A stretch of DNA of 64,000 nt, from assembly GCA_963737155.1 (NCBI GenBank), contig CAVTRN010000002.1:1024001-1088000 (forward strand), read 5' to 3'. A model generated the notes under the pieces. That model saw only the letters and a program-made list of their open reading frames with translations, searched no databases and was not told the origin of the DNA. Shown here piece after piece: positions 1-64,000 of the stretch. How positions within the stretch are numbered: the first letter of the stretch is position 1; every line of letters begins with the position of its first letter. Origin of the DNA: Nitrospirota bacterium (GTDB lineage Bacteria > Nitrospirota > UBA9217). A program made the translations under genes and the position numbers.

Positions 1-594
1 AAAATTATCGATAGAGAGAAACGCGTTCTCCCGAAGAACATAGGGGATTTTCTTTTTTGCCAATTTCGCCGCCAGCCAGTTGTGGCCGTTCATATAGAAC
101 TGGAGCCGGAACGGTGCCCAGGTGGGAACGCGGAGGTAGCACAGGCCGAACGTCTTGTCGATGAAGTAGAAGTAATAGTGGAGACACTTTCCGGAATCAT
201 ACTTGAGAAAGGTCTTGCCGGTGTTTTTGTCGTGCCAGGGTTTGTAGCTGGTGCAGGCTTCCATGGCCGAGAAGATATGAACAAGGCCGGGTTGCTCGCC
301 ACGCGCTTTGATGATTTCTTTGATCCGAGCCTCTTTACGGAACGCACCCAGCTTGCGGATGAACTCGATCTCAATGCTGTTCTCATTCGCGAGGCCCTCA
401 GCGTTCTCCCGGACTTTTTCCTGAAGCGCTTTGGCGAACTGGGCATAATCGAAAATCTTGATCTGTCGGGCATAGAGGAATGCCGTCATCCCCTTATCGA
501 AGCACCAGCCGGGCAGCGTGCCCTGCATGATCATGCGGTCATAGCAGGATAGTGAACCGGCTATTTTATCTTGGTAGCGTTCAGGAATCATCAT
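1..594 (-). CDS. Putative transposase/Rep-like protein of the HYYFY family (often annotated 'MarR family regulator'), 3' part outside the window
   Basis: Manual translation from ATG 594 (RBS GGAGG) stays open to the edge: MMIPERYQDKIAGSLSCYDRMIMQGTL...GLVHIFSAMEACTSYKPWHDK...GKCLHYYFYFIDKTFGLCYLRVPTWAPFRLQFYMNGHNWLA. Not in the ORF track because no stop lies in the window. Confidence 0.75.
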   Translation of the reverse strand, partial: MMIPERYQDKIAGSLSCYDRMIMQGTLPGWCFDKGMTAFLYARQIKIFDYAQFAKALQEKVRENAEGLANENSIEIEFIRKLGAFRKEARIKEIIKARGEQPGLVHIFSAMEACTSYKPWHDKNTGKTFLKYDSGKCLHYYFYFIDKTFGLCYLRVPTWAPFRLQFYMNGHNWLAAKLAKKKIPYVLRENAFLSIDNF

Positions 595-680
595 AGCAAC
601 CTCCATGACTACAATGAGTAGAGCCTTCATTGTATCATGGTTTTTATAAAACCTCTTGGTTCCGGCTTGTCCGGGTTAGG
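1..680 (-). mobile_element. Putative mobile element carrying the HYYFY protein; probable terminus near 655-680
   Basis: Imperfect hairpin 603-640 and small hairpin ccggcttgtccgg (662-674); sequence becomes visibly more AT-rich after about 680. Confidence 0.5.
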
Positions 681-1402
681 ATAAATAGTATATGATCTCC
701 CACTCCGCAGCTCGTTGAGTTCATCATTGGCAGAGAGCAAGCAATGCGGAGGTTCGTCTGGGTACCAATAGAGAGAACGTATCTAAAGATAGCTATATGT
801 TCAGATGCGTTCTTTACGGTATATGCGATAACCAACATTATGTAAACGATGCTTTACTTAATTCTTTTGACATTGGAGTTTACCCATCAATCACCGCTAA
901 AATCGAAGGCAAAAAATGATCATCACAGCTGACTGCGAAACACGCCTGTGCCAAATGTATCGGGGAAAATTCTGGTGGCAGCGAGTACACGGGGGGGAAC
1001 AAGGAAACAGATGTGACGATTGACGGGAAACCCGTGAACATTGGTGTATGCGTATATCAAGAAGTCAGAGCAGGCATGTTGATATTCGCGATGTAAGCTT
1101 GAAATCCATACTTTGCGTTGAGTAGCGGATTTCACTAGGTAATCGTTCTGAAACGGTCGGAAGTCAAACCGGAATGCTTTCAGTCCAACATGATTGCCAT
1201 TTATGATATGTACGGATATAATAAGCCATGAAGTACTTGACCAAGATGCAATAGAACAACGTAAGGCTTACGAGTCAGGTATTAGTTGAGATTAAAAGAA
1301 TCGGCGAATATAAAACCTTCAATCCTAACATGATCGATCTTTTTATATCAGCGTGCCGGGTCTTTTTGGAAATGCTTATCAAAGTAGTGTGATGGGGTCT
1401 GG

Positions 1403-2896
1403 ATGCTAGAAGAGAAACATCCCATTCAACAGATGCTGGTGCCACTGTCACTAACTGTGATTGTGTTTTATATTCTGCGCAGATCGACAGTTGCCGACCC
1501 CGACCTTTGGGGTTACATGACCTTCGGGCGGCTTATCTGGGATTATAGAACTTTTCCCTATCAAGATATATTTACCTATTTGCCGACACACGATCGATGG
1601 ATATACCACGAGTGGCTTACGGGCGTGTGTTTGTATCCCATATACAAGTTCACCGGCGGTTTCGGGCTTGTCGTCTTTAGAGATCTGCTCGCTTTCGCTA
1701 CTTTGGGCTTTCTCTATCTCGCAGCTCGCATCCGGAAAAGCAGCAGCGCCAGCGCGCTATTATGGCTCGTGTTAGTTTCTCAATTTTTGAAAATCGGATT
1801 CGGTACAGTGCTTCGGGCACAAACCTTCACGTATTTATTTGTTGCCGTAACGGTATATCTTTTGGAAAGATCGCGCCAGAAAGGACAATGGTTTCTCTTG
1901 TTTATCCTTGTCCCCATCCAGATTGTCTGGTGCAATCTGCATGGGGGCTTCTTGGCAGGCCTTGGCATAATCGCTATTTACACTGTAGGGGAAGCTTTTT
2001 CGCGCCGGACATGGCGGCCGTATCTCCTGGTTTTCCTATTATCGGTTTTGTCGACGCTTATCAACCCGTATGGTGTTGACTATTGGACTTACCTATTCCA
2101 TGCAGTTACCTTGCCTCGCAGAGAGATTACGGAGTGGGCTTCTCTCTTTACCGCTTACGGACAACACAGTATTCCCCTTGTCCAAATCATTTGGTATGCG
2201 TGTTTGGGGATCTTGTCGTTGAGGATACTTGTCAAGGCGCGCTGGCGTGAGATTACCCCCATAATGATCCTGTCCGGAACCTTTCTTTTAGGTATACAAC
2301 ATTGGCGTCACATGGTGTTCTTTCCGATGCTTGCCGCTGTGTATCTCCCTGAACCATTTCAGCCCCATATTGAGGATCTGAAAATGCAATTGTCAAAAGT
2401 CCGGATATGGCTAAAAGAAAAGGTTCCAGTTGCCTTCGTTGGCTCAAGACAAATGACTACTATCTTCATAGCGATCCTAATCTTCCTTATCTGTGTTTTT
2501 ACTGGCTCGTCTTCTTTCTCACTTATGATTCCGACACAGGGAAAAGGACAGATTATGTACTATCCGACCGGTGCGATGGAATATATGAAGAAACACTATT
2601 CATCAGGCAACATCCTGACCATCCTTGAATGGGGGGAATACTTGATCTGGAACCTTGGACCGCGTATGAAGGTTGGGTTGGACGGCCGATATGAAACAGT
2701 CTACCAGGACCATGTGGCAAATGAATACTTTGATTATATCAGCGGCAAGAAAAATGGTTTTCTTGATGCCTATGCTCATGAGTTGGTGTTGTTCAGGCCT
2801 GATACTCCTCCTGTCGCTTCCCTTCAGCATAATCCTGATTGGAACGTTGTCTATAAGGATACGGACAGCATTCTATTTACAAGAGTTAGACGCTGA
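1403..2896 (+). CDS. Polytopic membrane protein, probable GT-C-fold glycosyltransferase-like
   Basis: 497 aa with many TM segments; DPDLWG after TM1, W..HEWL, R.QTF, WCNLHGGF, INPYG, EW, and a C-terminal soluble WGEYL..DGR.E domain. Confidence 0.6.
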   Translation: MLEEKHPIQQMLVPLSLTVIVFYILRRSTVADPDLWGYMTFGRLIWDYRTFPYQDIFTYLPTHDRWIYHEWLTGVCLYPIYKFTGGFGLVVFRDLLAFATLGFLYLAARIRKSSSASALLWLVLVSQFLKIGFGTVLRAQTFTYLFVAVTVYLLERSRQKGQWFLLFILVPIQIVWCNLHGGFLAGLGIIAIYTVGEAFSRRTWRPYLLVFLLSVLSTLINPYGVDYWTYLFHAVTLPRREITEWASLFTAYGQHSIPLVQIIWYACLGILSLRILVKARWREITPIMILSGTFLLGIQHWRHMVFFPMLAAVYLPEPFQPHIEDLKMQLSKVRIWLKEKVPVAFVGSRQMTTIFIAILIFLICVFTGSSSFSLMIPTQGKGQIMYYPTGAMEYMKKHYSSGNILTILEWGEYLIWNLGPRMKVGLDGRYETVYQDHVANEYFDYISGKKNGFLDAYAHELVLFRPDTPPVASLQHNPDWNVVYKDTDSILFTRVRR

Positions 2897-3004
2897 CATT
2901 CTTCAAGGTTGGCGCTCTATGTACTAAAATCGCGTCGTCTAACGACTTTTTTTATGCAATATTAGGGTCAATAAGAAACAGTCGCTTCCAATCGCTATCA
3001 ATAA

Positions 3005-6000
3005 TTGTCCGAAGGAATCAAAAACATGTACTGGTTAGTATTAACTTTGTTTTTCTTCTCAGGAGTTTGCGGACTAATTTACGAAGTTGTCTGGTCCAGA
3101 ATGATGCAGGTAATTTTAGGCAGGAGCACGCTTGCTATTGGAATCGTCCTCGCAGCCTTCATGTCGGGTCTTGCGCTCGGCAGCTATTTAATCGGGAAAT
3201 ACTCTGACCGGAGCCGGAACTCCCTGCGGCTCTATGCCTTTTATGAGATTGGCACCGGTCTTGCTGCTTTTGTCGCAACGTTCCTGCTGGGCAGGTTAAT
3301 CCCGCTCAATGTCTGGGCGCATACAAATTTTGGTAATTCACCACTGGTGCTTGCCATTTGTCAATTTTTGATCGCGTTGACCCCTCTAATGATCCCGACT
3401 ATCCTGATGGGTGCTACGCTGCCGATCCTCTCCCGTATCGTTGTCACGCAGCTGTCCAAGGTTGAACGAGACCTGGGGCGCCTCTATGCCATTAATACAG
3501 TCGGAGCGGTGATCGGAAGTCTCGCGTCCGGCTTCTTCCTCATCAAACATCTCGGTGTGCATGGTGCAGTTTATTTTGCCGTTATCGGTAATTTAGCCGT
3601 AGGAGCGCTTGCCTGGCTTGCCTCGGCACGGAGCGACATTTTGAATGCCGCTTCTCCTGCTTCTCTATCAGAAAGTTCCATCCAGCCCCCTCCCATGGAT
3701 GCGCCGACTCGGCGAAAATTCCGGATCATACTCGGGGTATTTGCCCTCTCCGGTTTTGCATCGTTTGCCTATGAGGTCTTCTGGACCCGCTCACTTGTTT
3801 TCCTTATGGGGAACACAACCTACGCCTTCTCTTTGATGCTTACAGCATTTCTGTCGGGGATTGCCCTCGGCGGATACGGGATACGTTTCGTCGCAGAGAG
3901 GTTCAGGAATCCCCTGCGTTTGTTCGCGATAATCGAGGTCCTCATCGGGATCTTTTCAGCTGCGTCTCTACCTCTACTCTTTTCCATCGTGCAGTCTGCC
4001 GTCATTAGGGCGATTATTTATCTTATGTCCGGTCATCTCGGGTTGCTTGCTTTGTCGGATTTCGGGGTTGCGCTAGTCATTATGCTCGTGCCCGCTACTC
4101 TGATCGGGGCAACTTTTCCTTTAATGGGGCGGGTATTCCTCGACGACCTGACGAATACCGGTACTACTGTGGGGAAGGTCTACGCTGTCAATACGGTTGG
4201 CAACGTTTTGGGAGCGCTGCTCTCTGGTCTCCTGATCCTGCCGCTGATGGGCATACAGAAAGGCATCCTTCTCATGGCTACCCTGAATATATTCCTGGGT
4301 ATCGTAATTGCGTTCTCCCGCCGGAAAAACGCTCTGGCAACGACAGCTGCAACTACGATCGTATTCATCGTTCTTGCTCTGGGCCTGTTCCGTACGTCAA
4401 TTAATTTCCAGTTCCCGTCGGAGAAACAAACACAACAAGATGCAGTACTTTTTTACAAGGAAGGGAGCCTTGTAACAACAAAAGTATGGACCAGCACCGA
4501 ACTCGATGACAAGATTATGAGCATCGACGGAATCAATATCGGGGGGACGGAAAACACCGATTACAAGCAGCAAATTTTGGCGCATCTGCCGAAACTATTG
4601 TTAAAATCCTACCGCTCAGAACTTTCAATCGGGCTAGGTTCGGGCATTTTGGCCGGTGAAAGTACCCGCCATGCAGGGCTGCAGAGAATGGTGTGTGTTG
4701 AGCTCGCCCGCGGTGTCGTCGAAGGAGCCCGTTACTTTTCGGAAGAAAATTTCAACATTGTCAAAAATCCCCGCGCCTGCATAGTCATCGATGATGTCAT
4801 CAATTTCCTCCATATGACAAAGGAGCGGTATGATATTATTTCTGCTGACGAAAAAACAGCGCGCCAGTATGCATCAAATTCGATGTCATACTCGAAAGAT
4901 TACTATATGCTCCTGATGCAGCATCTCACCCCCGGCGGGCTCGTCATCCAGTGGGTGCCAACGGACCTTCCATCATCCCAGTATGCCTTGGCAATAAGGA
5001 CTTTTCTCGATGCCTTCCCCCACGTGATGCTCTGGTATTTTCCGCCAGTCGGAAGATCTAACTTTACCAACACCTTTCTCGTAGGCTCCAACAAACACAT
5101 CGACATAGATCCCTCCTGGATGCGTCAGGAACTGGAAACAAATCCTGTGTCGTTTCAAGGTATTCGCAAATATGGCTTGACAACGGCCGATTCAATATTG
5201 GCTCATTTTATTGCCTCCGAAGAAACCTTGCGGCGAGCCATTCCACCTGGGCCGATAAACAGCTTCGAAATGCCTATCTATGAGTTCTATTCTCCCAGGG
5301 ACTATGCTACCCCCCGGCAGGAGAGAGAACTTACCAACCATGAGTGGCTGCTGTCTTTCCGTGGACAGGATTACGACAGATTTGTGGCAAAAGATACCAC
5401 AAGCCCTAATGCTGCCCATCTGAATGCGGCATTTCAGGCAGAAGGTGTTTTTCTCAAGGGACACGCCCTTGAGTTAAAAGGATGGAAAGATCCTACGCTG
5501 GTTCCGTATTACGAGCAGGCCATTGGTATGGCACCATGGGATATGAACCTGCGTAATGAAGTCGCCATCTCCTTCTATATCTTTGCCAAGGAATGCGCCG
5601 CGCGTGGTGATTATCCCAGAGCAGCAACATACTTTCGTCGTGCGACAGAGATATTCCCTGAGAGCCCCGAGTTTCATTATCAATACGGAGTGATGATGCT
5701 CCAGTTTATGAACAATGCGAACCCGAGCATCAAGGAGTTTCAACAAGCCTTATCGTTGAACCCAAGCTTCGTGCCTGCACTTCGGAGTTTAGGTGCAATT
5801 TATGCATCCCTCGGGAATATGGACAAGGCCCTTGAGCTATGGCAAAAAGCCCTTGCGCTTAACCCGAATGATGTAATTGCTCTCATCTTCAATGGGCAAT
5901 ATCTCATGAAGCATACGGGGAGTTCGGAGGAGGGGATGGAATACCTCCGGAGGGCGTACAGTCTGGCACCTAAAAACCCCACTGTACTCAAAGCGTATCA

Positions 6001-6010
6001 ACTTCTTTAA
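3005..6010 (+). CDS. Fused MFS-like membrane / spermidine-synthase-like SAM-binding protein with C-terminal TPRs
   Basis: Duplicated membrane module (SG..GLIYEVVW; GATLP/GATFP; LYAINTVG/VYAVNTVG), IGLGSGI motif, LTPGGLVIQW, TPR repeats. Start may be ATG 3026. Confidence 0.85.
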   Translation: MSEGIKNMYWLVLTLFFFSGVCGLIYEVVWSRMMQVILGRSTLAIGIVLAAFMSGLALGSYLIGKYSDRSRNSLRLYAFYEIGTGLAAFVATFLLGRLIPLNVWAHTNFGNSPLVLAICQFLIALTPLMIPTILMGATLPILSRIVVTQLSKVERDLGRLYAINTVGAVIGSLASGFFLIKHLGVHGAVYFAVIGNLAVGALAWLASARSDILNAASPASLSESSIQPPPMDAPTRRKFRIILGVFALSGFASFAYEVFWTRSLVFLMGNTTYAFSLMLTAFLSGIALGGYGIRFVAERFRNPLRLFAIIEVLIGIFSAASLPLLFSIVQSAVIRAIIYLMSGHLGLLALSDFGVALVIMLVPATLIGATFPLMGRVFLDDLTNTGTTVGKVYAVNTVGNVLGALLSGLLILPLMGIQKGILLMATLNIFLGIVIAFSRRKNALATTAATTIVFIVLALGLFRTSINFQFPSEKQTQQDAVLFYKEGSLVTTKVWTSTELDDKIMSIDGINIGGTENTDYKQQILAHLPKLLLKSYRSELSIGLGSGILAGESTRHAGLQRMVCVELARGVVEGARYFSEENFNIVKNPRACIVIDDVINFLHMTKERYDIISADEKTARQYASNSMSYSKDYYMLLMQHLTPGGLVIQWVPTDLPSSQYALAIRTFLDAFPHVMLWYFPPVGRSNFTNTFLVGSNKHIDIDPSWMRQELETNPVSFQGIRKYGLTTADSILAHFIASEETLRRAIPPGPINSFEMPIYEFYSPRDYATPRQERELTNHEWLLSFRGQDYDRFVAKDTTSPNAAHLNAAFQAEGVFLKGHALELKGWKDPTLVPYYEQAIGMAPWDMNLRNEVAISFYIFAKECAARGDYPRAATYFRRATEIFPESPEFHYQYGVMMLQFMNNANPSIKEFQQALSLNPSFVPALRSLGAIYASLGNMDKALELWQKALALNPNDVIALIFNGQYLMKHTGSSEEGMEYLRRAYSLAPKNPTVLKAYQLL

Positions 6011-6550
6011 TGATCGAAGAAAAACATTTAACCATGTAGTTGCAAGTTTTTTTCACCCGTGAGACTAGGCCAAAATAACGAAATTTGATTGCTGGGAAAA
6101 CTGGCAACAGAATAGAGGAAGGTCTTCTACCACCAGCAGCACCAACAGGCAAGACCCTGGTCTTGCTTCACGACCTGGTTGATTGGATGCTGGTTAGCAA
6201 TAAAAGTTTACCGTAGTACGTATGTCTACGTCGTAAAATATATGCCATGATCATCCAAATTGCACTTTGAATGTCTTGATCCATAGTATATATGCAGTGT
6301 TCTTATTTGAGGGCGTCTAATTTGGCTAAAAGCGCAAGCTTAATATTCTGTGCAAGAAGATACACGAGAAAGCCAATTGTATCTTCGAGATTCCTGATTT
6401 ATATAGGATGCGATTGCATGCTGGATTTATCGGTTGCTCTTTGGGCAGAAGATGGGCCTGTATTCGGAATAGCCAAAGTCATCGGATCACGATGTTATCC
6501 TTATGTCTTGGAATAATGAAATTCTGGGGAATGTTCTGGAGTTATTATAG

Positions 6551-6579
6551 TTGACATGATCAGGGAATAAATATAATAT
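6551..6579 (+). promoter_or_regulatory. Sigma70 promoter upstream of tRNA-Leu/tig
   Basis: Exact TTGACA-N17-TATAAT. Confidence 0.75.
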
Positions 6580-6636
6580 AAATAGTTAACTCCAACGTAG
6601 TAGTACAATAAATGTAATACAATAAATTTCATTTTT

Positions 6637-6721
6637 GCAGGTATGGCGGAATTGGTAGACGCGCCAGACTTAGGATCTGGTGGGTTCCCCCGTCCGAGTT
6701 CGAGTCTCGGTACCTGCACCA
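6637..6721 (+). tRNA. tRNA-Leu(TAG)
   Basis: Acceptor gcaggta/tacctgc, D-loop ttggtagac, anticodon stem ccaga-CTTAGGA-tctgg, long variable arm, GTTCGAG T-loop, encoded CCA. Confidence 0.96.
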
Positions 6722-6886
6722 TAATTCGCAGGGAATTGCTTAGTCATAAGCCCAGCTGCATTGTTAAACCACAGTTCAACGTTCAGAGTTTAAAATTTTT
6801 GCATCAAATCCCAGCTCACTCCACGACACTGCAAAGCACTTGAGACCCTTGAGGCTCTAGTAATTCTCTGATAAGGTGGTAGCGAA

Positions 6887-8167
6887 ATGAAGTCGACTAT
6901 CGAAGACATCAGCTCAGTAAAGAAAAAACTGCATATTCAGGTTACTCCCGATGCAATTGCGGAGGAGATGGTAAAAGCGGTGGCTGATACGGCAAAGAAG
7001 GCGAAAATCCCCGGTTTCCGTCCTGGTAAGGCGCCCAAGGCCGTTGTAGAGCGGCATTACGCGACGGAGATCGAGGCCGAGGTAATGAATAAACTCATTA
7101 CTGCTTCCTATTTGCAGGCCCTTCAGGAGCACAATCTCAATCCGGTGGATGTGCCGAACATTACCAATATTTCCCCCTTTGACAAAGCGGCGCCTCTAAA
7201 CTTTACCGCAGTTGTCGAGGTCCGGCCGAACATTGAACTAGGCGTCTACGAGGGCATTGAGGTTAAGGACGAGAATGTCACGGTGAGCGATGATGAGGTG
7301 AACCAGACCATTGACCACCTCCGCGACATGTACGCGCAACTCGAGGTAGTGGAGGGCCGGCCTGTAGAGAAAAATGACACGGCGATCATCGATTTCGAAG
7401 GGTTCCGTGACGGGAAAGCAATCGAGGGGGCCAAAGCCGTTGATTATATGCTGTCGCTCGGATCGAACAGCCTTATCCCCGGGTTCGAAGAACAGTTAGT
7501 GGGAATGACTCGTGGCGAGACCCGTACGCTCAATATTGCCTTCCCCGCGGACTACAATAATAAGGAATTGGCAGGCAAGGATGCTCAGTTTACCGTCACG
7601 CTGAAGGAAATCAAAAAGAAGGTGTTGCCAGAAGTGAACGATGAGTTCGCAAAGGATATCGGCGACAACAAGTCTGTGGAAGAACTGAAGGAAGGCATCA
7701 AAAAAGACATCGAGATTCGCAAGAAAAATGAACTTGCGTCAAGCCAGCGCGAGGCGATTCTATCAAATCTTGTGGATGCCCATACGTTCGATGTTCCGGC
7801 CGGCATGGTGGAACGGGAGTTTCAGTCCATGGCGCGATCGCAGGCCACTCAGATGGCGAAGCGCGGCGTGGACGTGAAATCGTTTGATTTTGCGAAATTC
7901 CGTGAGGAGAACAAGGATTTGGCTGTGAAACGGGTGAAAGGCATCCTGCTCCTCGACCAGATCGCGGAAAAGGAAAAGATCGACGTCACTGACGAAGAGG
8001 TGAATTCGGCGCTTGCCGTAATGGCGCGCGGTGCTGGCCAGAGCATTGCCGAGGTCAAAAAATACTATGAATCGCTCGAAGGCGGACTGGATAACCTGCG
8101 GTATTCCCTTATCCGCGAGAGGACTCTCAGTCTCTTGCTTTCGCGGGCGAAGAAGAGCTATAATTGA
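6887..8167 (+). CDS. tig: Trigger factor
   Basis: IPGFRPGKAP ribosome-binding motif, FKBP domain (IDFEG, LIPGFEEQL); tRNA-tig-clpP-clpX synteny. Confidence 0.97.
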   Translation: MKSTIEDISSVKKKLHIQVTPDAIAEEMVKAVADTAKKAKIPGFRPGKAPKAVVERHYATEIEAEVMNKLITASYLQALQEHNLNPVDVPNITNISPFDKAAPLNFTAVVEVRPNIELGVYEGIEVKDENVTVSDDEVNQTIDHLRDMYAQLEVVEGRPVEKNDTAIIDFEGFRDGKAIEGAKAVDYMLSLGSNSLIPGFEEQLVGMTRGETRTLNIAFPADYNNKELAGKDAQFTVTLKEIKKKVLPEVNDEFAKDIGDNKSVEELKEGIKKDIEIRKKNELASSQREAILSNLVDAHTFDVPAGMVEREFQSMARSQATQMAKRGVDVKSFDFAKFREENKDLAVKRVKGILLLDQIAEKEKIDVTDEEVNSALAVMARGAGQSIAEVKKYYESLEGGLDNLRYSLIRERTLSLLLSRAKKSYN

Positions 8168-8185
8168 AGAAAGAAAGGAATACTA

Positions 8186-8791
8186 ATGTCTCTCATCCCC
8201 ATAGTTGTTGAACAGACAAGCCGTGGCGAGCGCGCATACGATATTTACTCACGTTTGCTGAAGGACAGGATCATATTTCTGGGCACACCCATTGATGATG
8301 TAGTCGCCAATACCGTTATTGCACAGCTTCTGTTTCTGGATGCAGACGATCCGGACAAGGATATTTACATTTATATCAACTCGCCGGGAGGTATTGTCAC
8401 GGCGGGCCTTGCCATCTATGACACCATGAATTACCTTAAGTCGCCGGTTTCGACCATCTGCATTGGCCAGGCGGCGAGCATGGGCGCCTTGTTACTGGCG
8501 GCCGGCACGAAAGGAAAACGGTTCTCCCTGCCTCATTCACGCATCATGATTCATCAACCCATGGGTGGTTTCCAGGGGCAGGCTACCGACATCGAGATTC
8601 ATGCAAGGGAAATTCTGAAACTGAAGGAAACACTGAATACAATCCTGGCAAATCACACCGGTCAGCCGATCGAGAAGATCCAGAATGATACAGATCGTGA
8701 TTTTTTTATGTCCGGAGAGGACGCCAAGACCTATGGTATCGTCGATGAGGTCATCACGAAGATCAAATCGCGGACCGCGAAGGAGAAGTAA
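8186..8791 (+). CDS. clpP: ATP-dependent Clp protease proteolytic subunit
   Basis: [35 protein letters not shown]. Confidence 0.98.
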
Positions 8792-8810
8792 GTAAAGGAG
8801 AAGTAAACCT

Positions 8811-10052
8811 ATGACGGACAAAAAAGAACATACCACGCCTCTTAAATGTTCCTTTTGCGGCAAGGGGCAGGATGAGGTTAAAAAACTTATCGCAGGGCCT
8901 TCGGTTTTCATTTGTAATGAGTGCGTGGACCTGTGCAACGAAATCATCGCCGAGGAATGGGAGGAGACCAAGGAGGCCAAGATACCCCGGCTCCCGAAGC
9001 CCTCGGAGATAAAGCGCACCCTCGATGAATATGTCATCGGCCAGGAGCGGGCCAAGAAGATACTGTCCGTGGCCGTGCACAACCATTACAAGCGCATCGG
9101 CATCCAGCAGGAAATTGGCGACGAGGTTGAACTTCAAAAAAGCAACATTCTTCTCATTGGTTCGACAGGCGTGGGAAAGACACTCCTCGCCCAGACACTT
9201 GCCCGGATCCTCGACGTGCCTTTCACTATTGCAGACGCTACGACGCTGACTGAGGCCGGCTACGTAGGGGAGGACGTGGAGAATATTATCCTGAAGCTCC
9301 TCCAGAACGCCAATTATGACGTGGAGCGCGCGCAGCGCGGGATCGTGTACATCGACGAAATCGACAAGATTAGCCGAAAATCCGAGAGCCCGTCGATTAC
9401 CCGTGATGTGTCAGGCGAGGGCGTGCAGCAGGCGCTCCTCAAGCTCATTGAAGGAACCATCGCCAGCGTTCCGCCGCAGGGCGGCCGCAAGCATCCGCAC
9501 CAGGAATTCATTCAGGTGGACACGAAGAACATCCTGTTTGTCTGCGGGGGCGCTTTTGTCGGCCTCGATACCATTATCGAACAGCGCGTCGGCCAGAAGA
9601 CCATGGGATTTGGCGCCGATATCCAGAGCAAAAAAGAGAGAAAACTGAGCGAGACGCTTGCCCATCTCCAGCCGGGTGACCTGCTGAAATACGGGCTTAT
9701 ACCGGAATTTATCGGGCGCATGCCGGTGGTAGCGACGCTTGAGGAACTTGACGAACATGCGCTCATCGATATTCTTACGCGGCCCAAGAACGCCCTCGTC
9801 AAGCAGTACCAGAAACTGCTGGGGCTGGAAGGCTGCAAACTGCGCTTCACCGACGATGCGCTTGTCGCGATCGCAAAAAAAGCGATCCTCCGGAAAACGG
9901 GCGCACGCGGATTGCGCGCAATCCTGGAAGACGTGATGCTGAACGTGATGTACGATATTCCGTCCCAGCCGGGCATCCGCGAATGCATCATCAATGGAGA
10001 GGTAATCATCGACGGCGCGGAACCGCTGCTTATTTATGAGAAGATAGCGTAA
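8811..10052 (+). CDS. clpX: ATP-dependent Clp protease ATPase subunit
   Basis: CSFC..CNEC zinc finger, [28 protein letters not shown]. Confidence 0.98.
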
Positions 10053-10182
10053 AGCTGCAGACAACCAGGCGGCACGTCGCAAACAGCAGACAGTGGCCAG
10101 GAGCGAAAATCATACAGTAGATTTTGCCCTGGCTTTTTTCTTCGTTTCTGATTCCCTACTTTTGACTTTCCTGTATAGACCC

Positions 10183-10767
10183 ATGAAAATTCGTTCAGCC
10201 GAATTCGTTATCAGCGCACCGGGACCGAAGCAGTTTCCCATAGACAAGCGGCCGCAGATCGCCTTTGCTGGCCGCTCGAACGTCGGGAAATCGTCGATCA
10301 TCAACGCCCTGCTTCACGAGAAAAACCTGGTGAAAACGAGCCAGACGCCTGGCAAGACACAGCTGATTAATTTTTTCATTATCAATGCAGACTTCTATTT
10401 CGTCGACCTGCCGGGGTATGGATATGCCCGCGTTCCCCGTGCAGTGACCGATGGCCGGGCTCCCATGGTTGAAGGTTATTTGAAAGACTCACCGGCATTG
10501 CGTGCCGTGGTGGTCCTTCTGGACAGCCGCAGAGAACCAGATGAACGTGACCAGCGGCTTATAGAATGGCTCAGGCAGTATGATATACCGGCGATATTCT
10601 CCCTCACAAAAGCGGACAAACTGAACCGTCAAGAGGCCATTCGCGCGCAGCGTGACATTCAGGCACGCCTGGGACTGAAGGATTTGCCGTTTCTTTCGTC
10701 CTCCAAGAACGGCGAGGGAATGAGCAGCCTCTGGGGCGCGATCGTTAAACACATCGGGAAAGATTGA
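10183..10767 (+). CDS. engB: Ribosome biogenesis GTPase YihA/EngB
   Basis: GRSNVGKSS, PGKT, DLPGYG, TKADK; start moved to ATG 10183. Confidence 0.95.
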   Translation: MKIRSAEFVISAPGPKQFPIDKRPQIAFAGRSNVGKSSIINALLHEKNLVKTSQTPGKTQLINFFIINADFYFVDLPGYGYARVPRAVTDGRAPMVEGYLKDSPALRAVVVLLDSRREPDERDQRLIEWLRQYDIPAIFSLTKADKLNRQEAIRAQRDIQARLGLKDLPFLSSSKNGEGMSSLWGAIVKHIGKD

Positions 10768-11248
10768 TGTCCCTTTTTCCCTTTGCGTTCTCTGCATTTT
10801 CGCAGGTATTGTCGTTGTATTGCGAAGAATGTCATTGTTCAACGATGCACTCTCATTCTGACTGTTCTATCCGATTTCTGATGGGGGTTTCCATGGAAGT
10901 TCCGAAAGACCTCACTGTTCCCTGCTCTGGGCCACGATGGACGGTTTGATCATCTATGCCGACAGCATCAACGCGGACTCAAAAAAACAATCAAAAGAGC
11001 AAAGTTTCATAAAAGTTATGCTATAATGATTCAATTACGTGCCATTGCATCAACTTCCAGGCGTTAAACCATAATAACGCTAAATGTCTAACACATTAAA
11101 AAATGATAATAAAGTCCCCATGTCCGTGCTTTTCCGCATAGTCCTGAATCTTCAAAGAGTTGCCAATGATGTTAGAATCTGTATTACGGAAAAAGTATTA
11201 AGTATTTGAATCAATATAATAATATTAGAAGTACCGTAAGATGTAGCA

Positions 11249-11383
11249 GTTGGGAAACCAACAGATTGTTGGAGAACCAGCTTTAATACTGAGCGAAAAC
11301 TCGCATACTAAACTGTATTATTTGGTTTTATATATATAACATATTGATATTATTTAATATTTTGTTATGGCATTTTTTTTGCA
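11249..11383 (+). promoter_or_regulatory. Sigma54 promoter with IHF site and tandem palindromic upstream activator sites
   Basis: TGGCATTTTTTTTGCA (11368-11383; GG-N10-GC); TAACATATTGATA (11337-11349) matches the IHF consensus YAANNNNTTGATW; GTTGGgaaaCCAAC (11249-11262) and GTTGGagaaCCAGC (11268-11281). Confidence 0.7.
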
Positions 11384-11582
11384 CTAAGTACTAAGGTTTC
11401 AGTAAAATTGATTTATTCGGTCTCGATAATATTTTAAAACGCCAAACTAAATAGCATTAAAACATCTTAAGCTGATATTCCGAAAAAAGGAGGAGAGAAA
11501 TATTGACGTAATTTAGGCAGTTTTATTGTTGATGCGTGTATGCCGTGGTTTTTTAAAAATCTTAAGAAATGGAGGCAACATA

Positions 11583-14180
11583 ATGAAGACACAGTCATAC
11601 TCGAAGTTGTTGTTGTATGTTGTACTATGCTTCACACTGGTTGTCGGACTTGGCCTCATGTCTGGTTGTAAAGGTAGTAACGGTGCGGCTGGTGCGAATG
11701 GCGTCAATGGCACCAACGGAACGAATGGCGTCAATGGAACGAATGGCACCAATGGTGTCAATGGAACGAATGGCACCAATGGCGCGAATGGTATTGGCGC
11801 TTTGACATCTGTGCTAACTTATACCACGGTCATCAATAGCGTTGTTGTCACTTCCGATACCACAAGCGCATCCATGGTTATTAATTTTTCCGTTCAATAT
11901 ATAAACCCCGATACTGGCGCAGTGGGCGGCGAAATTGTTGGTCTCGACGCACCAGATTCAGTCACTGCGACGAATCTAGGTCACCTGCGGTTCAATATGG
12001 TAAAACTTATCCCGGGTCTGGCCACTGCGGGTACTTCCACTGATCTGGCTTCCAATGAGGAGTGGAACAGCTGGTGGGCGGTTGGCTCTTCGGAACGTAC
12101 TGCCGCCCGTTTGACCAACAATGGAAATGGATTGTACACATATACTACGGGAACCATGGCTGTTTCCGGGGCGACGCCAACGTACAATTTCTATGATCCC
12201 AAAGCGTACACCCGCGTCGTGCTGCTGGTGATGCCCAAAGACAATAGCGGCTCAGGCAATTTTGTATCGCCAGTCGCGATTGAGCTGGGTGAAGCCGCGA
12301 AATATGACTTTATCGGGAACAGCGGGACGCTGGTATCTGAAACGACGTCAACGCTTTCTCAAGATGTTGTCCCGACTGCACAATGTCTTAATTGCCATGC
12401 CACATTTGGCGATCCGAGACTTAACCCCTTGGCGTTCCATCCTGATGAAGGCCGCGTAGAGACTTATGCCTGCGTCGTATGCCATGACGAGAGCAACTTC
12501 ACCATGGATATTACGGCTGTCTCGAGCGGAGTTACTTACACATTCCCCTTCGGCGAAGGTGCGCTCGGGACCTGGATCCACAAGATTCATACCGCCCAGG
12601 TAATATCCACCTTCACTACCTTCACCTCGATAGAATATCCGCAGGACATCAGGAACTGCACAACTTGCCATAGCAATGGCGCGGACAGCGCCAACTGGAT
12701 GAACAGGCCGAGTGCAAAGGCATGTCTCTCTTGCCATAATCCGAATTATACACTTGACCCGGTCATTGCCGGTATGGCGGCTTTGACGTCTCCCTCGACA
12801 ACCCACGGTGGCGGTCAAATAGGCCCGATCGGCTCAGGCCTTACCAACGACACTGAGTGCTTTACTTGTCATGGTCCGGATGGTATCGAGCCTGTAGCGA
12901 AACACCACGAGACTGACTTCTCCACAACGCACAACCCCGTAGCGACCGAGCCGACTATTAGTTTTGCGATTAGCGCAATATCCGTGTCGCCTACGACGAG
13001 TGCTCCAACCATCACGTTTACGATTTATGCGGGCTTCCCGCCAGCAGCACTTACGCCTGTAACGCTTAACACCTCAGCCGGGTTTGTAGTGTCTGGTACC
13101 ACCTTTACCGCCACAAACCTTCCAGCCTCAGACCATCCCCAAACGCTGCAATTCTTATTTGCATACGCAGTGCCGCAGGACGGGATCGCGCAGCCGTCCG
13201 ACTGGAACAATCGTGCGGAAAGTTACACCGTCAATCTGTCTAGCTTAGCTAGCGGAACAACGGCAGGTACCCTGACCCATAACGCGGACGGCAGTTATAC
13301 CGCTGTCGTGAGCGCCTCTACGTTCTCGGTTCCTTCAAACGCAACGTTGTTGACGGGCGCATTATGCGGACTTTTTGAAGACGAGACCACCGGCGTGAAC
13401 ATTCCGGGACTGGCGTCCATGGTGACCGCGAAGGGTTACACACCACGGCGTGTCATCATCACTACTGCCAATTGTAATAAGTGCCACGAGCAGCTTGGCG
13501 ACCAAACTCTCGCTCCGTTGACCCCCACCTCAACTGCGGGATACAACATCCACGATGGAGCGTATGATACTCCTACATTAATGTGCGCGATGTGCCATAC
13601 TCCTGACCTGACCGGCAGTAACGGATGGTCCGCATCCTTCAGGGTCTGGTACCACGCCCTTCATGCGGATACCATACGGACTGTGGCGTTCGAAGGCAAC
13701 ACCGAGTTCCCAGCCATAGCGTATCCTGGCGTTCTGAGCAACTGCGAGCAGTGTCATCTGCCAGGCACCTACGACTTCAGCGCTTCTCAATACACACCCA
13801 GTCTTATCGCTAATTTCCTGATGATTACCGATGTGACGGGCACACCCGCAGCAAGCGCACTCAACGCGCCCTATTTTGTGGCGAATGGAGTGAATAATTA
13901 CGGCATCACTGCAGCTGTGACAAACGGCACAGCGACAGACGGAGCTGCCAACCTCGTGAGTTCGCCGATTACCGCAACATGCACGGCCTGCCACGATGCC
14001 AGCGACGCAATTGACCATATGGTGGAGAATGGCGGAGCGTTCTACGTGCCGCGCTCTACGGCATTTACCAATACTCTGTCCACCGTCAACCAGGGTGAGT
14101 CCTGCCTCGTTTGCCATGGTCCCGGCGCTATAGAGTCTATTCAGAGCGCTCACAACCATTTAATAATTCAAAATCAGTAG
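11583..14180 (+). CDS. MtrC/OmcA-family decaheme c-type cytochrome lipoprotein with collagen-like N-terminal repeat (copy 1)
   Basis: RBS GGAGG, lipobox LMSGC, 10 CxxCH motifs in two 5-heme blocks (CLNCH,CVVCH,CTTCH,CLSCH,CFTCH / CNKCH,CAMCH,CEQCH,CTACH,CLVCH) separated by beta-rich domains; IHKIH..YPQDIRNCTTCH and RR....ANC..CH signatures. Confidence 0.9.
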   Translation: MKTQSYSKLLLYVVLCFTLVVGLGLMSGCKGSNGAAGANGVNGTNGTNGVNGTNGTNGVNGTNGTNGANGIGALTSVLTYTTVINSVVVTSDTTSASMVINFSVQYINPDTGAVGGEIVGLDAPDSVTATNLGHLRFNMVKLIPGLATAGTSTDLASNEEWNSWWAVGSSERTAARLTNNGNGLYTYTTGTMAVSGATPTYNFYDPKAYTRVVLLVMPKDNSGSGNFVSPVAIELGEAAKYDFIGNSGTLVSETTSTLSQDVVPTAQCLNCHATFGDPRLNPLAFHPDEGRVETYACVVCHDESNFTMDITAVSSGVTYTFPFGEGALGTWIHKIHTAQVISTFTTFTSIEYPQDIRNCTTCHSNGADSANWMNRPSAKACLSCHNPNYTLDPVIAGMAALTSPSTTHGGGQIGPIGSGLTNDTECFTCHGPDGIEPVAKHHETDFSTTHNPVATEPTISFAISAISVSPTTSAPTITFTIYAGFPPAALTPVTLNTSAGFVVSGTTFTATNLPASDHPQTLQFLFAYAVPQDGIAQPSDWNNRAESYTVNLSSLASGTTAGTLTHNADGSYTAVVSASTFSVPSNATLLTGALCGLFEDETTGVNIPGLASMVTAKGYTPRRVIITTANCNKCHEQLGDQTLAPLTPTSTAGYNIHDGAYDTPTLMCAMCHTPDLTGSNGWSASFRVWYHALHADTIRTVAFEGNTEFPAIAYPGVLSNCEQCHLPGTYDFSASQYTPSLIANFLMITDVTGTPAASALNAPYFVANGVNNYGITAAVTNGTATDGAANLVSSPITATCTACHDASDAIDHMVENGGAFYVPRSTAFTNTLSTVNQGESCLVCHGPGAIESIQSAHNHLIIQNQ
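11673..11789 (+). repeat. Collagen-like G-X-Y repeat, 13 triplets (9/27-bp tandem DNA repeat)
   Basis: GSN GAA GAN GVN GTN GTN GVN GTN GTN GVN GTN GTN GAN just after the lipidated Cys. Confidence 0.9.
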
Positions 14181-14244
14181 GATGAGATCAGGAGAAACCG
14201 CTGAGAGCTTCTGTTAATCTCGGCGAATTGGATCTCAAGATTCT

Positions 14245-14275
14245 GGGCGGGCCCTTCGGGGCCCGCCTATTTTTT
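14245..14275 (+). terminator. Rho-independent terminator of decaheme copy 1
   Basis: gggcgggccc-ttcg-gggcccgcct followed by attttttc. Confidence 0.9.
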
Positions 14276-15176
14276 CACGCGGCATGAAAGGCAGACCGGA
14301 AACAAAGGTTTCCCAGTTTCTCGTGCTCGGATATCGTTACTCTGCTTTTGCTATTTTCTATTCGCTGTTACCCGCCTTATTGATGCAGACTGCCCAGGTA
14401 TTCAGTTTAATGCTGTTTGTCCCAGAAGGGATAGTTTGATCTTGCAAATATCTCCTGGGGGCATACTGGGTCCTACCCATCGTCGTCCGACCTAACATCG
14501 TATATATCTATGATGAGTTATCCTCGCTGATCGCGGTGCGCGAGCGCTCACACTGCCCCTGTGCAACAATCTTTGAGGCTGGGTGAGGGGACAGAATCTC
14601 GCAAAGTCTTCCCGGGACTTAATCGCGTCAGAAAGTCTCCCGCGCTAAAAGTCTGCTGAACGATGAAAAGCGTTTGCTGCATTACTCGGAGCGCATATTT
14701 TGTAAATTTTAACGGGCTTGGAATGTCCTTCATTTTGTCCTTGATTCATACCTTTTTTCGCACTATACTTCTTCTGATGTTTAACCATGTGGTTTCACTC
14801 TTGTTTAAAAAAGGTTTAATTTGGACAGTTTTTCATGACCAGGGAGTGGCTGTTCAACAAAGAGTATTCCAATATATTATAAAATAAACTACTATCAGTC
14901 TACCGAGTTGCAACACCGGCAAAATCGTAGACATCTGCGATTTCAGGCGATTATGGACGGCGTTTAAAGAATATCGGAAACTTTTTTCGAAAAATATCTT
15001 GTTATTTATACAAATCAACGACTAATCTCGTCCAAAATAGACGACAACATTGATATCCTGACTGTTTGGAGTTTAATTCGACGTCCTGCGCTCTTGGCGC
15101 AGGGTTATCCCGAATACTAAATAGCAATTTGACGGCCATGGTTTTTTTAATAATCTTAAGAATTGGAGGCAACATA

Positions 15177-17705
15177 ATGAAGACGCAGTCATTCCCTAAA
15201 TTGTTACTGTATGTTGTACTATGCTGCACACTGGTTGTCGTACTTGGCCTCATGGCTGGTTGTAAAGGTAGCAACGGTGCAGCTGGTGCGAGCATCAATG
15301 GTACCAACGGCACGAATGGCACGAATGGCACCAATGGCGTCAACGGCACGAATGGCACGAATGGCACCAATGGCGCGACTGGTATAAACACTTTGACATC
15401 GTTGTTAACTTATACCACGGTTATCCAGAGCGTTGTTTTTACTTCCGACACTACAAGCGCTTCCGCGGTTATTAATTTTTCCATAAATTATGTTGTGGAC
15501 GGCGTACCGACAAGCCAGGCAGTTTTGGGTCTCGACGCTCCAGATACCGCCACTCCAACAAATCTGGGCCACCTACGTATCAATATGGCAAAACTCCTTC
15601 CCGGCGTGCCTGATACTAGTATTGCCAGCACTACGCCGAATACCTGGTGGGCGGTTGGTGCTAGTGAACAGTCTGTCGCCCGTTTGACCAACGATGGGAA
15701 TGGCCTGTACACGTATACGACAGGAACCATGGCGATTTCCGGGCCATCGACGACGTATAATTACTACGATCCAACACAATACACCCGCGTCGTGCTGATG
15801 GTGATGCCCAAAGACCAGAGAGGCACAGGTGTTTCTGTTTCGCCAGTTCAGATTGAGCTGGGCGAAGCCGCGAAATATGATATAACGAACGGGTCATTGG
15901 TTTCCCAGGATGTTGTCCCAACCGCACAATGTCTTAATTGCCATGCGACATTTGGCGATCCGAGACTTAATCCCCTGGCATTCCATCCCGATGAAGGCCG
16001 TGTCGAGACCTATGCCTGCGTCGTATGCCATGACGAGAACAACTTCACCATGGATGTTACGTCTGTTGTAAGCGGAACGACCTTAACATTCCCCTTCGGC
16101 GAAGGGGCACTTGGTTCTTGGATCCACAAGATTCATACCGCTCAGATAATATCCACTTTCCAGACGTTTTCAACGATAGAATATCCGCAGGACATCAGGA
16201 ACTGCACAACTTGCCATAGCGGCGGCGCGGACAGCGCCAACTGGGAGAAGAAACCAAGTGCAAAGGCATGTCTCTCATGCCATAATACGGCGAATACGCT
16301 TTATCCGGAGATAGTAAACTTTGGCGCTTTGACGTCTCCCACGACAACCCATCTGGGCGGACAAATAGTTCCGGTCCCCTACGGCGTTAATTGTGGACCA
16401 AATGGACTTTGCGACGACAGAGGATGCAAGGACTGTCATTCGCCTGAATCGATTGCGGGGAATCATGAGACCGATTTCTCCACAACGCACAACCCCTTAG
16501 CGACGGAGCCGACCCTTAGTTTCGCGATTAGTGCAATATCCGTGTCGCCTACAACGAGTGCTCCAACCATCACGTTTACGATTTATGCGGGCTTTCCGCC
16601 AGCGGCACTTGCGCCGGTAACACTTAACATCTCAGGCGGGTTTGTTGTGTCTGGTACCACCTTTACCACCACAAACCTTCCGGCCTCAGACCATCCTCAA
16701 ACACCGCAAATCCTGTTTGCATACGCAGTGCCGCAGGACGGTATTGCGCAGCCGTCTGACTGGAACAATCGTGCGGAAAGTTACTTCGTCAATCTGAATA
16801 GTTTAACCAGCGGAACAACGTCAGGTACTTTGACCCAGAACGCGAACGGCAGTTATACCGCTGTCGTGAGCGCCGCTACGTTCTCGGTTCCTTCAAACGC
16901 CACGTTGTTAACGGCCGCCTTATGCGGAATTTACGAAGACACGTCCACCGGCGTGAACATTCCGGGACTTGCGTCCATGGTGACCGCGAAGGGTTACACA
17001 CCACGACGTGTAATCGTCGCTGCTGCCAATTGTGATAAGTGCCACGAGCAACTCGGCGCCCCAACGGTCACTTACAACATCCACGAGGGAGCGTATGACA
17101 TTCCAATGTGCGCGATGTGCCACACTCCCAACCTGACCGGCAGTAATGGATGGTCCGCGTCCTTCAGGGTCTGGTACCACGCCCTTCATGCGGATACTAT
17201 ACGGACTGTGGCGTTCGAAGGCAACACTGAGTTTCCAGCCATAGCGTATCCTGGCGTTCTGAGCAACTGCGAGCAGTGTCATCTGCCAGGCACCTATGAC
17301 TTCAGCGCTTCTCAATACACGCCCGGCCTCATCGCTAATTTCCTGATGAATACCGATGTGACGGGCACACCCGCAGCAAGCGCACTCAACGCTCCTTATT
17401 TTGTGGCGAATGGAGTGATTGGTTACGGCATCACCGCAGCCGTGACAAACGGCACAGCCACTGACGGAGCTGCTAACCTCGTGAGTTCGCCGATTACCGC
17501 AACATGCACGGCCTGCCACGATGCCAGCGATGCTATTGACCATATGGTGGAGAATGGCGGATCGTTCTACGTCGCGCGCTCTACGGCATTTACCACTACT
17601 CTGGACACTATCAACCAAGGCGAGTCCTGCCTCGTTTGCCATGGTCCCGGCGCGCTCGTGTCTATTCAGAGCGTTCACAATAATTTAGTAATTCAAAATC
17701 AGTAG
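15177..17705 (+). CDS. MtrC/OmcA-family decaheme c-type cytochrome lipoprotein with collagen-like repeat (copy 2, tandem paralog)
   Basis: Lipobox LMAGC; 10 CxxCH (CLNCH,CVVCH,CTTCH,CLSCH,CKDCH,CDKCH,CAMCH,CEQCH,CTACH,CLVCH); long stretches near-identical to copy 1. Confidence 0.9.
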   Translation: MKTQSFPKLLLYVVLCCTLVVVLGLMAGCKGSNGAAGASINGTNGTNGTNGTNGVNGTNGTNGTNGATGINTLTSLLTYTTVIQSVVFTSDTTSASAVINFSINYVVDGVPTSQAVLGLDAPDTATPTNLGHLRINMAKLLPGVPDTSIASTTPNTWWAVGASEQSVARLTNDGNGLYTYTTGTMAISGPSTTYNYYDPTQYTRVVLMVMPKDQRGTGVSVSPVQIELGEAAKYDITNGSLVSQDVVPTAQCLNCHATFGDPRLNPLAFHPDEGRVETYACVVCHDENNFTMDVTSVVSGTTLTFPFGEGALGSWIHKIHTAQIISTFQTFSTIEYPQDIRNCTTCHSGGADSANWEKKPSAKACLSCHNTANTLYPEIVNFGALTSPTTTHLGGQIVPVPYGVNCGPNGLCDDRGCKDCHSPESIAGNHETDFSTTHNPLATEPTLSFAISAISVSPTTSAPTITFTIYAGFPPAALAPVTLNISGGFVVSGTTFTTTNLPASDHPQTPQILFAYAVPQDGIAQPSDWNNRAESYFVNLNSLTSGTTSGTLTQNANGSYTAVVSAATFSVPSNATLLTAALCGIYEDTSTGVNIPGLASMVTAKGYTPRRVIVAAANCDKCHEQLGAPTVTYNIHEGAYDIPMCAMCHTPNLTGSNGWSASFRVWYHALHADTIRTVAFEGNTEFPAIAYPGVLSNCEQCHLPGTYDFSASQYTPGLIANFLMNTDVTGTPAASALNAPYFVANGVIGYGITAAVTNGTATDGAANLVSSPITATCTACHDASDAIDHMVENGGSFYVARSTAFTTTLDTINQGESCLVCHGPGALVSIQSVHNNLVIQNQ
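15267..15380 (+). repeat. Collagen-like (G-T-N)n repeat of copy 2
   Basis: GSN GAA GAS IN GTN GTN GTN GTN GVN GTN GTN GTN GAT. Confidence 0.9.
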
Positions 17706-17767
17706 GATGAGATCGGCAAAAATAGCCGGGAGCTTCTGTAAATCTTGGCGAATTGGATCTTAAAAAT

Positions 17768-17797
17768 ATGGGCGGGCCCTTCGGGGTCCGCCCATTT
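17768..17797 (+). terminator. Terminator hairpin of copy 2 with U-tract cut short by the intron insertion
   Basis: atgggcgggccc-ttcg-gggtccgcccat then only tt before gtgtg. Confidence 0.75.
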
Positions 17798-18832
17798 GTG
17801 TGCCGAGCATGTTTGAATGCTTGGAAGTGCTAGTCCTCTTTACCCAGCCTGATGGAGGCGAAATGTTATCGAGTCGTAAGGGCACCATCGTGAGTTGGGT
17901 GCTGAAGGAAGCGTAGAGCAAAACTGCGGCTTGAAGAACAGAAACCTGAGACGAAGCAAACGTGGTCGGACTAGCTGGCTGATGACTGCGAAGTCCGCAT
18001 CCATCAAAGGTGCACAGCGTCAATCTGTCAGGTGTACGGTGAAGGCGGTCGAACTACTTCGGGAGCTCTGGGTTGTTTCTTGAAAACAAAACTGAGGAAA
18101 CCATGAGGGTTCCTGATCCTGACGCAGAAGTCATCAAAGGGCAAGATAGACATGTGTAGTCGTCTTCCTCGATTGGGACAATCGCGCGAAAGGGAAGACA
18201 CGAATGGCCCGGCATGGTGTAAATGTAGCGGCAAATAGGACGCACGACTTATGGATGGTCAAGCGGCAAAAATCCAATTGGAACTGGCCGTTTACGGAGG
18301 CAGAAGGTAGGGATGAAGCCCTATAACGGCCGGAGAAGGGGCCGACCGTCTTCGGCGAAGAGCGCAACGAAACGCCCGGCGACCGAACAACTTAGGGCTG
18401 AGTGTGCGAGCGAGAGAACATAAGTAAGACGTTACGGATGGTCATACGCAATCAGAGGGCCCTTGGCATCGACGGGCACGATTGTTAAGGAGCTGCGGGA
18501 CTATCTGCTTTACCTTGACCCGTCATACGGGAGCAGCTCACAACCGGTCAGCATAAACCCGGGCACGGTTAAGCGCGTGACCACCTCTAGGCCGGATGGC
18601 GGGGAACACAAACTCGGCATATTCACCGCCCTCTACCGATTTATTCAGCAGACGATCCTGTAAGTGCTGCAACCAAAATGGGACAGCACGTTTAGTGACC
18701 AAAGCTGTGTGTTCCATCCCGGACGCTCGGCGTATCGGGCCGTAGACAAGGCGCAAGATAATATTGGCCAAGGCCAGGAATGGACTTGGGAGAAGTTTTT
18801 TTGGCCGAGTCAACCGCGATATGCTGATGAGG
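17798..18832 (+). mobile_element. Truncated, degenerate group II intron (class C-like)
   Basis: 5' GTGTGCCG directly after a terminator hairpin; D1-like cccagcctgatggaggcgaa...ctgaaggaagc...aacagaaacc; followed by a decayed RT; no D5/D6 seen. Confidence 0.8.
18251..18832 (+). pseudogene. ltrA: Group II intron reverse transcriptase/maturase pseudogene (N-terminal RT0-RT3 only)
   Basis: Fragments LGIDG..VKELRDYL, KRVTTSRPDGGEHKLGIFTALYRFIQQTIL*VLQPKWDSTFSDQSCVFHPGRSAYRAV, EKFFGRVNRD with stops and frameshifts. Confidence 0.85.
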
Positions 18833-18903
18833 GCTATAATACATAAAATTATTTAAATTGTTTACAAGATAATCTGCTGCGTACCATCGACATGCTTTTT
18901 CCC

Positions 18904-18932
18904 TTGATTTGTAATAGGATTTTCTGTATAGT
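18904..18932 (+). promoter_or_regulatory. Candidate sigma70 promoter for the porin-cytochrome operon
   Basis: TTGATT-N17-TATAGT. Confidence 0.4.
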
Positions 18933-19400
18933 AAAGCCGTTTTTTATAACCGTCTTCAATATCTCAAGCGGTAGGAATAGTCCTCACTCCTTAGCCTACG
19001 CCCGGAGGAATAGCAAAGACTGCACCCTTGTATTTATTGTGCTTACATAACAAGAAAGTATTATTATACGAGGCATCGTAATCAGGCTGTAGAGTGCCGC
19101 ATCCAGTTATAAAAATTTTGATTGCCAGTTTACTCACATCATAAAAGGTGATGTGCAACCTGCGTCGTATAAGAAAACTTTTGATTGATATTGCCCGGTG
19201 AGGCAAATAACCACTCAGGGGTTGCAGGTGACACCGCCTCCATGGGGCATACTCAAGCTTCCGACTACGAACTTCATGACTCATCATATGAACGTACGCG
19301 ACAAATGCGGTTGTACGATAAACAGGGTTGGTTGGCGATTGCTCCACAAAAGCAGTACGCAAGCTTTTTGTCCAGCAGTTTTTTGAAGGGAGGATACAAT

Positions 19401-20702
19401 TTGAGAAGTGATGGCATGCCGCAAAAAATGAAAAGCGGTCAACCGGCGCTGCGAACGACGTCTGCAGTAGTTCTCATTCTACTTCTTTCGCTGTGCAGCA
19501 CGTCGGGTGTTTCCATGGCAGCAAGCCTGTCCGGTGATTCCAGCACTTATTTTGAATCCAGGCAGCAAGAAGACGGTTCGCATGTTTTTGCAGGATATGA
19601 ATACCTCGATTTTGCCGTACAAGACATCGGCGCTGATACGGTTTCATTCCATACCGGCGGCTGGCTGCGTCAAGATTTCCAGACCGAAGAGTATGACACG
19701 AGATCGAACAGCGATCTTCAGTTTTCTTACCTGAGTTTCAAAAGTAAAACCGACAACACAGTAGTCAATCTTGGTCGCGTGATGGTTTTCGAGGGGGTGG
19801 CTGCAGAGAGGGTTGATGGTATTTATGCGCGAACTGATTTAGCGGCTGGTTTTGGGATGTCAGCGTTCGGCGGCATCCCGGTAGAGACCAACATAAATAT
19901 TTCCGGCAACAATGTGATTTATGGCGCGCGGCTTTTTAACCAGATGGGCAACATATACAATATAGGAATTTCAGCGCTCGAAGAGGAAAAAGACAGCCAA
20001 TCCTACCGGAAAGAAGCAGGCATCGATCTGTCGGTGCATCCGATTGATAAAGTGGATATAACTGGCAGGTCCAGTTATAACGATATCACTGACGGTTGGA
20101 TGGAAAATACCTATGTGCTATCGCTGGGGCCTTTCGCAAATATGAGGTTTGATACCACGGCATCGTGGATTAACTATGACGATTACTTCTTCCGTGTTAC
20201 TACAAGTGCTCTTTCTACAACATTGGGATTGCTCCCCCAAGGCGAAAAAGTGCGTAAGTTGGGAGAAGCGGCATCGTATCAGGTAACAGACAACGTGAGT
20301 ATCATTGCCGATTATAAAAATTTCGATTATCTCATCGAAGGCGATGCCAACTACTATGGGGCGATGGTCAAGTATTCCGTATCCGGCTCCGGCGGCGCGG
20401 GACTCGGGTATCACAGTATGAATGGAGACACGGACAGACTACGGTACAACGAGTATCGAGTCTACGGTTTTAAAAAGCTCGGCAAGGTAAATTTAACTGC
20501 AGACGTACTCGATTTGGTCTATGAAAGCCCCATCAATGGAGTAAAAGATTCCTTTTCCGGGACGCTTGCGGCCGAGTACGATCTCACGGACGCATGGAAA
20601 CTTGGCGCCGACGTTGAATATTCCCACAACCCCGATTTCAACAGAGATATCCAAACCTTTGTCAAGCTTATCTATCATTTCGGCGCCAAAGGAGGGGCTT
20701 AA
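19401..20702 (+). CDS. Outer-membrane beta-barrel porin of a porin-cytochrome conduit (ExtB/ExtE-like)
   Basis: TTG start with GGAGG RBS, signal peptide, alternating amphipathic beta-strands, C-terminal LIYHF; translationally coupled to multiheme cytochromes. Confidence 0.8.
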   Translation: MRSDGMPQKMKSGQPALRTTSAVVLILLLSLCSTSGVSMAASLSGDSSTYFESRQQEDGSHVFAGYEYLDFAVQDIGADTVSFHTGGWLRQDFQTEEYDTRSNSDLQFSYLSFKSKTDNTVVNLGRVMVFEGVAAERVDGIYARTDLAAGFGMSAFGGIPVETNINISGNNVIYGARLFNQMGNIYNIGISALEEEKDSQSYRKEAGIDLSVHPIDKVDITGRSSYNDITDGWMENTYVLSLGPFANMRFDTTASWINYDDYFFRVTTSALSTTLGLLPQGEKVRKLGEAASYQVTDNVSIIADYKNFDYLIEGDANYYGAMVKYSVSGSGGAGLGYHSMNGDTDRLRYNEYRVYGFKKLGKVNLTADVLDLVYESPINGVKDSFSGTLAAEYDLTDAWKLGADVEYSHNPDFNRDIQTFVKLIYHFGAKGGA

Positions 20703-20703
20703 G

Positions 20704-21144
20704 ATGAGGACATCTGCGTTCAAGATGTTTCTGTTGATGGCTCTCGTACCGATTCTCGGCATGTATGCCTGCGCCCATACGGCAAGTTATGCGACGTCAC
20801 ACCCCGTGGAAATAACAGGCTTCCCTATCTGCAGTGATTGCCACACGGATTGGCGGGCTGCAATGGACCACACCAGTGATTACGCGGAACGACACAGATT
20901 CTATGCAGGGCAGCATAGTGGGGCCTGCATAATATGCCACAAAGAGTCGTTCTGCTCCGACTGTCACGCACACAGGGAGGAGCTGAAGCCGAGCGACAAG
21001 TATCCGGATTCTCCGGAGCGGACGATGCCCCACCGGGGCGATTATTTAAACCAGCACAAAATCGACGGTCAGATCGACCCGGCTTCGTGCATGAAATGTC
21101 ATGGCCGATCGAATAATGAGAGGTGTGCCCAGTGTCATCATTAA
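20704..21144 (+). CDS. Pentaheme c-type cytochrome lipoprotein (ExtC/ExtF-like)
   Basis: Lipobox MYAC; 5 CxxCH (CSDCH,CIICH,CSDCH,CMKCH,CAQCH); PHRGDYL..HKIDG motif. Confidence 0.88.
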   Translation: MRTSAFKMFLLMALVPILGMYACAHTASYATSHPVEITGFPICSDCHTDWRAAMDHTSDYAERHRFYAGQHSGACIICHKESFCSDCHAHREELKPSDKYPDSPERTMPHRGDYLNQHKIDGQIDPASCMKCHGRSNNERCAQCHH

Positions 21145-22151
21145 CGAAAAGCTTGATAGCCAGCCTGCTTCTTATTGCAGGATTGTCAGCTCTAGGAGGT
21201 TGCGGCAATAGCCAAAAGAACGGACAAGCCGTGTTCTATGAGGACGATGCGCAACATCCGGCCAATTGGCTGCCTGCGGGCCACATGGCGGCCGCCCAGG
21301 CCAATGAGAGCGCCTGCACCCAATGCCACGGGAGTGATTACAGCGGAGGTATTAGCGGGGTGTCATGCACGCTGTGCCACCTCGGAGGGGTGAACTCGGT
21401 ACATCCCGTTTCGTGGGGCACGGGCAGCCAGGTTGTTCCGAATCATGGGGCCTACGTTGTGTCTAACGGGACTACCTCATGCTCGAATGTTTGGTGCCAT
21501 GGTTCCGGCCTTGTCGGCGTCACGGACAGTGGCCCCGCCTGTGTGAGCTGCCATCTCGGTGGTCTAAGCACAATATTATCAGGATGCGTTAATTGCCATG
21601 GGGTCCCGCCGAACGGGAGCGCTGATCCGAACGTCGCGGGAGCTCATGCGGTGCATAATGCGCTTCCCAACGTTACAAATGTCTGCAATACCTGCCACAA
21701 CGGCGCCGGAAGCGGAACAGTGAATCACGATAACGGCATCATTGTTGTGCAGTTCTTGAGCGTATATAGTGCAGAGAGCGGGACGGCTATATATAATGCC
21801 GCTGATAATACGTGCTCGAACGTGAGCTGCCACGGCGGCCAGACGACGCCCGTATGGCTTACTGGTTCGCTCGATGTAAGTACCCAGTGCACGTCCTGCC
21901 ATGCCTACGGCAATAGCGAGTACAACGGCTTTTATTCCGGCCAACATTATTTCCACGTGGAGGTCCTGGATTTCCAATGCACGGTATGCCACAATGTTTC
22001 ACAGCTTGCTGTAAGCCACTTCGTGTCCTTGAATACGCCAACGGTAGAAGGACTGGAGGCGCCTGCTGCTCTGACAATTCAAAGCGACGTGAATTTCAAC
22101 CCTGTTAATTTAACGTGCACACCGTCTTGCCACGCGACTCAAAATTGGTAG
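21132..22151 (+). CDS. Multiheme cytochrome c lipoprotein, ExtD-like N-half plus CxxxxCH/CxxCH domain (about 10 hemes)
   Basis: Lipobox LGGC; 7 CxxCH, 2 CX4CH (CSNVWCH, CSNVSCH), 1 CX3CH (CTPSCH); GTG start overlaps the upstream gene. Confidence 0.85.
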   Translation: MSSLTKSLIASLLLIAGLSALGGCGNSQKNGQAVFYEDDAQHPANWLPAGHMAAAQANESACTQCHGSDYSGGISGVSCTLCHLGGVNSVHPVSWGTGSQVVPNHGAYVVSNGTTSCSNVWCHGSGLVGVTDSGPACVSCHLGGLSTILSGCVNCHGVPPNGSADPNVAGAHAVHNALPNVTNVCNTCHNGAGSGTVNHDNGIIVVQFLSVYSAESGTAIYNAADNTCSNVSCHGGQTTPVWLTGSLDVSTQCTSCHAYGNSEYNGFYSGQHYFHVEVLDFQCTVCHNVSQLAVSHFVSLNTPTVEGLEAPAALTIQSDVNFNPVNLTCTPSCHATQNW

Positions 22152-22204
22152 TATCAGTTTTACACGGGGATGTTATATAATTGAGAAGGATCAATATATG
22201 GAGG

Positions 22205-22235
22205 AGGCCCGGGTTTCTGTCCGGGCTTTCTTTTT
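22205..22235 (+). terminator. Rho-independent terminator after the conduit operon
   Basis: aggcccgg-N8-ccgggctt followed by tcttttt. Confidence 0.7.
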
Positions 22236-22283
22236 GTGAGATTGCAAACGATCGCATTATGAATAAATGTCGGAAGGAGAATA

Positions 22284-22634
22284 ATGGTGAAAAAAGAAGT
22301 GAGATCTCTGATGATTGTAGTGCTGATTGCATTCGCTATCAATGGGGCAGGATGTTCCAAATTTTTTGGGCCATCCAACGATGAAGTAATTAAGGCGATA
22401 AACGACAGCGGAAGACTCAAAGGCAATGCTTTTACTGTGACAGCGCCGATTGAAGTTGTGGAAAAAGGGAGCAGAAAGGATGATGGAGGCTGGCCTGTCA
22501 CCGTCAAACTTAAGTTGAGTGTTAAGATGGGAAATGGTCAGATAAGGCAGCTTGAAACAAAAACGAATTTTAGAATATATAAATCAGAGGACAGCACAGG
22601 TAAAACTGTCTGGACGGCGAAATTAGGCAAGTAA
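22284..22634 (+). CDS. Small lipoprotein of unknown function
   Basis: RBS AAGGAG, signal peptide with lipobox GAGC, 116 aa. Confidence 0.75.
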   Translation: MVKKEVRSLMIVVLIAFAINGAGCSKFFGPSNDEVIKAINDSGRLKGNAFTVTAPIEVVEKGSRKDDGGWPVTVKLKLSVKMGNGQIRQLETKTNFRIYKSEDSTGKTVWTAKLGK

Positions 22635-22755
22635 CGGTCGGTAGCGGACGTCTGTTTTTTCTCGAGGATCGAGATCCTGAAGAGGGGCTGTGGAATGACC
22701 TGCGGCTCCTCTTCTGTTAATTCAGACCTTTATTGTTCATGGCTTTTAAACAATC

Positions 22756-23250
22756 CTAATCATCTATGTTCGATGATGGCGCTCGTATCCGATTTCGCGC
22801 TCGTCCAGAGACTTGGTTATACTCTGGTGAGATTGGAGCAGGGAAATTAAACATTTTTTCATGGGAAATAAACATATCATTGAGAGTACCGTCGGTCGCT
22901 TTGAGTGAGATACTGTCGTCCCGCACTTGGACGAGCTGTGACCCATCCGGCAATTTCTCGAATAATCTGAAAAAGGATTGCTCACCTTTCGCAACGATAA
23001 CAACCGCACCGGAAAAATCCCCGCTATGTATCGTGCCAATGAGTTTGTATCCTGACTGAGCGGCGACCTGGCCATACACCTGATCAATCAAGGAAAGCGG
23101 CAGAAAGAAGAGGAGGCAAATCAGAACCAAATTCCTGATTGCTGCATTTTTGATGGTTGCGAAGTGTATCATTGCATAAACTTTCAAAACACTTCCGTGT
23201 TCATTCCCTGCTAGCAACGAAGACATGAGAATAGTGATATAGCTTTCCAT
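22756..23250 (-). CDS. GspC/PilP-like HR-domain protein (type II secretion protein C-like, no PDZ)
   Basis: One TM segment, then YKLIGTI....SGAVV....GEQSFFRL.EKLPDGSQLVQVRDDSISL pattern; start may be ATG 23172. Confidence 0.55.
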   Translation of the reverse strand: MESYITILMSSLLAGNEHGSVLKVYAMIHFATIKNAAIRNLVLICLLFFLPLSLIDQVYGQVAAQSGYKLIGTIHSGDFSGAVVIVAKGEQSFFRLFEKLPDGSQLVQVRDDSISLKATDGTLNDMFISHEKMFNFPAPISPEYNQVSGRARNRIRAPSSNIDD

Positions 23251-23307
23251 GGAGCGTTAAAAAAACATGAACGCGTCGGGATCGTTTTATTAAATCTCAT
23301 TGCTGCA

Positions 23308-24189
23308 TTAGAGCGTAATCTCTGTTCCAACGCCCTCTTTGGTGAAGATCTCAAGCAGCAGAGCGTGGGGAACGCGGCCGTCTATGATGTGGACTTTAAC
23401 ACACCCGGCATCGAGGGCATCGAAGCAGGACTTTGTCTTCGGCAGCATGCCACCGGCTATGATACCACTGGCGACGAGCAATTCCACTTTTTTCTTGTTC
23501 AACGTGGGAATGAGTTTATTGTCTTTGTCCAGGATTCCCGTCTGGTCCGTCAAGAGGATTAGTTTTTCTGCCTTGAGCGCTCCTGCAACCGCACCCGCAA
23601 CAAGATCAGCGTTGATGTTGTAAGTTTCTCCGTGTTCCCCGACCCCGACGGGTGCGATAATGGATATGAATCCGCCCTGATCAAGCGCTGCAATAGCGCC
23701 AGGCCTCACTTCAGTCACCTCGCCGACCAAGCCGATGTCGATAATTTCGGTTTCTCCGGTTTCGTCCGATTTTTTGGAGAGTCTTAACTTGCGCGCCTGG
23801 ATCAATCCGCCATCCTTGCCGGTCAGTCCGACAGCCTTGCCGCCTGACTGATTGATGAGGTTGACGATCTCTTTGTTGACTTTGCCGCCGAGGACCATTT
23901 CGACGATATCCATTGTTTCTTCATCAGTCACCCGCTGGCCAGCGACAAAGGTCGGCTTCTTGCCCATCCGTTCCATGGTCCTGCCGATCTGCGGACCGCC
24001 GCCATGAACAATCACCGGATTGATCCCGATGTAACGAAGAAGCACGACGTCACGAGCAAAGTCCTGTTTGAGGCCCTCATCGATCATGGCATTGCCGCCG
24101 TATTTGATCACGAAAGTCTTGCCCCGGAAGGTCTGGATATAGGGCATGGCCTCGATCAGGATCTTCGCTTTTTCAATCAGTATTTGCAT
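23308..24189 (-). CDS. argB: Acetylglutamate kinase
   Basis: [35 protein letters not shown]. Confidence 0.97.
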
Positions 24190-24624
24190 AGAACCTCAGA
24201 CAAACATGCAAAACCACGGATCAGTGGGTGCGATGGTGCCGAACCACGCGAAACAACTATGGTTCTGTCCGAATCCCAGAAGGATTTTGGTACAAAAAAA
24301 GAGTTATAATTTGCATCGATAAAGCACCAAAATTTGGAAGAGAGCATTACTTCGCGATTGCAGGACAGGCTAAGTAGCTCGGGGATAGCGCGTGCACATC
24401 GCTCCCTCTCAGTTGTTACCTACCAAGATATTAAATAGTGTGCAAAATTGTACGGGAATCTAAACAGGCCCAATAGCTGCCGCAACCGAGAAAAGCACTG
24501 ATATATCAGCATGTAACATGTTGTAAAATCCGGATATAGCCAGAATTAAAATGTTGTAACGCGTTGCTCTTTTTTTTCAGTGAAGCGAATCCACGTACGA
24601 ATTCAGTTCTCGTGGTTAGGATGC

Positions 24625-25977
24625 TTATAATATATACCTGCTCAAATCCTCGCTCTTCAGCACATCAGCCAGGCGCTCCCTGACGTACGCAGCGTCGATA
24701 TTGACCTTCGCGCCTTTCTTTTCTGGTGCGTCAAAAGATATCTCATCGAGCAGGCGCTCCATGACGGTATGCAGTCTTCGGGCTCCGATGTTTTCCGTCC
24801 GTTCATTTACCTGTGCCGCGATGCCGGCGATTTCCTCGATCGAGTCTCGGGAAAAGTTCAGTTTGATCTCTTCCGTTGCCAGCAGCGCGATCTGCTGTTT
24901 GATCAGTGCGTTCTGCGGTTCCGTCAAAATGCGGATGAAGTCTTCCCTCCCGAGCGAATCGAGTTCGACCCGGATAGGAAACCGGCCCTGGAGTTCGGGA
25001 ATCAGGTCAGACGGCTTGGAGACATGAAAGGCGCCGGCTGCTATGAACAGGACGTGATCGGTCCGGACCGGCCCGTATTTTGTCGTGATTGTCGACCCTT
25101 CCACAATCGGCAGAAGGTCGCGCTGAACGCCTTCCCGAGAAACATCGGGACCGTGCGATTCCCGTCCGGCGATTTTGTCGATCTCGTCCAGAAACACGAT
25201 GCCCGACTGTTCCACACGCTTCAGTGCTTCCCGCGTTACCTTGTCCATGTCGATAAGCTTCGCGGCCTCCTCCTGCACCAGGAAACGCAGGGCATCAGGA
25301 ACTTTCATTTTGCGACGCTTTGTCTTCTCCGGCAACAGTCCGCCGAGCATGTCCTTGAGGTTCATCTCGATCTCTTCCATGCCGACGTTCGAGACAATGC
25401 CGAAAGGCATGACTTTTTCCTTAGTTTCAAGCTCGACCGTGCGGTTATCGAGTTTCCCTTCGCGGAGCTGCTGGCGCAGCTTGTCGCGTGTGGTGGACTG
25501 TTGCTCCTGCTGCTCCTGCTGCTCTGCAGTCGGAGTCTCGATCCCGGGCGTTGTCCTGATCGGTGGCAGGAGTACATCGAGGAGATGGTCCTCGGCCATT
25601 GCTTCAGCCTTTTCCCGCACTTGTTCGGCCATTTCGGCTTTGACCATGTTGATGCCGATCTCGGTCAGATCACGGACGATAGAATCCACATCCCGTCCCA
25701 CATAGCCGACTTCGGTAAATTTCGAGGCTTCGATCTTGAGGAACGGGGCCTGGACCAGCTTGGCGAGCCTCCGCGCGATCTCCGTTTTCCCCACGCCCGT
25801 GGGGCCGATCATGATGATGTTTTTCGGCAGCACCTCATCGCGAAAATCCTCGGGCAGGCGCTGCCGTCTCCAGCGGTTCCGAAGCGCTATGGCGACTGAG
25901 CGTTTTGCCTTATGCTGTCCGATTATATATTTGTCTAATTCTTCGACGGTTTGTCGTGGGGTAAGGGAGTTTTCCAA
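24625..25977 (-). CDS. hslU: ATP-dependent protease ATPase subunit HslU
   Basis: [35 protein letters not shown]. Confidence 0.98.
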
Positions 25978-26120
25978 TAAAGCCTCCGGGAAAATCGATA
26001 GTTGATAGCCTCATCCAGTAAACGGCATTCGGGGTTGCAGCAAAGAATCGTCTGTGTTGGTGTTTCGAGGGTTCCCCTGTCTCAGAGATCCCGCCTATTA
26101 GTATGCCGTGTGCTTTTTTA

Positions 26121-26669
26121 TTACAGTTCTTCTACGGTAATTTCCTTGTTTGTATAAATGCAAATCTCACCAGCGATCTTCATGGCCGCGGTAACGATAG
26201 CGCGGGCATCCAACGACGTATGGTCTGCGAGCGCCCGGGCCGCCGCGAGTGCATAAGGGCCGCCCGATCCGATTGCCGCGATACCGTTTTCCGGCTCGAT
26301 TACGTCTCCATTGCCCGAGAGGATGAATGAACATTCGTTATCCGCAACGATCATAAGTGCTTCGAGCCGGCGAAGCACCCTGTCCGTGCGCCAGTCTTTC
26401 GCCAGCTCCACTGCTGCGCGGGTGAGGTTGCCGTGATACTGCTCGAGCTTGGCTTCGAATTTCTCGAAAAGGGTGAAGGCATCGGCGGTTGCACCGGCGA
26501 AGCCGGCAAGAACCTTGTCATTATACATCTTGCGCACTTTTTTTGCGTTGTGCTTCATCACTGTTGCGCCAACGGTGACCTGTCCGTCTCCGCCGATGAC
26601 GGTCTTGCCGTTCCGGTGTACGGCCAGGATTGTGGTAGCATGCATGGAATTGTCGTCACTCATGGGCAT
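26121..26669 (-). CDS. hslV: ATP-dependent protease subunit HslV
   Basis: HATTILAV (N-terminal Thr), [26 protein letters not shown]; start set at ATG 26669. Confidence 0.97.
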
Positions 26670-26706
26670 CCTTATCTCCGTTGTGAGAAATCCTTTCCTG
26701 AGACAC

Positions 26707-27606
26707 TTACGTCTTGCCCCCTGCTTTCCTCGCTCGTGGATGGGCCTTATCGTAAACATCCATCAGCGAATCGAGGTTGAGGTGCGTATAACGCTGGGTG
26801 GTCGAAAGACTAGCATGCCCCAGCAGTTCTTGGATGGCGCGAAGGTCAGCACCGGACTCGAGCAGGTGAGTGGCAAAGCTGTGCCTGAGCGTGTGCGGGC
26901 TTGCCTTCTGCGCTATCCCCAGCTTTTTTCTGTAATTTTCTAAAATACGCTGAACTGTGCGAGCTGTCAAGCGTTTTCCTGAAGGACCGGTAAAGACGGC
27001 ATGCTCATATAAACTGCTTGTTCTCCCGCCAAGATATGCGTTTATTGCGTCGAGTGCCCGGTGCCCGATGGGCACGATCCGCTCTTTTCTGCCCTTGCCC
27101 CGGATGCGGACGAGGCCGTCGCTGGTGTCAATATCGTCGCGATTCATGCCTATGAGTTCGCTGGCGCGGATGCCGGTGGAATAGAGCGTTTCAAGCACTG
27201 CCAGGTCCCTCAGGATCGTGCCGCGATTGTCATTGTTTTTATGGCGTGGAGCCTCCATCAGACGTTGAGCATCATCGGCGGTGAGTACGGCAGGGAGACG
27301 TTTTTCCCGGCGAGGCGTGCTCATGATCCGGGCGGGGTTGTTTGCGAGGACTCCTTCCCGGTTCAGATATTTATAAAATGCCCTGATTGCTGAAAGTTTC
27401 CTCGCAATAGAGATTTTCTTTATATTCAGTTTCATGAGATGGGCCAGGAATTCTCGCAGCATCTGGTGATCCACTTGGTCGAGGGCCTTATCGCCAAGAA
27501 AATTGTCGAACTGCTCCAGGTCGGAAAGGTAGCTCCGTTCCGTGTTGGAGGAGACTCCTCGTTCATTCCTGAGATAGGAAATGAAGTCAAAGATATTCTT
27601 CCGCAT
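26707..27606 (-). CDS. xerC: Tyrosine recombinase XerC
   Basis: [42 protein letters not shown]; topA-xerC-hslVU synteny. Confidence 0.92.
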
Positions 27607-27731
27607 GACGGTACTTTAGCGTATGTGGCGGTATTTTGCAAGGGAGGAAGTGCTGTCAGAAGTTAAACGAGGAGAAAAGCTGTCCAATGACGCCGTAAAA
27701 CCCCGGTCTTCGGGCTGAGACGGATTTGGAA

Positions 27732-28396
27732 GTGCCGGGATAAACTTGTATAGAGTTGGGAGTGGAAGTCTCTCATCTGAGAAGATATGCTGATCCATCA
27801 TGGCCCCGTGTCATGAACGGCCAATCGTGATTGTATGTGAAGCGTTGAACGGGAAGCACAGGCCAGCCAGAGCTCCGTTATCATCCAGACCGGAGCCTAC
27901 GGCGTATGTCCATGGGACCGGCATCATAACTACAACGCTATCAGCCAGTTGATGTTTTACCGGGTGGAGCTGAAGAATCTTTGTGTGTCATGGACACTTT
28001 ATGCTTGGAAAAGAGCTCGATATCATCCGCTGTGAAAGTTGAATATAGGATTTGCAATGGAAGGCCAAGTGCAATAATCTTTACATGTACGCTGTTGAAC
28101 AGTCTGACATCGACGGAGTGCTAAAAGGGGCCGAACAAAATGGAGTGTTGCCCACGCTGTGGGGGGAGGTTCTGAAGGGAAGGCTGATGGCCAAGAGGAA
28201 TTCTATAAAGGCGCTGCGGTTTGCAATGAGAGACAGGGGGCATGCGTCGACGTTTTTTGCAGGATGAGCGAAGCAGATGGCATGGGGAAACCCAAACGAT
28301 AAGTTTGCGCGAATTACCCGAGGAAAGCGGCGAGTGAAGTGATTCTTGCATGGGTCCGTGCGGGGGGCGTCTGACTACGGACGTCTCTACCGCGAT
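27732..28396 (+). mobile_element. Degenerate ORF-less group II intron (IEP internally deleted)
   Basis: 5' GTGCCG; D1-like ggccccgtgtcatg...gtgaagcgttga..ggg...caggccagcc; 3' D6-like gtgcggggggcgtctgactacggacgtctctaccgcgAT; D5 region degenerate. Confidence 0.7.
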
Positions 28397-28408
28397 CACT
28401 CGTGTCGG

Positions 28409-30691
28409 CTATGCCGTTTTTTCATTAATTGGTTCGGATTCAGTTTTTGGCTCTTCCTTGTATCCGCATTCCTTGTTTAGGCAAGCTATGTAAGGACCTG
28501 TCTTTTTGGAATACTTTTCAACAAGGAAAGGAGCATTACATTGGGGACAGGCACGCTGGATAGGTTTGTACCATATGGCATATTTGCAGGCTGGGTAATT
28601 AGCGCAGGAGTAAAACATCTTGCCGAAACGCGAGCGTCGCTCCACGATATTGCCGCCATCCTCCGGACAGGTCACGCCTGTTGACATCCCCTGGGTGTGG
28701 TTGCAATCGGGATAACGGGAACAAGCCAGAAACTTTCCAAATCGTCCGCGCTTAACGATCATGCCGGAACCGCACTTCGGGCATTTCTCATCAGTGGTTT
28801 CCTCGGGCGCACTTTCTACTCCGCCGCCCTCGGTGCGAACAAAGGGCTTGGCGTTCTTGCATTCGGGATACCCACTGCAGGCAAGGAATTGACCGTTCCT
28901 GCCCCACTTGATGACCATTGGCTTCCCGCATTTTTCGCAATTGATATCCGTTGGCGTTAACTCAGCTTTGAAGTCTTTCATTTCAGCCTGAGCTTTTTCA
29001 AGGCTTTCACTGAAGGGCCGGTAAAAGTCCCTGACTGCATCCACCCAGGGCATCTCGCCTTCTTCTATCTTGTCGAGTTCACCCTCCATTTTGGCAGTGA
29101 ACTCGACGTCCATAACGACCGGGAAATGGCTTACCAGCAGGTTGCTCACAAGTATGCCGAGTTCGGTGGGACGGAACTTGTTTTCCACTTTGTTCACGTA
29201 ATCCCGCTCCTGGATGGTTGAAATGATCGCAGCGTATGTGCTCGGCCGGCCAATGCCATTTTCCTCAAGAGTTTTCACGAGCAAAGCTTCGGAAAAACGC
29301 GGTGGCGGCTGGGTGAAGTGCTGTTTGGGATCTAGTTTAATGAGCGTGATCTGGTCACCTTCGGTCAAGGGGGGCAGGACCGCTTCGTCGTTATCTTCAT
29401 CAGGAACGGCATCCTCCGCTTTTTCTTCCATGTACACTGCCATGAAACCGCGGAATTTTACAATCGACCCTGTGGCGCGGAAGGTATAGTCACCAGCCTT
29501 GATGTCCACCGATGTTTGATCGATGATCGCGGGATTCATCTGGCTCGCCACGAAGCGGTTCCAGATCAGCTTGTAGAGCTTGTACTGGTCGTTCTCCAGA
29601 TATTGCTTGATTGCATCGGGCTCACGAAGCACCGACGTGGGGCGGATTGCCTCGTGTGCTTCCTGCGCCGACTTTGCGCTTGCATAGACGGGCGGCTTTT
29701 CGGGGACATAATCTCTGCCATATTTCCCGGCAATGAATTCCCGCGCCTCGTCCTGGGCTTCATTGCCGATGCGGGTAGAGTCCGTTCTCATGTAGGTGAT
29801 AAGACCGACGGCGCCTTCCTTGCCCACATCCACACCTTCATACAAGGACTGGGCGATGCCCATGGTCCGCTTTGCGGTAAATCCCAGTTTGCGGCCTGCC
29901 TCCTGTTGGAGTTTGCTCGTCGTAAAAGGCGGAACCGGGTTGCGTCTGCGCTCCTTCTTGTCCACCTTGGCGACGGCATATGTCTTATTCTGAAGTTGGG
30001 CGAGGACCTGCTGCACTTCCTCATTGTTTTTGATCTTGAGTTTCTCTTCGTCTTTTTTGATGAGTTTCGCTTCGAACTGCGGAGGAAGCCTCCCTTCGAG
30101 CAGCGCGGTGAGTGACCAGAATTCCTCGGGAACAAAAGCCTTGATTTCATCTTCGCGTTCACAGATGAGGCGGAGCGCAACAGATTGAACGCGACCAGCG
30201 GAAAGACCCCGGCGCACCTTCTGCCATAGGATAGGACTGATCTGGTATCCCACAAGCCGATCGAGTACGCGTCGCGCCTGCTGTGCATCGACTTTGTTGA
30301 TGTCGATTTTCCCCGGATGTTCAATCGCCAGCAGGACGGCTTTTTTGGTGATCTCGTTGAACAGAACGCGGTAGATTTCCTGCGTCTTAGTACTGCCAGA
30401 AATGGTTTCTGCAACGTGGTAGGCTATGGCCTCGCCCTCACGGTCGGGGTCGGTTGCGATCAAAATGCGGTCAGCTTTCCTTGCCGCTGCTTTTAGCTCC
30501 TTGACTACTGGCGCCTTACCCTTGATCTGGATGTACTTAGGCTCAAAGTTGTTTTCAATGTCGACGCCAAGCTTGCTTTTGGGCAGGTCCATGATATGTC
30601 CCACCGAAGCTTTGACCGTGAAGTCCTTGCCGAGATATTTGGCAATAGTCTTTGCTTTGGCAGGCGATTCAACGATGACAAGTGATTTCAT
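28409..30691 (-). CDS. topA: DNA topoisomerase I
   Basis: LVIVESPAKAKTI, ATDPDREGE, SAGRVQS, ITYMRTDS, GIGRPSTYA, C-terminal zinc ribbons. Confidence 0.98.
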   Translation of the reverse strand: MKSLVIVESPAKAKTIAKYLGKDFTVKASVGHIMDLPKSKLGVDIENNFEPKYIQIKGKAPVVKELKAAARKADRILIATDPDREGEAIAYHVAETISGSTKTQEIYRVLFNEITKKAVLLAIEHPGKIDINKVDAQQARRVLDRLVGYQISPILWQKVRRGLSAGRVQSVALRLICEREDEIKAFVPEEFWSLTALLEGRLPPQFEAKLIKKDEEKLKIKNNEEVQQVLAQLQNKTYAVAKVDKKERRRNPVPPFTTSKLQQEAGRKLGFTAKRTMGIAQSLYEGVDVGKEGAVGLITYMRTDSTRIGNEAQDEAREFIAGKYGRDYVPEKPPVYASAKSAQEAHEAIRPTSVLREPDAIKQYLENDQYKLYKLIWNRFVASQMNPAIIDQTSVDIKAGDYTFRATGSIVKFRGFMAVYMEEKAEDAVPDEDNDEAVLPPLTEGDQITLIKLDPKQHFTQPPPRFSEALLVKTLEENGIGRPSTYAAIISTIQERDYVNKVENKFRPTELGILVSNLLVSHFPVVMDVEFTAKMEGELDKIEEGEMPWVDAVRDFYRPFSESLEKAQAEMKDFKAELTPTDINCEKCGKPMVIKWGRNGQFLACSGYPECKNAKPFVRTEGGGVESAPEETTDEKCPKCGSGMIVKRGRFGKFLACSRYPDCNHTQGMSTGVTCPEDGGNIVERRSRFGKMFYSCANYPACKYAIWYKPIQRACPQCNAPFLVEKYSKKTGPYIACLNKECGYKEEPKTESEPINEKTA

Positions 30692-30779
30692 GTTACAGAC
30701 CTCATAGTACTACCAGGACGCCGAGTAAAAAATGGGGAATCCTTTGTTAAAAATTTCTGCTGTCCTCGACAATGCCCGG

Positions 30780-31250
30780 TTAATTCCAAGAGGTTTTCCT
30801 GATGCGGCGGCCAAACGCGGGAGGATTTGCTTCCTGGTCCTGATAATTGGTGAACAGCGTAAATGCTATGAGCGATTTGATGTGTTCCAGCCCGATCCGT
30901 TCCGGATAGACGGCCATGGCCCGGTCCAGCAATTCTTCCCGTTGGTCCTCTGAGACGATGCCGAGGCATGTCAGCTTGGTGATAAATCCGAATGCTTCGA
31001 TCGCGAAACGGTCACGTTCTTCCCGGTTCATGGTTCTCATGCTTACAGGAGTGCGCTGTCCCGCGAATAAATTATCCGATTCCTTCTGGACCATCGTCTG
31101 CATGAGGGTAAGCGCAGCGTCTGCCTCTTGTAAAATGCAGCCATTGTTCAGGAGCGCCTCCATGATCTTGCCTTCTTCATCAAAGAGCTGTTGTTTGTCT
31201 TGTATCTGGTCCGCGATAAACGAAAACAGGGTCATCATCCGTTCGTCCAA
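30780..31250 (-). CDS. smg: Smg/DUF494 family protein
   Basis: 156 aa, SMRTMNREER..F..EAFGFITKL..LGI pattern; directly upstream of topA. Confidence 0.7.
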   Translation of the reverse strand: MDERMMTLFSFIADQIQDKQQLFDEEGKIMEALLNNGCILQEADAALTLMQTMVQKESDNLFAGQRTPVSMRTMNREERDRFAIEAFGFITKLTCLGIVSEDQREELLDRAMAVYPERIGLEHIKSLIAFTLFTNYQDQEANPPAFGRRIRKTSWN

Positions 31251-31598
31251 GAAAATTTCCTCCGTATTGAAGCTGCGGAATTATCCGTTTCCCAAGGGGA
31301 AAGCCTTCTCTCTTTTCGGAGTTATCGGATTTTCGCTGCTCCTTTTGCCAATCGTCAGACGTTTCATTTGACATCATCCCTGGGCTGACGGCCGGGGATG
31401 ATGTCATCCAGAAGAGAACTGAATAGTTTTATTTACCATGAACCCGTCCGATGCACAAGTGACCTTCCGCATTCAAGGTCTGAAATTATACAGCGTCGAG
31501 GGATATAGTCAAGTTTTATTTTGCAGTCGGACTTTGATTGTGCTATTCTAGCCGAATAATTACAACGACGTAGCAAGAGCGTTTGCCTTGCACCGGGA

Positions 31599-32270
31599 GT
31601 GGTTTCACTGATACAAATAAAAGGGGCAATGATGATGCAGAACCTGATTACCACCGTTCTCATCGATTTTGGCGGGGTCCTTGCCGAGGAAGGTTTCCTT
31701 GAGGGTCTGCGGACTCTCGGAGAGAAGAATGGGCTTGATCCCGATGAGTTTTTCAAAACTGCGGACTCCCTGATATACGAAACGGGGTACCTCACCGGAA
31801 AAGCTGATGAAGCCTTTTTTTGGAACGCCATTAGAAAAAGGACCGGAATCAGAGGTGCTGATCAGGATCTTCGTGCGGAAATCCTTGACCGGTTTGCTCT
31901 CAGGCCGGATATGCTGGATCTGGTGGATTCTCTCCGGGGCATGGGAAATATCGTGGCCATGCTAAGCGACCAGACGAACTGGCTTGAGGAAATTGACGGG
32001 TCAACGGCATTGTTCCAGCATTTCGACCGCGTATTCAATTCCTACAGAATGAAGAAAAGCAAACGTGATGCTTCATTGTTTAATGAGGTATGCGGTCTGC
32101 TCGGCGTTGAACCGCGACAGGTGCTTTTTGTCGATGATAACATGAATCACATCTTAAGAGCGCAGGGGCGGGGCCTTCGTACTATTCACTTTGTGAGCGT
32201 CGAGGATTTCAAGAATCAATTGAAGAATTATTTTCCCGGCTTGGGAGTTGTGAGAGATATTTTGGGGTAA
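31599..32270 (+). CDS. HAD-superfamily phosphatase
   Basis: IDFGGVL, LSD, K, LFVDD..NH motifs. Confidence 0.9.
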   Translation: MVSLIQIKGAMMMQNLITTVLIDFGGVLAEEGFLEGLRTLGEKNGLDPDEFFKTADSLIYETGYLTGKADEAFFWNAIRKRTGIRGADQDLRAEILDRFALRPDMLDLVDSLRGMGNIVAMLSDQTNWLEEIDGSTALFQHFDRVFNSYRMKKSKRDASLFNEVCGLLGVEPRQVLFVDDNMNHILRAQGRGLRTIHFVSVEDFKNQLKNYFPGLGVVRDILG

Positions 32271-32357
32271 TAAACCCTGCAGGAAATCTCCGGGATGTTG
32301 ACATCCTTCCCGGCCGGAAGACCGAGGTTTTACGGTATCAGATAATAAGGGGAATTT

Positions 32358-32957
32358 ATGAACGTAATTGCGTTTAACGGTAGCCCGAGGCGGGAAGGAA
32401 ACACCGACATTCTGCTCGCAGAAGCAGTTCGGGGAGTAAAGGAGCGTGGCGGATCAGCGACAGTTTATCAGCTCAGTTCCCTAAACCTCAAGGCCTGTAT
32501 GAATTGCGGCCACTGCGACGATACGGCCCGCTGCGTCATCAAGGACGACATGCAAGAGATTCATAAAAGCATCCGCAGCGCCGACAGGATCATTGTGGCT
32601 TCTCCGATATTTTTTTTCGGGGTAAGCGCGCAGACCAAGATCATGATCGATCGGTGCCAGACCTTTTGGGCTGAGAAGTATGTACATAAAAACCCGATTG
32701 CACCCGGACCTTTTGGAAGAAAGGGTTTGCTCCTGCTCGTCGGAGGGATGAAACGAAACGACAAAAATGTCGGGTTTGAATGCTCCGAGGCGAGTGTTCG
32801 CGCGTTTTTCAGGACGGTGAATATCCAGGAGCATGTGACTCTTGCTTTCGATAGCATTGATGAAAAGGGAGCGATTACCGGACATCCTACGGCCCTGAGC
32901 GATGCATATGAGGCAGGGAAGACGCTCGTGGGGAAAATTCCGGAAGGCAGCAGTTAG
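32358..32957 (+). CDS. Iron-sulfur flavoprotein / NADPH-dependent FMN reductase family
   Basis: GSPRREGNT, CX2CX2CX5C (CMNCGHCDDTARC), SPIFF..VSAQTK.MIDR. Confidence 0.9.
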   Translation: MNVIAFNGSPRREGNTDILLAEAVRGVKERGGSATVYQLSSLNLKACMNCGHCDDTARCVIKDDMQEIHKSIRSADRIIVASPIFFFGVSAQTKIMIDRCQTFWAEKYVHKNPIAPGPFGRKGLLLLVGGMKRNDKNVGFECSEASVRAFFRTVNIQEHVTLAFDSIDEKGAITGHPTALSDAYEAGKTLVGKIPEGSS

Positions 32958-32999
32958 AAGCAGGTATAATGGCAGGATAAGGGAATGTTGCCGGTGGCA

Positions 33000-33548
33000 T
33001 CAAAGCCCCAGTGCTTTTTTTGCCAGCTCTACCAGCCCGAAAACCTTCAGGTCGACCATTGTACCTTTCGTCTGTGAGTCCCTGAGATATTCATGGGCAT
33101 GCCCGATCGGCACCTCGATTACATCGATGATTTCGTTGTCGTCTCCACCGTTCTTCCCGACATGTTCGAGCTCGGTACACAGATAGGCGCGAAGCGCCTC
33201 GGTCGAGGCGCCGGTAGATATAGGACCTTCAGCGAGAAACGAGAGTTTGCCCGCTGTCCATCCTGTTTCTTCGACCAGCTCGCGAGCAGCAGCTGTTTCC
33301 ATTGTTTCTCCGGGCTCAACGAGCCCAGCCGGAAGTTCAACGACCTCGCGGCCGATGGGAGGACGAAACTGTTTTTCCAGAATGACGTTCCCGGCGGGTG
33401 TTATCGCAACCATAACGACAATTCCGCCGATGCCCAGGCGTTCAAGCGCCTCCCATGTCCGTACAACCCCCCGCGCATCACGGTAGGTGATCTCCACGGC
33501 GCTCATGAACTTTCCCTGCCAGACAACTTTTTTGCTTAAAATTTCCAT
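33000..33548 (-). CDS. NUDIX hydrolase (ADP-ribose pyrophosphatase-like)
   Basis: QFRPP, ELPAGLVEPGE...AAARELVEETG Nudix box. Confidence 0.92.
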   Translation of the reverse strand: MEILSKKVVWQGKFMSAVEITYRDARGVVRTWEALERLGIGGIVVMVAITPAGNVILEKQFRPPIGREVVELPAGLVEPGETMETAAARELVEETGWTAGKLSFLAEGPISTGASTEALRAYLCTELEHVGKNGGDDNEIIDVIEVPIGHAHEYLRDSQTKGTMVDLKVFGLVELAKKALGL

Positions 33549-33646
33549 AAGAGATGAGAGTTTAGGAGACAGCAGATGGTTAGCAGGGGACAGCAGAATA
33601 GTCTATCGGAGGTAATTTTATTTACCCTGCCTCCTCTGCTGCCTTC

Positions 33647-34261
33647 TCACAGCCACTTCTTTAAATCCAGCGTCAGCGCCGCGGGGATGATCGTATCCAC
33701 AGCGCGAAGACGCTTCCGCCCGGCTTTCCTAAACATGGCCCGCTGCATTTGCTTTTCCTCATCATAATGATCGTAGATGGGAAAATCCTCTTCAGGTATG
33801 TCCTTCTTGAAATAGCCGCAGCCTTCCAGCCGTACCGCGCGTCGGGGCCCGCGAATCGTAGGACCGAAGATCCTGCAAATGTGCGGCCGCTGGTCATAGA
33901 TCAGGCATGCGCCGTTTTCGTCGAGTGCCGGGCAAGCCATTTTTGCCGATCGTCGAGAAATCGCATCAATGGCAGGTAGGGATTTGAGCAGGGGATCTTT
34001 CCGCGAAAAGGCTTTTTTCTTCTCCAGGATGTCAAGCTGCGCATTCGCTTTCGCGATCACCCGCTTCCGGATGTCTGAGGGAACGTTTTTCAGTGTGGCC
34101 CGAAGGTGAATAGCGTCGAGCAGCGTAATGTCGAAGAAGCCGACGGAACAGCATTCGTTGCAACCCCGTTTGCAGCCAACGCCATATTTTTTCGTGGCCT
34201 CGCGGTATTTCTCGCTGGTTTTTTCAAGAAACTTTGCATATTTTTTTACTGTGCGATGCAT
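33647..34261 (-). CDS. YkgJ-family cysteine cluster protein
   Basis: CKRGCNECC ... CPAL...CLIYDQRPHICR. Confidence 0.88.
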   Translation of the reverse strand: MHRTVKKYAKFLEKTSEKYREATKKYGVGCKRGCNECCSVGFFDITLLDAIHLRATLKNVPSDIRKRVIAKANAQLDILEKKKAFSRKDPLLKSLPAIDAISRRSAKMACPALDENGACLIYDQRPHICRIFGPTIRGPRRAVRLEGCGYFKKDIPEEDFPIYDHYDEEKQMQRAMFRKAGRKRLRAVDTIIPAALTLDLKKWL

Positions 34262-34305
34262 GCGATTGACACCTTTCCTGGACAGGGAAAATGAAAACGT
34301 AGTGG

Positions 34306-34335
34306 ATTATACGTGTCTGACAGGCTGTTTGTCAA
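34306..34335 (-). promoter_or_regulatory. Sigma70 promoter for the YkgJ-NUDIX genes
   Basis: Reverse strand TTGACA-N18-TATAAT. Confidence 0.65.
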
Positions 34336-34503
34336 TAATTTGATGGAGGGATTGTAAACCGCGCATCACGTGTCGGAAGACGTTGAAAGGAGATCGCATT
34401 TCAACTGATAGGAGCAACGTGTCATGTTTGTAAAGCAGGAGACGCAATGGCATAACGTCTCAACAATTTAGTGGTATAGGCCTCTTCTTGCTAGCACCAG
34501 CAC

Positions 34504-34537
34504 AAAAGCCCGACTCATTGCTGCGGCTCGGGCTTTT
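34504..34537. terminator. Bidirectional Rho-independent terminator
   Basis: aaaagcccga-N14-tcgggctttt. Confidence 0.7.
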
Positions 34538-34578
34538 GGTGGTGCAGGCGGGGAATAACAATTTTAAAAACAATCAAA

Positions 34579-35184
34579 TCATTTGCCGTCAGGAGGTCCT
34601 CCCGGACCATTGCCCATTTGTCCATGTCCTGCGCCGGCTCTTTCACGGGCGCGGGCGATCATTTCCCGTATCTCATGTTGAAATTCCTGCTGGAAGAGCA
34701 CGTACCGCGCCTCTTGCTCGGTTGTAAGTATGTCCTTCAGGCCGTTCAGTTCCTTGTCTCTAATCTCATCCATAGCACGACGGCTTTTCACTAACCTGTC
34801 GAGGGATGCCTTCAGGCTCTGTTCATCGGGCTTCGAGGTTTTCAGTGTACGTCGTAATTCTCTCATGATCATCATCTGGTCTCGGGCTATGCCCATGCGT
34901 TGCTGATCCATCGAGCCGAGAAATGCTGCCAGTTTTGCACTGGTTGCCGCGTCGAGGTTCAATACTCCGGTCAGCCTCCAGATCCTGACCGCATCAATTT
35001 TTCTTCTGACTTCCTCGCGTTTTTCATCGGAAAGTGCGCCACCACGTGCGCCTGGATTGCCGTATCCCGCACTGTCGTCGAAAAAGCTTCCAGGAGGGGC
35101 CTGCTGAGCAAACGAGGTTGCTGCTGCACCAAGCATCAGGGCCGCTGCGGTCAAGAGCGCCTTGATTCTCAATTTTATCGTCAT
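34579..35184 (-). CDS. Spy/CpxP-like periplasmic protein
   Basis: Signal peptide, helical body, L.L...., ILTTEQEARY motif, Gly/Pro tail; third gene of the ECF operon. Confidence 0.75.
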   Translation of the reverse strand: MTIKLRIKALLTAAALMLGAAATSFAQQAPPGSFFDDSAGYGNPGARGGALSDEKREEVRRKIDAVRIWRLTGVLNLDAATSAKLAAFLGSMDQQRMGIARDQMMIMRELRRTLKTSKPDEQSLKASLDRLVKSRRAMDEIRDKELNGLKDILTTEQEARYVLFQQEFQHEIREMIARARERAGAGHGQMGNGPGGPPDGK

Positions 35185-35801
35185 TAGCCCTCCTCTTTCC
35201 ATTGCTTGATCTTGTTTTCAAGATGCTCTATTTCCTGTGCATTCAAATCGGAAAGCTCTTCGTTTATGTCAGCATCAAAAACACCGTCGGTCGGCGAATG
35301 CGCCAGTTCTTCGGACAATTGGGTGTTGGCCCAGGCTGCTGCAGTTTCCAGCTCCTCGGGATTGAGTGCTCCATCCATTGGGTTGCCAGCAGCCATGAGT
35401 TCATCAGAAAACTCAGATCGGTCCGAGAGGGCAGTGTCCTGCTCTTTCTTCTGCTGGCGGATGGGGAACCAGGCGAGGATCACCACAATGCCTATGGCTG
35501 CAGCGGCCGCAGCCAGACGATAGGTTGTGAGCAGACTCCATATCCGGGCGGGGTCGAAGGCCCGTTTTCGAGTCTTCTCTTCCTGAACAGCGTGGAAAAC
35601 GCGCCCCGGCATCGCGGCCCAGAATGCCTCTCCCGGATCGGGGACTCCGTCTTCTGACAACGCCCGAAGAAGGGCCACTTCCCCGCGGCAGTCCTCGCAC
35701 GAGTCAAGATGCTGTTCTATCCGAAGAAGCTCCTGCATCTCGAGAACCTGTTCCCGATAGGCGGGAAGGAGATCTTGTATGGTTTTGTCTTTACACGACA
35801 T
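35184..35801 (-). CDS. Zinc-binding (zf-HC2) transmembrane anti-sigma factor
   Basis: HLDSCEDC (HX3CX2C), one TM segment, downstream of an ECF sigma. Confidence 0.88.
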   Translation of the reverse strand: MSCKDKTIQDLLPAYREQVLEMQELLRIEQHLDSCEDCRGEVALLRALSEDGVPDPGEAFWAAMPGRVFHAVQEEKTRKRAFDPARIWSLLTTYRLAAAAAAIGIVVILAWFPIRQQKKEQDTALSDRSEFSDELMAAGNPMDGALNPEELETAAAWANTQLSEELAHSPTDGVFDADINEELSDLNAQEIEHLENKIKQWKEEG

Positions 35802-35879
35802 CGGCTTGACCTTTAACTATTTCTTCCTTGCTTAAGGAAATACCTACTTTTTTCGAATCCGCGCCAAAACAGCGATCCG

Positions 35880-36461
35880 TTACGTATCCTTCTCGGGACC
35901 ACCGTCTCCGTCTCCGGCCTGTTCCTTTCGCTCCTGGTCACCAATGATGGTCTTCAGCCTTTGAACTGCATGATGGTAATTCGCTTTGGCGGTTCCAACG
36001 GAGCATTTCATGATCGAAGCGATTTCCTCGAACTTTTTCCCTTCCTGCGTTCTCAGCATCAGCGTTATCCGCTGTTTCTGTGGAAGCTCCCCGAGGGCCT
36101 TTCGCAGAATTAGCCTGCTCTCGTTATGGATCAGCGTCTCAAGAGTGCGGGGGCTTCTCTTGATGACAACATCATCAATATTCACATACGCCACGCGAGC
36201 CCGATCGCGATACATGTTTTTCGCAAGGTTGATCGCAATCTGATAGAGCCAGGTCTTGAAGCTCGACCGTCGCTCAAAAGAACCCAGACCGGTAAAGGCC
36301 TTGACAAAGGTCTTTTGCAGGATGTCAGCGGCATCGTCATGGTTGCTCACCATACGATAGAGAAGGGAATAGAGCGGTTTTTGATACTTCAGGACCAGCT
36401 CATCGAATGCTTCCCGTTCACCTGCTTCGCTCCTGGCAATCAGATTTAGATCTTCATCCAT
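35880..36461 (-). CDS. ECF RNA polymerase sigma factor
   Basis: AFDELV..YQ, D..Q..F, SFKTWLYQIAIN, EIASIMKCSVGTAK; start set at ATG 36461. Confidence 0.92.
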   Translation of the reverse strand: MDEDLNLIARSEAGEREAFDELVLKYQKPLYSLLYRMVSNHDDAADILQKTFVKAFTGLGSFERRSSFKTWLYQIAINLAKNMYRDRARVAYVNIDDVVIKRSPRTLETLIHNESRLILRKALGELPQKQRITLMLRTQEGKKFEEIASIMKCSVGTAKANYHHAVQRLKTIIGDQERKEQAGDGDGGPEKDT

Positions 36462-36544
36462 AAATAGTGAGCTATATTTTATGACACGCGCCAGGGGAAA
36501 AGGTTGAATATTACCATGACGCCGTTGCGGCATGTACCGCCGCC

Positions 36545-36730
36545 ATTTCTTCTTTGTTTACGTCACGGTGGAGGCAGTCGCGGTTTCTACCGGACCTTTC
36601 GCATGGTACAAGGCGTCATCAGCCAAGATTACAAAGTCGGCAACGTTCTTTATGTCTTCAAGTAAGGAACCAATGCCGAGGCTTACCGTTGTCCGGAGTT
36701 TCCCCTTGGATAACGTTCCTGAAACCGCAG
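36545..36730 (-). pseudogene. GGDEF domain C-terminal remnant
   Basis: Reverse strand KLRTTVSLGIG...ADDALYHAK, then a frameshift to RSGRNRDC. Confidence 0.55.
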
Positions 36731-36915
36731 TATTTTATTTCCATATTAGGACGGCAGCCGAAAAGCGCCGCAGCTTCATGCGACGTAATACCATGGCGAT
36801 CAACGTAATTAAATTTCCTATGATCGTGGTGAAAGCAGGATTGACCGGGAACACGGAAACGCCCTGTTTTGCCGCTTGTACCGTACAGGATCAGACCAGG
36901 GATCAGGATATTATT

Positions 36916-37194
36916 TCAAATCTTCCTTCTCCTGTTTAGTTCTTCTTCAACGTATTTCCTATAGAGGACGTCCCACTCCCGGCTGCCTTCGGGAACCCGG
37001 CGCGACAGAGATTGAATTGTCCGCCGTGCGGCTGTGTCCGCTTCGTCTTCGAATTGAAGTTCCGCGGTGATGGTCCGCTTGATTTCGCGGAGCATCCGTT
37101 CCTCGGCCTGGAGCACGTCGACATTACGGTCCTGAACCAGCTTGTCCAGTATCAGGTGCGATAGGTGGGATATTCGGTCTTCGCTTAAGCGCAT
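36916..37194 (-). CDS. DUF507 family protein
   Basis: MRLSEDRISHLSH...EGSREWDVLYRKY. Confidence 0.8.
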   Translation of the reverse strand: MRLSEDRISHLSHLILDKLVQDRNVDVLQAEERMLREIKRTITAELQFEDEADTAARRTIQSLSRRVPEGSREWDVLYRKYVEEELNRRRKI

Positions 37195-37273
37195 GGTGAT
37201 TGATTCATTCCGTTTTAATCGTTTGTTATTCGGGCTTACTCGGGAGACCGCCCGGCATTTAAGGTTTGCGTAT

Positions 37274-37555
37274 TTAAAGTACGATACCCCGGTCCTTCGC
37301 GAGTTTCTGCTTGGTCATTTCGAACACCTTGCGATAGTCCATCTGACCTTGCGCAATCTCGGCTTCATGCGCCGCAAGCAGTTTTTCAACGTCCTTGTTG
37401 AGGTTGTCTTCCACAACCATGTCCGCAGTGATCACATCCGCAATCTTCGCGGAGATGGAATTTTTCGGCGTCTCGTAATCTGCCAGCCCCTTCTTCTCCA
37501 GGTTCGCTGCGATCGCGTCGGCGATATGTTTGATCATTTCCTTTGGAAGACGCAT
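37274..37555 (-). CDS. DUF507 family protein
   Basis: MRL....I..IA...DYRKVF...KQKLAKDRGIVL; tandem partner of the adjacent gene. Confidence 0.8.
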   Translation of the reverse strand: MRLPKEMIKHIADAIAANLEKKGLADYETPKNSISAKIADVITADMVVEDNLNKDVEKLLAAHEAEIAQGQMDYRKVFEMTKQKLAKDRGIVL

Positions 37556-37777
37556 CAGAAGACCTCGGTGGCATTATAACAGAAAAGGAGGAAAAAAGGA
37601 GGGAAAAAAGGAGGGGGAAAAGGGACCTCCCTGTGATTTGACGCAGATGCTTTCGTATCAAAATGCCAGGTGTCGTTGTCCGGCATTATGTTGAGGGATG
37701 GGCTTGAAATCGATAGGTCAAAGGTTCTGTTGTCAGAAGCAATGAAAGGGAGAAAATGTCTCTTTTGACCTGATTCC

Positions 37778-38707
37778 TTATATTTTCCCGACTGTCCCAC
37801 GCACTTTGCGTACATCCGCCCATATGTCCACGATACCCAAAGCAATGACAAAAACTATAGCAGGCAGCGCTAGGATGAGGAGGATGAGGAGGCCCCGAAC
37901 GAATGGCTTGACCCGTCCTTTTCTCAGATAGAAGTCCACGATGGCGGTTCCCTGGGCGAGATAAATGACAGCAAAAATGATCGATAGGTTCCAGCCAATA
38001 AGCCGGAATGTCTCGTTGGGCATAACAACGAGCGCCAGGCCGGCTATGAGGCCCCATACCCATTCATCAGGCGCGAACCATAATACAAAAGAAGGCTGAA
38101 CACCGGGCAGTGATCCCTGTTTTCGCACGATGGCGGCCCTTGCTATGCCGTAACAGCATGCTGCTTGAATGACTGACGTGGAGACGGCGATGCCCGGCAT
38201 GAGTTGAACAAGATAACGGATAAATTTATCGGGGATTGCGGTAACCATGGCTGCCATTTCTGTTAATCCCGCAGTAGTATATAATTTTGCTGCTTCGGCA
38301 ACGCTTGCACGCAAATAGGTATCCACGGTAGTAACGGGGTTTTTGCCGATCCTGATGAAATAGAAGGAAAGGATGGCCCCGATAACGACCACGGGAAGAA
38401 ATCCGCCGAGAAGAGCGATCTGCTCAGTTTTCAGATCTTTGCGCATGCCTTCGGCCACTCCGAAAGCCATAAGACCGAATCCGAACAGATAAATCGCCGC
38501 TGCCTGCCATCCCCCGAGCAGTAACGCTATCACGCTTGCTGCGGACAGGACTGTAAGGCCTTCCCGTCTGCCGTTCCGGGCCCATGCGATGATAACTGGC
38601 ACGGGCGTGAAAAGAACCAGCACCTGTCCGACAAAGGGAATAATAAAACCCGCCGCATAGAGCCCTACGGTCTGTATGGTCGCAAAAAATATTGCTCGGA
38701 AGTCCAC
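37778..38707 (-). CDS. YybS/DUF2232 membrane protein
   Basis: Multi-TM protein, YLAQG, LGIVDIWADVR; downstream of rpsR. Confidence 0.85.
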   Translation of the reverse strand: MDFRAIFFATIQTVGLYAAGFIIPFVGQVLVLFTPVPVIIAWARNGRREGLTVLSAASVIALLLGGWQAAAIYLFGFGLMAFGVAEGMRKDLKTEQIALLGGFLPVVVIGAILSFYFIRIGKNPVTTVDTYLRASVAEAAKLYTTAGLTEMAAMVTAIPDKFIRYLVQLMPGIAVSTSVIQAACCYGIARAAIVRKQGSLPGVQPSFVLWFAPDEWVWGLIAGLALVVMPNETFRLIGWNLSIIFAVIYLAQGTAIVDFYLRKGRVKPFVRGLLILLILALPAIVFVIALGIVDIWADVRKVRGTVGKI

Positions 38708-38859
38708 GATCTACTCCAAAAAGGGAAGGGGAAACCCGGGTCGCTTTGCATTGACCGATGAGTTTCCCCCTCGTATGCTAGATTATCATCCACGACGTAA
38801 ATCCTCGGCCTTCAAGCCGGGGAGAATGTGAAGTGGAAGAGCGCGCCGCCAGAGCCGGT

Positions 38860-39198
38860 CTATTTTTCACCGGCAAAGGGGACGAGCGCGATGTTTCTGC
38901 ACCGCTGTACCGCCACGGTGACTTCCCGCTGATGCCGGGCGCAATTGCCTGAGATGCGTCTCGGCAGGATTTTGCCACGTTCGGTAATGAAGAATCGTAG
39001 TGTTTTGACATCCTTGTAATCGATGAAGGGTGTTTTATCTACGCAGAAGCGGCAAACTTTCTTGCGGATCTGGAACCGCCTCCGTTTGTCGCCGCCTGCG
39101 CGAGGACCACGATCATCTCTGTCGCCCCTGCTTCGTGAATCAGGTCCTCTGTCCGATGATCTCGAAGGACCAGACGGCCTTGCTTTAAACTCTGCCAT
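38860..39198 (-). CDS. rpsR: 30S ribosomal protein S18 (Zn-binding form, Arg-rich N-extension)
   Basis: [33 protein letters not shown]. Confidence 0.97.
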
Positions 39199-39251
39199 AA
39201 TAGTTTACTCCTCTTGGAATTATTGGATATGCCCATGATGAGCGGTGCCCA

Positions 39252-39659
39252 TCAAAACGGGATTTCCCCCTCGTCCACCGGCGTCTCAGGAGCGAGTGTG
39301 GCATGGCCCTGTCCCTGACCGCCGCCTGACGGGCGTTTCGGCATAAAGTTGACGGACTGGGCAACGACTTCGAGCTTTGTCCGCTTCTGTCCCTCTTCGG
39401 TTTCCCAGCGCCGCTGCTGGAGCCTGCCGTCAATCAGGACGGAGTCACCCTTGTTGATGTACTGTCCGCAGGATTCGGCCTGCTTTCCGAAGACAACGAT
39501 GTCTATGTAGCTCACTTCTTCCTTAGTCTCGTCACCCTGTTTGTATTTGCGGTTGACGGCGATGGCAAAACTCGCCACCGCAATACCGTTTGGAGTGTAA
39601 CGGACTTCGGGATCGCGGGTGAGATTTCCCATCAGGATTACTTTATTAAAACTCGTCAT
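39252..39659 (-). CDS. ssb: Single-stranded DNA-binding protein
   Basis: NKVILMGNLTRDPEVRYT, C-terminal EIPF. Confidence 0.97.
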   Translation of the reverse strand: MTSFNKVILMGNLTRDPEVRYTPNGIAVASFAIAVNRKYKQGDETKEEVSYIDIVVFGKQAESCGQYINKGDSVLIDGRLQQRRWETEEGQKRTKLEVVAQSVNFMPKRPSGGGQGQGHATLAPETPVDEGEIPF

Positions 39660-39740
39660 GGTGAGACCTCATGTTCCCGATCGTGTCCTCGGCACCGGGT
39701 CGGTGGAGTTCTTTCGGGAGGTTGTCCCTTGTGGTTATCG

Positions 39741-40106
39741 TTACGCTTGAGCCTGACCAGCCTCTGCTGCCTTGTCGGCGTCTTTCTTCTTTGGTTTCGG
39801 AGCTGGCTTGGTGCGCAGTTCTTTCACCAGCTTAACGGTCAAGAATTTGATGACCGCATCGGTCATCTTATACGTACGCTCTAGTTCGATCACGGCCGCA
39901 GGCGCGGCATTGAATTGGAAATACGCATAGTGGCCGCGCTTCTGTTTTTTGATCTCGTAGGCCAGCTTTTTCTTGCCCCAATCCTCGAACTTTAGCATTT
40001 CGCCGCCCTGCTTCGTAACGACTTCCTGCATCTTCTTGATGATGCCGGCAGTCTCTTCGTCCGTGAGGTTGGCGTTGATGATGAAAATCGACTCATAAAT
40101 AGGCAT
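39741..40106 (-). CDS. rpsF: 30S ribosomal protein S6
   Basis: YESIFI, WGKKKLAYEIKK. Confidence 0.97.
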   Translation of the reverse strand: MPIYESIFIINANLTDEETAGIIKKMQEVVTKQGGEMLKFEDWGKKKLAYEIKKQKRGHYAYFQFNAAPAAVIELERTYKMTDAVIKFLTVKLVKELRTKPAPKPKKKDADKAAEAGQAQA

Positions 40107-40116
40107 GAATGTTTCT

Positions 40117-40163
40117 CTCCTTATGGGTTATAGCCCCCCGCATACTCGCGAGGGGCAAGGAGT
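40117..40163 (-). promoter_or_regulatory. S6:S18 ribosomal protein leader RNA
   Basis: mRNA actcctt-gcccct..ggggggc-tataaCCCat-aaggag: 5' CUCCUU pairs with the Shine-Dalgarno, with an inner hairpin and CC loop motif. Confidence 0.7.
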
Positions 40164-40340
40164 AATCCCGCTTTCGTGGCGCAACTTGCTTCTGCGGAAG
40201 GGGAATCGACCTTACTCTTTTTTGGAATTAGAACATTATCACAGACAGGCTGAGAAATCAAGCCTTTTCTCGGGTTTTTTGACTCTTCCTCGTTTTAACT
40301 TGCAATTGCCTGTAGCTTGCTACAGGGTCACCGCATAGAG

Positions 40341-40417
40341 GGAAGAGTTTGAGAAACCGCAGGTTTCTCAAAAGATAATCGTCTTCCTTTTTATAGATAC
40401 CCCGCAGCTTGCTGCGG
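40341..40417. repeat. Twin perfect hairpins resembling an IS200/IS605 or REP-like element end
   Basis: tttgagaaacc-gca-ggtttctcaaa (40348-40372) and ccgcagc-tt-gctgcgg (40402-40417). Confidence 0.45.
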
Positions 40418-40768
40418 TGCGGTTATTACACCCGTACTTCTGTGCGGTGAGCTTCAGTGTTCCGAAAGATTTTTACAGCAGATGTGGCTATCATCTCCGC
40501 TGCCTCTGTGAACAGAATCAGCAGTGGCTGCCAGCAGCAACGGTGCCCATCTCGGGAACCTACGGCGTTCAAGCTGGAGGATGCCAGCAGGGCGTAAAGA
40601 TTAGCCCGTCCAAGGTGAATTGCCCTGTCCGCAGAGCCAAATGGGCCGTAAAGGTGATATTCGACATTGCTATCCCCTTGCCCGAACAAGACTATGGAAA
40701 ACATTGGTTTTTTTTGCCAGCTTCTACCTTTTTCATCGAGGATTTCATGTTGCTGCCAGCATTTTTTA

Positions 40769-40797
40769 TTGACAAAGGACGCATACTGTTTTATTAT
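40769..40797 (+). promoter_or_regulatory. Sigma70 promoter of the aminotransferase-hom operon
   Basis: TTGACA-N17-TATTAT. Confidence 0.6.
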
Positions 40798-40859
40798 CAA
40801 ATTTACTTTTAAATTACACGGTTAGAAGAAGAAATCCTTTGAAAAGGAAAGGGTTAGAG

Positions 40860-42035
40860 ATGCGCGAGCAGTTCGGCAGGATCAAGAGACTGCCGCCTTA
40901 TGTTTTTGCGATTGTCAACACAATGAAAATTGAAGCCCGCAGACGGGGTGAGGACATCATCGATCTCGGCATGGGCAATCCTGATCAGGGGACCCCACAG
41001 CATATTGTTGATAAATTGATTGAGGCAGCCCAAAATCCGAAGAACCACCGCTATTCCGCGTCCAAGGGCATCACTAAATTACGTGCCGCGGTCTGTGACT
41101 GGTACAAACGCCGATTTGATGTTGATCTTGACCCTGAAACGGAAGCGGTCGTAACAATCGGGTCCAAGGAAGGGTTGTCCCACTTGGCGCTTGCCACGGT
41201 CGAGCCGGGCGATGTGGTGCTAACTACGACGCCGGCCTACCCTATTCATCCCTATGCCGTGATTATCGCCGGCGGCGAGGTGCGATCCATTCCGCTCGGG
41301 AAGGACAGAGACTTTCTGTCCGACATGCAGGAAGCTTATAAGAACACTTGGCCGCGGCCCAAAATGCTGATCATCAATTTTCCGAACAATCCTACGACTG
41401 CGGTTGCGGATTTGGCGTTCTTCCAGGGGATTGCGGATTTTGCTCGGGAAAATGACATGATTGTGGTCCATGACCTGGCCTACGCTGACCTGAATTTCGA
41501 CGGATACCGGGCGCCAAGCTTTCTCCAGGCAAAAGGTGCGAAGGATGTCGGCGTGGAATTCTTCAGTCTCACCAAGAGCTATAATATGGCAGGCTGGCGC
41601 GTGGGATTCTGCTGCGGCAACAGGGAGGTTGTCGGCGCCCTGATCAAGATCAAGAGCTACCTGGATTACGGCATGTTCCAGCCCATTCAGATTGCATCGA
41701 TCATTGCTCTCAACGGGCCCCAGGAGTGCGTAAAGGAAATATCGGACATGTACCAGTCCCGCCGGGATGTCCTCATCGATGGGCTGGAAAAGGGGGGTTG
41801 GAGAATAGAGAAACCCAAGGCCACCATGTTCGTCTGGGCCGAGATTCCCGAGCCGTTCAGGAAAATGGGGTCCCTTGAATTTTCGAAATATCTCATTAAA
41901 GAAGCAAAAGTCGCCGTATCACCGGGCGTCGGATTCGGCGAGTACGGCGACGGCTATGTGCGGTTCGCGCTCATTGAAAACGAACACCGCCTGCGCCAGT
42001 CGGCAAAAGGTATCAAACAGGCCTTAAGTAAATAA
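40860..42035 (+). CDS. PLP-dependent class I/II aminotransferase (AlaC / LL-DAP aminotransferase-like)
   Basis: [41 protein letters not shown]. Confidence 0.92.
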
Positions 42036-42127
42036 CAGGTGCATGGGACAGGGGGCAAGGGTCGCAGATAGGCATTATTCATGGTCACGAACCCTTGACT
42101 CGTGACCCGAACTTGAACGGGGAAAGC

Positions 42128-43444
42128 ATGATTTTGAATAAACCAATCAACGTTGGCATCATCGGATTCGGCATCGTGGGTGCGGGAACGGCCCGAATCC
42201 TTGTAGAGAATGCGGAGATTATCCGGAGAAGGCTTGGCGCGCCTGTTGTGTTGAAAGCAATATCTGATCTCGACATCAAGCGCGACCGTGGTATCAAGCT
42301 CGATGGCGTGAAGCTTACGACCCGTGCACAGGATATTTTCACTGATCCCGAGATAGACATCGTTGTAGAACTCATCGGAGGATATAAGCCCGCCAGGGAG
42401 TTCATTCTCGAAGCGATCAGGAATAAAAAACACGTGGTGACCGCGAATAAGGCGCTCCTTGCAGTTCACGGCGAGGAAATCTACACTGCCGCGGAAAAGG
42501 CAGGCGTGACGCTGGGATATGAAGCATCGGTGGCCGGAGGAATTCCTATCCTGGCTGCTGTCAGGAGCGGACTTGCTGCAAACAACATTAAGTCCATTTA
42601 TGGAATCGTAAATGGGACCTGCAATTACATCCTGACGCTCATGACGAACGAAGGAAGGAAGTTCGACGAGGTGTTGAAGGAGGCCCAGGCCAAGGGCTAT
42701 GCCGAGGCGGACCCGTCCTTCGACATCGAAGGCATCGACTCGGCGCACAAACTGGCTGTTCTTGCCATGCTCGTTTTCGGCACGCCAGTCAAATTTGAGG
42801 ACATCTATACGGAAGGCATCTCACAGATCACACCGCTCGATATCGATTTCGCACGGGACTTGGGCTACAAGATCAAGCTCCTGGCAATCACCAAAATAGT
42901 CGATGGCGAGATCGAAGCGAGGGTGCATCCGACGATGCTGCCGGAGAACTATCCCATTGCCACCGTCGATGGAGTATTTAACGCGCTTGCAGTTGTGGGC
43001 GACGCGGTGGGATCTACCATGTTCTACGGTCGGGGCGCGGGAGACTTGCCTACAGGCAGTGCCGTGGTGAGTGATATCATTGAGATCGGGAGGGACATTC
43101 TCGCTGGCTGCGCCAACCGGGCGCCTGTGACGGCGTTCCGGGATCGGAAACAGCTTGCCATCAGAAAGATGGACCACATAATGTCGTGCTATTATCTCCG
43201 GTTCTCGGCGCTCGATAAACCGGGTGTGCTGTCTCGGATCACTGGAGTGCTCGGAAAGAATAATATTAGCATCTCATCGATGATACAGAAGGGACGCCAG
43301 GTGGATGAGGCCGTTCCAATCGTGATGATGACTCATGATGCTGTAGAGCTGGATGTCCGCAAGGCGCTGGATGAAATCAAGACCTTGGACTGTGTCGCCG
43401 GAACGGCGGTCGTCATCAGAGTGGAAGAGGGAAAGCAGGGATGA
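42128..43444 (+). CDS. hom: Homoserine dehydrogenase with C-terminal ACT domain
   Basis: GFGIVG, VVTANK, EASVAGGIP, GIVNGTCNY, GYAEADP, DKPGVL. Confidence 0.96.
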   Translation: MILNKPINVGIIGFGIVGAGTARILVENAEIIRRRLGAPVVLKAISDLDIKRDRGIKLDGVKLTTRAQDIFTDPEIDIVVELIGGYKPAREFILEAIRNKKHVVTANKALLAVHGEEIYTAAEKAGVTLGYEASVAGGIPILAAVRSGLAANNIKSIYGIVNGTCNYILTLMTNEGRKFDEVLKEAQAKGYAEADPSFDIEGIDSAHKLAVLAMLVFGTPVKFEDIYTEGISQITPLDIDFARDLGYKIKLLAITKIVDGEIEARVHPTMLPENYPIATVDGVFNALAVVGDAVGSTMFYGRGAGDLPTGSAVVSDIIEIGRDILAGCANRAPVTAFRDRKQLAIRKMDHIMSCYYLRFSALDKPGVLSRITGVLGKNNISISSMIQKGRQVDEAVPIVMMTHDAVELDVRKALDEIKTLDCVAGTAVVIRVEEGKQG

Positions 43445-43448
43445 CATT

Positions 43449-43706
43449 ATGAGCGAAGAGATCAAAGCTGACACAATGATCGATATAAAGGGGCAGGTCT
43501 GTCCCTACACCTTTGTCCGATCAAAACTGACTATTGAAAAAATGAAACTCGGCGAGGTGCTCGAAATCGTGACCGACCACAAACCTGCGTCGGAGAATGT
43601 CCCCAGGAGCATGGAGAATGAGGGACAGAAGGTCTTGAAAATAGACCAGACCGGGGAAAAAGAGTGGCACATCTTTGTTCGCAAGGACAAAGAGAAGAAA
43701 AAATAA
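43449..43706 (+). CDS. tusA: TusA-family sulfurtransferase
   Basis: IDIKGQVCPY, GEVLEIVTD. Confidence 0.88.
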   Translation: MSEEIKADTMIDIKGQVCPYTFVRSKLTIEKMKLGEVLEIVTDHKPASENVPRSMENEGQKVLKIDQTGEKEWHIFVRKDKEKKK

Positions 43707-43824
43707 GATTGTTACAAGCACGGCTGAATGCGGATTAAGAGACAAACTGTGGAAGGGGTTTTTTACCGTATGTATCCCTCTGTTTCTGAAGCGCAGGGAG
43801 CCGTGGTTATGGATATGGGTTACT

Positions 43825-44628
43825 ATGGACTTTACCGAAGATCAAATACTGCGTTACAGCAGGCATATCCTGCTCCCTGAAGTAGGTGGCGATGGGCAGG
43901 AGAAACTCCTGCAGGCAAAGGTTGTGCTGGTGGGGGCTGGCGGCCTCGGTTCACCGGTTGGATACTATCTTGCCGCGGCAGGAGTCGGGACCATTGGTGT
44001 GATAGACAACGACCGCGTGGAGATGTCGAACCTACAGCGCCAGATCGCTCACAACACGAGCAGACTCGGGATGTCCAAGGCCGATTCCGCGAAAGAGACG
44101 TATGAGACGTTGAACCACGATGTGAAGGTTATTACGCACAAAGAGCGGCTGTCGTCAAAGAACATTTTGGACATCATCCGGGACTACGAAATTGTAGTGG
44201 ACGGGAGCGATAACTTTCCCACTCGCTACCTCGTGAACGACGCCTGCGTGATGCTCAAAAAAACGCTCGTGAGTGCGGCTGTTTTCCGGTTCGAGGGGCA
44301 GGTGATGACCATTTTCCCAGGTTCGGGCCCCTGCTATCGATGCCTGTTCGAGGTTCCGCCGCCGCCCGGCATGGTGCCATCCTGCCAGGAGGCGGGTATT
44401 CTGGGTGTGGTAACTGGCGTGATCGGAACAATCCAGGCAACGGAAGTCGTCAAGACAATCCTCGGCATCGGTCATCCGCTGAAGGGAAGGCTTCTCTTGT
44501 GGAACGCGCTTGACATGAATTTCCGTATCGTGAAGGTGCCTCGGAACAGGGAATGCCCGGTTTGCGGCGAACACGCAACGATAAAAGAACTGATCGATTA
44601 TGAACAGTTCTGCTCCATGAGCCACTAA
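43825..44628 (+). CDS. moeB: ThiF/MoeB-family adenylyltransferase
   Basis: RYSRHI, GAGGLG, SNLQRQ, DNFPTRY, CYRC, CPVC; no rhodanese domain. Confidence 0.92.
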   Translation: MDFTEDQILRYSRHILLPEVGGDGQEKLLQAKVVLVGAGGLGSPVGYYLAAAGVGTIGVIDNDRVEMSNLQRQIAHNTSRLGMSKADSAKETYETLNHDVKVITHKERLSSKNILDIIRDYEIVVDGSDNFPTRYLVNDACVMLKKTLVSAAVFRFEGQVMTIFPGSGPCYRCLFEVPPPPGMVPSCQEAGILGVVTGVIGTIQATEVVKTILGIGHPLKGRLLLWNALDMNFRIVKVPRNRECPVCGEHATIKELIDYEQFCSMSH

Positions 44629-44733
44629 AGGCTGTGCACGGCTGTGCATTGCTAGTCCGGTGGATACGGGATTTCCTCGACACCGGACCTTAGCGATGCC
44701 ACTGACCGGAACGAGAGCCGAGGTCCTTTCTCC

Positions 44734-45150
44734 ATGTTGACGATACAAAGGGCCGATGTCCAGGCGATATTTGACCACTGCAATCGCGAGTATCCGAATG
44801 AAGCGTGCGGGATTCTTGCCGGCAGAGGAACCACTGTTGAAAAAGTCTATTCGCTGACGAGCGAAAATCCGAGCCCGACGTTTTATCAGATAGAAGCCCA
44901 AGAGCAATTCCGGGTCCTCAGGGAGATGAGGGACACGGGAAGGGAATTGGTCGGCATCTATCACTCCCATCCCGCCGGAAGGGCATATCCGTCTTCAACG
45001 GATGTGGAGTTGGCGTTCTATCCGGAAGCCGTGTACGTTATTGTTTCACTTATCGAGCGAAAGGATCCGTGCGTGAAAGGGTATACCATCATCGACGGGA
45101 AGGTGACGGAAGTTTCGTTGAACATTACTGTGGAGGAGCATCAACAGTGA
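44734..45150 (+). CDS. JAB/JAMM (M67) metallopeptidase, Mec+/HcyD-like
   Basis: PNEACG, IYHSHP....PSSTD JAMM motif. Confidence 0.92.
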   Translation: MLTIQRADVQAIFDHCNREYPNEACGILAGRGTTVEKVYSLTSENPSPTFYQIEAQEQFRVLREMRDTGRELVGIYHSHPAGRAYPSSTDVELAFYPEAVYVIVSLIERKDPCVKGYTIIDGKVTEVSLNITVEEHQQ

Positions 45151-46379
45151 CCTTTGTCAAGGGACTCCGGTGCGTGGAGTGTGGCAGGGAATATAAGTGC
45201 GAACCCCTCTACGTATGCGAGTTCTGCTTCGGTCCGCTTGAAGTCGACTACGACTACGCACGGATCAGGAAGGATATGACAAAGCAAAAGATCGAGTCGC
45301 GTCCCTGTAATATGTGGCGCTATCGTGAACTTCTGCCTGTCGACGGTGACCCGGTCACGGGTTTCGATTCCGGTTTCACGCCACTGGTGAAGGTTCGGAA
45401 CTTGGCCGAAGCATGGGGCGTAAAAGAAATTTATCTTAAAGACGATTCAGTGAACCACCCGACGTTGTCATTCAAGGACCGTGTTGTCGCGGTGGCTGTA
45501 ACGAAAGCCAGGGAATTCGGTTTTGACACCGTTGCCTGCGCATCGACTGGCAACCTGGCGAATTCCCTTGCGGCTTTGTCTGCTCGGGCAGGCATGAAAC
45601 GGTTTATCTTCACGCCGTCGAACCTGGAATATTCGAAGACCATCGGTTCACTGATTTATAAGCCAAATCTGGTTATGGTGGATGGCGCCTACGATGAGGT
45701 TAACCGGCTTTGCTCCGAAATTGCGGATAAATATCGATGGGCCTTTGTGAATATCAACCTGCGGCCTTTCTATGGCGAGGGTTCGAAGTCCATGGGTTTC
45801 GAGATTGCTGAACAGCTGGGCTGGAAAACACCGGACAATATTGTGGTACCCAATGCAAGCGGATCTCTCTTAACGAAGCTCTGGAAGTCATTTAAAGAAC
45901 TGGAAACAATCGGGCTCGTCCCGGCCGTCAAGACCCGGGTATTCGCCGCACAGGCCGCCGGCTGTAATCCAATCATAACGGCCATCAGGGAAGGAAGCGA
46001 CATCATCAGGCCGGTGAAACCTCGGACCATCGCACGATCGATCTCCATCGGAAACCCGGCTGACGGCTATTACGCCGCAAAAGTAACCAGGGACTCCGGC
46101 GGATACGGTTCCGATGCAACGGATGAGGAGATTGTGGACACGATACAGAGTCTTGCCGAGACTGAGGGGATGTTTGTGGAGCCCGCGTGTGGCGCGACCG
46201 TGGCGGTGGCCAAAAAGCTTGTGGACTCGGGCCGGATAAATAGGGACGGGACACTCGTTCTCTGCATCACTGGCAACGGGCTTAAGACCGCCGAGGCAAT
46301 CGCGGACCGGCTCACGATGCCGGTGCCGATAAAACCGAACATTGAGTCTTTCGAGGAACTGATGAAGAAAATCCACTAG
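45147..46379 (+). CDS. Threonine synthase-family PLP enzyme (ThrC-like; possibly homocysteine-forming MetM-like)
   Basis: N-terminal CxxC..Cxx[36 protein letters not shown]; GTG start overlaps the JAB stop. Confidence 0.9.
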
Positions 46380-46488
46380 TTACTTCAACACAGGCATCGC
46401 GGAGCAACGATTCATGCTGACCGTTGTAGAACTCGGTGACGCGTGCCCGGTTTTAAAATACGTTTTCTCTCGTCTAGGAGGAGCGACC

Positions 46489-46767
46489 ATGTCGATTAAA
46501 GTGAGAATCCCCACACCGCTGCAAAAACTCACCGGCGGAAAAGCTGAGGTGGAATGCGACGCAAAAAATGTTTTAGAGCTTGTCGATGTTCTTGAGAAGG
46601 ATTACCCCGGGATAAAAGAACGGCTGTCGGACGGCGGGAAGATCCGGCGGTTCATCAATATTTACGTGAATGAAGAGGATATCCGCTTCATGAACAAGGA
46701 AGAAACAACACTCAAAGACGGGGATAGTATTTCCATCGTTCCCGCCATTGCAGGCGGACGCTGTTAA
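46489..46767 (+). CDS. MoaD/ThiS/CysO-like sulfur carrier protein with C-terminal extension
   Basis: [28 protein letters not shown]. Confidence 0.92.
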
Positions 46768-46873
46768 TGCCCACATCCGCAATCAGAGGCTGGATCGCGT
46801 AGACGAAGCTTTTTTGGCAGGTGTTGTCTTTTTCACCGTCTACGCTGCGGCACCGCGGACTTCAGGAGGGAGC

Positions 46874-47119
46874 ATGGCGACAAAAAGGGTCAAGTTGACG
46901 TTTCCGCAGGAACTGATCAAGGAGCCCATCATTTTCACCATGGCGAGGCAGTTCAATATAATGCCGAACATCCGCAGCGCCAAGGTCACTGAAAGCGTGG
47001 GCGAGGTTATGCTGGAACTTGATGGCGAAGAGAATGAACTTGCGGCTGGCATCGCCTATCTCAAGGAGCGCGGCGTCAAGGTAGATGCTGGCGAAGGTGG
47101 TGATCCGGCAGGTTCTTGA
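46874..47119 (+). CDS. Stand-alone NIL domain protein
   Basis: KLTFP..LIKEPII..MARQFNIMPNIRSAKV....GE..LELDG. Confidence 0.82.
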   Translation: MATKRVKLTFPQELIKEPIIFTMARQFNIMPNIRSAKVTESVGEVMLELDGEENELAAGIAYLKERGVKVDAGEGGDPAGS

Positions 47120-47202
47120 GACGAAGTTGATGGTGGTGAAGGGGCGTGGCGATTCGGTTCGAGTGAAGCCGGACTCAGGGAGCCTGGACTGCAATTATCT
47201 AT

Positions 47203-48447
47203 ATGAAATATATCATTTTACTCGGTGATGGAATGGCTGACCGGCCCAATGTGGAACTTGGCGGCAAGACGTGCCTGCAGGCAGCAAAGACGCCGAACCT
47301 CGACCGGCTGGCGACAGCAGGAAAAATCGGCATGGTGCACACTGTGCCCGAAGGGTATCCGCCGGGCAGCGATGTCGCAAACCTTACGGTCATGGGATAT
47401 GATCCGAGAAAGTACTACACGGGCCGCTCCCCCCTCGAGGCCGCTAGCATCGGTGTGGATCTGAGGCCCGATGATGTCGCTTTTCGATGCAATCTGGTGA
47501 CACTGCGCATCACCGGCGGCAAGGAAACCATGTGGGGCAAAGCGCGGAATGCGATCATGGAGGACTTTAGCGCCGGCCACATCACCACGCAGGAGGCAAG
47601 ACTGCTGATCGAAGAGATCGACCGGAAACTCGGTACAGACCGGATACGCTTCTACCCCGGGGTCAGCTATCGCCACCTTATGGTATGGAAGGGCGGCAAG
47701 GACAGGCTTGAGTGCACACCTCCTCATGACATCCAGGACAAGGACATACGGGACTATCTTCCGCGGGGAGACGGTGATGAGACGATCAATGCCTTGATGG
47801 TGGAATCACTGGATGTTCTGGCGGGTCATTCCGTGAACAGAACAAGAATCGAGAACGGTAAGCGACCGGCGAATAGCATCTGGCTTTGGGGACAAGGCAA
47901 GAGACCGAGCATGCCGACGTTCCGGGAAAAGTACGGCATCGAAGGAGCCATGATTTCGGCAGTCGATCTCACCAAGGGGATCGGCATTTACGCGGGGTTC
48001 GAAGTGGTCAATGTGCCGGGAGCGACGGGCTGGCTTGATACGAACTACGTGGGCAAGGCCGAACATGCGCTGTGGGCGCTCAAGACCAAGGACTTCGTTT
48101 ATGTCCATGTTGAAGCCCCCGACGAAGCCGGCCACAGCGGTGATCTCAAGAACAAGATAAAAGCCATCGAGGACTTCGATGAGTTCATCGTGGGCAACAT
48201 TATACACGGCATGAAGCAGTTCGATGAGTACCGCATCATGGTGCTGCCAGACCACCCGACGCCGATTGAGATCAGAACTCACTCGAATGAACCAGTCCCT
48301 TTCATTATTTACGATAATACCCGTGAACGCAACGGAGAGCCGGTTAGCTATGACGAACGGATAGGAGAGCGGAAAGATGCTCTCGATTTTAAAGAGGGCT
48401 ATCAGCTAATGGACTATTTTTTGAGCGGAGCGCATGGAGTAGCATAG
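47203..48447 (+). CDS. apgM: ApgM-family cofactor-independent phosphoglycerate mutase (proposed homoserine kinase subgroup)
   Basis: [41 protein letters not shown]. Confidence 0.9.
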
Positions 48448-48532
48448 CGCGGAGAGCACAGGGCCTTGTCATCTCTTTCTGCACCTCGCGCTCCTTGCAC
48501 TTTGCCGATTGATACAATTTGGAGGAAATAGG

Positions 48533-49756
48533 GTGCTCATAGTTCAGAAATACGGCGGCACATCGGTTGGAAATTCCGAGCGGATCAAGAATGTGGCAAA
48601 GCGTGTCGTCAAGACCAGGGAAGAAGGCAACGATGTCGTAGTTGTTGTTTCCGCCATGAGCGGCGAAACTGACAAACTTATCAATCTGGCGAACCAGGTG
48701 AGCGAGAACCCCGACCCGCGCGAAATGGACATGCTGGTATCCACAGGAGAAAGGGTGACGATTGCGCTTCTGGCGATGGCGATCCAGGCGATGGGGCACA
48801 AGGCGCAATCCTTTACAGGCCGGCAGGCTGGCATCATTTGCGACAACGTCCACACCAAGGCGCGCATCGAAAAGATCACCGGCGAGCGGCTCAAACATGC
48901 TCTGAAGGAAGGGAAAATTGCCGTCGTTGCCGGTTTTCAGGGGATCACGGAAGCGTCTGACGACGTCACGACGCTGGGCCGCGGCGGATCGGACCTTTCG
49001 GCCGTCGCTGTTGCGGCAGCGCTCAAAGCCGATGTATGCGATATCTATACAGATGTGGACGGGGTCTATACAACTGACCCGAACATGGTGCTGCAAGCAA
49101 GAAAGCTCGATAAGATTTCGTATGACGAGATGCTTGAACTGGCGAGCCTCGGGGCCAAGGTGCTCCAGACCCGCTCAGTCGAGTTCGCAAAAAAATACAA
49201 TGTACCGGTAAGGGTGCTCTCGAGTTTTAACGACAATCCGGGAACCCTTGTTACCAAGGAGGATTCCGATATGGAGAAGGTGGTGGTTTCCGGCGTGGCA
49301 TATGACAAAAACCAGGTAAAGGTAACGATCCAGGGTGTGCCGGACAAGCCCGGAGTCGCTGCAAAAATATTCAACACCATTTCCGATAACAATGTGGTGG
49401 TGGACATGATCATCCAGAATATCGGGGAGGGGGGCCTTACGGATATGTCCTTTACCGTGCCTAAAACCGATTCCAAAAAAATTCTGGAGGTCATGAAGAA
49501 GGTGCTGGCCGAGATTGGCGCGAAAAACGTGAATATCAAGGAAGACATTGCCAAGATCTCGATCGTCGGCGTAGGCATGCGCTCCCATTCTGGTGTGGCT
49601 GCCAAGATGTTTTCGGCCTTGGCGCAAGAGGGGATCAACATCATGATGATTAGCACGTCGGAAATCAAGATCTCCTGCGTGATCGACGCAAAGTACACGG
49701 AGCTTGCGGTGCGGGTGCTTCACGAAGCCTTTGAGATGGACAAGGCAGCGAAATAA
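48533..49756 (+). CDS. lysC: Aspartate kinase
   Basis: [22 protein letters not shown], two ACT domains. Confidence 0.97.
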
Positions 49757-49833
49757 ATGCAAGAGTCAGGCGTCGGAGTCATGCTCTTACCTGAGTGCTG
49801 GATTTCGGTTTTCCATCATGATACCAGGATTCT

Positions 49834-51429
49834 ATGAAATCAAAAGTGCAATTATACGATACCACGCTGCGTGATGGCGCCCAGGCCGAGGATGTAAACT
49901 TCTCGGTCGAGGACATGATCCGCGTTGCGCGCAAACTGGACCAGTTCGGCGTCCATTATATCGAGGGGGGATGGCCCGGCTCAAACCCACGAGACGTCGA
50001 ATTTTTTAAACAGATGCGGCATGTCAAGCTGAAGCGGGCGAAACTTGTGGCCTTCGGCGCAACGAGGCGGGCGAAGCTCAAGGCATCGAAAGACCCCAGT
50101 CTGAAAGCCCTCGTTGCATCCGGCGCCTCTGCGGCCACGATATACGGCAAAAGCTGGGATCTGCACGTTCTCAAGGCGCTCAAAACGACGCCTGATGAGA
50201 ATCTCCGCATGATTGGTGATTCGGTGGTGTTTCTCAAAAAGAGCATGAAGGAAGTGTTCTATGATGCCGAGCACTTCTTCGACGGATTCAAGGCAAATCC
50301 TGAGTATGCTATGGAAACGTTGCTTGCGGCCGAAGCCGCGGGAGCCAACTGTCTCATCCTGTGTGATACGAACGGCGGTACTCTGCCTCATGATCTTGAA
50401 GCAATCATCGCGTCGGTCAAGTCGGTGATTACCACGCCATTCGGCATCCACGCCCACAATGACTCCGAGCTCGCAGTGGCGAATTCACTTGCTGCGATCC
50501 GATTGGGCGCGATGCAGGTACACGGCACAATGAACGGATACGGAGAGCGTTGCGGAAACGCGAACCTCTGTTCCCTGATCCCGGCGTTCAAGCTCAAGTT
50601 GGGCATCGATTGCATCTCCAATGCGAACCTGGCGAAGCTGCGAGATGTTTCCCGGTACGTGGATGAACTGGCGAACCTTCCACACCGGAAGCGTCAGCCC
50701 TATATTGGCGACAGCGCCTTCGCTCACAAAGCAGGTGTTCATGTGGATGCCGTAACGAAAAATCCGCTTACCTATGAGCATATCATCCCGGAGTTGGTGG
50801 GGAACAGGCGGCGCATTCTCGTTTCGGATCTTGCGGGCAGGAGCAATATCCTCCAGAAAGCTGCGGAATTAGGGATCCCCCTGACCAAGGACAGCCCGGA
50901 ACTGACCTCCATCCTCAGTAAAGTTAAGGAACTCGAGCATGAGGGATATGAGTTCGAAGGCGCTGAAGGTTCGCTGGAGCTGCTTATGTTGCGGGCTGGG
51001 CGCAGTTACGAATCGGTGTTCAATATGTTCGATAGAATCGACTATCGCATTCTCACGGAGAAACGGAAGGTCGACCCCCATCCGGTGAGTGAGGCGACCA
51101 TTACTGTGGAGGTCGGAGGGAATGTTGAACATACGGCGGCTTGGGGCAATGGTCCAGTGAATGCCCTGGACAAGGCACTGCGCAAGGTGCTGCCGAAATA
51201 CTTTCCCGGCAAGGGGCTTGAGAATATACAACTTCTGGATTACAAGGTCCGCGTGTTGACTGCCGCAGAAGGCACGGCGGCCCAGGTGCGGGTGCTGATT
51301 GAGTCCGGAGATGGCAAGAACCGGTGGGGGACCGTTGGCGTGTCCGAGAATGTGATCGAGGCGAGCTGGCAGGCGCTGGTGGACAGCATCGAGTATAAGC
51401 TGCTGAGATCGTCGCGAAGAAGCAGGTAG
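49834..51429 (+). CDS. cimA: Citramalate synthase
   Basis: YDTTLRDGAQ, EGGWPGSNP, DAEHFFDG, HAHND, GERCGNANL. Confidence 0.92.
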   Translation: MKSKVQLYDTTLRDGAQAEDVNFSVEDMIRVARKLDQFGVHYIEGGWPGSNPRDVEFFKQMRHVKLKRAKLVAFGATRRAKLKASKDPSLKALVASGASAATIYGKSWDLHVLKALKTTPDENLRMIGDSVVFLKKSMKEVFYDAEHFFDGFKANPEYAMETLLAAEAAGANCLILCDTNGGTLPHDLEAIIASVKSVITTPFGIHAHNDSELAVANSLAAIRLGAMQVHGTMNGYGERCGNANLCSLIPAFKLKLGIDCISNANLAKLRDVSRYVDELANLPHRKRQPYIGDSAFAHKAGVHVDAVTKNPLTYEHIIPELVGNRRRILVSDLAGRSNILQKAAELGIPLTKDSPELTSILSKVKELEHEGYEFEGAEGSLELLMLRAGRSYESVFNMFDRIDYRILTEKRKVDPHPVSEATITVEVGGNVEHTAAWGNGPVNALDKALRKVLPKYFPGKGLENIQLLDYKVRVLTAAEGTAAQVRVLIESGDGKNRWGTVGVSENVIEASWQALVDSIEYKLLRSSRRSR

Positions 51430-51478
51430 TTCAGGATGAGGATGGTTCGCCGCCCCGGATTGTGGGCGTTTGCGAGGT

Positions 51479-51913
51479 ATGCGTATGATTGAAGAAGAAG
51501 GCGTAGTGGCCGAGATTGAAGGAAACAACGCCAAAGTGGCTATACTGAAAAAAAGTGCCTGTGAACAGTGCGCGGTCTCGGGTGTCTGTCATCCTGGCGA
51601 CCAGGAATACCTGGAGGCCGCCAATCCGCTGGGCGCCTTGAAGGGCCAGAAAGTCAAGGTCGCCCTTGCACCGCAGGTCTATCTGAAGGCTTCGATCATT
51701 TTGTATGGCATACCTATGACGGCGCTTATCGCCGGCGCCATCATAGCCAAGATTATCGCGCTCCCCTACGTCGGTGATGTCCGTTCCGATTTCTGGGCAT
51801 TCATCGTTGGTGCGTTCTGTACTTTCGTATCGTTTTTATTTCTCCGGTTTTATAACAAAAAAGTTGAAAAGACTCAGAAGTATAAACCTGTGATTGTTGA
51901 GATCCTTGTCTGA
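51479..51913 (+). CDS. RseC/MucC family protein
   Basis: IEEEGVV, KSACEQC....C, LYGIP, two TM segments. Confidence 0.85.
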   Translation: MRMIEEEGVVAEIEGNNAKVAILKKSACEQCAVSGVCHPGDQEYLEAANPLGALKGQKVKVALAPQVYLKASIILYGIPMTALIAGAIIAKIIALPYVGDVRSDFWAFIVGAFCTFVSFLFLRFYNKKVEKTQKYKPVIVEILV

Positions 51914-51947
51914 TGAGCGATCGCATGACGGCAATGGAGCCCTACGT

Positions 51948-52214
51948 ATGAGACTGATAACAAAGCCTGACGAAGCAAGGCGGCTGGCACGGACGATTCT
52001 TTCGGACATCCTCCTGTACAACCAGGCCAAGGTCAAGGAAGGGATTGAACAGGACAGTCTGTTCGATGTCATGACGGAGGAGCTTGCCGAGGGCAAAAAA
52101 TATTACGAAACCATGGTGGATGAAGGAATCCGTCAAGCCAGCAACTTTTTCAACGAGGCCGTCGTGGACGTCCTCGTCAAGCAAGCAGGCAAATTCAAGT
52201 CCGAAATATGGTGA
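51948..52214 (+). CDS. Conserved small hypothetical protein
   Basis: ARRLARTILSDILLYN...EGI helical pattern, plausible RBS. Confidence 0.75.
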   Translation: MRLITKPDEARRLARTILSDILLYNQAKVKEGIEQDSLFDVMTEELAEGKKYYETMVDEGIRQASNFFNEAVVDVLVKQAGKFKSEIW

Positions 52215-52372
52215 CCTTCGGAGAGAGCAATATCTTTGGCGGTTGGTGAAGGTCGCTGTTCCGCGAACGCTTGTGCGATTTTCACGTACGGTTGAATCTG
52301 ATACCTTATAATTTAGACAGGGCATTCCATTTCCTCCATAACAAAATTCATTTTGCTCAGAAGGAGCCGTTT

Positions 52373-54490
52373 ATGCCGAACGCTGATATCAAGGAAGTCC
52401 GAAACATCGCGATCCTCTCGCACGGCGCAGCAGGAAAAACGTCGCTTGCCGATGCCATGTTGTACACTGGAGGTGCCGTCGATCTCCTGGGAAGCGTAGA
52501 CTCGGGGAACTCCGTGTTCATGCATGAACCGGAGGAAATCGCACGAAAGATTACCATTACTTCGGCCGTCGGGTTTGTAGACTGGAAAGGCGTTCGCATC
52601 AATATTGTCGATACGCCCGGCTATATCAACTTCCTGGAGGAGACGCGGGGCACCCTTCGGGCTGTTGACGGTGCTGTTCTCATTATCTCCGCCATCTCCG
52701 GCGTAAAAGCCGAAACCGAAAAAATCTATAAATTCGCCTGTGACTATGAAGTCCCCCGCGTGGCATTTGTGAGCAAGCTCGACAAGGAACGCGCCGATTT
52801 CTTCCGTGCTGTGGGAGACATGGAAAAGTATTTTTGCAAGAATGCTCTCGTACTGCAGCTCCCCATTGGACTAGAGGATAAGTTTTCCGGAGTCGTTGAC
52901 CTCATTAAAATGAAGGCGCTGATATTTGCCACGGACGGAAGCGGCAAGACTGAGGAAAAGGACATCCCGGCGGCAATGAAGGACGAAGTTGCAACCTATC
53001 GGAAAAAACTGGTGGAGCAGATCGCCGAAACTGAGGACAGCCTACTCGAAAAATATCTGGATAAGGGTGATCTCCCCGAGGAGGATATTATTGCCGGCCT
53101 GAAACACGGCACAGTGGGTGGCGGGCTGCTGCCCGTATTGTGTGGTTCGACGGTAAAAAACATGGGGATCAGCCCACTACTTGACATGATTCTCCTTTGC
53201 CTTCCTTCCCCCGCGGAACGTGCGCGTATTGTGCAGATCAAGGGAACCAACCCCAAAACAGGCAATGAAATAGTACGCAAACCGGTTACCGACGACGGAC
53301 TAGCAGCGCTGGTGTTCAAGACCATTAATGATCCCTTTGCAGGAAAGCTTTCTCTGGTGCGCGTTTTTTCGGGAACACTTAAGGCCGACGCGACAATTTA
53401 TAACGCGTCGCGCCAGGTGAAGGAAAAGGTTGGCTCTCTCTTTATTGTTCAGGGGAAAAAACAAGTGCCAACGCAAATCCTTGCATCAGGACAGATTGGT
53501 GCGATTGCAAAACTCAAAGAAACACTCACAGGCGACACGCTCTGTATTGAGCACGACCCTATTATCCTGGACTTCGCGAAGTTCGCTGATCCGGTCATAT
53601 CCTATGCTATCGCGCCGAGATCCCGGGGGGACGAAGACAAGGTGAGTACAGGAATCCATAAGCTCCTTGAGGAAGATCCAACGCTGAGATTCGCCTATGA
53701 CGAGCAGACCAAGGAAATGGTGCTGTCCGGCATGGGGCAGGTTCACCTCGAAGTGACGCTGGAGAAGCTCAAACGGAAATTCGGCGCCGAAGTGACGATG
53801 AAGACCCCGAAAGTGCCTTACAAGGAAACGATCAGAACCAAGGCAAGCGCCCAGGGAAAATATAAAAAGCAGACCGGCGGTCACGGCCAGTACGGCGATG
53901 CCTGGCTCGAGATCGAGCCCCGCCCGCGCGGCATGGGGTTCGAATTCGTAGACCGGATCGTCGGCGGAGTGATACCCCGTCAGTATATTCCGGCCGTTGA
54001 AAAGGGCGTGATGGAAGCCATGCACGAAGGCATTATTGCCGGCTATCCCATCGTTGATATCAGGGTCACGGTGTATGACGGTTCCTACCACAGTGTTGAT
54101 TCATCGGAAATGGCCTTCAAGGTCGCCGCGTCGATGGCCTTCAAAAAAGCCATGGAGGCAGCAAAGCCCGTTCTTCTTGAGCCGATCATGAGCGTGGAAG
54201 TAGTCGCTCCCGATGACACGCTTGGCGCGGTGATTGGCGACCTGAACTCGCGGCGCGGCAAGGTACAGGGCGTTGTTCCCCAGGCCAACGGCCAGGCAAT
54301 CAAAGCTATGGTGCCGATGTCCGAGATGCTTTCCTATGCGCCTACGCTCAATTCCCTGACAAGCGGACGGGGAATGTATACCATGGAATTTTATGGCTAT
54401 GTAGATGTTCCGAGTCACCTGGCGCAGAAAATCACTCAGGAACGGGCTGCCCAGCACAGCCACGGCAATCACCACGAAAAGGAAAAGTAA
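52373..54490 (+). CDS. fusA: Elongation factor G paralog (EF-G2 type)
   Basis: HGAAGKTS, DTPG, GMGQVHLE, KKQTGGHGQYG, DGSYHSVDSSEMAF; not in an rpsL-rpsG operon. Confidence 0.92.
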   Translation: MPNADIKEVRNIAILSHGAAGKTSLADAMLYTGGAVDLLGSVDSGNSVFMHEPEEIARKITITSAVGFVDWKGVRINIVDTPGYINFLEETRGTLRAVDGAVLIISAISGVKAETEKIYKFACDYEVPRVAFVSKLDKERADFFRAVGDMEKYFCKNALVLQLPIGLEDKFSGVVDLIKMKALIFATDGSGKTEEKDIPAAMKDEVATYRKKLVEQIAETEDSLLEKYLDKGDLPEEDIIAGLKHGTVGGGLLPVLCGSTVKNMGISPLLDMILLCLPSPAERARIVQIKGTNPKTGNEIVRKPVTDDGLAALVFKTINDPFAGKLSLVRVFSGTLKADATIYNASRQVKEKVGSLFIVQGKKQVPTQILASGQIGAIAKLKETLTGDTLCIEHDPIILDFAKFADPVISYAIAPRSRGDEDKVSTGIHKLLEEDPTLRFAYDEQTKEMVLSGMGQVHLEVTLEKLKRKFGAEVTMKTPKVPYKETIRTKASAQGKYKKQTGGHGQYGDAWLEIEPRPRGMGFEFVDRIVGGVIPRQYIPAVEKGVMEAMHEGIIAGYPIVDIRVTVYDGSYHSVDSSEMAFKVAASMAFKKAMEAAKPVLLEPIMSVEVVAPDDTLGAVIGDLNSRRGKVQGVVPQANGQAIKAMVPMSEMLSYAPTLNSLTSGRGMYTMEFYGYVDVPSHLAQKITQERAAQHSHGNHHEKEK

Positions 54491-54660
54491 TTCAGGAACA
54501 GGGAAGGGAATCACACGCGCGGCTGAGCCGCATACAGGGGTTTACACAGGTCAATGCATTCATCGGTGGAGCGAAGACCTGTGTAATCGCCCGCTCCGGT
54601 TCCCGTTTAAGAAACCAGGGGAGTTCCCGCAATTCGCCGATATATTTTTCAGGATAATTC

Positions 54661-55917
54661 ATGTATAGAAAAGATACCCTTGCCAACGGCATACGGGTTG
54701 TTTCTGAAACGCTTCCGAAGTCGAGATCGATCTCCATCGGCGTGTGGGTGAAAGTAGGCTCGCGGCACGAAGCATCGGAGATCGGCGGTGTTTCCCACTT
54801 TATCGAGCACATGTTCTTCAAGGGGACCGAAAAACGGTCAGCCAAGGACATCGCCATCGAGATGGACTCCCTGGGCGGCGAGATGAATGCGTTCACATCG
54901 CAGGAAACGACCACCTACTACGCAAAAGTCGTTGACGAACACCTGCCGGTGGTCATTGAGATACTTGCCGATATCCTTCTCGGGGCGAAATTTGATCCTC
55001 TCGAGATGGAAAAGGAGCGCAAGGTTATCCTCGAGGAGATCAAGGGAGTCGAGGATACGCCCGATGACTACATCCACGAGCTTTTCACAGGCACGGTCTG
55101 GCCCGAAAACTCCCTCGGACGTCCTATCCTCGGGACGAAGGACACGATCCGGGCGCTCAAACACAATGACATCATTTCTTATATCGAGAGCAACTACACC
55201 CCCCGGGAGATCGTGATTTCCGTCGCAGGAAATTTCGAGCATGCACTACTGATCGACCTGCTGAACCTGCACTTCGGAAAACTTGCGCGGCGCGGCGTCC
55301 CCAGGAAAGAGGCGACCCCGGAGTTTACCGCCGCCATTTCGGTGAAGAAAAAGCAGCTCGAACAGGTGCAGCTGTGTATCGGATGCAAGGGCCTGCACTA
55401 TACTCATGACGACCGCTATGTGATATCGGCGCTCAACACCGTGCTCGGCAACAGCATGAGTTCGCGCCTGTTCCAGGAGATCAGAGAACAGAACGCCCTC
55501 GCCTATTCGATCTATTCCTACGCCACCTCCTATCATGATACGGGGCTGCTCACCGTGTATGCTGGGACCGATCCATCAAATGCCCTTGAAGTGGTGCAGC
55601 TCATAATGAAGGAACTGGGGAAGATCAAGGAAGAGGGGATTACGCCGGCGGAAGAGTTGCGGGTCAAGAATCAGCTAAAGGGAAGCCTGATCCTCTCCCT
55701 TGAGAGCAGCAGCAGCCACATGAGCAGACTTGCCCGTCAGGAGATTTACTTCGGAAAGTATCTGTCCATGGATGATATTATCAAAGGCGTGGAGAAGGTC
55801 ACCGCGGAACAGGTGCAACGACTGGCCCGACATCTTTTCAGCCGCGGGAATATTGCTCTCACCATACTCGGGCCTATAAACAGGACTGATGTGCCCGAGT
55901 CAGTACTGGAAATTTAA
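54661..55917 (+). CDS. M16 (pitrilysin-like) zinc peptidase
   Basis: HFIEH inverted zinc motif, NAFTS, E....E, SSRLFQEIRE. Confidence 0.93.
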   Translation: MYRKDTLANGIRVVSETLPKSRSISIGVWVKVGSRHEASEIGGVSHFIEHMFFKGTEKRSAKDIAIEMDSLGGEMNAFTSQETTTYYAKVVDEHLPVVIEILADILLGAKFDPLEMEKERKVILEEIKGVEDTPDDYIHELFTGTVWPENSLGRPILGTKDTIRALKHNDIISYIESNYTPREIVISVAGNFEHALLIDLLNLHFGKLARRGVPRKEATPEFTAAISVKKKQLEQVQLCIGCKGLHYTHDDRYVISALNTVLGNSMSSRLFQEIREQNALAYSIYSYATSYHDTGLLTVYAGTDPSNALEVVQLIMKELGKIKEEGITPAEELRVKNQLKGSLILSLESSSSHMSRLARQEIYFGKYLSMDDIIKGVEKVTAEQVQRLARHLFSRGNIALTILGPINRTDVPESVLEI

Positions 55918-56051
55918 TACAGAAGGGAGTGGATCAGGCCGGACGCTGGTAAAAAACGGGAAAACAGAGGGCAGACAGCTCATGCTGGGAGTTGCGACTG
56001 TCCTTGAAGCTTCCCACCTCCCTGCTGTCTATTCTGCTCTCTATTTTATCC

Positions 56052-56507
56052 ATGTCCAATCACCTTATTGTCCAGATAACTAGGCTTCCCCATGCAGAGG
56101 GCCTTCCCGCACCGCATTATCAGACCGAGCACTCGGCGGGTGTTGACCTTTATGCGGCGGTAGAGCACACCATGACCATCGAGGCGGGGAAATGGTCGCT
56201 GGTGTCTACGGGTATCGCCATTGCAATCCCGGAGGGGCATGAAGGCCAAGTCAGACCCCGCAGCGGTCTTGCGTTGAAGCACGGCATCGGCATGCTGAAT
56301 GCTCCAGGCACGATCGACGCGGACTATCGTGGAGAGATCGGGATTATTCTCTTTAACTTCAGTGAAAAGCCCTTCACCATCCGGCGTGGGGATCGCATTG
56401 CGCAGCTGGTTTTTGCCAGGATCGAAAAAGCCAGGTTCGAAACGGTCGATCAATTGACTGAGACATTACGCGGCACAGGCGGGTTCGGGCATACGGGTAT
56501 ACGATAA
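56052..56507 (+). CDS. dut: dUTP diphosphatase
   Basis: SAGVDL, PRSGLA, GTIDADYRGE, RIAQL, RGTGGFGHTG. Confidence 0.97.
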   Translation: MSNHLIVQITRLPHAEGLPAPHYQTEHSAGVDLYAAVEHTMTIEAGKWSLVSTGIAIAIPEGHEGQVRPRSGLALKHGIGMLNAPGTIDADYRGEIGIILFNFSEKPFTIRRGDRIAQLVFARIEKARFETVDQLTETLRGTGGFGHTGIR

Positions 56508-56554
56508 GAGCGTTCAGATTTCATGGTTGGGATTGGTTACGTATTATCATTTCA

Positions 56555-56744
56555 ATACAACAAGGAAATCTGTGCTTGTGATTCTGATGCTCCCGTCGAT
56601 GACTTCCCTTGCTGCTGAAGTACCCGCGCCTGATAATTCAGTTAACTAGGAGAATATTCAGCGTGTTGCCAGGAAATATCTTTACCGCGGCAATAGGGAG
56701 ATCATTGTTGTGGCGAACCAGGTTAAGACGAAGCTGAAAGATTG
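56555..56744 (+). pseudogene. Collapsed remnant of a secreted M16 peptidase (signal peptide joined to the C-terminal end)
   Basis: TTRKSVLVILMLPSMTSLAAE joined via a frameshift and stop to ENIQRVARKYLYRGNREIIVVANQ. Confidence 0.45.
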
Positions 56745-56816
56745 ATAGACAACAGAAGTCAGACTAATATGCGCAACCCGCCGATATTCTTTAGTCTGTC
56801 ATCTGACTCCTGAATT

Positions 56817-58625
56817 ATGACTTCCATTATCAAAATACTCCCTGATCACGTAGTAAACAAAATCGCAGCCGGCGAGGTGGTAGAGCGGCCAGCGTCGGTT
56901 GTAAAGGAATTGATCGAAAACTCGATAGACTCCGGAGCCACGGAGATTATTGTCGATATCGAACATGCGGGAAGAAGGCTTATCCGGGTAACCGACAACG
57001 GGTGCGGTATGTCGAGAGAGGATGCCCGGACCGCTTTTGTGCGGCATGCCACGAGCAAGATCTCGAGTGATGAAGACCTTGAGGCCATCAGTACGATGGG
57101 ATTCCGGGGGGAGGCGCTAGCGAGCATTGCTTCGGTCTCCCAGGCAAGGATGCTGTCAGGTGTGCGTGGTGCGGACTCTGGCGTCCTGATAGAGATCGAG
57201 GGAGGTTTGGTCAAGATGGTTTCAGACGCCGCCGCGCTTCACGGCACGTCGATCGAAATCGCCCATTTGTTTTACAATACCCCGGCGCGGCTCAAATTTC
57301 TCAAGAGCATGGGCACGGAGTTTTCCCACATAGCGGCCGCGGTCTCGCGACAGGCCATGGCGAACCCCTCACTCCGTTTCAAACTGACTCACAACGCAAA
57401 AACGGTGCTGGATCTTCCGGCATCCGCAAGTGTCAAAGAGCGGGTGTTTCAGCTCTACGGCGCCGAAATAGCAGACAACGTCATGTCTTTCTCCGGCGGC
57501 CGCGATGGCGTCCATGTACACGGGAGCGTTGGCATCCCGTCTTATAGTCGCGCAGATCGCACCTACCAGGACTTTTATGTAAACCGTCGTGCAGTGAAGA
57601 ACCCATCGCTCTCTCACGCGCTCTACGGAGCTTATGGAGGGATGCTCATGCGGGATCGTCACCCCATCGGTTTTATTTTCCTCGACATCGATCCCTCTTT
57701 GGTAGACGTGAACGTGCATCCCGCCAAAGCGGAAGTGCGGTTCCGGAATCAGTCACAGGTTCATGACCTTGTCCGCGAAGCCATCCGGGAGTGTCTACGA
57801 ACCCATGGGATGTCTGTCGGCGAATTGACAGGCTCAGCATACGATCATGCAGAAGGGGTGAAAGATGCTGTGGGGGATTTTTTGAAAACACGGGAAACCG
57901 TTGGCACATTCCTTGAACGAAAGCCCTCGCCGCTGTTCAGTCGACGGAAGAGCGATGGAAGGACGGCGGATATGCAGTGCAAATCCGGGCAGGATTATCG
58001 AAACGCCGATTATCCCGATCCTACCCTGCAAACAGCCATAATTCCGGAGCATGATCTCTTTCCCGTAGCGCAGATTCATTACTCATTCATTATTGCACAG
58101 TCGGCGGAGGGGATGGCAATCATCGATCAGCACGCCGCTCATGAACGGGTATTGTTCGAGAGGCTGCAGAACCAGTTTAGCGATGGGCTTATGTCGATTC
58201 AAAACCTGCTCGTTCCGGAACAGGTGGAACTCGGTCCCGCCCAAAGCGGCCTTTTATCGGAGTACCTGCTTGAACTGAACAATCTCGGATTTATCGTGGA
58301 TGATTTCGGAAATGGCACATTCATGATCAAGGCCGTGCCCGCGCTCCTCGTCGGTGCGGACTACAAGAATTTGCTCCTCGATGTTCTTGATGAAGTGAAT
58401 ATCCATGGAACGAGCGTAAAAATGGAAACGCTCCGCGATGAGGTTCTGAGCGTCATGGCCTGTCACCCGGCAATCAAGGTGCACCGGCGTCTCGATCAGA
58501 AGGAAATGGAAGCGCTCCTTGCCGATCTTTTTAAATGCCGCATGCCTCACACCTGCCCCCACGGCAGACCTACGGTGGTCCGGTTTTCGATGGAGGGAAT
58601 CAAAAAGATGTTCAAACGGATGTAG
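56817..58625 (+). CDS. mutL: DNA mismatch repair endonuclease MutL
   Basis: IAAGEVVERP, GFRGEAL, DVNVHPAK, DQHAAHER, CPHGRP. Confidence 0.98.
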   Translation: MTSIIKILPDHVVNKIAAGEVVERPASVVKELIENSIDSGATEIIVDIEHAGRRLIRVTDNGCGMSREDARTAFVRHATSKISSDEDLEAISTMGFRGEALASIASVSQARMLSGVRGADSGVLIEIEGGLVKMVSDAAALHGTSIEIAHLFYNTPARLKFLKSMGTEFSHIAAAVSRQAMANPSLRFKLTHNAKTVLDLPASASVKERVFQLYGAEIADNVMSFSGGRDGVHVHGSVGIPSYSRADRTYQDFYVNRRAVKNPSLSHALYGAYGGMLMRDRHPIGFIFLDIDPSLVDVNVHPAKAEVRFRNQSQVHDLVREAIRECLRTHGMSVGELTGSAYDHAEGVKDAVGDFLKTRETVGTFLERKPSPLFSRRKSDGRTADMQCKSGQDYRNADYPDPTLQTAIIPEHDLFPVAQIHYSFIIAQSAEGMAIIDQHAAHERVLFERLQNQFSDGLMSIQNLLVPEQVELGPAQSGLLSEYLLELNNLGFIVDDFGNGTFMIKAVPALLVGADYKNLLLDVLDEVNIHGTSVKMETLRDEVLSVMACHPAIKVHRRLDQKEMEALLADLFKCRMPHTCPHGRPTVVRFSMEGIKKMFKRM

Positions 58626-58835
58626 TGAGTCGACCGGCCGCTCAGCAGTTCGGAATGCATATCCTGAAAGAATACCACTGCTTTGCTATAACCTACTCGG
58701 CATCGGTGGAGATTCTGAAATATCCGGCCGACAAGCAGGTGGCCGTCCGGCCCCGTGAAGCTAAGGACGTGATCGAGGAAGACAGCAATCGGGGATAAGG
58801 GTCCTGGCCGCGCAGACGAATGGAATGATACAAAA

Positions 58836-59254
58836 ATGCTCATGGTTTTGTTGATCACACTCAGTCTTGCTATGTTCCTTAGTATCGCTGTTGCGCTACC
58901 GGAATGCCCCGTGACAAACTTCTCAGACAGATGTAGGAGAGAACCGCGCTGCTGATGGTTGCTGTCGGCTCCCAGAGTTAATATGACAGGAACCATGTGC
59001 CGAGAAGTGCATGTCCCTTTTTTTATGAAATCGGCTCGATCCTGCAGAAGTGGGAATTCCTAAAAAAGCCGCTCCTTCTCTACTGCGAATATGGGCCGCG
59101 GGCTGGCATAGCGGCGTTTACGCTCAGGCTCTCCGGCTATGAAAGGATATCTTCTCTTGAGGGACACATGAAAGGCTGGAGGAAGAACAGATTCCGCCGG
59201 GATATAATCGTACTCCAGAGCAGTGCCACACCGTCTCAGGATCAGCTTCGATGA
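58836..59254 (+). pseudogene. Rhodanese-like domain pseudogene
   Basis: MPRDKLLRQM*...GSQS*YDRNHVP, frameshift, then LYCEYGPRA...GY....LEGHMKGW. Confidence 0.65.
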
Positions 59255-59316
59255 TGGGAAGTACCTGCATCATGGAACGCGGAAGGAGGAGCCTGAGCTT
59301 TCTCTGAACCTTTATT

Positions 59317-60264
59317 ATGCAGAACAACAAGCCCATTCTTATCATCGCCGGACCCACCGCGTCCGGCAAAACGGAGGCTTCCCTCCTTCTTGCGCAGGAG
59401 TTCGGCGGCGAGATTGTGAGCGCTGATTCCATGCAGATTTACCGCGGCATGGATATAGGAACTGCAAAGCCGACTCCGGAGCAACGAAAGCTCGTGTATC
59501 ATCACTTGATCGACGTGGTCGAACCCAATCAGCCTTACAGCGTGGGCGACTACCTCCGCGACGCACGCTCGGCCATCAACGGCATCATCGCCTCGGGTGG
59601 CCTGCCTATCATCGTCGGTGGAACGGGGCTCTATATCCGCGCGTTAACGCGCGGGCTGTTCCAAGGGCCTGCAGCCGACCTCGACCTGCGCGAACGGCTA
59701 CTCAATCGTGAAGCGGAAGGGCCAGCCGGTACACTCTATTCCGATCTCGTCAAGGTTGATCCCGAAGTTGCGGTTAGAATCCATCCAAATGATCTCAGGC
59801 GCACGGTCAGGGCGCTCGAAGTGTATTATCTGAGGGACAGGAAATTGTCCGATTTCCAGCGCGAACACGCATTCAATGAGAAGCCATTTCGGTTCCATAT
59901 GGTTTTTCTAGTACGAAGCCGGAGTGAGTTATATCCGCGCATTGAACAGCGCGTAAACCGGATGATCGAAACCGGACTGGAAAACGAGGTAAAGACGCTG
60001 ATGAACCATGGCTACAGCCCGGAGCTGGCCTCGATGCAAGGACTGGGTTATAAACATTTTCTAAACCATTTTCTGGGCAAGACATCTTGGGAAGAAGCCG
60101 TGGCGCTGCTCAAGCGTGATACCAAGCGATATGCCAAGCGTCAGTTTACCTGGTTCCGCCGTGAACCGGACTCCGTCTGGATCGACATCACAGGACTTGC
60201 TCATGCAAGGGAGATTAGTGAACGTATAAAGAAAAGCGTTGAAATTTCAGATAAAGTGGTATAA
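59317..60264 (+). CDS. miaA: tRNA dimethylallyltransferase
   Basis: GPTASGKT, DSMQIY..MDIGTAKP, GGTGLY, YAKRQFTWF. Confidence 0.98.
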   Translation: MQNNKPILIIAGPTASGKTEASLLLAQEFGGEIVSADSMQIYRGMDIGTAKPTPEQRKLVYHHLIDVVEPNQPYSVGDYLRDARSAINGIIASGGLPIIVGGTGLYIRALTRGLFQGPAADLDLRERLLNREAEGPAGTLYSDLVKVDPEVAVRIHPNDLRRTVRALEVYYLRDRKLSDFQREHAFNEKPFRFHMVFLVRSRSELYPRIEQRVNRMIETGLENEVKTLMNHGYSPELASMQGLGYKHFLNHFLGKTSWEEAVALLKRDTKRYAKRQFTWFRREPDSVWIDITGLAHAREISERIKKSVEISDKVV

Positions 60265-60337
60265 GATAAAAAAAATTTTGTTTCGGAGCAGCGGTTGATG
60301 ATTGGACAGTTCGTGACCGTTTCAAGGGAGGGGTTGG

Positions 60338-60604
60338 ATGGGAAAGTCGCAAGTTAATCTTCAGGACATTTTTTTAAACCAGATGCGCAAGGAAAAGATT
60401 CCTGTAACCATGTATCTCGTCAACGGGACGCGGCTCATGGGAACGATCAAGGGCTTCGATAACTTTGTAATACTTCTGAAACAGGAAAACCAACAGCTCG
60501 TGTATAAACACGCCATCTCGACCATCATCCCGGAAAAACCCGTAGAACTTTTAGACAACATGGAATCGAAGAAACCGGAGCAGGAACAGGCAGCACAGGT
60601 TTGA
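60338..60604 (+). CDS. hfq: RNA chaperone Hfq
   Basis: [23 protein letters not shown]. Confidence 0.97.
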
Positions 60605-60686
60605 CGTCCGGATGCCATCCTATGATCATTTACATTCAACAGTTTAACATTCCTTCTCATATGTGCAAGGGAATAACATAATTTCA

Positions 60687-61580
60687 ATGCCCAAGCGAAG
60701 CGTGCAGGCGAAAAAAATCAGTATCGGTGTTATCGGCGGCAGCGGTCTCTACGAGATAGAAGGCCTGACGGACGTAACGGCCATTAAGGTGTCAACGCCA
60801 TTCGGTAAACCCTCTGATGACTACCTTGTCGGCACGCTCTTTGGACGGCGTGTGGCATTCCTTCCCCGCCATGGCCGCGGCCACCGTATCATGCCCACGG
60901 ACATTAATTATCGCGCCAATATTTACGGCATGAAGAAAATCGGTGTGGAACGGATCATCTCCGTCAGCGCTGTAGGCAGCATGAAGGAAGAAATCGAGCC
61001 CGGACACATCGTCATCCCGGACCAGTTCTATGATCACACTAAACACAGGCGCAGCACTTTCTTCGGCAGCGGTGTGGTAGCCCACGTGGGTATGGCCGAA
61101 CCGGTTTGCCGCGATCTCAGCGCCATCCTGATGGCTGCAGGCGACAAGACGGGGGCCACGGTGCACCGCGGAGGCACCTATCTCTGCATGGAGGGTCCGC
61201 AGTTTTCAACGCGGGCCGAGTCGTTGGCCTACAGGACATGGCGCGTGGATGTTATCGGAATGACAAACGCCACAGAAGCGAAGCTTGCGCGCGAAGCGGA
61301 GATATGTTACAGCACGATTGCCCTGGCCACGGACTACGACTGCTGGCATCACAGCGAAGAGGACGTGACTGTCGAGGCCGTGCTGGCGGTCATGAAAAAA
61401 AACATAGAGACGTCGAAGGCCATGATTCGCGAAGCAGTTAAGATGTTATGCGAGGTCCGGCCCTGCTCATGCGGCGAGGCGCTCCGAAATGCGATTATGA
61501 CGCCGGAAAAACTGATTCCGCTGAAGACGAAGAAGGACCTCGCGCCGATTATCGGGAAATATTTGAAGAAGAAGAAGTAA
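60687..61580 (+). CDS. mtnP: S-methyl-5'-thioadenosine phosphorylase
   Basis: IGGSGLY, FLPRHG, EGPQFSTRAES, GMT, TDYDCW. Confidence 0.95.
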   Translation: MPKRSVQAKKISIGVIGGSGLYEIEGLTDVTAIKVSTPFGKPSDDYLVGTLFGRRVAFLPRHGRGHRIMPTDINYRANIYGMKKIGVERIISVSAVGSMKEEIEPGHIVIPDQFYDHTKHRRSTFFGSGVVAHVGMAEPVCRDLSAILMAAGDKTGATVHRGGTYLCMEGPQFSTRAESLAYRTWRVDVIGMTNATEAKLAREAEICYSTIALATDYDCWHHSEEDVTVEAVLAVMKKNIETSKAMIREAVKMLCEVRPCSCGEALRNAIMTPEKLIPLKTKKDLAPIIGKYLKKKK

Positions 61581-61688
61581 TCCATTTCATTTGCGGCGCT
61601 GGGAGAGGTTCAGTACCGGAATTTATGGTTTTTCCCGGGGCCGTCTCTCCGTTCTCTGTAATGAGATGAATTGATCTGGAGGTATTTC

Positions 61689-62597
61689 GTGAGTCTTCTT
61701 GTTGTTGGTACCGTCGCTCTGGATTCGGTAAAAACCCCTTTTGGGAATGTTGACAGCGCTCTCGGCGGTTCAGCTACGTATTTTTCCACCTCAGCCAGTT
61801 ATTTCACGGATGTCAGGCTTGTTGCGGTCATCGGCGAAGACTTCCCACGTGAACACATTCAGTTTCTAAAAAGCAAGAGCATCGACACACGCGGCTTGGA
61901 GGTTCAGAAGGGAGAGACTTTCCGCTGGAAGGGTGAATATGGGTACGATCTGAATGAAGCCCACACCCTTGCGACGCACCTGAATGTCCTGGCAACATTT
62001 AAACCGACGATTGCAGACGACTACAAGAACTCTGATGTTGTGTTCCTGGCGAATGTGGATCCCGAAATTCAGCTTGATGTCCTAAGACAGGTCAAGAAAC
62101 CCAAACTCGTGGCCTGCGATACGATGAACTACTGGATTTCGAGCAAGCCCGATGCACTTAGACGGATCCTGCAAGAAGTTAACCTGCTGACTATCAACGA
62201 AGCGGAAATCAGACAACTTGCCGGCGAGGCAAGCCTCGTCAAAGCAGCAAAGTGCGTGCAGGCCATGGGTCCGAAAACGGTCGTGGTCAAACAGGGCAGC
62301 TATGGTGCGCTCATGTTCAACGGGCACAGCGTGTTCAGCGCGCCAGCCTACCCGCTCGAATCTGTTTTCGATCCCACTGGTGCCGGCGACACCTTCGCCG
62401 GCGGCTTCATGGGATACCTCGCAAGCACGATGAACTTCACTGAAGACAGCATGCGAAAAGCCGTCATCTTCGGCAGCGTAATGGCGTCATTGAATGTGGA
62501 AGCCTTCAGCCTGGATCGATTGCGAAGCCTCGATTACCAGGAAATCGAGGGCAGGTATCGTGAGTTCAAGAAACTCACTCATTTCGAAGATATCTGA
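61689..62597 (+). CDS. PfkB-family carbohydrate/nucleoside kinase
   Basis: GGSATY, INEAE, DPTGAGDTFAGG. Confidence 0.93.
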   Translation: MSLLVVGTVALDSVKTPFGNVDSALGGSATYFSTSASYFTDVRLVAVIGEDFPREHIQFLKSKSIDTRGLEVQKGETFRWKGEYGYDLNEAHTLATHLNVLATFKPTIADDYKNSDVVFLANVDPEIQLDVLRQVKKPKLVACDTMNYWISSKPDALRRILQEVNLLTINEAEIRQLAGEASLVKAAKCVQAMGPKTVVVKQGSYGALMFNGHSVFSAPAYPLESVFDPTGAGDTFAGGFMGYLASTMNFTEDSMRKAVIFGSVMASLNVEAFSLDRLRSLDYQEIEGRYREFKKLTHFEDI

Positions 62598-62694
62598 CAG
62601 AAAGTTCAATATTCACGGTTCAGGTTTTAATGAAAACATCAGGACCATGAATCGGGGTACCTTCCTCGAAAGTGTTTGCACTTTTACGTGAATC

Positions 62695-63765
62695 ATGTTT
62701 ATTATTGATCAAACCATCGAGAATTTAAAAATCGGGGAGAGGAACGTGATTAAGGTGTTCTTCTCGATGAACAACCATCAGGTCGCCACCCCGGAAATGA
62801 TGCTCGAGGAAACCCGCAGTTACATCGTATTCTTTCGCGAAGCAAAAGATAAAATATCCGCCTACATCGGGTTGCACCTGCTTCTAACGGACCGAAAGCT
62901 ATATTACGCCCATTCATCGAATCCCTTTCCGGGGGAAGAATTAGATGCTGTTCAAGAAGAGGCGATCAGCTTCGCCGAGGGACTTGGTGCTATGCTCGAT
63001 GAATTGGACTTTGCCCAACTGTCTCCCGGGGAAGCTAACCGCTGGATAGACAAACAGGATATTTTTAGAAGTATCCCGGAGCTTCGGAGCGCCGCTGAGA
63101 CTGAAACGCCTGAGGTGGCACAACCGCAACCGCCAGTCGGACAGCAGGAACCCTCGAGACCCGAACTGGTCCCGGTACAAGCAATACCATCACAGGCGCC
63201 CCTGCAGCCCCAGGAGCAACCCTTTCTGCCTGCGCCCATGCCCTCATCCTCGCAAGAGGTATCGCGGCAGGCGGATTCTAAACCGCACCCCCCCCATTTG
63301 CAGCAGGTTTCCGCATCGCAGCCTGCGCATGATGCGCCGCAGGTAGACTCGGTTCAACCGGCTCCACAGCAGATGTTGCCGCAGACTCCCGAGGTCGAGC
63401 ATCCGTTGCATGCGCAACCCGCAGCATCTTCACCGCGAAGTCAGGGATTGGCGGAAGAGGAATCAGGGGATAGGCAGCCGTATGAGCACGGTCCCGTGGT
63501 GCTGAAAAGGGAGAATCTGCACCCGCCGCAAAAGACAATGGATGCAGGTTTGCCAGGGACGCAAACCGAACCGCCCTTCCGGGCAGCGGTGCCGAAAACT
63601 CCCTTGTCCACCGAACGTAAAGGCATGCAGGAAATATTTCAGCAGGCAACATGTTCGGATTTTGTCAACGTACCGAAACAAACAGGGAAGAAAAAGTCCC
63701 AGCCTGCGGCCGGTTTCGCAAGCCGCGAACGCGAAGCGCTTGCTCGCTTGCTCACATCATTTTGA
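62695..63765 (+). CDS. Hypothetical protein: globular N-domain, Pro/Gln-rich linker, C-terminal helix
   Basis: 356 aa; low-complexity middle; ends REALARLLTSF; precedes a TPR lipoprotein. Confidence 0.7.
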   Translation: MFIIDQTIENLKIGERNVIKVFFSMNNHQVATPEMMLEETRSYIVFFREAKDKISAYIGLHLLLTDRKLYYAHSSNPFPGEELDAVQEEAISFAEGLGAMLDELDFAQLSPGEANRWIDKQDIFRSIPELRSAAETETPEVAQPQPPVGQQEPSRPELVPVQAIPSQAPLQPQEQPFLPAPMPSSSQEVSRQADSKPHPPHLQQVSASQPAHDAPQVDSVQPAPQQMLPQTPEVEHPLHAQPAASSPRSQGLAEEESGDRQPYEHGPVVLKRENLHPPQKTMDAGLPGTQTEPPFRAAVPKTPLSTERKGMQEIFQQATCSDFVNVPKQTGKKKSQPAAGFASREREALARLLTSF

Positions 63766-63778
63766 AAGGAGTAAGGAT

Positions 63779-64000
63779 ATGAAGACCGTGATTCTGATTG
63801 TTCTTCTAGCGCTGGTGGGGTGTGTCACGACGGGAAGCAAAACCATAGGCAAATCCCAAATGGCGTCAGGTTATTTTGATAAAGGGCTCGCCTATTTCCA
63901 ACAGAAAAACCTCGAATTGGCCTCCGTGGAATTCAACCGCTCCATTCAGACCGACAGTTCCTTCAAGCTGTCCTACTATTATCTCGGTGTCATCAGCAAT
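63779..64000 (+). CDS. TPR lipoprotein, PilF/PilW/Tgl-like (truncated by the window edge)
   Basis: RBS AAGGAG; MKTVILIVLLALVGC lipobox, then TPR YFDKGLAYF...A...F..SI......SYYYLG. Confidence 0.65.
   Translation, partial: MKTVILIVLLALVGCVTTGSKTIGKSQMASGYFDKGLAYFQQKNLELASVEFNRSIQTDSSFKLSYYYLGVISN

Follow-up and report, generated by a model that had tools for sequence, protein, structure and literature searches.

A probable pcc/Ext-type porin-cytochrome conduit with separately transcribed OmcA/MtrC-family cytochromes in a Nitrospirota genome

The genes between engB and argB in a 64-kb stretch of Nitrospirota DNA (hereafter the window) probably make up a porin-cytochrome conduit like the pcc/Ext conduits of Geobacter, in which a conserved core is combined with exchangeable, separately transcribed surface cytochromes of the OmcA/MtrC family. 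Many uncultured Nitrospirota and relatives of Geobacter share this layout, which is an under-described standard design rather than a one-off hybrid. The host is Nitrospirota-like, as the initial annotation had supposed; argB and engB are 95% and 86% identical, respectively, to the copies in a Nitrospirota MAG, and the barrel tree described below agrees.

The interval is flanked upstream by YihA/EngB (10180-10767; TIGR03598, 207 bits) and downstream by ArgB on the minus strand (23308-24189; TIGR00761, 248 bits). Between them lie five co-oriented plus-strand genes – two decahemes (A and B), a beta-barrel, a pentaheme and a last cytochrome (D10) – and the four cytochrome genes together hold 35 heme motifs, so that the open reading frames and motif counts bear out what had first been noticed. 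In a six-frame scan of the 64 kb for stop-to-stop frames of at least 60 aa holding at least two CXXCH, only these four were recovered, and the clustering of heme motifs is therefore far beyond chance. The span originally assigned, 11249-23250, does contain all of the genes and is loose at both edges: the first start codon comes 334 nt after its left edge, and its tail (22152-23250) holds a small ORF and a minus-strand, non-cytochrome ORF (22756-23250) and no cytochrome. Each cytochrome has, behind a hydrophobic N-terminus, a Cys with a preceding lipobox-like tetrapeptide (LMSGC and LMAGC in the decahemes, GMYAC in the pentaheme and LGGC in D10, all read from the sequence), as was claimed at the outset; we take these sites to be lipoboxes from their match to the familiar pattern.

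Decaheme A (11583-14180, + strand; 865 aa) carries 10 CXXCH motifs as 5+5, at residues 268-426 and 631-841 when numbered from the 11583 start (287-445 and 650-860 in the numbering of the 11526 ORF), and decaheme B (15177-17705, + strand; 842 aa) likewise has 10 CXXCH. Both proved to be of the MtrC/OmcA type originally assigned, scoring 266.8 (A) and 274.6 bits (B) against TIGR03507 (OmcA/MtrC; curated cutoff 209.3) with nearly the whole model aligned, and PF22113 matches two stretches in each (151.4 bits in A, 150 bits in B). B is a tandem paralogue of A, with 78% identity (681/872, BLASTP) and an underlying DNA repeat that runs from 11549/15143 onward. These putative surface decahemes resemble Shewanella MtrCAB/OmcA in family, 5+5 hemes and paired PF22113 domains, and their tandem paralogy resembles that of mtrC/omcA. 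In the family pattern, beta-barrel domains I and III flank the two pentaheme domains (II and IV). Approximately 190-200 non-heme residues stand ahead of each pentaheme block in the decahemes, with no Pfam match there to the flanking beta-barrel domain models PF22112 and PF22111, which do match in more distant relatives. The third domain of MtrC has a disulfide. Mature A, unlike MtrC, has a single non-heme Cys and therefore no Cys pair in its third domain.

A further departure from Shewanella MtrC/OmcA is that the short linker is replaced by a collagen-like tether. In A this is a (Gly-X-Y)14 run of triplets directly behind the lipobox Cys (11673-11798, + strand), and in B it spans approximately 15265-15385 (+ strand) with at least 10 Gly-X-Y triplets; PF01391 scores 27.7 bits in A and 23.2 bits in B relative to a cutoff of 27.2. 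The tether DNA is built of 9/27-nt tandem repeats (11697-11791 in A, 15292-15382 in B).

The decahemes are separate transcription units and are not co-transcribed with the barrel, because each is followed by its own terminator-like hairpin and B also by a non-coding, intron-bearing gap of 1.7 kb (17706-19415) that parts it from the barrel and goes unmentioned in the initial annotation. The hairpin behind A (14244-14269, + strand) resembles an intrinsic terminator, with 11 pairs, nine of them GC, and a T run; the same hairpin stands behind B (17770-17793, + strand), its T run interrupted by the intron. This separation is one reason to consider that the two sets of genes are neighbours and not partners, i.e. 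that the barrel, pentaheme and D10 are self-sufficient, that the decahemes are free-standing, akin to Shewanella OmcA/UndA, and fed by any conduit or by an Mtr-type one encoded elsewhere, and that engB-argB is simply where genes for extracellular electron transfer are kept in this lineage. We regard this as unlikely. We saw no further conduit within the 64 kb, and the survey of related loci described below also weighs against it.

The outer-membrane beta-barrel (19416-20702, + strand) is a 428-aa protein with a signal peptide and no heme motif, and it has no Pfam or NCBIfam match. Its AF2 model has 22 strands (pLDDT 81.3, pTM 0.73), and a fold search of the PDB recovered only generic barrels (TMq at most 0.54), with no MtrB chain among the best 50 matches listed; 420 homologues were found. 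The pentaheme lipoprotein (20704-21144, + strand; 146 aa, five CXXCH) is ExtC/ExtF-like and is the most conserved member of the cluster, with a mean column identity of 63% in an alignment of 60 sequences, in which the window copy is 49-63% identical to those of Geobacterales/Desulfuromonadales. All five CXXCH and five further His (H33, H56, H64, H110 and H118) are invariant in the 60 proteins, which is enough for five bis-His hemes. Its structural model is poor (pLDDT 61.9), and the fold search with it gave no match. D10 (21123-22151, + strand; 342 aa) is a lipoprotein with seven CXXCH, one CX3CH and two CX4CH, matches TIGR01904 (34.4 bits; cutoff 27), and is modular and variable among relatives, in which a two-heme module of approximately 60 aa is gained or lost as an indel. 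It is followed by a small conserved ORF (22284-22634, + strand; 116 aa) that encodes a secreted protein or lipoprotein, has no family in Pfam and NCBIfam scans, and has tblastn matches beside the module in 12 Nitrospirota loci. This ORF probably ends the barrel operon, and a terminator-like hairpin of 15 pairs, eight of them GC (22679-22714, + strand), closes the unit of barrel, pentaheme, cytochrome and small ORF.

Set beside the pcc/ExtEFG-type clusters described in Geobacter (Shi 2014; Jiménez Otero 2018), the triad of barrel, pentaheme and D10 agrees in the order of its genes, the number of its hemes and the type of its motifs. The barrel, then 5-heme protein, then CX3-4CH cytochrome of the window are ordered as in the Geobacter pcc clusters GSU2726-2724 (extEFG) and GM18_3461-3463 of strain M18, and GSU_2724 is also described as having atypical heme motifs (PMC4245776). 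By itself, extEFG sustains more than 60% of the Fe(III) oxide reduction of the wild type (PMC6148476). The initial annotation was right that porin, pentaheme and lipoprotein cytochrome form a Geobacter Ext/pcc layout; its specific comparison with ExtBCD is less apt, as the CX3-4CH motifs point to the ExtEFG/Geobacter sp. M18 pcc type. The order is shared with G. sulfurreducens ExtABCD as well (barrel, 5-heme lipoprotein, then a larger lipoprotein cytochrome, both lipid-sited), but neither the locus nor the rest of the 64 kb encodes an ExtA-like periplasmic dodecaheme, and ExtB is predicted to have 18 strands against 22 for the window barrel. ExtE, with approximately 21 predicted strands in the published account, is similar to the window barrel. 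ExtG, for its part, is described there as periplasmic, with 12 hemes and no lipid anchor, whereas D10 has a lipobox-like site and 10 motifs. The locus also differs from Geobacter extEFG and the M18 pcc cluster in its Nitrospirota host and in its two upstream OmcA/MtrC-family genes with collagen-like tethers, and the tandem duplication with intervening genes in those clusters has a counterpart in two Geomonas loci (L041 and L052).

The link to the G. sulfurreducens Ext proteins is an indirect chain that runs through the Geomonas-like loci and a published table. The best 120 matches listed in our homologue searches were all closer relatives. We take the Geobacter strains M18, M21 and bemidjiensis as related to the Geomonas-like loci in our survey. 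Proteins from these three are 43-46% identical to ExtF and are listed under ExtF and not ExtC, the entries including GM18_3462 and GM18_3468; ExtC and ExtF themselves are 49% identical (supplementary table, PMC6148476).

The locus differs from Shewanella MtrCAB in having no MtrA and no MtrB-like barrel of approximately 700 aa, consistent with the original observation that MtrAB is absent. There is likewise no MtrA/DmsE-type or ExtA-like periplasmic cytochrome in the locus or the 64 kb, where the best TIGR03508 score is 23.7 bits (cutoff 192.2). The OmbB-OmaB-OmcB system of G. sulfurreducens shares the logic of a barrel with an inner cytochrome and an outer lipoprotein cytochrome, but its inner partner is a soluble octaheme and its outer one has 12 hemes; the Ext and OmcB complexes are described as lacking shared homology (Jiménez Otero 2018, PMC6148476). 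The want of a periplasmic partner, true of the locus, depends on the model adopted, as the 5-heme protein is itself placed on the periplasmic side in the description by Shi 2014. The literature splits on the faces of these lipoproteins: Jiménez Otero 2018 places ExtG in the periplasm and treats ExtF as a lipoprotein of the outer membrane. For Desulfuromonadales, the legend to Fig. 9 of PMC6148476 already records both features that had seemed odd: some have extBCD without a nearby extA (which is elsewhere in the genome), and some have a lipoprotein decaheme upstream of extE.

We compared 60 related loci, sampled through two barrel peptide patterns with one genome per species; counts over them are not independent events, because many of the Nitrospirota loci share descent. 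The pentaheme directly follows the barrel in all 58 loci with at least 500 nt downstream in which this could be assessed, and a multiheme ORF follows the pentaheme in 50/52 (46 with CX3-4CH). A neighbour of the core reaches the TIGR03507 cutoff in 20/60 loci, and where TIGR03507 is absent the slot is usually filled by another large lipoprotein bearing PF22113. With an MtrC-like neighbour called at 30 bits or more for TIGR03507 or PF22113, 33 of the 60 loci have such a large lipoprotein cytochrome beside the core (21/31 with full flanks), divided between Nitrospirota (19/38) and Geobacterales/Desulfuromonadales (14/22). In Nitrospirota this cytochrome is encoded ahead of the barrel, and in Geomonas-like loci behind it. 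The core can also stand alone, since 10/31 full-flank loci lack any MtrC-like neighbour, and one of these (L008) consists of barrel and pentaheme only. In a loose motif screen, a multiheme ORF without a lipobox was nearby in only 2/60 loci (L020 and L042).

The loci without an MtrC-like neighbour fit decahemes that merely adjoin the core; yet a pairing found in both phyla, with gene orders that differ and trees that conflict, is hard to account for without selection for proximity, and the usual filling of the slot by other PF22113-bearing lipoproteins argues the same way. The barrel tree has a single split between the two phyla (support 100), with the window barrel inside the Nitrospirota clade, whereas the decaheme tree requires three phylum changes and disagrees with it, and the OmcA/MtrC-neighbour label changes 14 times on the barrel tree. 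The barrel and pentaheme core would thus have been inherited vertically, and the large outer cytochrome would occupy an exchangeable slot, because both the decaheme tree and the neighbour label conflict with the barrel tree.

The movement of outer cytochromes, and the duplication of a decaheme gene that is single in the closest relative (L001), could also suggest the chimera first proposed, in which a recent transfer joined an Mtr-type module to an Ext-type one in this genome alone. We consider this highly improbable, and synteny largely refutes it: the engB-argB site of L001 shows this same arrangement, its decahemes being 69-71% identical, MtrC-like neighbours are present in half of the Nitrospirota loci, and the GC content of the locus (0.45-0.54) is inside the range of the whole window. 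The combination is not unusual for its kin. Identity to L001 declines from the pentaheme (81%) and barrel (77%) through the decahemes to D10 (53%), a gradient consistent with burial of the pentaheme and exposure of the outer cytochromes.

In the conduit that we favour, periplasmic carriers encoded elsewhere would reduce the pentaheme, which may be held by its lipid on the periplasmic side of the outer membrane and lodge within or beneath the barrel. From there electrons would go to D10, with its atypical motifs, at the outer surface and then to the decahemes, whose collagen-like tethers could let them contact minerals, humics, electrodes or partner cells. Porin-cytochrome systems run either way, and mtr clusters are tied to Fe(II) oxidation in PMC4245776; nothing in the window fixes the energy metabolism of the host. 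Electrons could instead flow inward, as with MtoAB/PioAB, their source being Fe(II), Mn(II), a cathode or a syntrophic partner, a matter of direction alone that fits the same architecture and that sequence does not settle. Inward flow nonetheless seems improbable. The Fe(II)-oxidation clusters are described in that source as lacking the outer-membrane cytochrome gene mtrC, but the locus has two large outer cytochromes, and the closest characterized clusters, extEFG and extABCD, were studied in reduction (PMC6148476).

We tentatively suggest, further, that MtrC-family cytochromes are not tied to MtrAB and are regular outer partners of an unrelated core of pentaheme lipoprotein and 22-strand barrel in Nitrospirota and Geobacterales, carried in Nitrospirota on collagen-like, possibly trimeric stalks of several nm. 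If so, MtrC-family cytochromes and the pentaheme/barrel core would form a distinct and widespread class of conduit, and many uncultured Nitrospirota of soil, sediment and groundwater would be candidates for mineral respiration or direct interspecies electron transfer.

The gap behind decaheme B contains a truncated or decayed group II intron (17797-18760, + strand, the 3′ end being approximate), with 5′ domains, a broken reverse-transcriptase frame and no intact ORF in the ORF list. Its RNA matches RF02001 (81.7 bits, 17884-18053), and plasmid group II introns match the window from approximately 17796 to 18756, over ltrA (blastn, 27% of the query covered). The remnant is not a part of the conduit, yet it sits between the decaheme and barrel modules.

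The field of extracellular electron transfer handles the Mtr system of Shewanella (MtrCAB/OmcA) and the Pcc/Ext porin–cytochrome clusters of Geobacter as separate systems, and annotation tools for iron reduction rely on Mtr or Omc markers. The locus described here belongs to a widespread, conserved and barely described architecture in which an Ext/pcc-type core – a barrel and a pentaheme cytochrome – is accompanied by MtrC-like outer cytochromes. It consists of six co-oriented plus-strand genes lying between the YihA/EngB GTPase gene (window positions 10180–10767) on the left and the minus-strand argB (23308–24189) on the right: decahemes A (11583–14180, 865 aa) and B (15177–17705, 842 aa) with ten CXXCH motifs each, the barrel (19416–20702, 428 aa; no heme motif), the pentaheme (20704–21144, 146 aa; five CXXCH), D10 (21123–22151, 342 aa), a cytochrome with seven CXXCH, one CX3CH and two CX4CH motifs, and a small ORF (22284–22634, 116 aa) lacking heme motifs. 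The four cytochrome genes and the barrel agree with the initial annotation, which placed a cytochrome and barrel cluster between engB and argB, and our recount likewise gives 35 heme motifs in total. Six-frame translation of the 64 kb yields only the four cytochrome frames as frames of at least 60 aa with at least two CXXCH, and housekeeping genes make up the remainder of the window (tig, clpP, clpX, hslUV, an xerC-like gene, topA, amino-acid biosynthesis genes, fusA and mutL). As read from the sequence, every cytochrome of the locus has a lipobox-like cysteine after a hydrophobic N-terminus, a pattern that we take to denote a lipoprotein, and the barrel starts with a normal signal peptide.

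The decahemes had been called MtrC/OmcA-type, and an HMM search bears this out: A and B score 266.8 and 274.6 bits, respectively, with the curated OmcA/MtrC model TIGR03507 (cutoff 209.3), and the MtrC/MtrF pentaheme domain occurs twice in each (PF22113, ~150 bits). The Pfam beta-barrel domain models carried by more distant relatives have no match in either, and mature decaheme A has one non-heme cysteine. A and B are tandem paralogues, 78% identical, whose duplication begins ~34 nt upstream of the start codons; the same GC-rich terminator hairpin is found 3′ of both, and the decahemes are transcribed separately from the barrel unit. In both, a collagen-like Gly-X-Y run directly follows the lipid-anchor cysteine (11673–11798 and about 15265–15385), with 14 triplets in A and at least 10 in B; the Pfam Collagen score of A is barely above threshold (27.7 vs a cutoff of 27.2). 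Runs of 5–15 triplets, some proline-rich, occur in decahemes of Nitrospirota relatives (loci L001, L004, L005, L006, L007, L011 and L026), and none was seen in Geobacteraceae decahemes of the related loci. Should this segment fold as a triple helix, the cytochromes would be trimerised and held several nanometres off the membrane; we found no report of collagen-like tethers on decahemes in the literature searched.

The barrel matches no Pfam or NCBIfam family. Its predicted structure is a 22-strand barrel (pLDDT 81.3, pTM 0.73), and a fold search of the PDB found nothing closer than generic barrels and pilus ushers (TMq no higher than 0.54), which points to no specific kinship. When the barrel, the pentaheme, D10 and decaheme A were used as sequence queries against the PDB, the matches were irrelevant: a phosphatase (E 0.07), a low-complexity match to a fibril, and DnaJ (E 0.03). 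D10 scores 34.4 bits with TIGR01904, the Geobacter CxxxxCH/CxxCH domain (cutoff 27), and its relatives differ by the gain or loss of a ~60-aa module with two hemes.

No family matches the pentaheme above threshold, its predicted structure is poor (pLDDT 61.9), and a PDB fold search with that model gave 0 matches. In an alignment of 60 sequences all five CXXCH motifs and five further histidines are invariant, which is enough for five bis-His hemes. The best 120 of its 568 homologue matches are all 61–100% identical and annotated at most as "cytochrome C", and Atlas matches fall only in Nitrospirota and Thermodesulfobacteriota clusters. The pentaheme profile also matches many proteins of ~345 aa and larger fusions of 500–836 aa, and the pentaheme is thus a widespread building block. 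The ~345-aa proteins, some of which are lipoproteins, have 12–14 CXXCH motifs (13 in most examined), and their pentaheme-like part lies C-terminal to two triheme modules of the c7 type. We considered whether the pentaheme is half an MtrA and rejected this, as these ~345-aa proteins score at most 37.6 bits with the MtrA/DmsE model TIGR03508, under its cutoff, and are not of the MtrA/DmsE family.

Scanning one genome per species with the barrel alignment gave 60 related loci. Record titles assign 38 of them to Nitrospirota and 22 to Geobacterales/Desulfuromonadales, with one record labelled Deltaproteobacteria; the scan was built on two barrel peptide patterns and samples this barrel subfamily only. 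G. sulfurreducens is not among the 60. The pentaheme lies directly 3′ of the barrel in all 58 loci with at least 500 nt downstream, and a multiheme ORF follows it in 50 of the 52 with at least 2 kb downstream, 46 of these 50 having CX3-4CH motifs. In Nitrospirota the module occupies the chromosomal site that it has in the window (argB in 25 loci, engB in 14 and both in 13, many contigs being short). L001, the closest locus, shares the layout of the window except for having a single decaheme; identity to the window is 95% for argB, 86% for engB, 81% for the pentaheme, 77% for the barrel, 76% for the small ORF, 69–71% for the decahemes and 53% for D10. A minimal version occurs between engB and argB in L008 (6076–7768), with barrel and pentaheme and neither third cytochrome nor large neighbour. 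The lack of a periplasmic multiheme partner, claimed previously, holds for the locus, for the 64 kb and, by a loose motif screen, for 58 of the 60 relatives, a multiheme ORF without a lipobox-like site being present only in L020 and L042.

Large multiheme ORFs near the barrel (49 + 25 ORFs) were scanned with NCBIfam and Pfam. TIGR03507 reaches its cutoff beside the core in 20 of the 60 loci (12 Nitrospirota, 8 Geobacterales), and in four more it falls under the cutoff at E ≤1e-27 (L002 at a contig edge, L007, L053 and fragments in L009). Counting either TIGR03507 at cutoff or PF22113 at ≥30 bits, an MtrC-like neighbour is present in 33 of 60 loci, in 33 of the 38 possessing any large multiheme ORF, and in 21 of the 31 with ≥6 kb upstream and ≥7 kb downstream, the other 10 full-flank loci having none. 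Five loci have a large cytochrome without PF22113 at ≥30 bits (L028, L040, L054, L059 and, at 29.8 bits, L058). In Nitrospirota the MtrC-like cytochrome precedes the barrel, in Geomonas-like loci it lies 1.5–2.5 kb downstream, and in L041 and L052 decahemes stand between two tandem copies of the core. The two modules co-occur repeatedly in relatives, and this association is evidence for functional coupling, if not proof of it. The initial annotation, which proposed a chimeric conduit with an Ext-type barrel feeding MtrC-type decahemes, is partly supported: the combination of an Ext/pcc-type core with MtrC-like cytochromes stands, as an architecture conserved and widespread in relatives.

In L004, L013, L014, L016, L027, L031, L037, L048, L054 and L058 the position next to the core is taken by a second class of cytochrome, lipoproteins of ~900 aa with 8–10 hemes. 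Most have an N-terminal carboxypeptidase-regulatory-like domain, replaced in L004 by a collagen-like run, and all except those of L054 and L058 (29.8 bits) have one PF22113 domain at or above the 30-bit cutoff.

In the barrel tree a single branch with support of 100 parts the two phyla. The decaheme tree (25 rows) requires three phylum changes, with Nitrospirota L022 and L026 grouping with Geobacteraceae and L053 falling beside a clade from Nitrospirota; some of the branches concerned are long. Because the two trees disagree, we read the core as probably inherited vertically and the outer-cytochrome slot as exchangeable; presence of an OmcA/MtrC neighbour changes 14 times on the barrel tree, a figure inflated by truncated contigs.

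This is not a new kind of machine, and both halves, with hints of their pairing, have already been published. The available portions of Shi et al. 2014 (PMC4245776) describe Geobacter sp. M18 GM18_3461–3463 and 3467–3469 as duplicated pcc clusters, report atypical heme motifs also in GSU_2724, and make no mention of Nitrospirae. The extABCD and extEFG clusters are defined in Jiménez Otero et al. 2018 (PMC6148476), which also places extA elsewhere in the genome in some Desulfuromonadales and, in the legend of its Fig. 9, notes a lipoprotein decaheme upstream of extE in some relatives; its supplementary spreadsheet gives ExtC and ExtF as 49% identical and lists GM18_3462 and 3468 as ExtF homologues (42.9%). 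Soares et al. 2024 (PMC11492766), in the sections available, judged 57 MtrC/OmcA-like structures in Desulfuromonadia to be unassociated with porin complexes; the Geomonas-like loci suggest a porin association for at least part of that set. The subject of Baker 2022 and PMC12133095, from their available portions, is canonical mtrCAB. We found no description of a barrel–pentaheme–decaheme cluster in Nitrospirota in the literature searched.

The pentaheme would be the membrane-spanning or inner member of the conduit, since it is the most conserved, is small, could hold five bis-His hemes and always adjoins the barrel; D10 and the decahemes, the fastest-evolving, modular and exchanged parts, would be the exposed members, and putative periplasmic carriers encoded elsewhere would supply electrons. 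This arrangement is relevant to a published disagreement on the membrane face of the Ext pentaheme. The locus and its 60 relatives show that components of the Mtr and Ext systems regularly occur together, interchangeable MtrC-like outer cytochromes being set on a conserved Ext-type core, a natural experiment in outer-cytochrome exchange. In many uncultured Nitrospirota the arrangement keeps the same chromosomal position. It is a well-defined module, open to testing, by which electron-transfer capacity could be assigned to these organisms. The main import may be that partners of MtrC-family cytochromes are reassigned and that many uncultured Nitrospirota become candidates for extracellular electron transfer.

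Immediately after the decaheme B terminator hairpin, whose T run it interrupts, begins a truncated group II intron (17797 to about 18760, plus strand). The intron matches RF02001 (81.7 bits at 17884–18053) and is similar by blastn to plasmid introns over ltrA, and we therefore read its broken frames, which have no Pfam match, as a reverse-transcriptase remnant; no 3′ intron domains were found, and the intron is absent from L001, L002 and L007. The small ORF encodes a secreted protein or lipoprotein of no family; 12 Nitrospirota loci retain it next to the module, some with a second copy. A minus-strand ORF (22756–23250) is conserved adjoining argB; we do not claim it as type II secretion protein C (PF11356, 18.3 bits vs a cutoff of 27). 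Elsewhere in the window, a plus-strand gene (3005–6010) unrelated to the conduit encodes a 1001-aa protein in which an MFS-like membrane portion is joined to a spermidine-synthase-like domain and, at the C-terminus, to TPR repeats.

Follow-up and report, generated by a model that had tools for sequence, protein, structure and literature searches.

In Wolinella succinogenes, homocysteine is made by the HcyS/HcyD/HcyF/MetY system, reportedly described by Krishnamoorthy and Begley in 2011. A JAMM-type protease removes the C-terminal extension of a sulfur carrier, the carrier is activated by an E1 and its thiocarboxylate is the sulfur donor for homocysteine; the acceptor, MetY, has the Cys/Met-PLP fold and acts on O-acetylhomoserine. 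In the CysO/CysM/Mec system of Mycobacterium tuberculosis, a CysM-type enzyme converts O-phosphoserine to cysteine. A MetM/MetO/Mec/MoeZ route has been described in Streptomyces albulus (Hasebe et al., 2024, Appl Environ Microbiol, as summarised in PMC13759103 and PMC12172450), where metM has a SAM riboswitch upstream (available part of PMC12172450). GapMind 2026 lists these four Streptomyces proteins and, in the part of its text available to us, states that MetM frequently carries a wrong annotation as threonine synthase, that a Bacteroides member of HomK complements E. coli thrB, and that a diverged Mec is predicted in the Nitrospirota species Dissulfurispira thermophila (PMC13759103). The pathway is already in print and, on that source, already predicted in Nitrospirota. 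The locus described here is, in our reading, a variant form of this known pathway with one unexpected twist: relatives keep the sulfur relay without MetM.

We analyzed a window of 64,000 nt from a Nitrospirota genome (contig CAVTRN010000002.1, positions 1,024,001 to 1,088,000), in which nine co-oriented genes occupy positions 42128-49756 of the + strand: hom, a TusA-like gene, a MoeB-type E1, a JAMM protease, a ThrC-like gene, a sulfur carrier, a NIL protein, homK and lysC (Table 1; gene ends set after a check of the start codons). As a sequence-only reading of this DNA had noticed, the genes are contiguous, with 4 nt between hom and the TusA-like gene and an overlap of the JAMM and ThrC-like genes. 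In this overlap the JAMM stop and the ThrC-like start share 4 nt (GTGA). The remaining intergenic spacers measure 61-118 nt, the carrier starting 109 nt downstream of the ThrC-like gene. The gene order is shared by 21 other genomes of the family and by one genome from another Nitrospirota family, so the arrangement is not due to chance. Its first gene is an aminotransferase (NF006033 alanine transaminase, 653.4 bits against a cut-off of 647), and cimA, which is outside the sulfur route, follows lysC together with rseC and fusA in the same orientation. A promoter-like site ahead of the aminotransferase gene might possibly mark the start of the transcription unit, at a site frequency not above that of shuffled sequences. 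No terminator-like site was found on the + strand between 40274 and 52500, where site counts did not exceed those of shuffles either, and an Rfam search of positions 40000-50500 returned neither a riboswitch nor any other family.

Table 1. The operon and its flanks, with the match behind each assignment (scores in bits against model cut-offs where given)
Feature	Position	Strand	Evidence
Promoter-like site TTGACA-17-TATTAT	40769..40797	+	11/12 hexamer matches; before aminotransferase gene
Class I/II aminotransferase, first gene of the conserved order	40839..42035	+	PF00155 204; syntenic in relatives
hom, homoserine dehydrogenase with C-terminal ACT domain	42128..43444	+	PF00742 223.9; NF004976 553.7 (cut-off 205)
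TusA-like sulfur-transfer protein, 85 aa	43449..43706	+	PF01206 70.2 (cut-off 28.6)
MoeB/ThiF-type E1, 267 aa	43825..44628	+	PF00899 (ThiF) 276.8 (cut-off 28.1)
JAMM/MPN+ metalloprotease (Prok-JAB), 138 aa, Mec/HcyD-like	44734..45150	+	PF14464 92.5 (cut-off 25)
ThrC-like PLP enzyme, 410 aa, GTG start	45147..46379	+	PALP 219.1 (cut-off 35)
ThiS/MoaD-type sulfur carrier, 92 aa, MetO-like	46489..46767	+	PF02597 (ThiS) 64.2 (cut-off 22.5)
Stand-alone NIL-domain protein, 81 aa	46874..47119	+	PF09383 63.9 (cut-off 24)
HomK, apgM-like alternative to homoserine kinase	47203..48447	+	TIGR02535 569.9 (cut-off 446.3)
lysC, monofunctional aspartate kinase with ACT domains	48509..49756	+	NF005155 652.2 (cut-off 346)
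cimA, citramalate synthase, next in the conserved order	49834..51429	+	TIGR00977 761.3 (cut-off 450); syntenic

The ThrC-like protein would be annotated automatically as a threonine synthase. It has the ThrC fold with an N-terminal four-Cys ribbon and scores 271.8 bits against TIGR00260, above the cut-off of 167.1, and 301.9 against NF006050, just below the cut-off of 303; against any solved ThrC it reaches at most 194 bits. The gene is under selection, as shown by a dN/dS of 0.096 against a 91%-identical orthologue (operon neighbors, 0.03-0.24). The sequence-only reading held that this enzyme forms homocysteine or is bifunctional, and comparative evidence supports the core of this proposal: the gene likely encodes a MetM-type homocysteine synthase, a PLP enzyme that would convert carrier thiocarboxylate and O-phosphohomoserine to homocysteine, an assignment based on context and regulation rather than on comparison with S. 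albulus MetM. It is best read as distinct from the cell's threonine synthase. A search for a second thrC, which the same reading had called for, turned one up: the genome (100% complete) holds two ThrC-family genes above the TIGR00260 cut-off, 26% identical to each other, and the second is of plant type (556 bits against Arabidopsis threonine synthase 1e5x). A functional role of the ThrC-like gene as the threonine route is contradicted by this second ThrC, by the SAM control of the orthologues and by the absence of the gene from 15 relatives that keep the second ThrC.

The orthologues are regulated as methionine genes. Among the best 80 public loci, which are 52-66% identical and come from many phyla, 38 carry a SAM-I riboswitch on the same strand, ending 65-332 nt upstream of the gene in 37 and lying before hom and the orthologue in the other. 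Rfam found 10 riboswitches in 20 loci tested, and the count of 38 in all 80 comes from a model that we built from 8 of these. No Streptomyces entry appeared among the 80 loci or in protein searches. The 81 sequences form a clade of their own (SH-aLRT 99) that excludes the ThrC and CysK-like paralogues found at these loci, and riboswitch-bearing members fall on both sides of its deepest split; neither the window nor the three closest public loci (L020-L022) contain the riboswitch. In 70 of the 80 loci a carrier gene lies on the same strand at a distance of at most 6 kb, and in 45 a NIL gene does so. A cysteine-synthase-like gene lies within about 2 kb of the orthologue in 10. The nearest relatives outside the family (L020-L022, G036 and G027) have a canonical ThrC in the same operon, with 508 bits against Aquifex ThrC 2zsj.

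The carrier ends in AIAGG-RC. The same PA(I/V)AGG ending occurs in carriers adjoining orthologues, and all 41 carrier sequences compared keep G89 and G90. The JAMM protease has the motifs NEACG and HSHPAGRAYPSSTD, the MPN+/JAMM motif being Glu, HxH, Ser and Asp. In 8 loci the carrier is followed by NIL in a single fused protein, and JAB is present in all 7 of those with sufficient sequence. The NIL protein is conserved alongside the carrier and is predicted to be an accessory subunit and perhaps a methionine or homocysteine sensor. The E1 has two CxxC pairs and PF00899 as its only domain, with no rhodanese, and exceeds the cut-off of the MoeB subfamily (NF004281, 298.9 bits against 266). We rejected an assignment as MoeZ, which combines ThiF with a C-terminal rhodanese (NF005902, 340.3 bits against 647, with only PF00899 in 267 aa). 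A rhodanese domain occurs in only 2 of 19 operon-linked E1s tested. The TusA-like protein carries VCPYTF (CPYT), where the PF01206 fold has its conserved Cys in a CPxP motif, and it lies under every NCBIfam equivalog cut-off (YedF, 57 against 79; TusA, 20.2 against 78). Members of this CPxT/N subtype are found near the orthologue in L030, L032, L033, L035 and L037. Since the E1 lacks a rhodanese domain and the subtype recurs in these operons, the earlier suggestion that TusA stands in for a rhodanese is plausible, and we propose the TusA-like protein as the persulfide donor to the activated carrier.

In the mechanism that we envisage, LysC, Asd, Hom and HomK would lead to O-phosphohomoserine. 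Asd is encoded elsewhere, and the operon, which has no asd gene, does not cover the route from aspartate to homocysteine in full as had been claimed. The JAMM protease would remove Arg-Cys from the carrier precursor (...GG-RC) and expose Gly-Gly, the rhodanese-less MoeB-type E1 would adenylate the terminal glycine, and the persulfide of the TusA-like protein would deliver sulfur to yield carrier-COSH. This would act as the nucleophile for the MetM-like enzyme, with sulfur replacing the phosphate of O-phosphohomoserine to give homocysteine, and threonine would come from the plant-type ThrC, which is encoded separately.

The ThrB search stayed below its cut-off throughout the genome (best 27.3 bits against 168.25), so HomK would make the genome's only activated homoserine. 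The proposed check for metA, metX, metB and metY agreed with a homocysteine role in one part, as no HcyBio/DUF39, MetA/HTS or MetX above cut-off was found in the genome. It did not in another: there is one Cys/Met-PLP gene, a plant-type cystathionine gamma-synthase (CGS) homologue, closest among solved structures to the plant enzyme (362.9 bits; PDB 1qgn/1i41). This gene adjoins the plant-type ThrC gene, with an 8-nt overlap, and the pair lies ~79 kb away, outside the window. The homologue possibly produces homocysteine or cystathionine from O-phosphohomoserine as a parallel route, and the genome may thus have two homocysteine routes; this touches the canonical met pathway that the sequence-only reading had named as counting against it. 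The genome yielded neither MetE nor a MetH domain for homocysteine binding, which leaves the step from homocysteine to methionine unexplained.

We further compared 41 Nitrospirota genomes. In 15 of the 22 inspectable genomes of the same family, the whole operon including the relay is kept and the MetM gene alone is missing, with the order aat-hom-tusA-moeB-jab-carrier-NIL-homK-lysC-cimA in all 15. A MetM remnant was sought in G001, G019, G020 and G024, and none was found. The relay in MetM-less genomes is under purifying selection: in four of them the motifs are intact and dN/dS, where estimable, is 0.002-0.15. Relatives that keep it in this way without the MetM gene are what is new here. MetM presence on the operon tree requires 5 changes, at least 2 of them forced by well-supported branches, and the MetM-like enzyme is dispensable in the family. 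The retention of the relay without MetM in 15 of 22 genomes makes a second acceptor probable, so that the carrier probably feeds something else too, and the view that the relay serves the ThrC-like enzyme was to this extent too narrow. All 15 MetM-less genomes have the plant-type CGS homologue. Its orthologue (at least 75% identity) occurs in 22 of 24 family genomes and adjoins the plant-type ThrC wherever both were located, and almost every family genome, these 15 among them, retains the separate plant-type ThrC. HcyBio and MetA are absent from the family genomes searched, and MetX was found only in G016. If the relay has a second acceptor, the CGS homologue, which shares the MetY fold, would be a Wolinella-like one. 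Outside the family, the HcyBio genomes G026 and G035 are two of the three without a detected MetM-like gene or carrier. The CysM-like orthologue is also present in these two relay-less genomes and can therefore do without the relay. In 11 of 16 non-family genomes, the MetM-like gene has a cysteine-synthase-like gene no more than about 2 kb away. None of the homocysteine routes searched for was found in G040.

The relay might instead mainly serve another acceptor, either the plant-type CGS homologue or a CysK/CysM-type cysteine synthase, with the ThrC-like gene a redundant leftover or an enzyme independent of the carrier. Carrier thiocarboxylates are used by M. tuberculosis CysM and by Wolinella MetY, whose fold is that of CGS, and this explanation would accommodate the selected relay of the MetM-less genomes, the repeated changes in MetM presence, the wide distribution of CGS in a family largely devoid of the other routes searched for, and the cysteine-synthase-like genes near MetM-like genes. 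Nevertheless, we consider it unlikely, as the MetM-like gene is intact here, translationally coupled to the JAMM gene and under purifying selection, and the carrier accompanies it in other phyla mostly without a nearby CGS. The CysM-like orthologue also occurs where there is no relay, and our analysis gave no physical or genetic link between CGS and carrier.

The TIGR00260 and NF006050 scores and the threonine-pathway neighbors hom, homK and lysC would also suit a genuine or bifunctional threonine synthase, with the carrier serving Moco, thiamine or tRNA thiolation. A cyanobacterial homologue is reported to act weakly as a threonine synthase and as a deaminase (available part of PMC12172450). 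A bifunctional enzyme is possible in view of G015 and G025, which among the 18 genomes with a full-length MetM-like gene show no other ThrC above cut-off; their assemblies comprise 210 and 470 contigs, and blanks in the ThrC search do occur, as in G026 (97% complete), which showed no ThrC at all. The conserved plant-type ThrC, the canonical ThrC co-resident in the operon of relatives and the presence of SAM riboswitches rather than threonine control before orthologues make this account very improbable; moreover, Moco has its own carrier in a MoaD-MoaE fusion, and two further ThiS-family and two other ThiF-family (E1) genes lie elsewhere in the genome. The best NCBIfam names for the carrier, E1 and protease, SAMP1 (49.3 bits), the SAMP-activating E1 UbaA (334.1) and desampylase (83.7), point to archaeal SAMP/UbaA/desampylase-type ubiquitin-like conjugation unrelated to amino-acid synthesis, but all three scores fall below their cut-offs (60, 450 and 130). 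With the carrier tightly linked to the MetM-like gene and SAM riboswitches across phyla, and relay-less genomes carrying another homocysteine route, we regard such conjugation as extremely unlikely.

Read as a MetM-type locus, the operon shares with the Wolinella system a carrier with a C-terminal extension, a JAMM-type protease, an E1 and a thiocarboxylate for homocysteine, while its adjacent acceptor has the ThrC fold and O-phosphohomoserine as the predicted substrate. The CysO/CysM/Mec system likewise pairs a carrier thiocarboxylate with a JAMM hydrolase and has a PLP enzyme whose substrate is a phosphorylated amino acid, but the CysM-like gene here is unlinked to the relay and also present in relay-less relatives. 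The plant branch point at O-phosphohomoserine (TS1 1e5x; CGS 1qgn/1i41) is matched by the second ThrC and the Cys/Met-PLP gene, which here form a bacterial pair distant from the operon, with a putative CGS function. The prediction for D. thermophila concerns the same phylum and the same pathway; the searched text and supplement of PMC13759103 give no operon anatomy and, for this pathway, do not mention TusA, NIL or MetM-less relay keepers. The S. albulus route also has a ThrC-fold enzyme adjoining a ThiS/MoaD-type Gly-Gly carrier, a JAMM protease that matures the carrier and an E1 that activates it, O-phosphohomoserine as the sole activated homoserine available, and SAM-riboswitch control, seen here in orthologues and not at this operon. 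In contrast to that route, the E1 is of the MoeB type without rhodanese rather than MoeZ, the operon has a TusA-like CPYT protein in its place and a NIL protein besides, HomK and not ThrB would supply O-phosphohomoserine, and the genes are embedded in a hom...lysC operon.

All sizeable genes between 40839 and 54490 of the window lie on the + strand. Their order was established with Pfam and NCBIfam profiles and start codons were verified on the sequence, which, together with the spacings, confirmed in all particulars the gene content and arrangement described in the sequence-only reading. The hom and tusA genes are 4 nt apart, the start of the ThrC-like gene overlaps the JAMM stop (as GTGA), and the remaining spacers between operon genes measure 61-118 nt. 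A promoter-like site with 11/12 matches is found at 40769-40797, and no terminator-like site was found on the + strand from there to 52500; these promoter and terminator scans give no more sites than shuffled sequences. Since asd is missing from the operon, the claim that it encodes the route from aspartate to homocysteine "in full" does not hold. Elsewhere in the window are a match to group II intron domain D1-D4 (17884-18053, + strand; RF02001, 81.7 bits) and a tRNA gene (6637-6718, + strand).

Genes of the operon and of the ThrC2/CGS locus (coordinates are those of the window unless a contig is named)
Feature	Location	Strand	Basis
Class I/II aminotransferase (aat)	40839-42035	+	Pfam/NCBIfam
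hom	42128-43444	+	Pfam/NCBIfam
TusA-like protein	43449-43706	+	Pfam/NCBIfam
MoeB/ThiF-type E1	43825-44628	+	Pfam/NCBIfam
JAMM protease (jab)	44734-45150	+	Pfam/NCBIfam
ThrC-like PLP enzyme	45147-46379	+	Pfam/NCBIfam; GTG start
ThiS/MoaD-type carrier	46489-46767	+	Pfam/NCBIfam
NIL-domain protein	46874-47119	+	Pfam/NCBIfam
apgM-like homK	47203-48447	+	Pfam/NCBIfam
lysC	48509-49756	+	Pfam/NCBIfam
cimA, rseC, fusA	downstream of lysC	+	Pfam/NCBIfam
ThrC2, plant-type threonine synthase	contig 2, 1149336-1150751	-	TIGR00260, 216.6 bits
Plant-type CGS homologue	contig 2, 1148132-1149343	-	362.9 bits to 1qgn/1i41

The accessible text of PMC13759103 describes the Streptomyces homocysteine synthase MetM as a ThrC homologue that is "often misannotated", with the carrier MetO, the hydrolase Mec and the ligase MoeZ as partners. 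The sequence-only reading proposed that the ThrC-like enzyme of the window likewise forms homocysteine, and three lines of sequence evidence argue for this: a second ThrC in the genome, linkage to a carrier gene, and SAM riboswitches upstream of 38 of 80 orthologues. The assembly (2 contigs, 4.84 Mb, rated 100% complete) holds two genes that exceed the TIGR00260 cut-off, the one in the window (272.7 bits) and ThrC2, the second thrC for which a search had been suggested. The two proteins are 26% identical; ThrC2 reaches 556 bits with Arabidopsis threonine synthase 1e5x, and the ThrC-like protein of the window 194 bits at most with any solved ThrC. ThrC2 overlaps by 8 nt with a homologue of cystathionine gamma-synthase (CGS) at a locus outside the window (L002/L019; contig 2, 1148132-1150751, minus strand). 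This CGS homologue, whose best solved relative is the plant enzyme (next best, 302 bits), is the only full-length Cys/Met-PLP protein of the genome, as weaker PF01053 matches span about 120 of 381 positions. The suggested survey of metA, metX, metB and metY thus gave a mixed outcome: neither MetA/HTS nor a MetX over the cut-off (best 31.7 bits) was found in the genome, and one Cys/Met-PLP gene, the CGS homologue, was. HcyBio/DUF39 and a ThrB over the cut-off were not found in this genome either.

We scanned species-representative genomes for orthologues of the ThrC-like gene with a 13-row alignment as query, which gave 600 candidate stretches, 598 of them confirmed. The best 80 of these 598 loci were kept; they are 52-66% identical and include Nitrospirota, Planctomycetota, Verrucomicrobiota, Chloroflexota, Acidobacteriota, Thermodesulfobacteriota, Actinomycetota and Aquificota, among others. 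A protein search with an Actinomycetota orthologue as query returned Acidimicrobiia-type entries only. Within 6 kb and on the strand of the orthologue, a carrier is encoded in 70 of the 80 loci, NIL in 45, an E1 in 24, a JAMM protein in 16 and a TusA-like protein in 6. Of the 20 shortest loci, 10 have an Rfam match to a SAM-I riboswitch immediately before the orthologue. A covariance model of our own, built from 8 of these 10 and run on all 80 loci, yielded 38 strong matches and one weak match (25 bits, L088), all on the strand of the gene; 37 of the 38 end 65-332 nt upstream of the orthologue and one precedes hom plus the orthologue. The same model found no SAM riboswitch in the window or in the ThrC2/CGS locus; no Rfam family matched in 40000-50500, and no regulatory RNA was found in the window at Rfam gathering thresholds or E-value ≤1. 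A quick maximum-likelihood tree (97 rows, LG+G4) sets 81 MetM-like sequences apart from ThrC- and CysK-like paralogues of the same loci (SH-aLRT 99), with long branches among the paralogues as a caveat, and riboswitch-bearing members fall on either side of the first split of the MetM-like clade.

The closest public loci (L020-L022, Nitrospirota, 64-66% identical) carry the MetM-like gene, carrier, NIL, a short ThrC, homK and lysC, with cimA next in two of the three and none in L021. The short ThrC of this type scores 508 bits against Aquifex ThrC 2zsj. Seven Nitrospira-type loci (L041, L048, L050, L052, L053, L068, L072) have a different layout, with CysK-like, E1, MetM-like, carrier, NIL, second E1 and JAMM genes. 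This single carrier amid two E1 genes and one cysteine-synthase-like gene hints at one carrier serving both cysteine and homocysteine synthesis.

The relay proteins of the window (TusA-like protein, E1, JAMM, carrier and NIL) carry features that bear on carrier processing and on the source of sulfur. The carrier ends in Gly-Gly followed by two extra residues (Arg-Cys), and the JAMM protein shows the JAMM motif residues Glu, HxH, Ser and Asp (NEACG, HSHPAGRAYPSSTD). The E1 has 267 aa, two CxxC pairs and no rhodanese domain. The TusA-like protein falls under every NCBIfam equivalog cut-off and has its cysteine within VCPYTF; the TusA cysteine motif is CPxP. In eight of the orthologue loci (L024, L025, L026, L028, L030, L032, L037, L043), the carrier is fused ahead of NIL (ThiS at 1-91, NIL at about 96-165), which places Gly-Gly inside the polypeptide in the manner of ubiquitin precursors. 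All 7 fusion loci with enough sequence also have a JAMM gene, and together this supports a carrier processing step. The proposal that TusA replaces a rhodanese as sulfur donor also gains support at the sequence level: a rhodanese domain occurs in only 2 of the 19 operon-linked E1s tested, the CPxT/N subtype of TusA recurs in L030, L032, L033, L035, L037 and the family operons, and a Mariprofundaceae MAG encodes a sulfite reductase with a C-terminal TusA domain just downstream of its MetM operon (L049, 4949-7327). In the searchable literature, no paper was found that describes NIL or TusA as a component of a MetM system. One Actinomycetota MAG has the carrier fused to the N-terminus of its own E1 (L035:9235-10302).

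Based on these protein families, LysC, an Asd encoded elsewhere, Hom and HomK would produce O-phosphohomoserine. The window's homK scores 569.9 bits on TIGR02535 (cut-off 446.3), a family named HomK in GapMind 2026, whose available text reports that a Bacteroides member complements E. coli thrB (PMC13759103). The JAMM protease would cut Arg-Cys off the carrier, the E1 would adenylate the exposed glycine, and the TusA-like protein would provide the sulfur, since the E1 lacks a rhodanese domain. The MetM-like enzyme would then swap the phosphate for the thiocarboxylate sulfur, releasing homocysteine.

The genome encodes three other ThiS-family proteins, one of them a MoaD-MoaE fusion, which indicates that Moco synthesis has its own carrier, and another beside an aldehyde:ferredoxin oxidoreductase. 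It also has two other ThiF-family E1s, in whose neighborhoods (L016, L017) neither a carrier nor a clear hint of their role was found. At L017 (contig 1, about 1061500-1068200), the E1 lies with a radical-SAM gene within a nitrogenase-like cluster that includes a fused Oxidored_nitro protein, a FeMo-co-binding protein and P-II. Another locus, L018 (contig 1, about 911093-919235), encodes a cysteate synthase (TIGR03844, 460.2 bits; cut-off 324.9) adjoining a fused sulfopyruvate decarboxylase; upstream are a corrinoid-binding protein, a RACo-type activase, DUF6951 and a CCG/4Fe-4S protein. We read this set of Nitrospirota genes as a coenzyme-M-like or sulfonate module.

We further investigated the distribution of the system in 41 Nitrospirota genomes, comprising that of the window, 24 other members of its family and 16 genomes outside the family. 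Outside the family, 12 of 16 have a full-length MetM-like gene (54-66% identical); 11 of these 12 also have the short ThrC, as does G039, and none was found in G025. In the two HcyBio genomes (G026, G035), neither the MetM-like gene nor the carrier was found. None of the searched homocysteine routes was found in G040, whose operon reads aat-hom-ThrC-homK-lysC-cimA, without the relay. The fullest form, in G036, is aat-hom-tusA-moeB-jab-MetM-carrier-NIL-ThrC-homK-lysC-cimA-rseC-fusA. Two fragmented genomes, G025 and the family member G015, show no ThrC besides the MetM-like gene, so the enzyme may be bifunctional. MetE (PF01717) was not found in the genome of the window and has one weak match among the 41 genomes. 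The homocysteine-binding MetH domain (PF02574) is present in 12 of the 16 non-family genomes and was not found in that of the window or in 22 of the 24 family genomes, where gene content indicates that methionine synthesis has another gap, at the homocysteine-to-methionine step.

Within the family, the plant-type ThrC and CGS orthologue (at least 75% identity) occur in 22 of 24 genomes and the carrier in 21; in the other three the operon is not assembled or is interrupted by contig ends. Only seven genomes yielded the MetM-like gene (G003, twice; G005, G008, G011, G015, G022, G023), which is frameshifted in G005 and a piece at a contig end in G023. The operon was compared in all 15 family genomes in which the carrier but no MetM was found: jab is directly followed by the carrier in 15 of 15, and up to the contig ends the other genes keep their order. 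In the first four, the jab-carrier gap is 15-164 nt with no MetM remnant found, the carrier retains PAIAGG plus 1-4 residues, and the JAMM motif and VCPYTF of TusA are kept; dN/dS among these four operons is 0.002-0.15 where dS is unsaturated. The MetM-like gene of the window has a dN/dS of 0.096 against a 91%-identical orthologue, similar to its operon neighbors. A tree built from Hom, MoeB, HomK and LysC requires five changes in MetM presence, at least two of them forced by well-supported branches, and together with the MetM-bearing outgroups the pattern reads as repeated loss.

Apparent cases of decay were discarded where assembly accounts for them. In G039 MetM is truncated by a scaffold gap of 100 N, and the split MetM of G005 lies in an operon whose hom and homK are split too. 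An apparent relay loss with MetX gain in G016 was rejected as evidence, as homK was not found there either and the operon is probably unassembled. The G003 bin holds two whole operon copies (L121, L122), whose MetM-like genes share 90% and 79% identity with the one in the window. The second of these copies is close to the window in hom, tusA and moeB (dS about 0.5) and distant over the stretch MetM to lysC (dS saturated), pointing to recombination within the operon or to a bin of mixed origin.

As the relay outlives MetM in most of the family, it probably has another client there. The obvious candidate is the plant-type CGS homologue, whose arrival in the family matches the point at which MetM became dispensable; a Wolinella enzyme of CGS fold uses a carrier thiocarboxylate. 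The relay would then be re-wired or shared, with the carrier also feeding the CGS homologue as a carrier-dependent O-phosphohomoserine sulfhydrylase, a tentative reading that we rate as possible rather than likely. It would explain repeated MetM loss while TusA, E1, JAMM, carrier and NIL stay selected. It would also explain why MetA, MetX or DUF39 is not needed: in the family genomes MetA and DUF39 were not found, and MetX only in G016. Alternatively, the other client could be a CysK/CysM-type enzyme: 11 of 16 non-family genomes and 10 of the 80 loci have a gene of this type near the MetM-like gene, at a distance of about 2 kb or less. However, G026 and G035, in which no relay was found, also have an orthologue of the window organism's CysM-like gene, leaving this gene unsupported as an obligate client.

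Under automatic annotation the MetM-like gene would become a "threonine synthase" and the organism would appear to lack a homocysteine route; the corrected reading would fill this gap for a sulfur-cycling phylum. The window holds the fullest version in one transcription-unit-like block, combining substrate supply (hom, homK, lysC) with a putative TusA-like sulfur donor, E1, maturing protease, carrier, enzyme and a putative NIL subunit. The family offers a natural experiment, in which close relatives differ only in the MetM gene and keep the relay and the plant-type ThrC/CGS pair. This raises the questions of which other clients a MetO-type carrier serves, whether a bacterial plant-type CGS can use a protein thiocarboxylate, and what NIL does.

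The pathway itself is already published (2024) and included in GapMind 2026, which predicts it for Nitrospirota; its accessible text gives a predicted, diverged Mec for Dissulfurispira thermophila, of this phylum (PMC13759103). What appears to be new is a set of sister genomes in which the relay is retained in full and only MetM is missing. The window's orthologue group fits Streptomyces MetM in its ThrC fold, its carrier neighbor and the SAM riboswitches of 38 of the 80 orthologues, metM of S. albulus being preceded by a SAM riboswitch according to the available text of PMC12172450, and we infer orthology to this characterized enzyme. A CGS homologue fed by the carrier would combine an acceptor fold of the Wolinella type with the substrate used in plants and Streptomyces.
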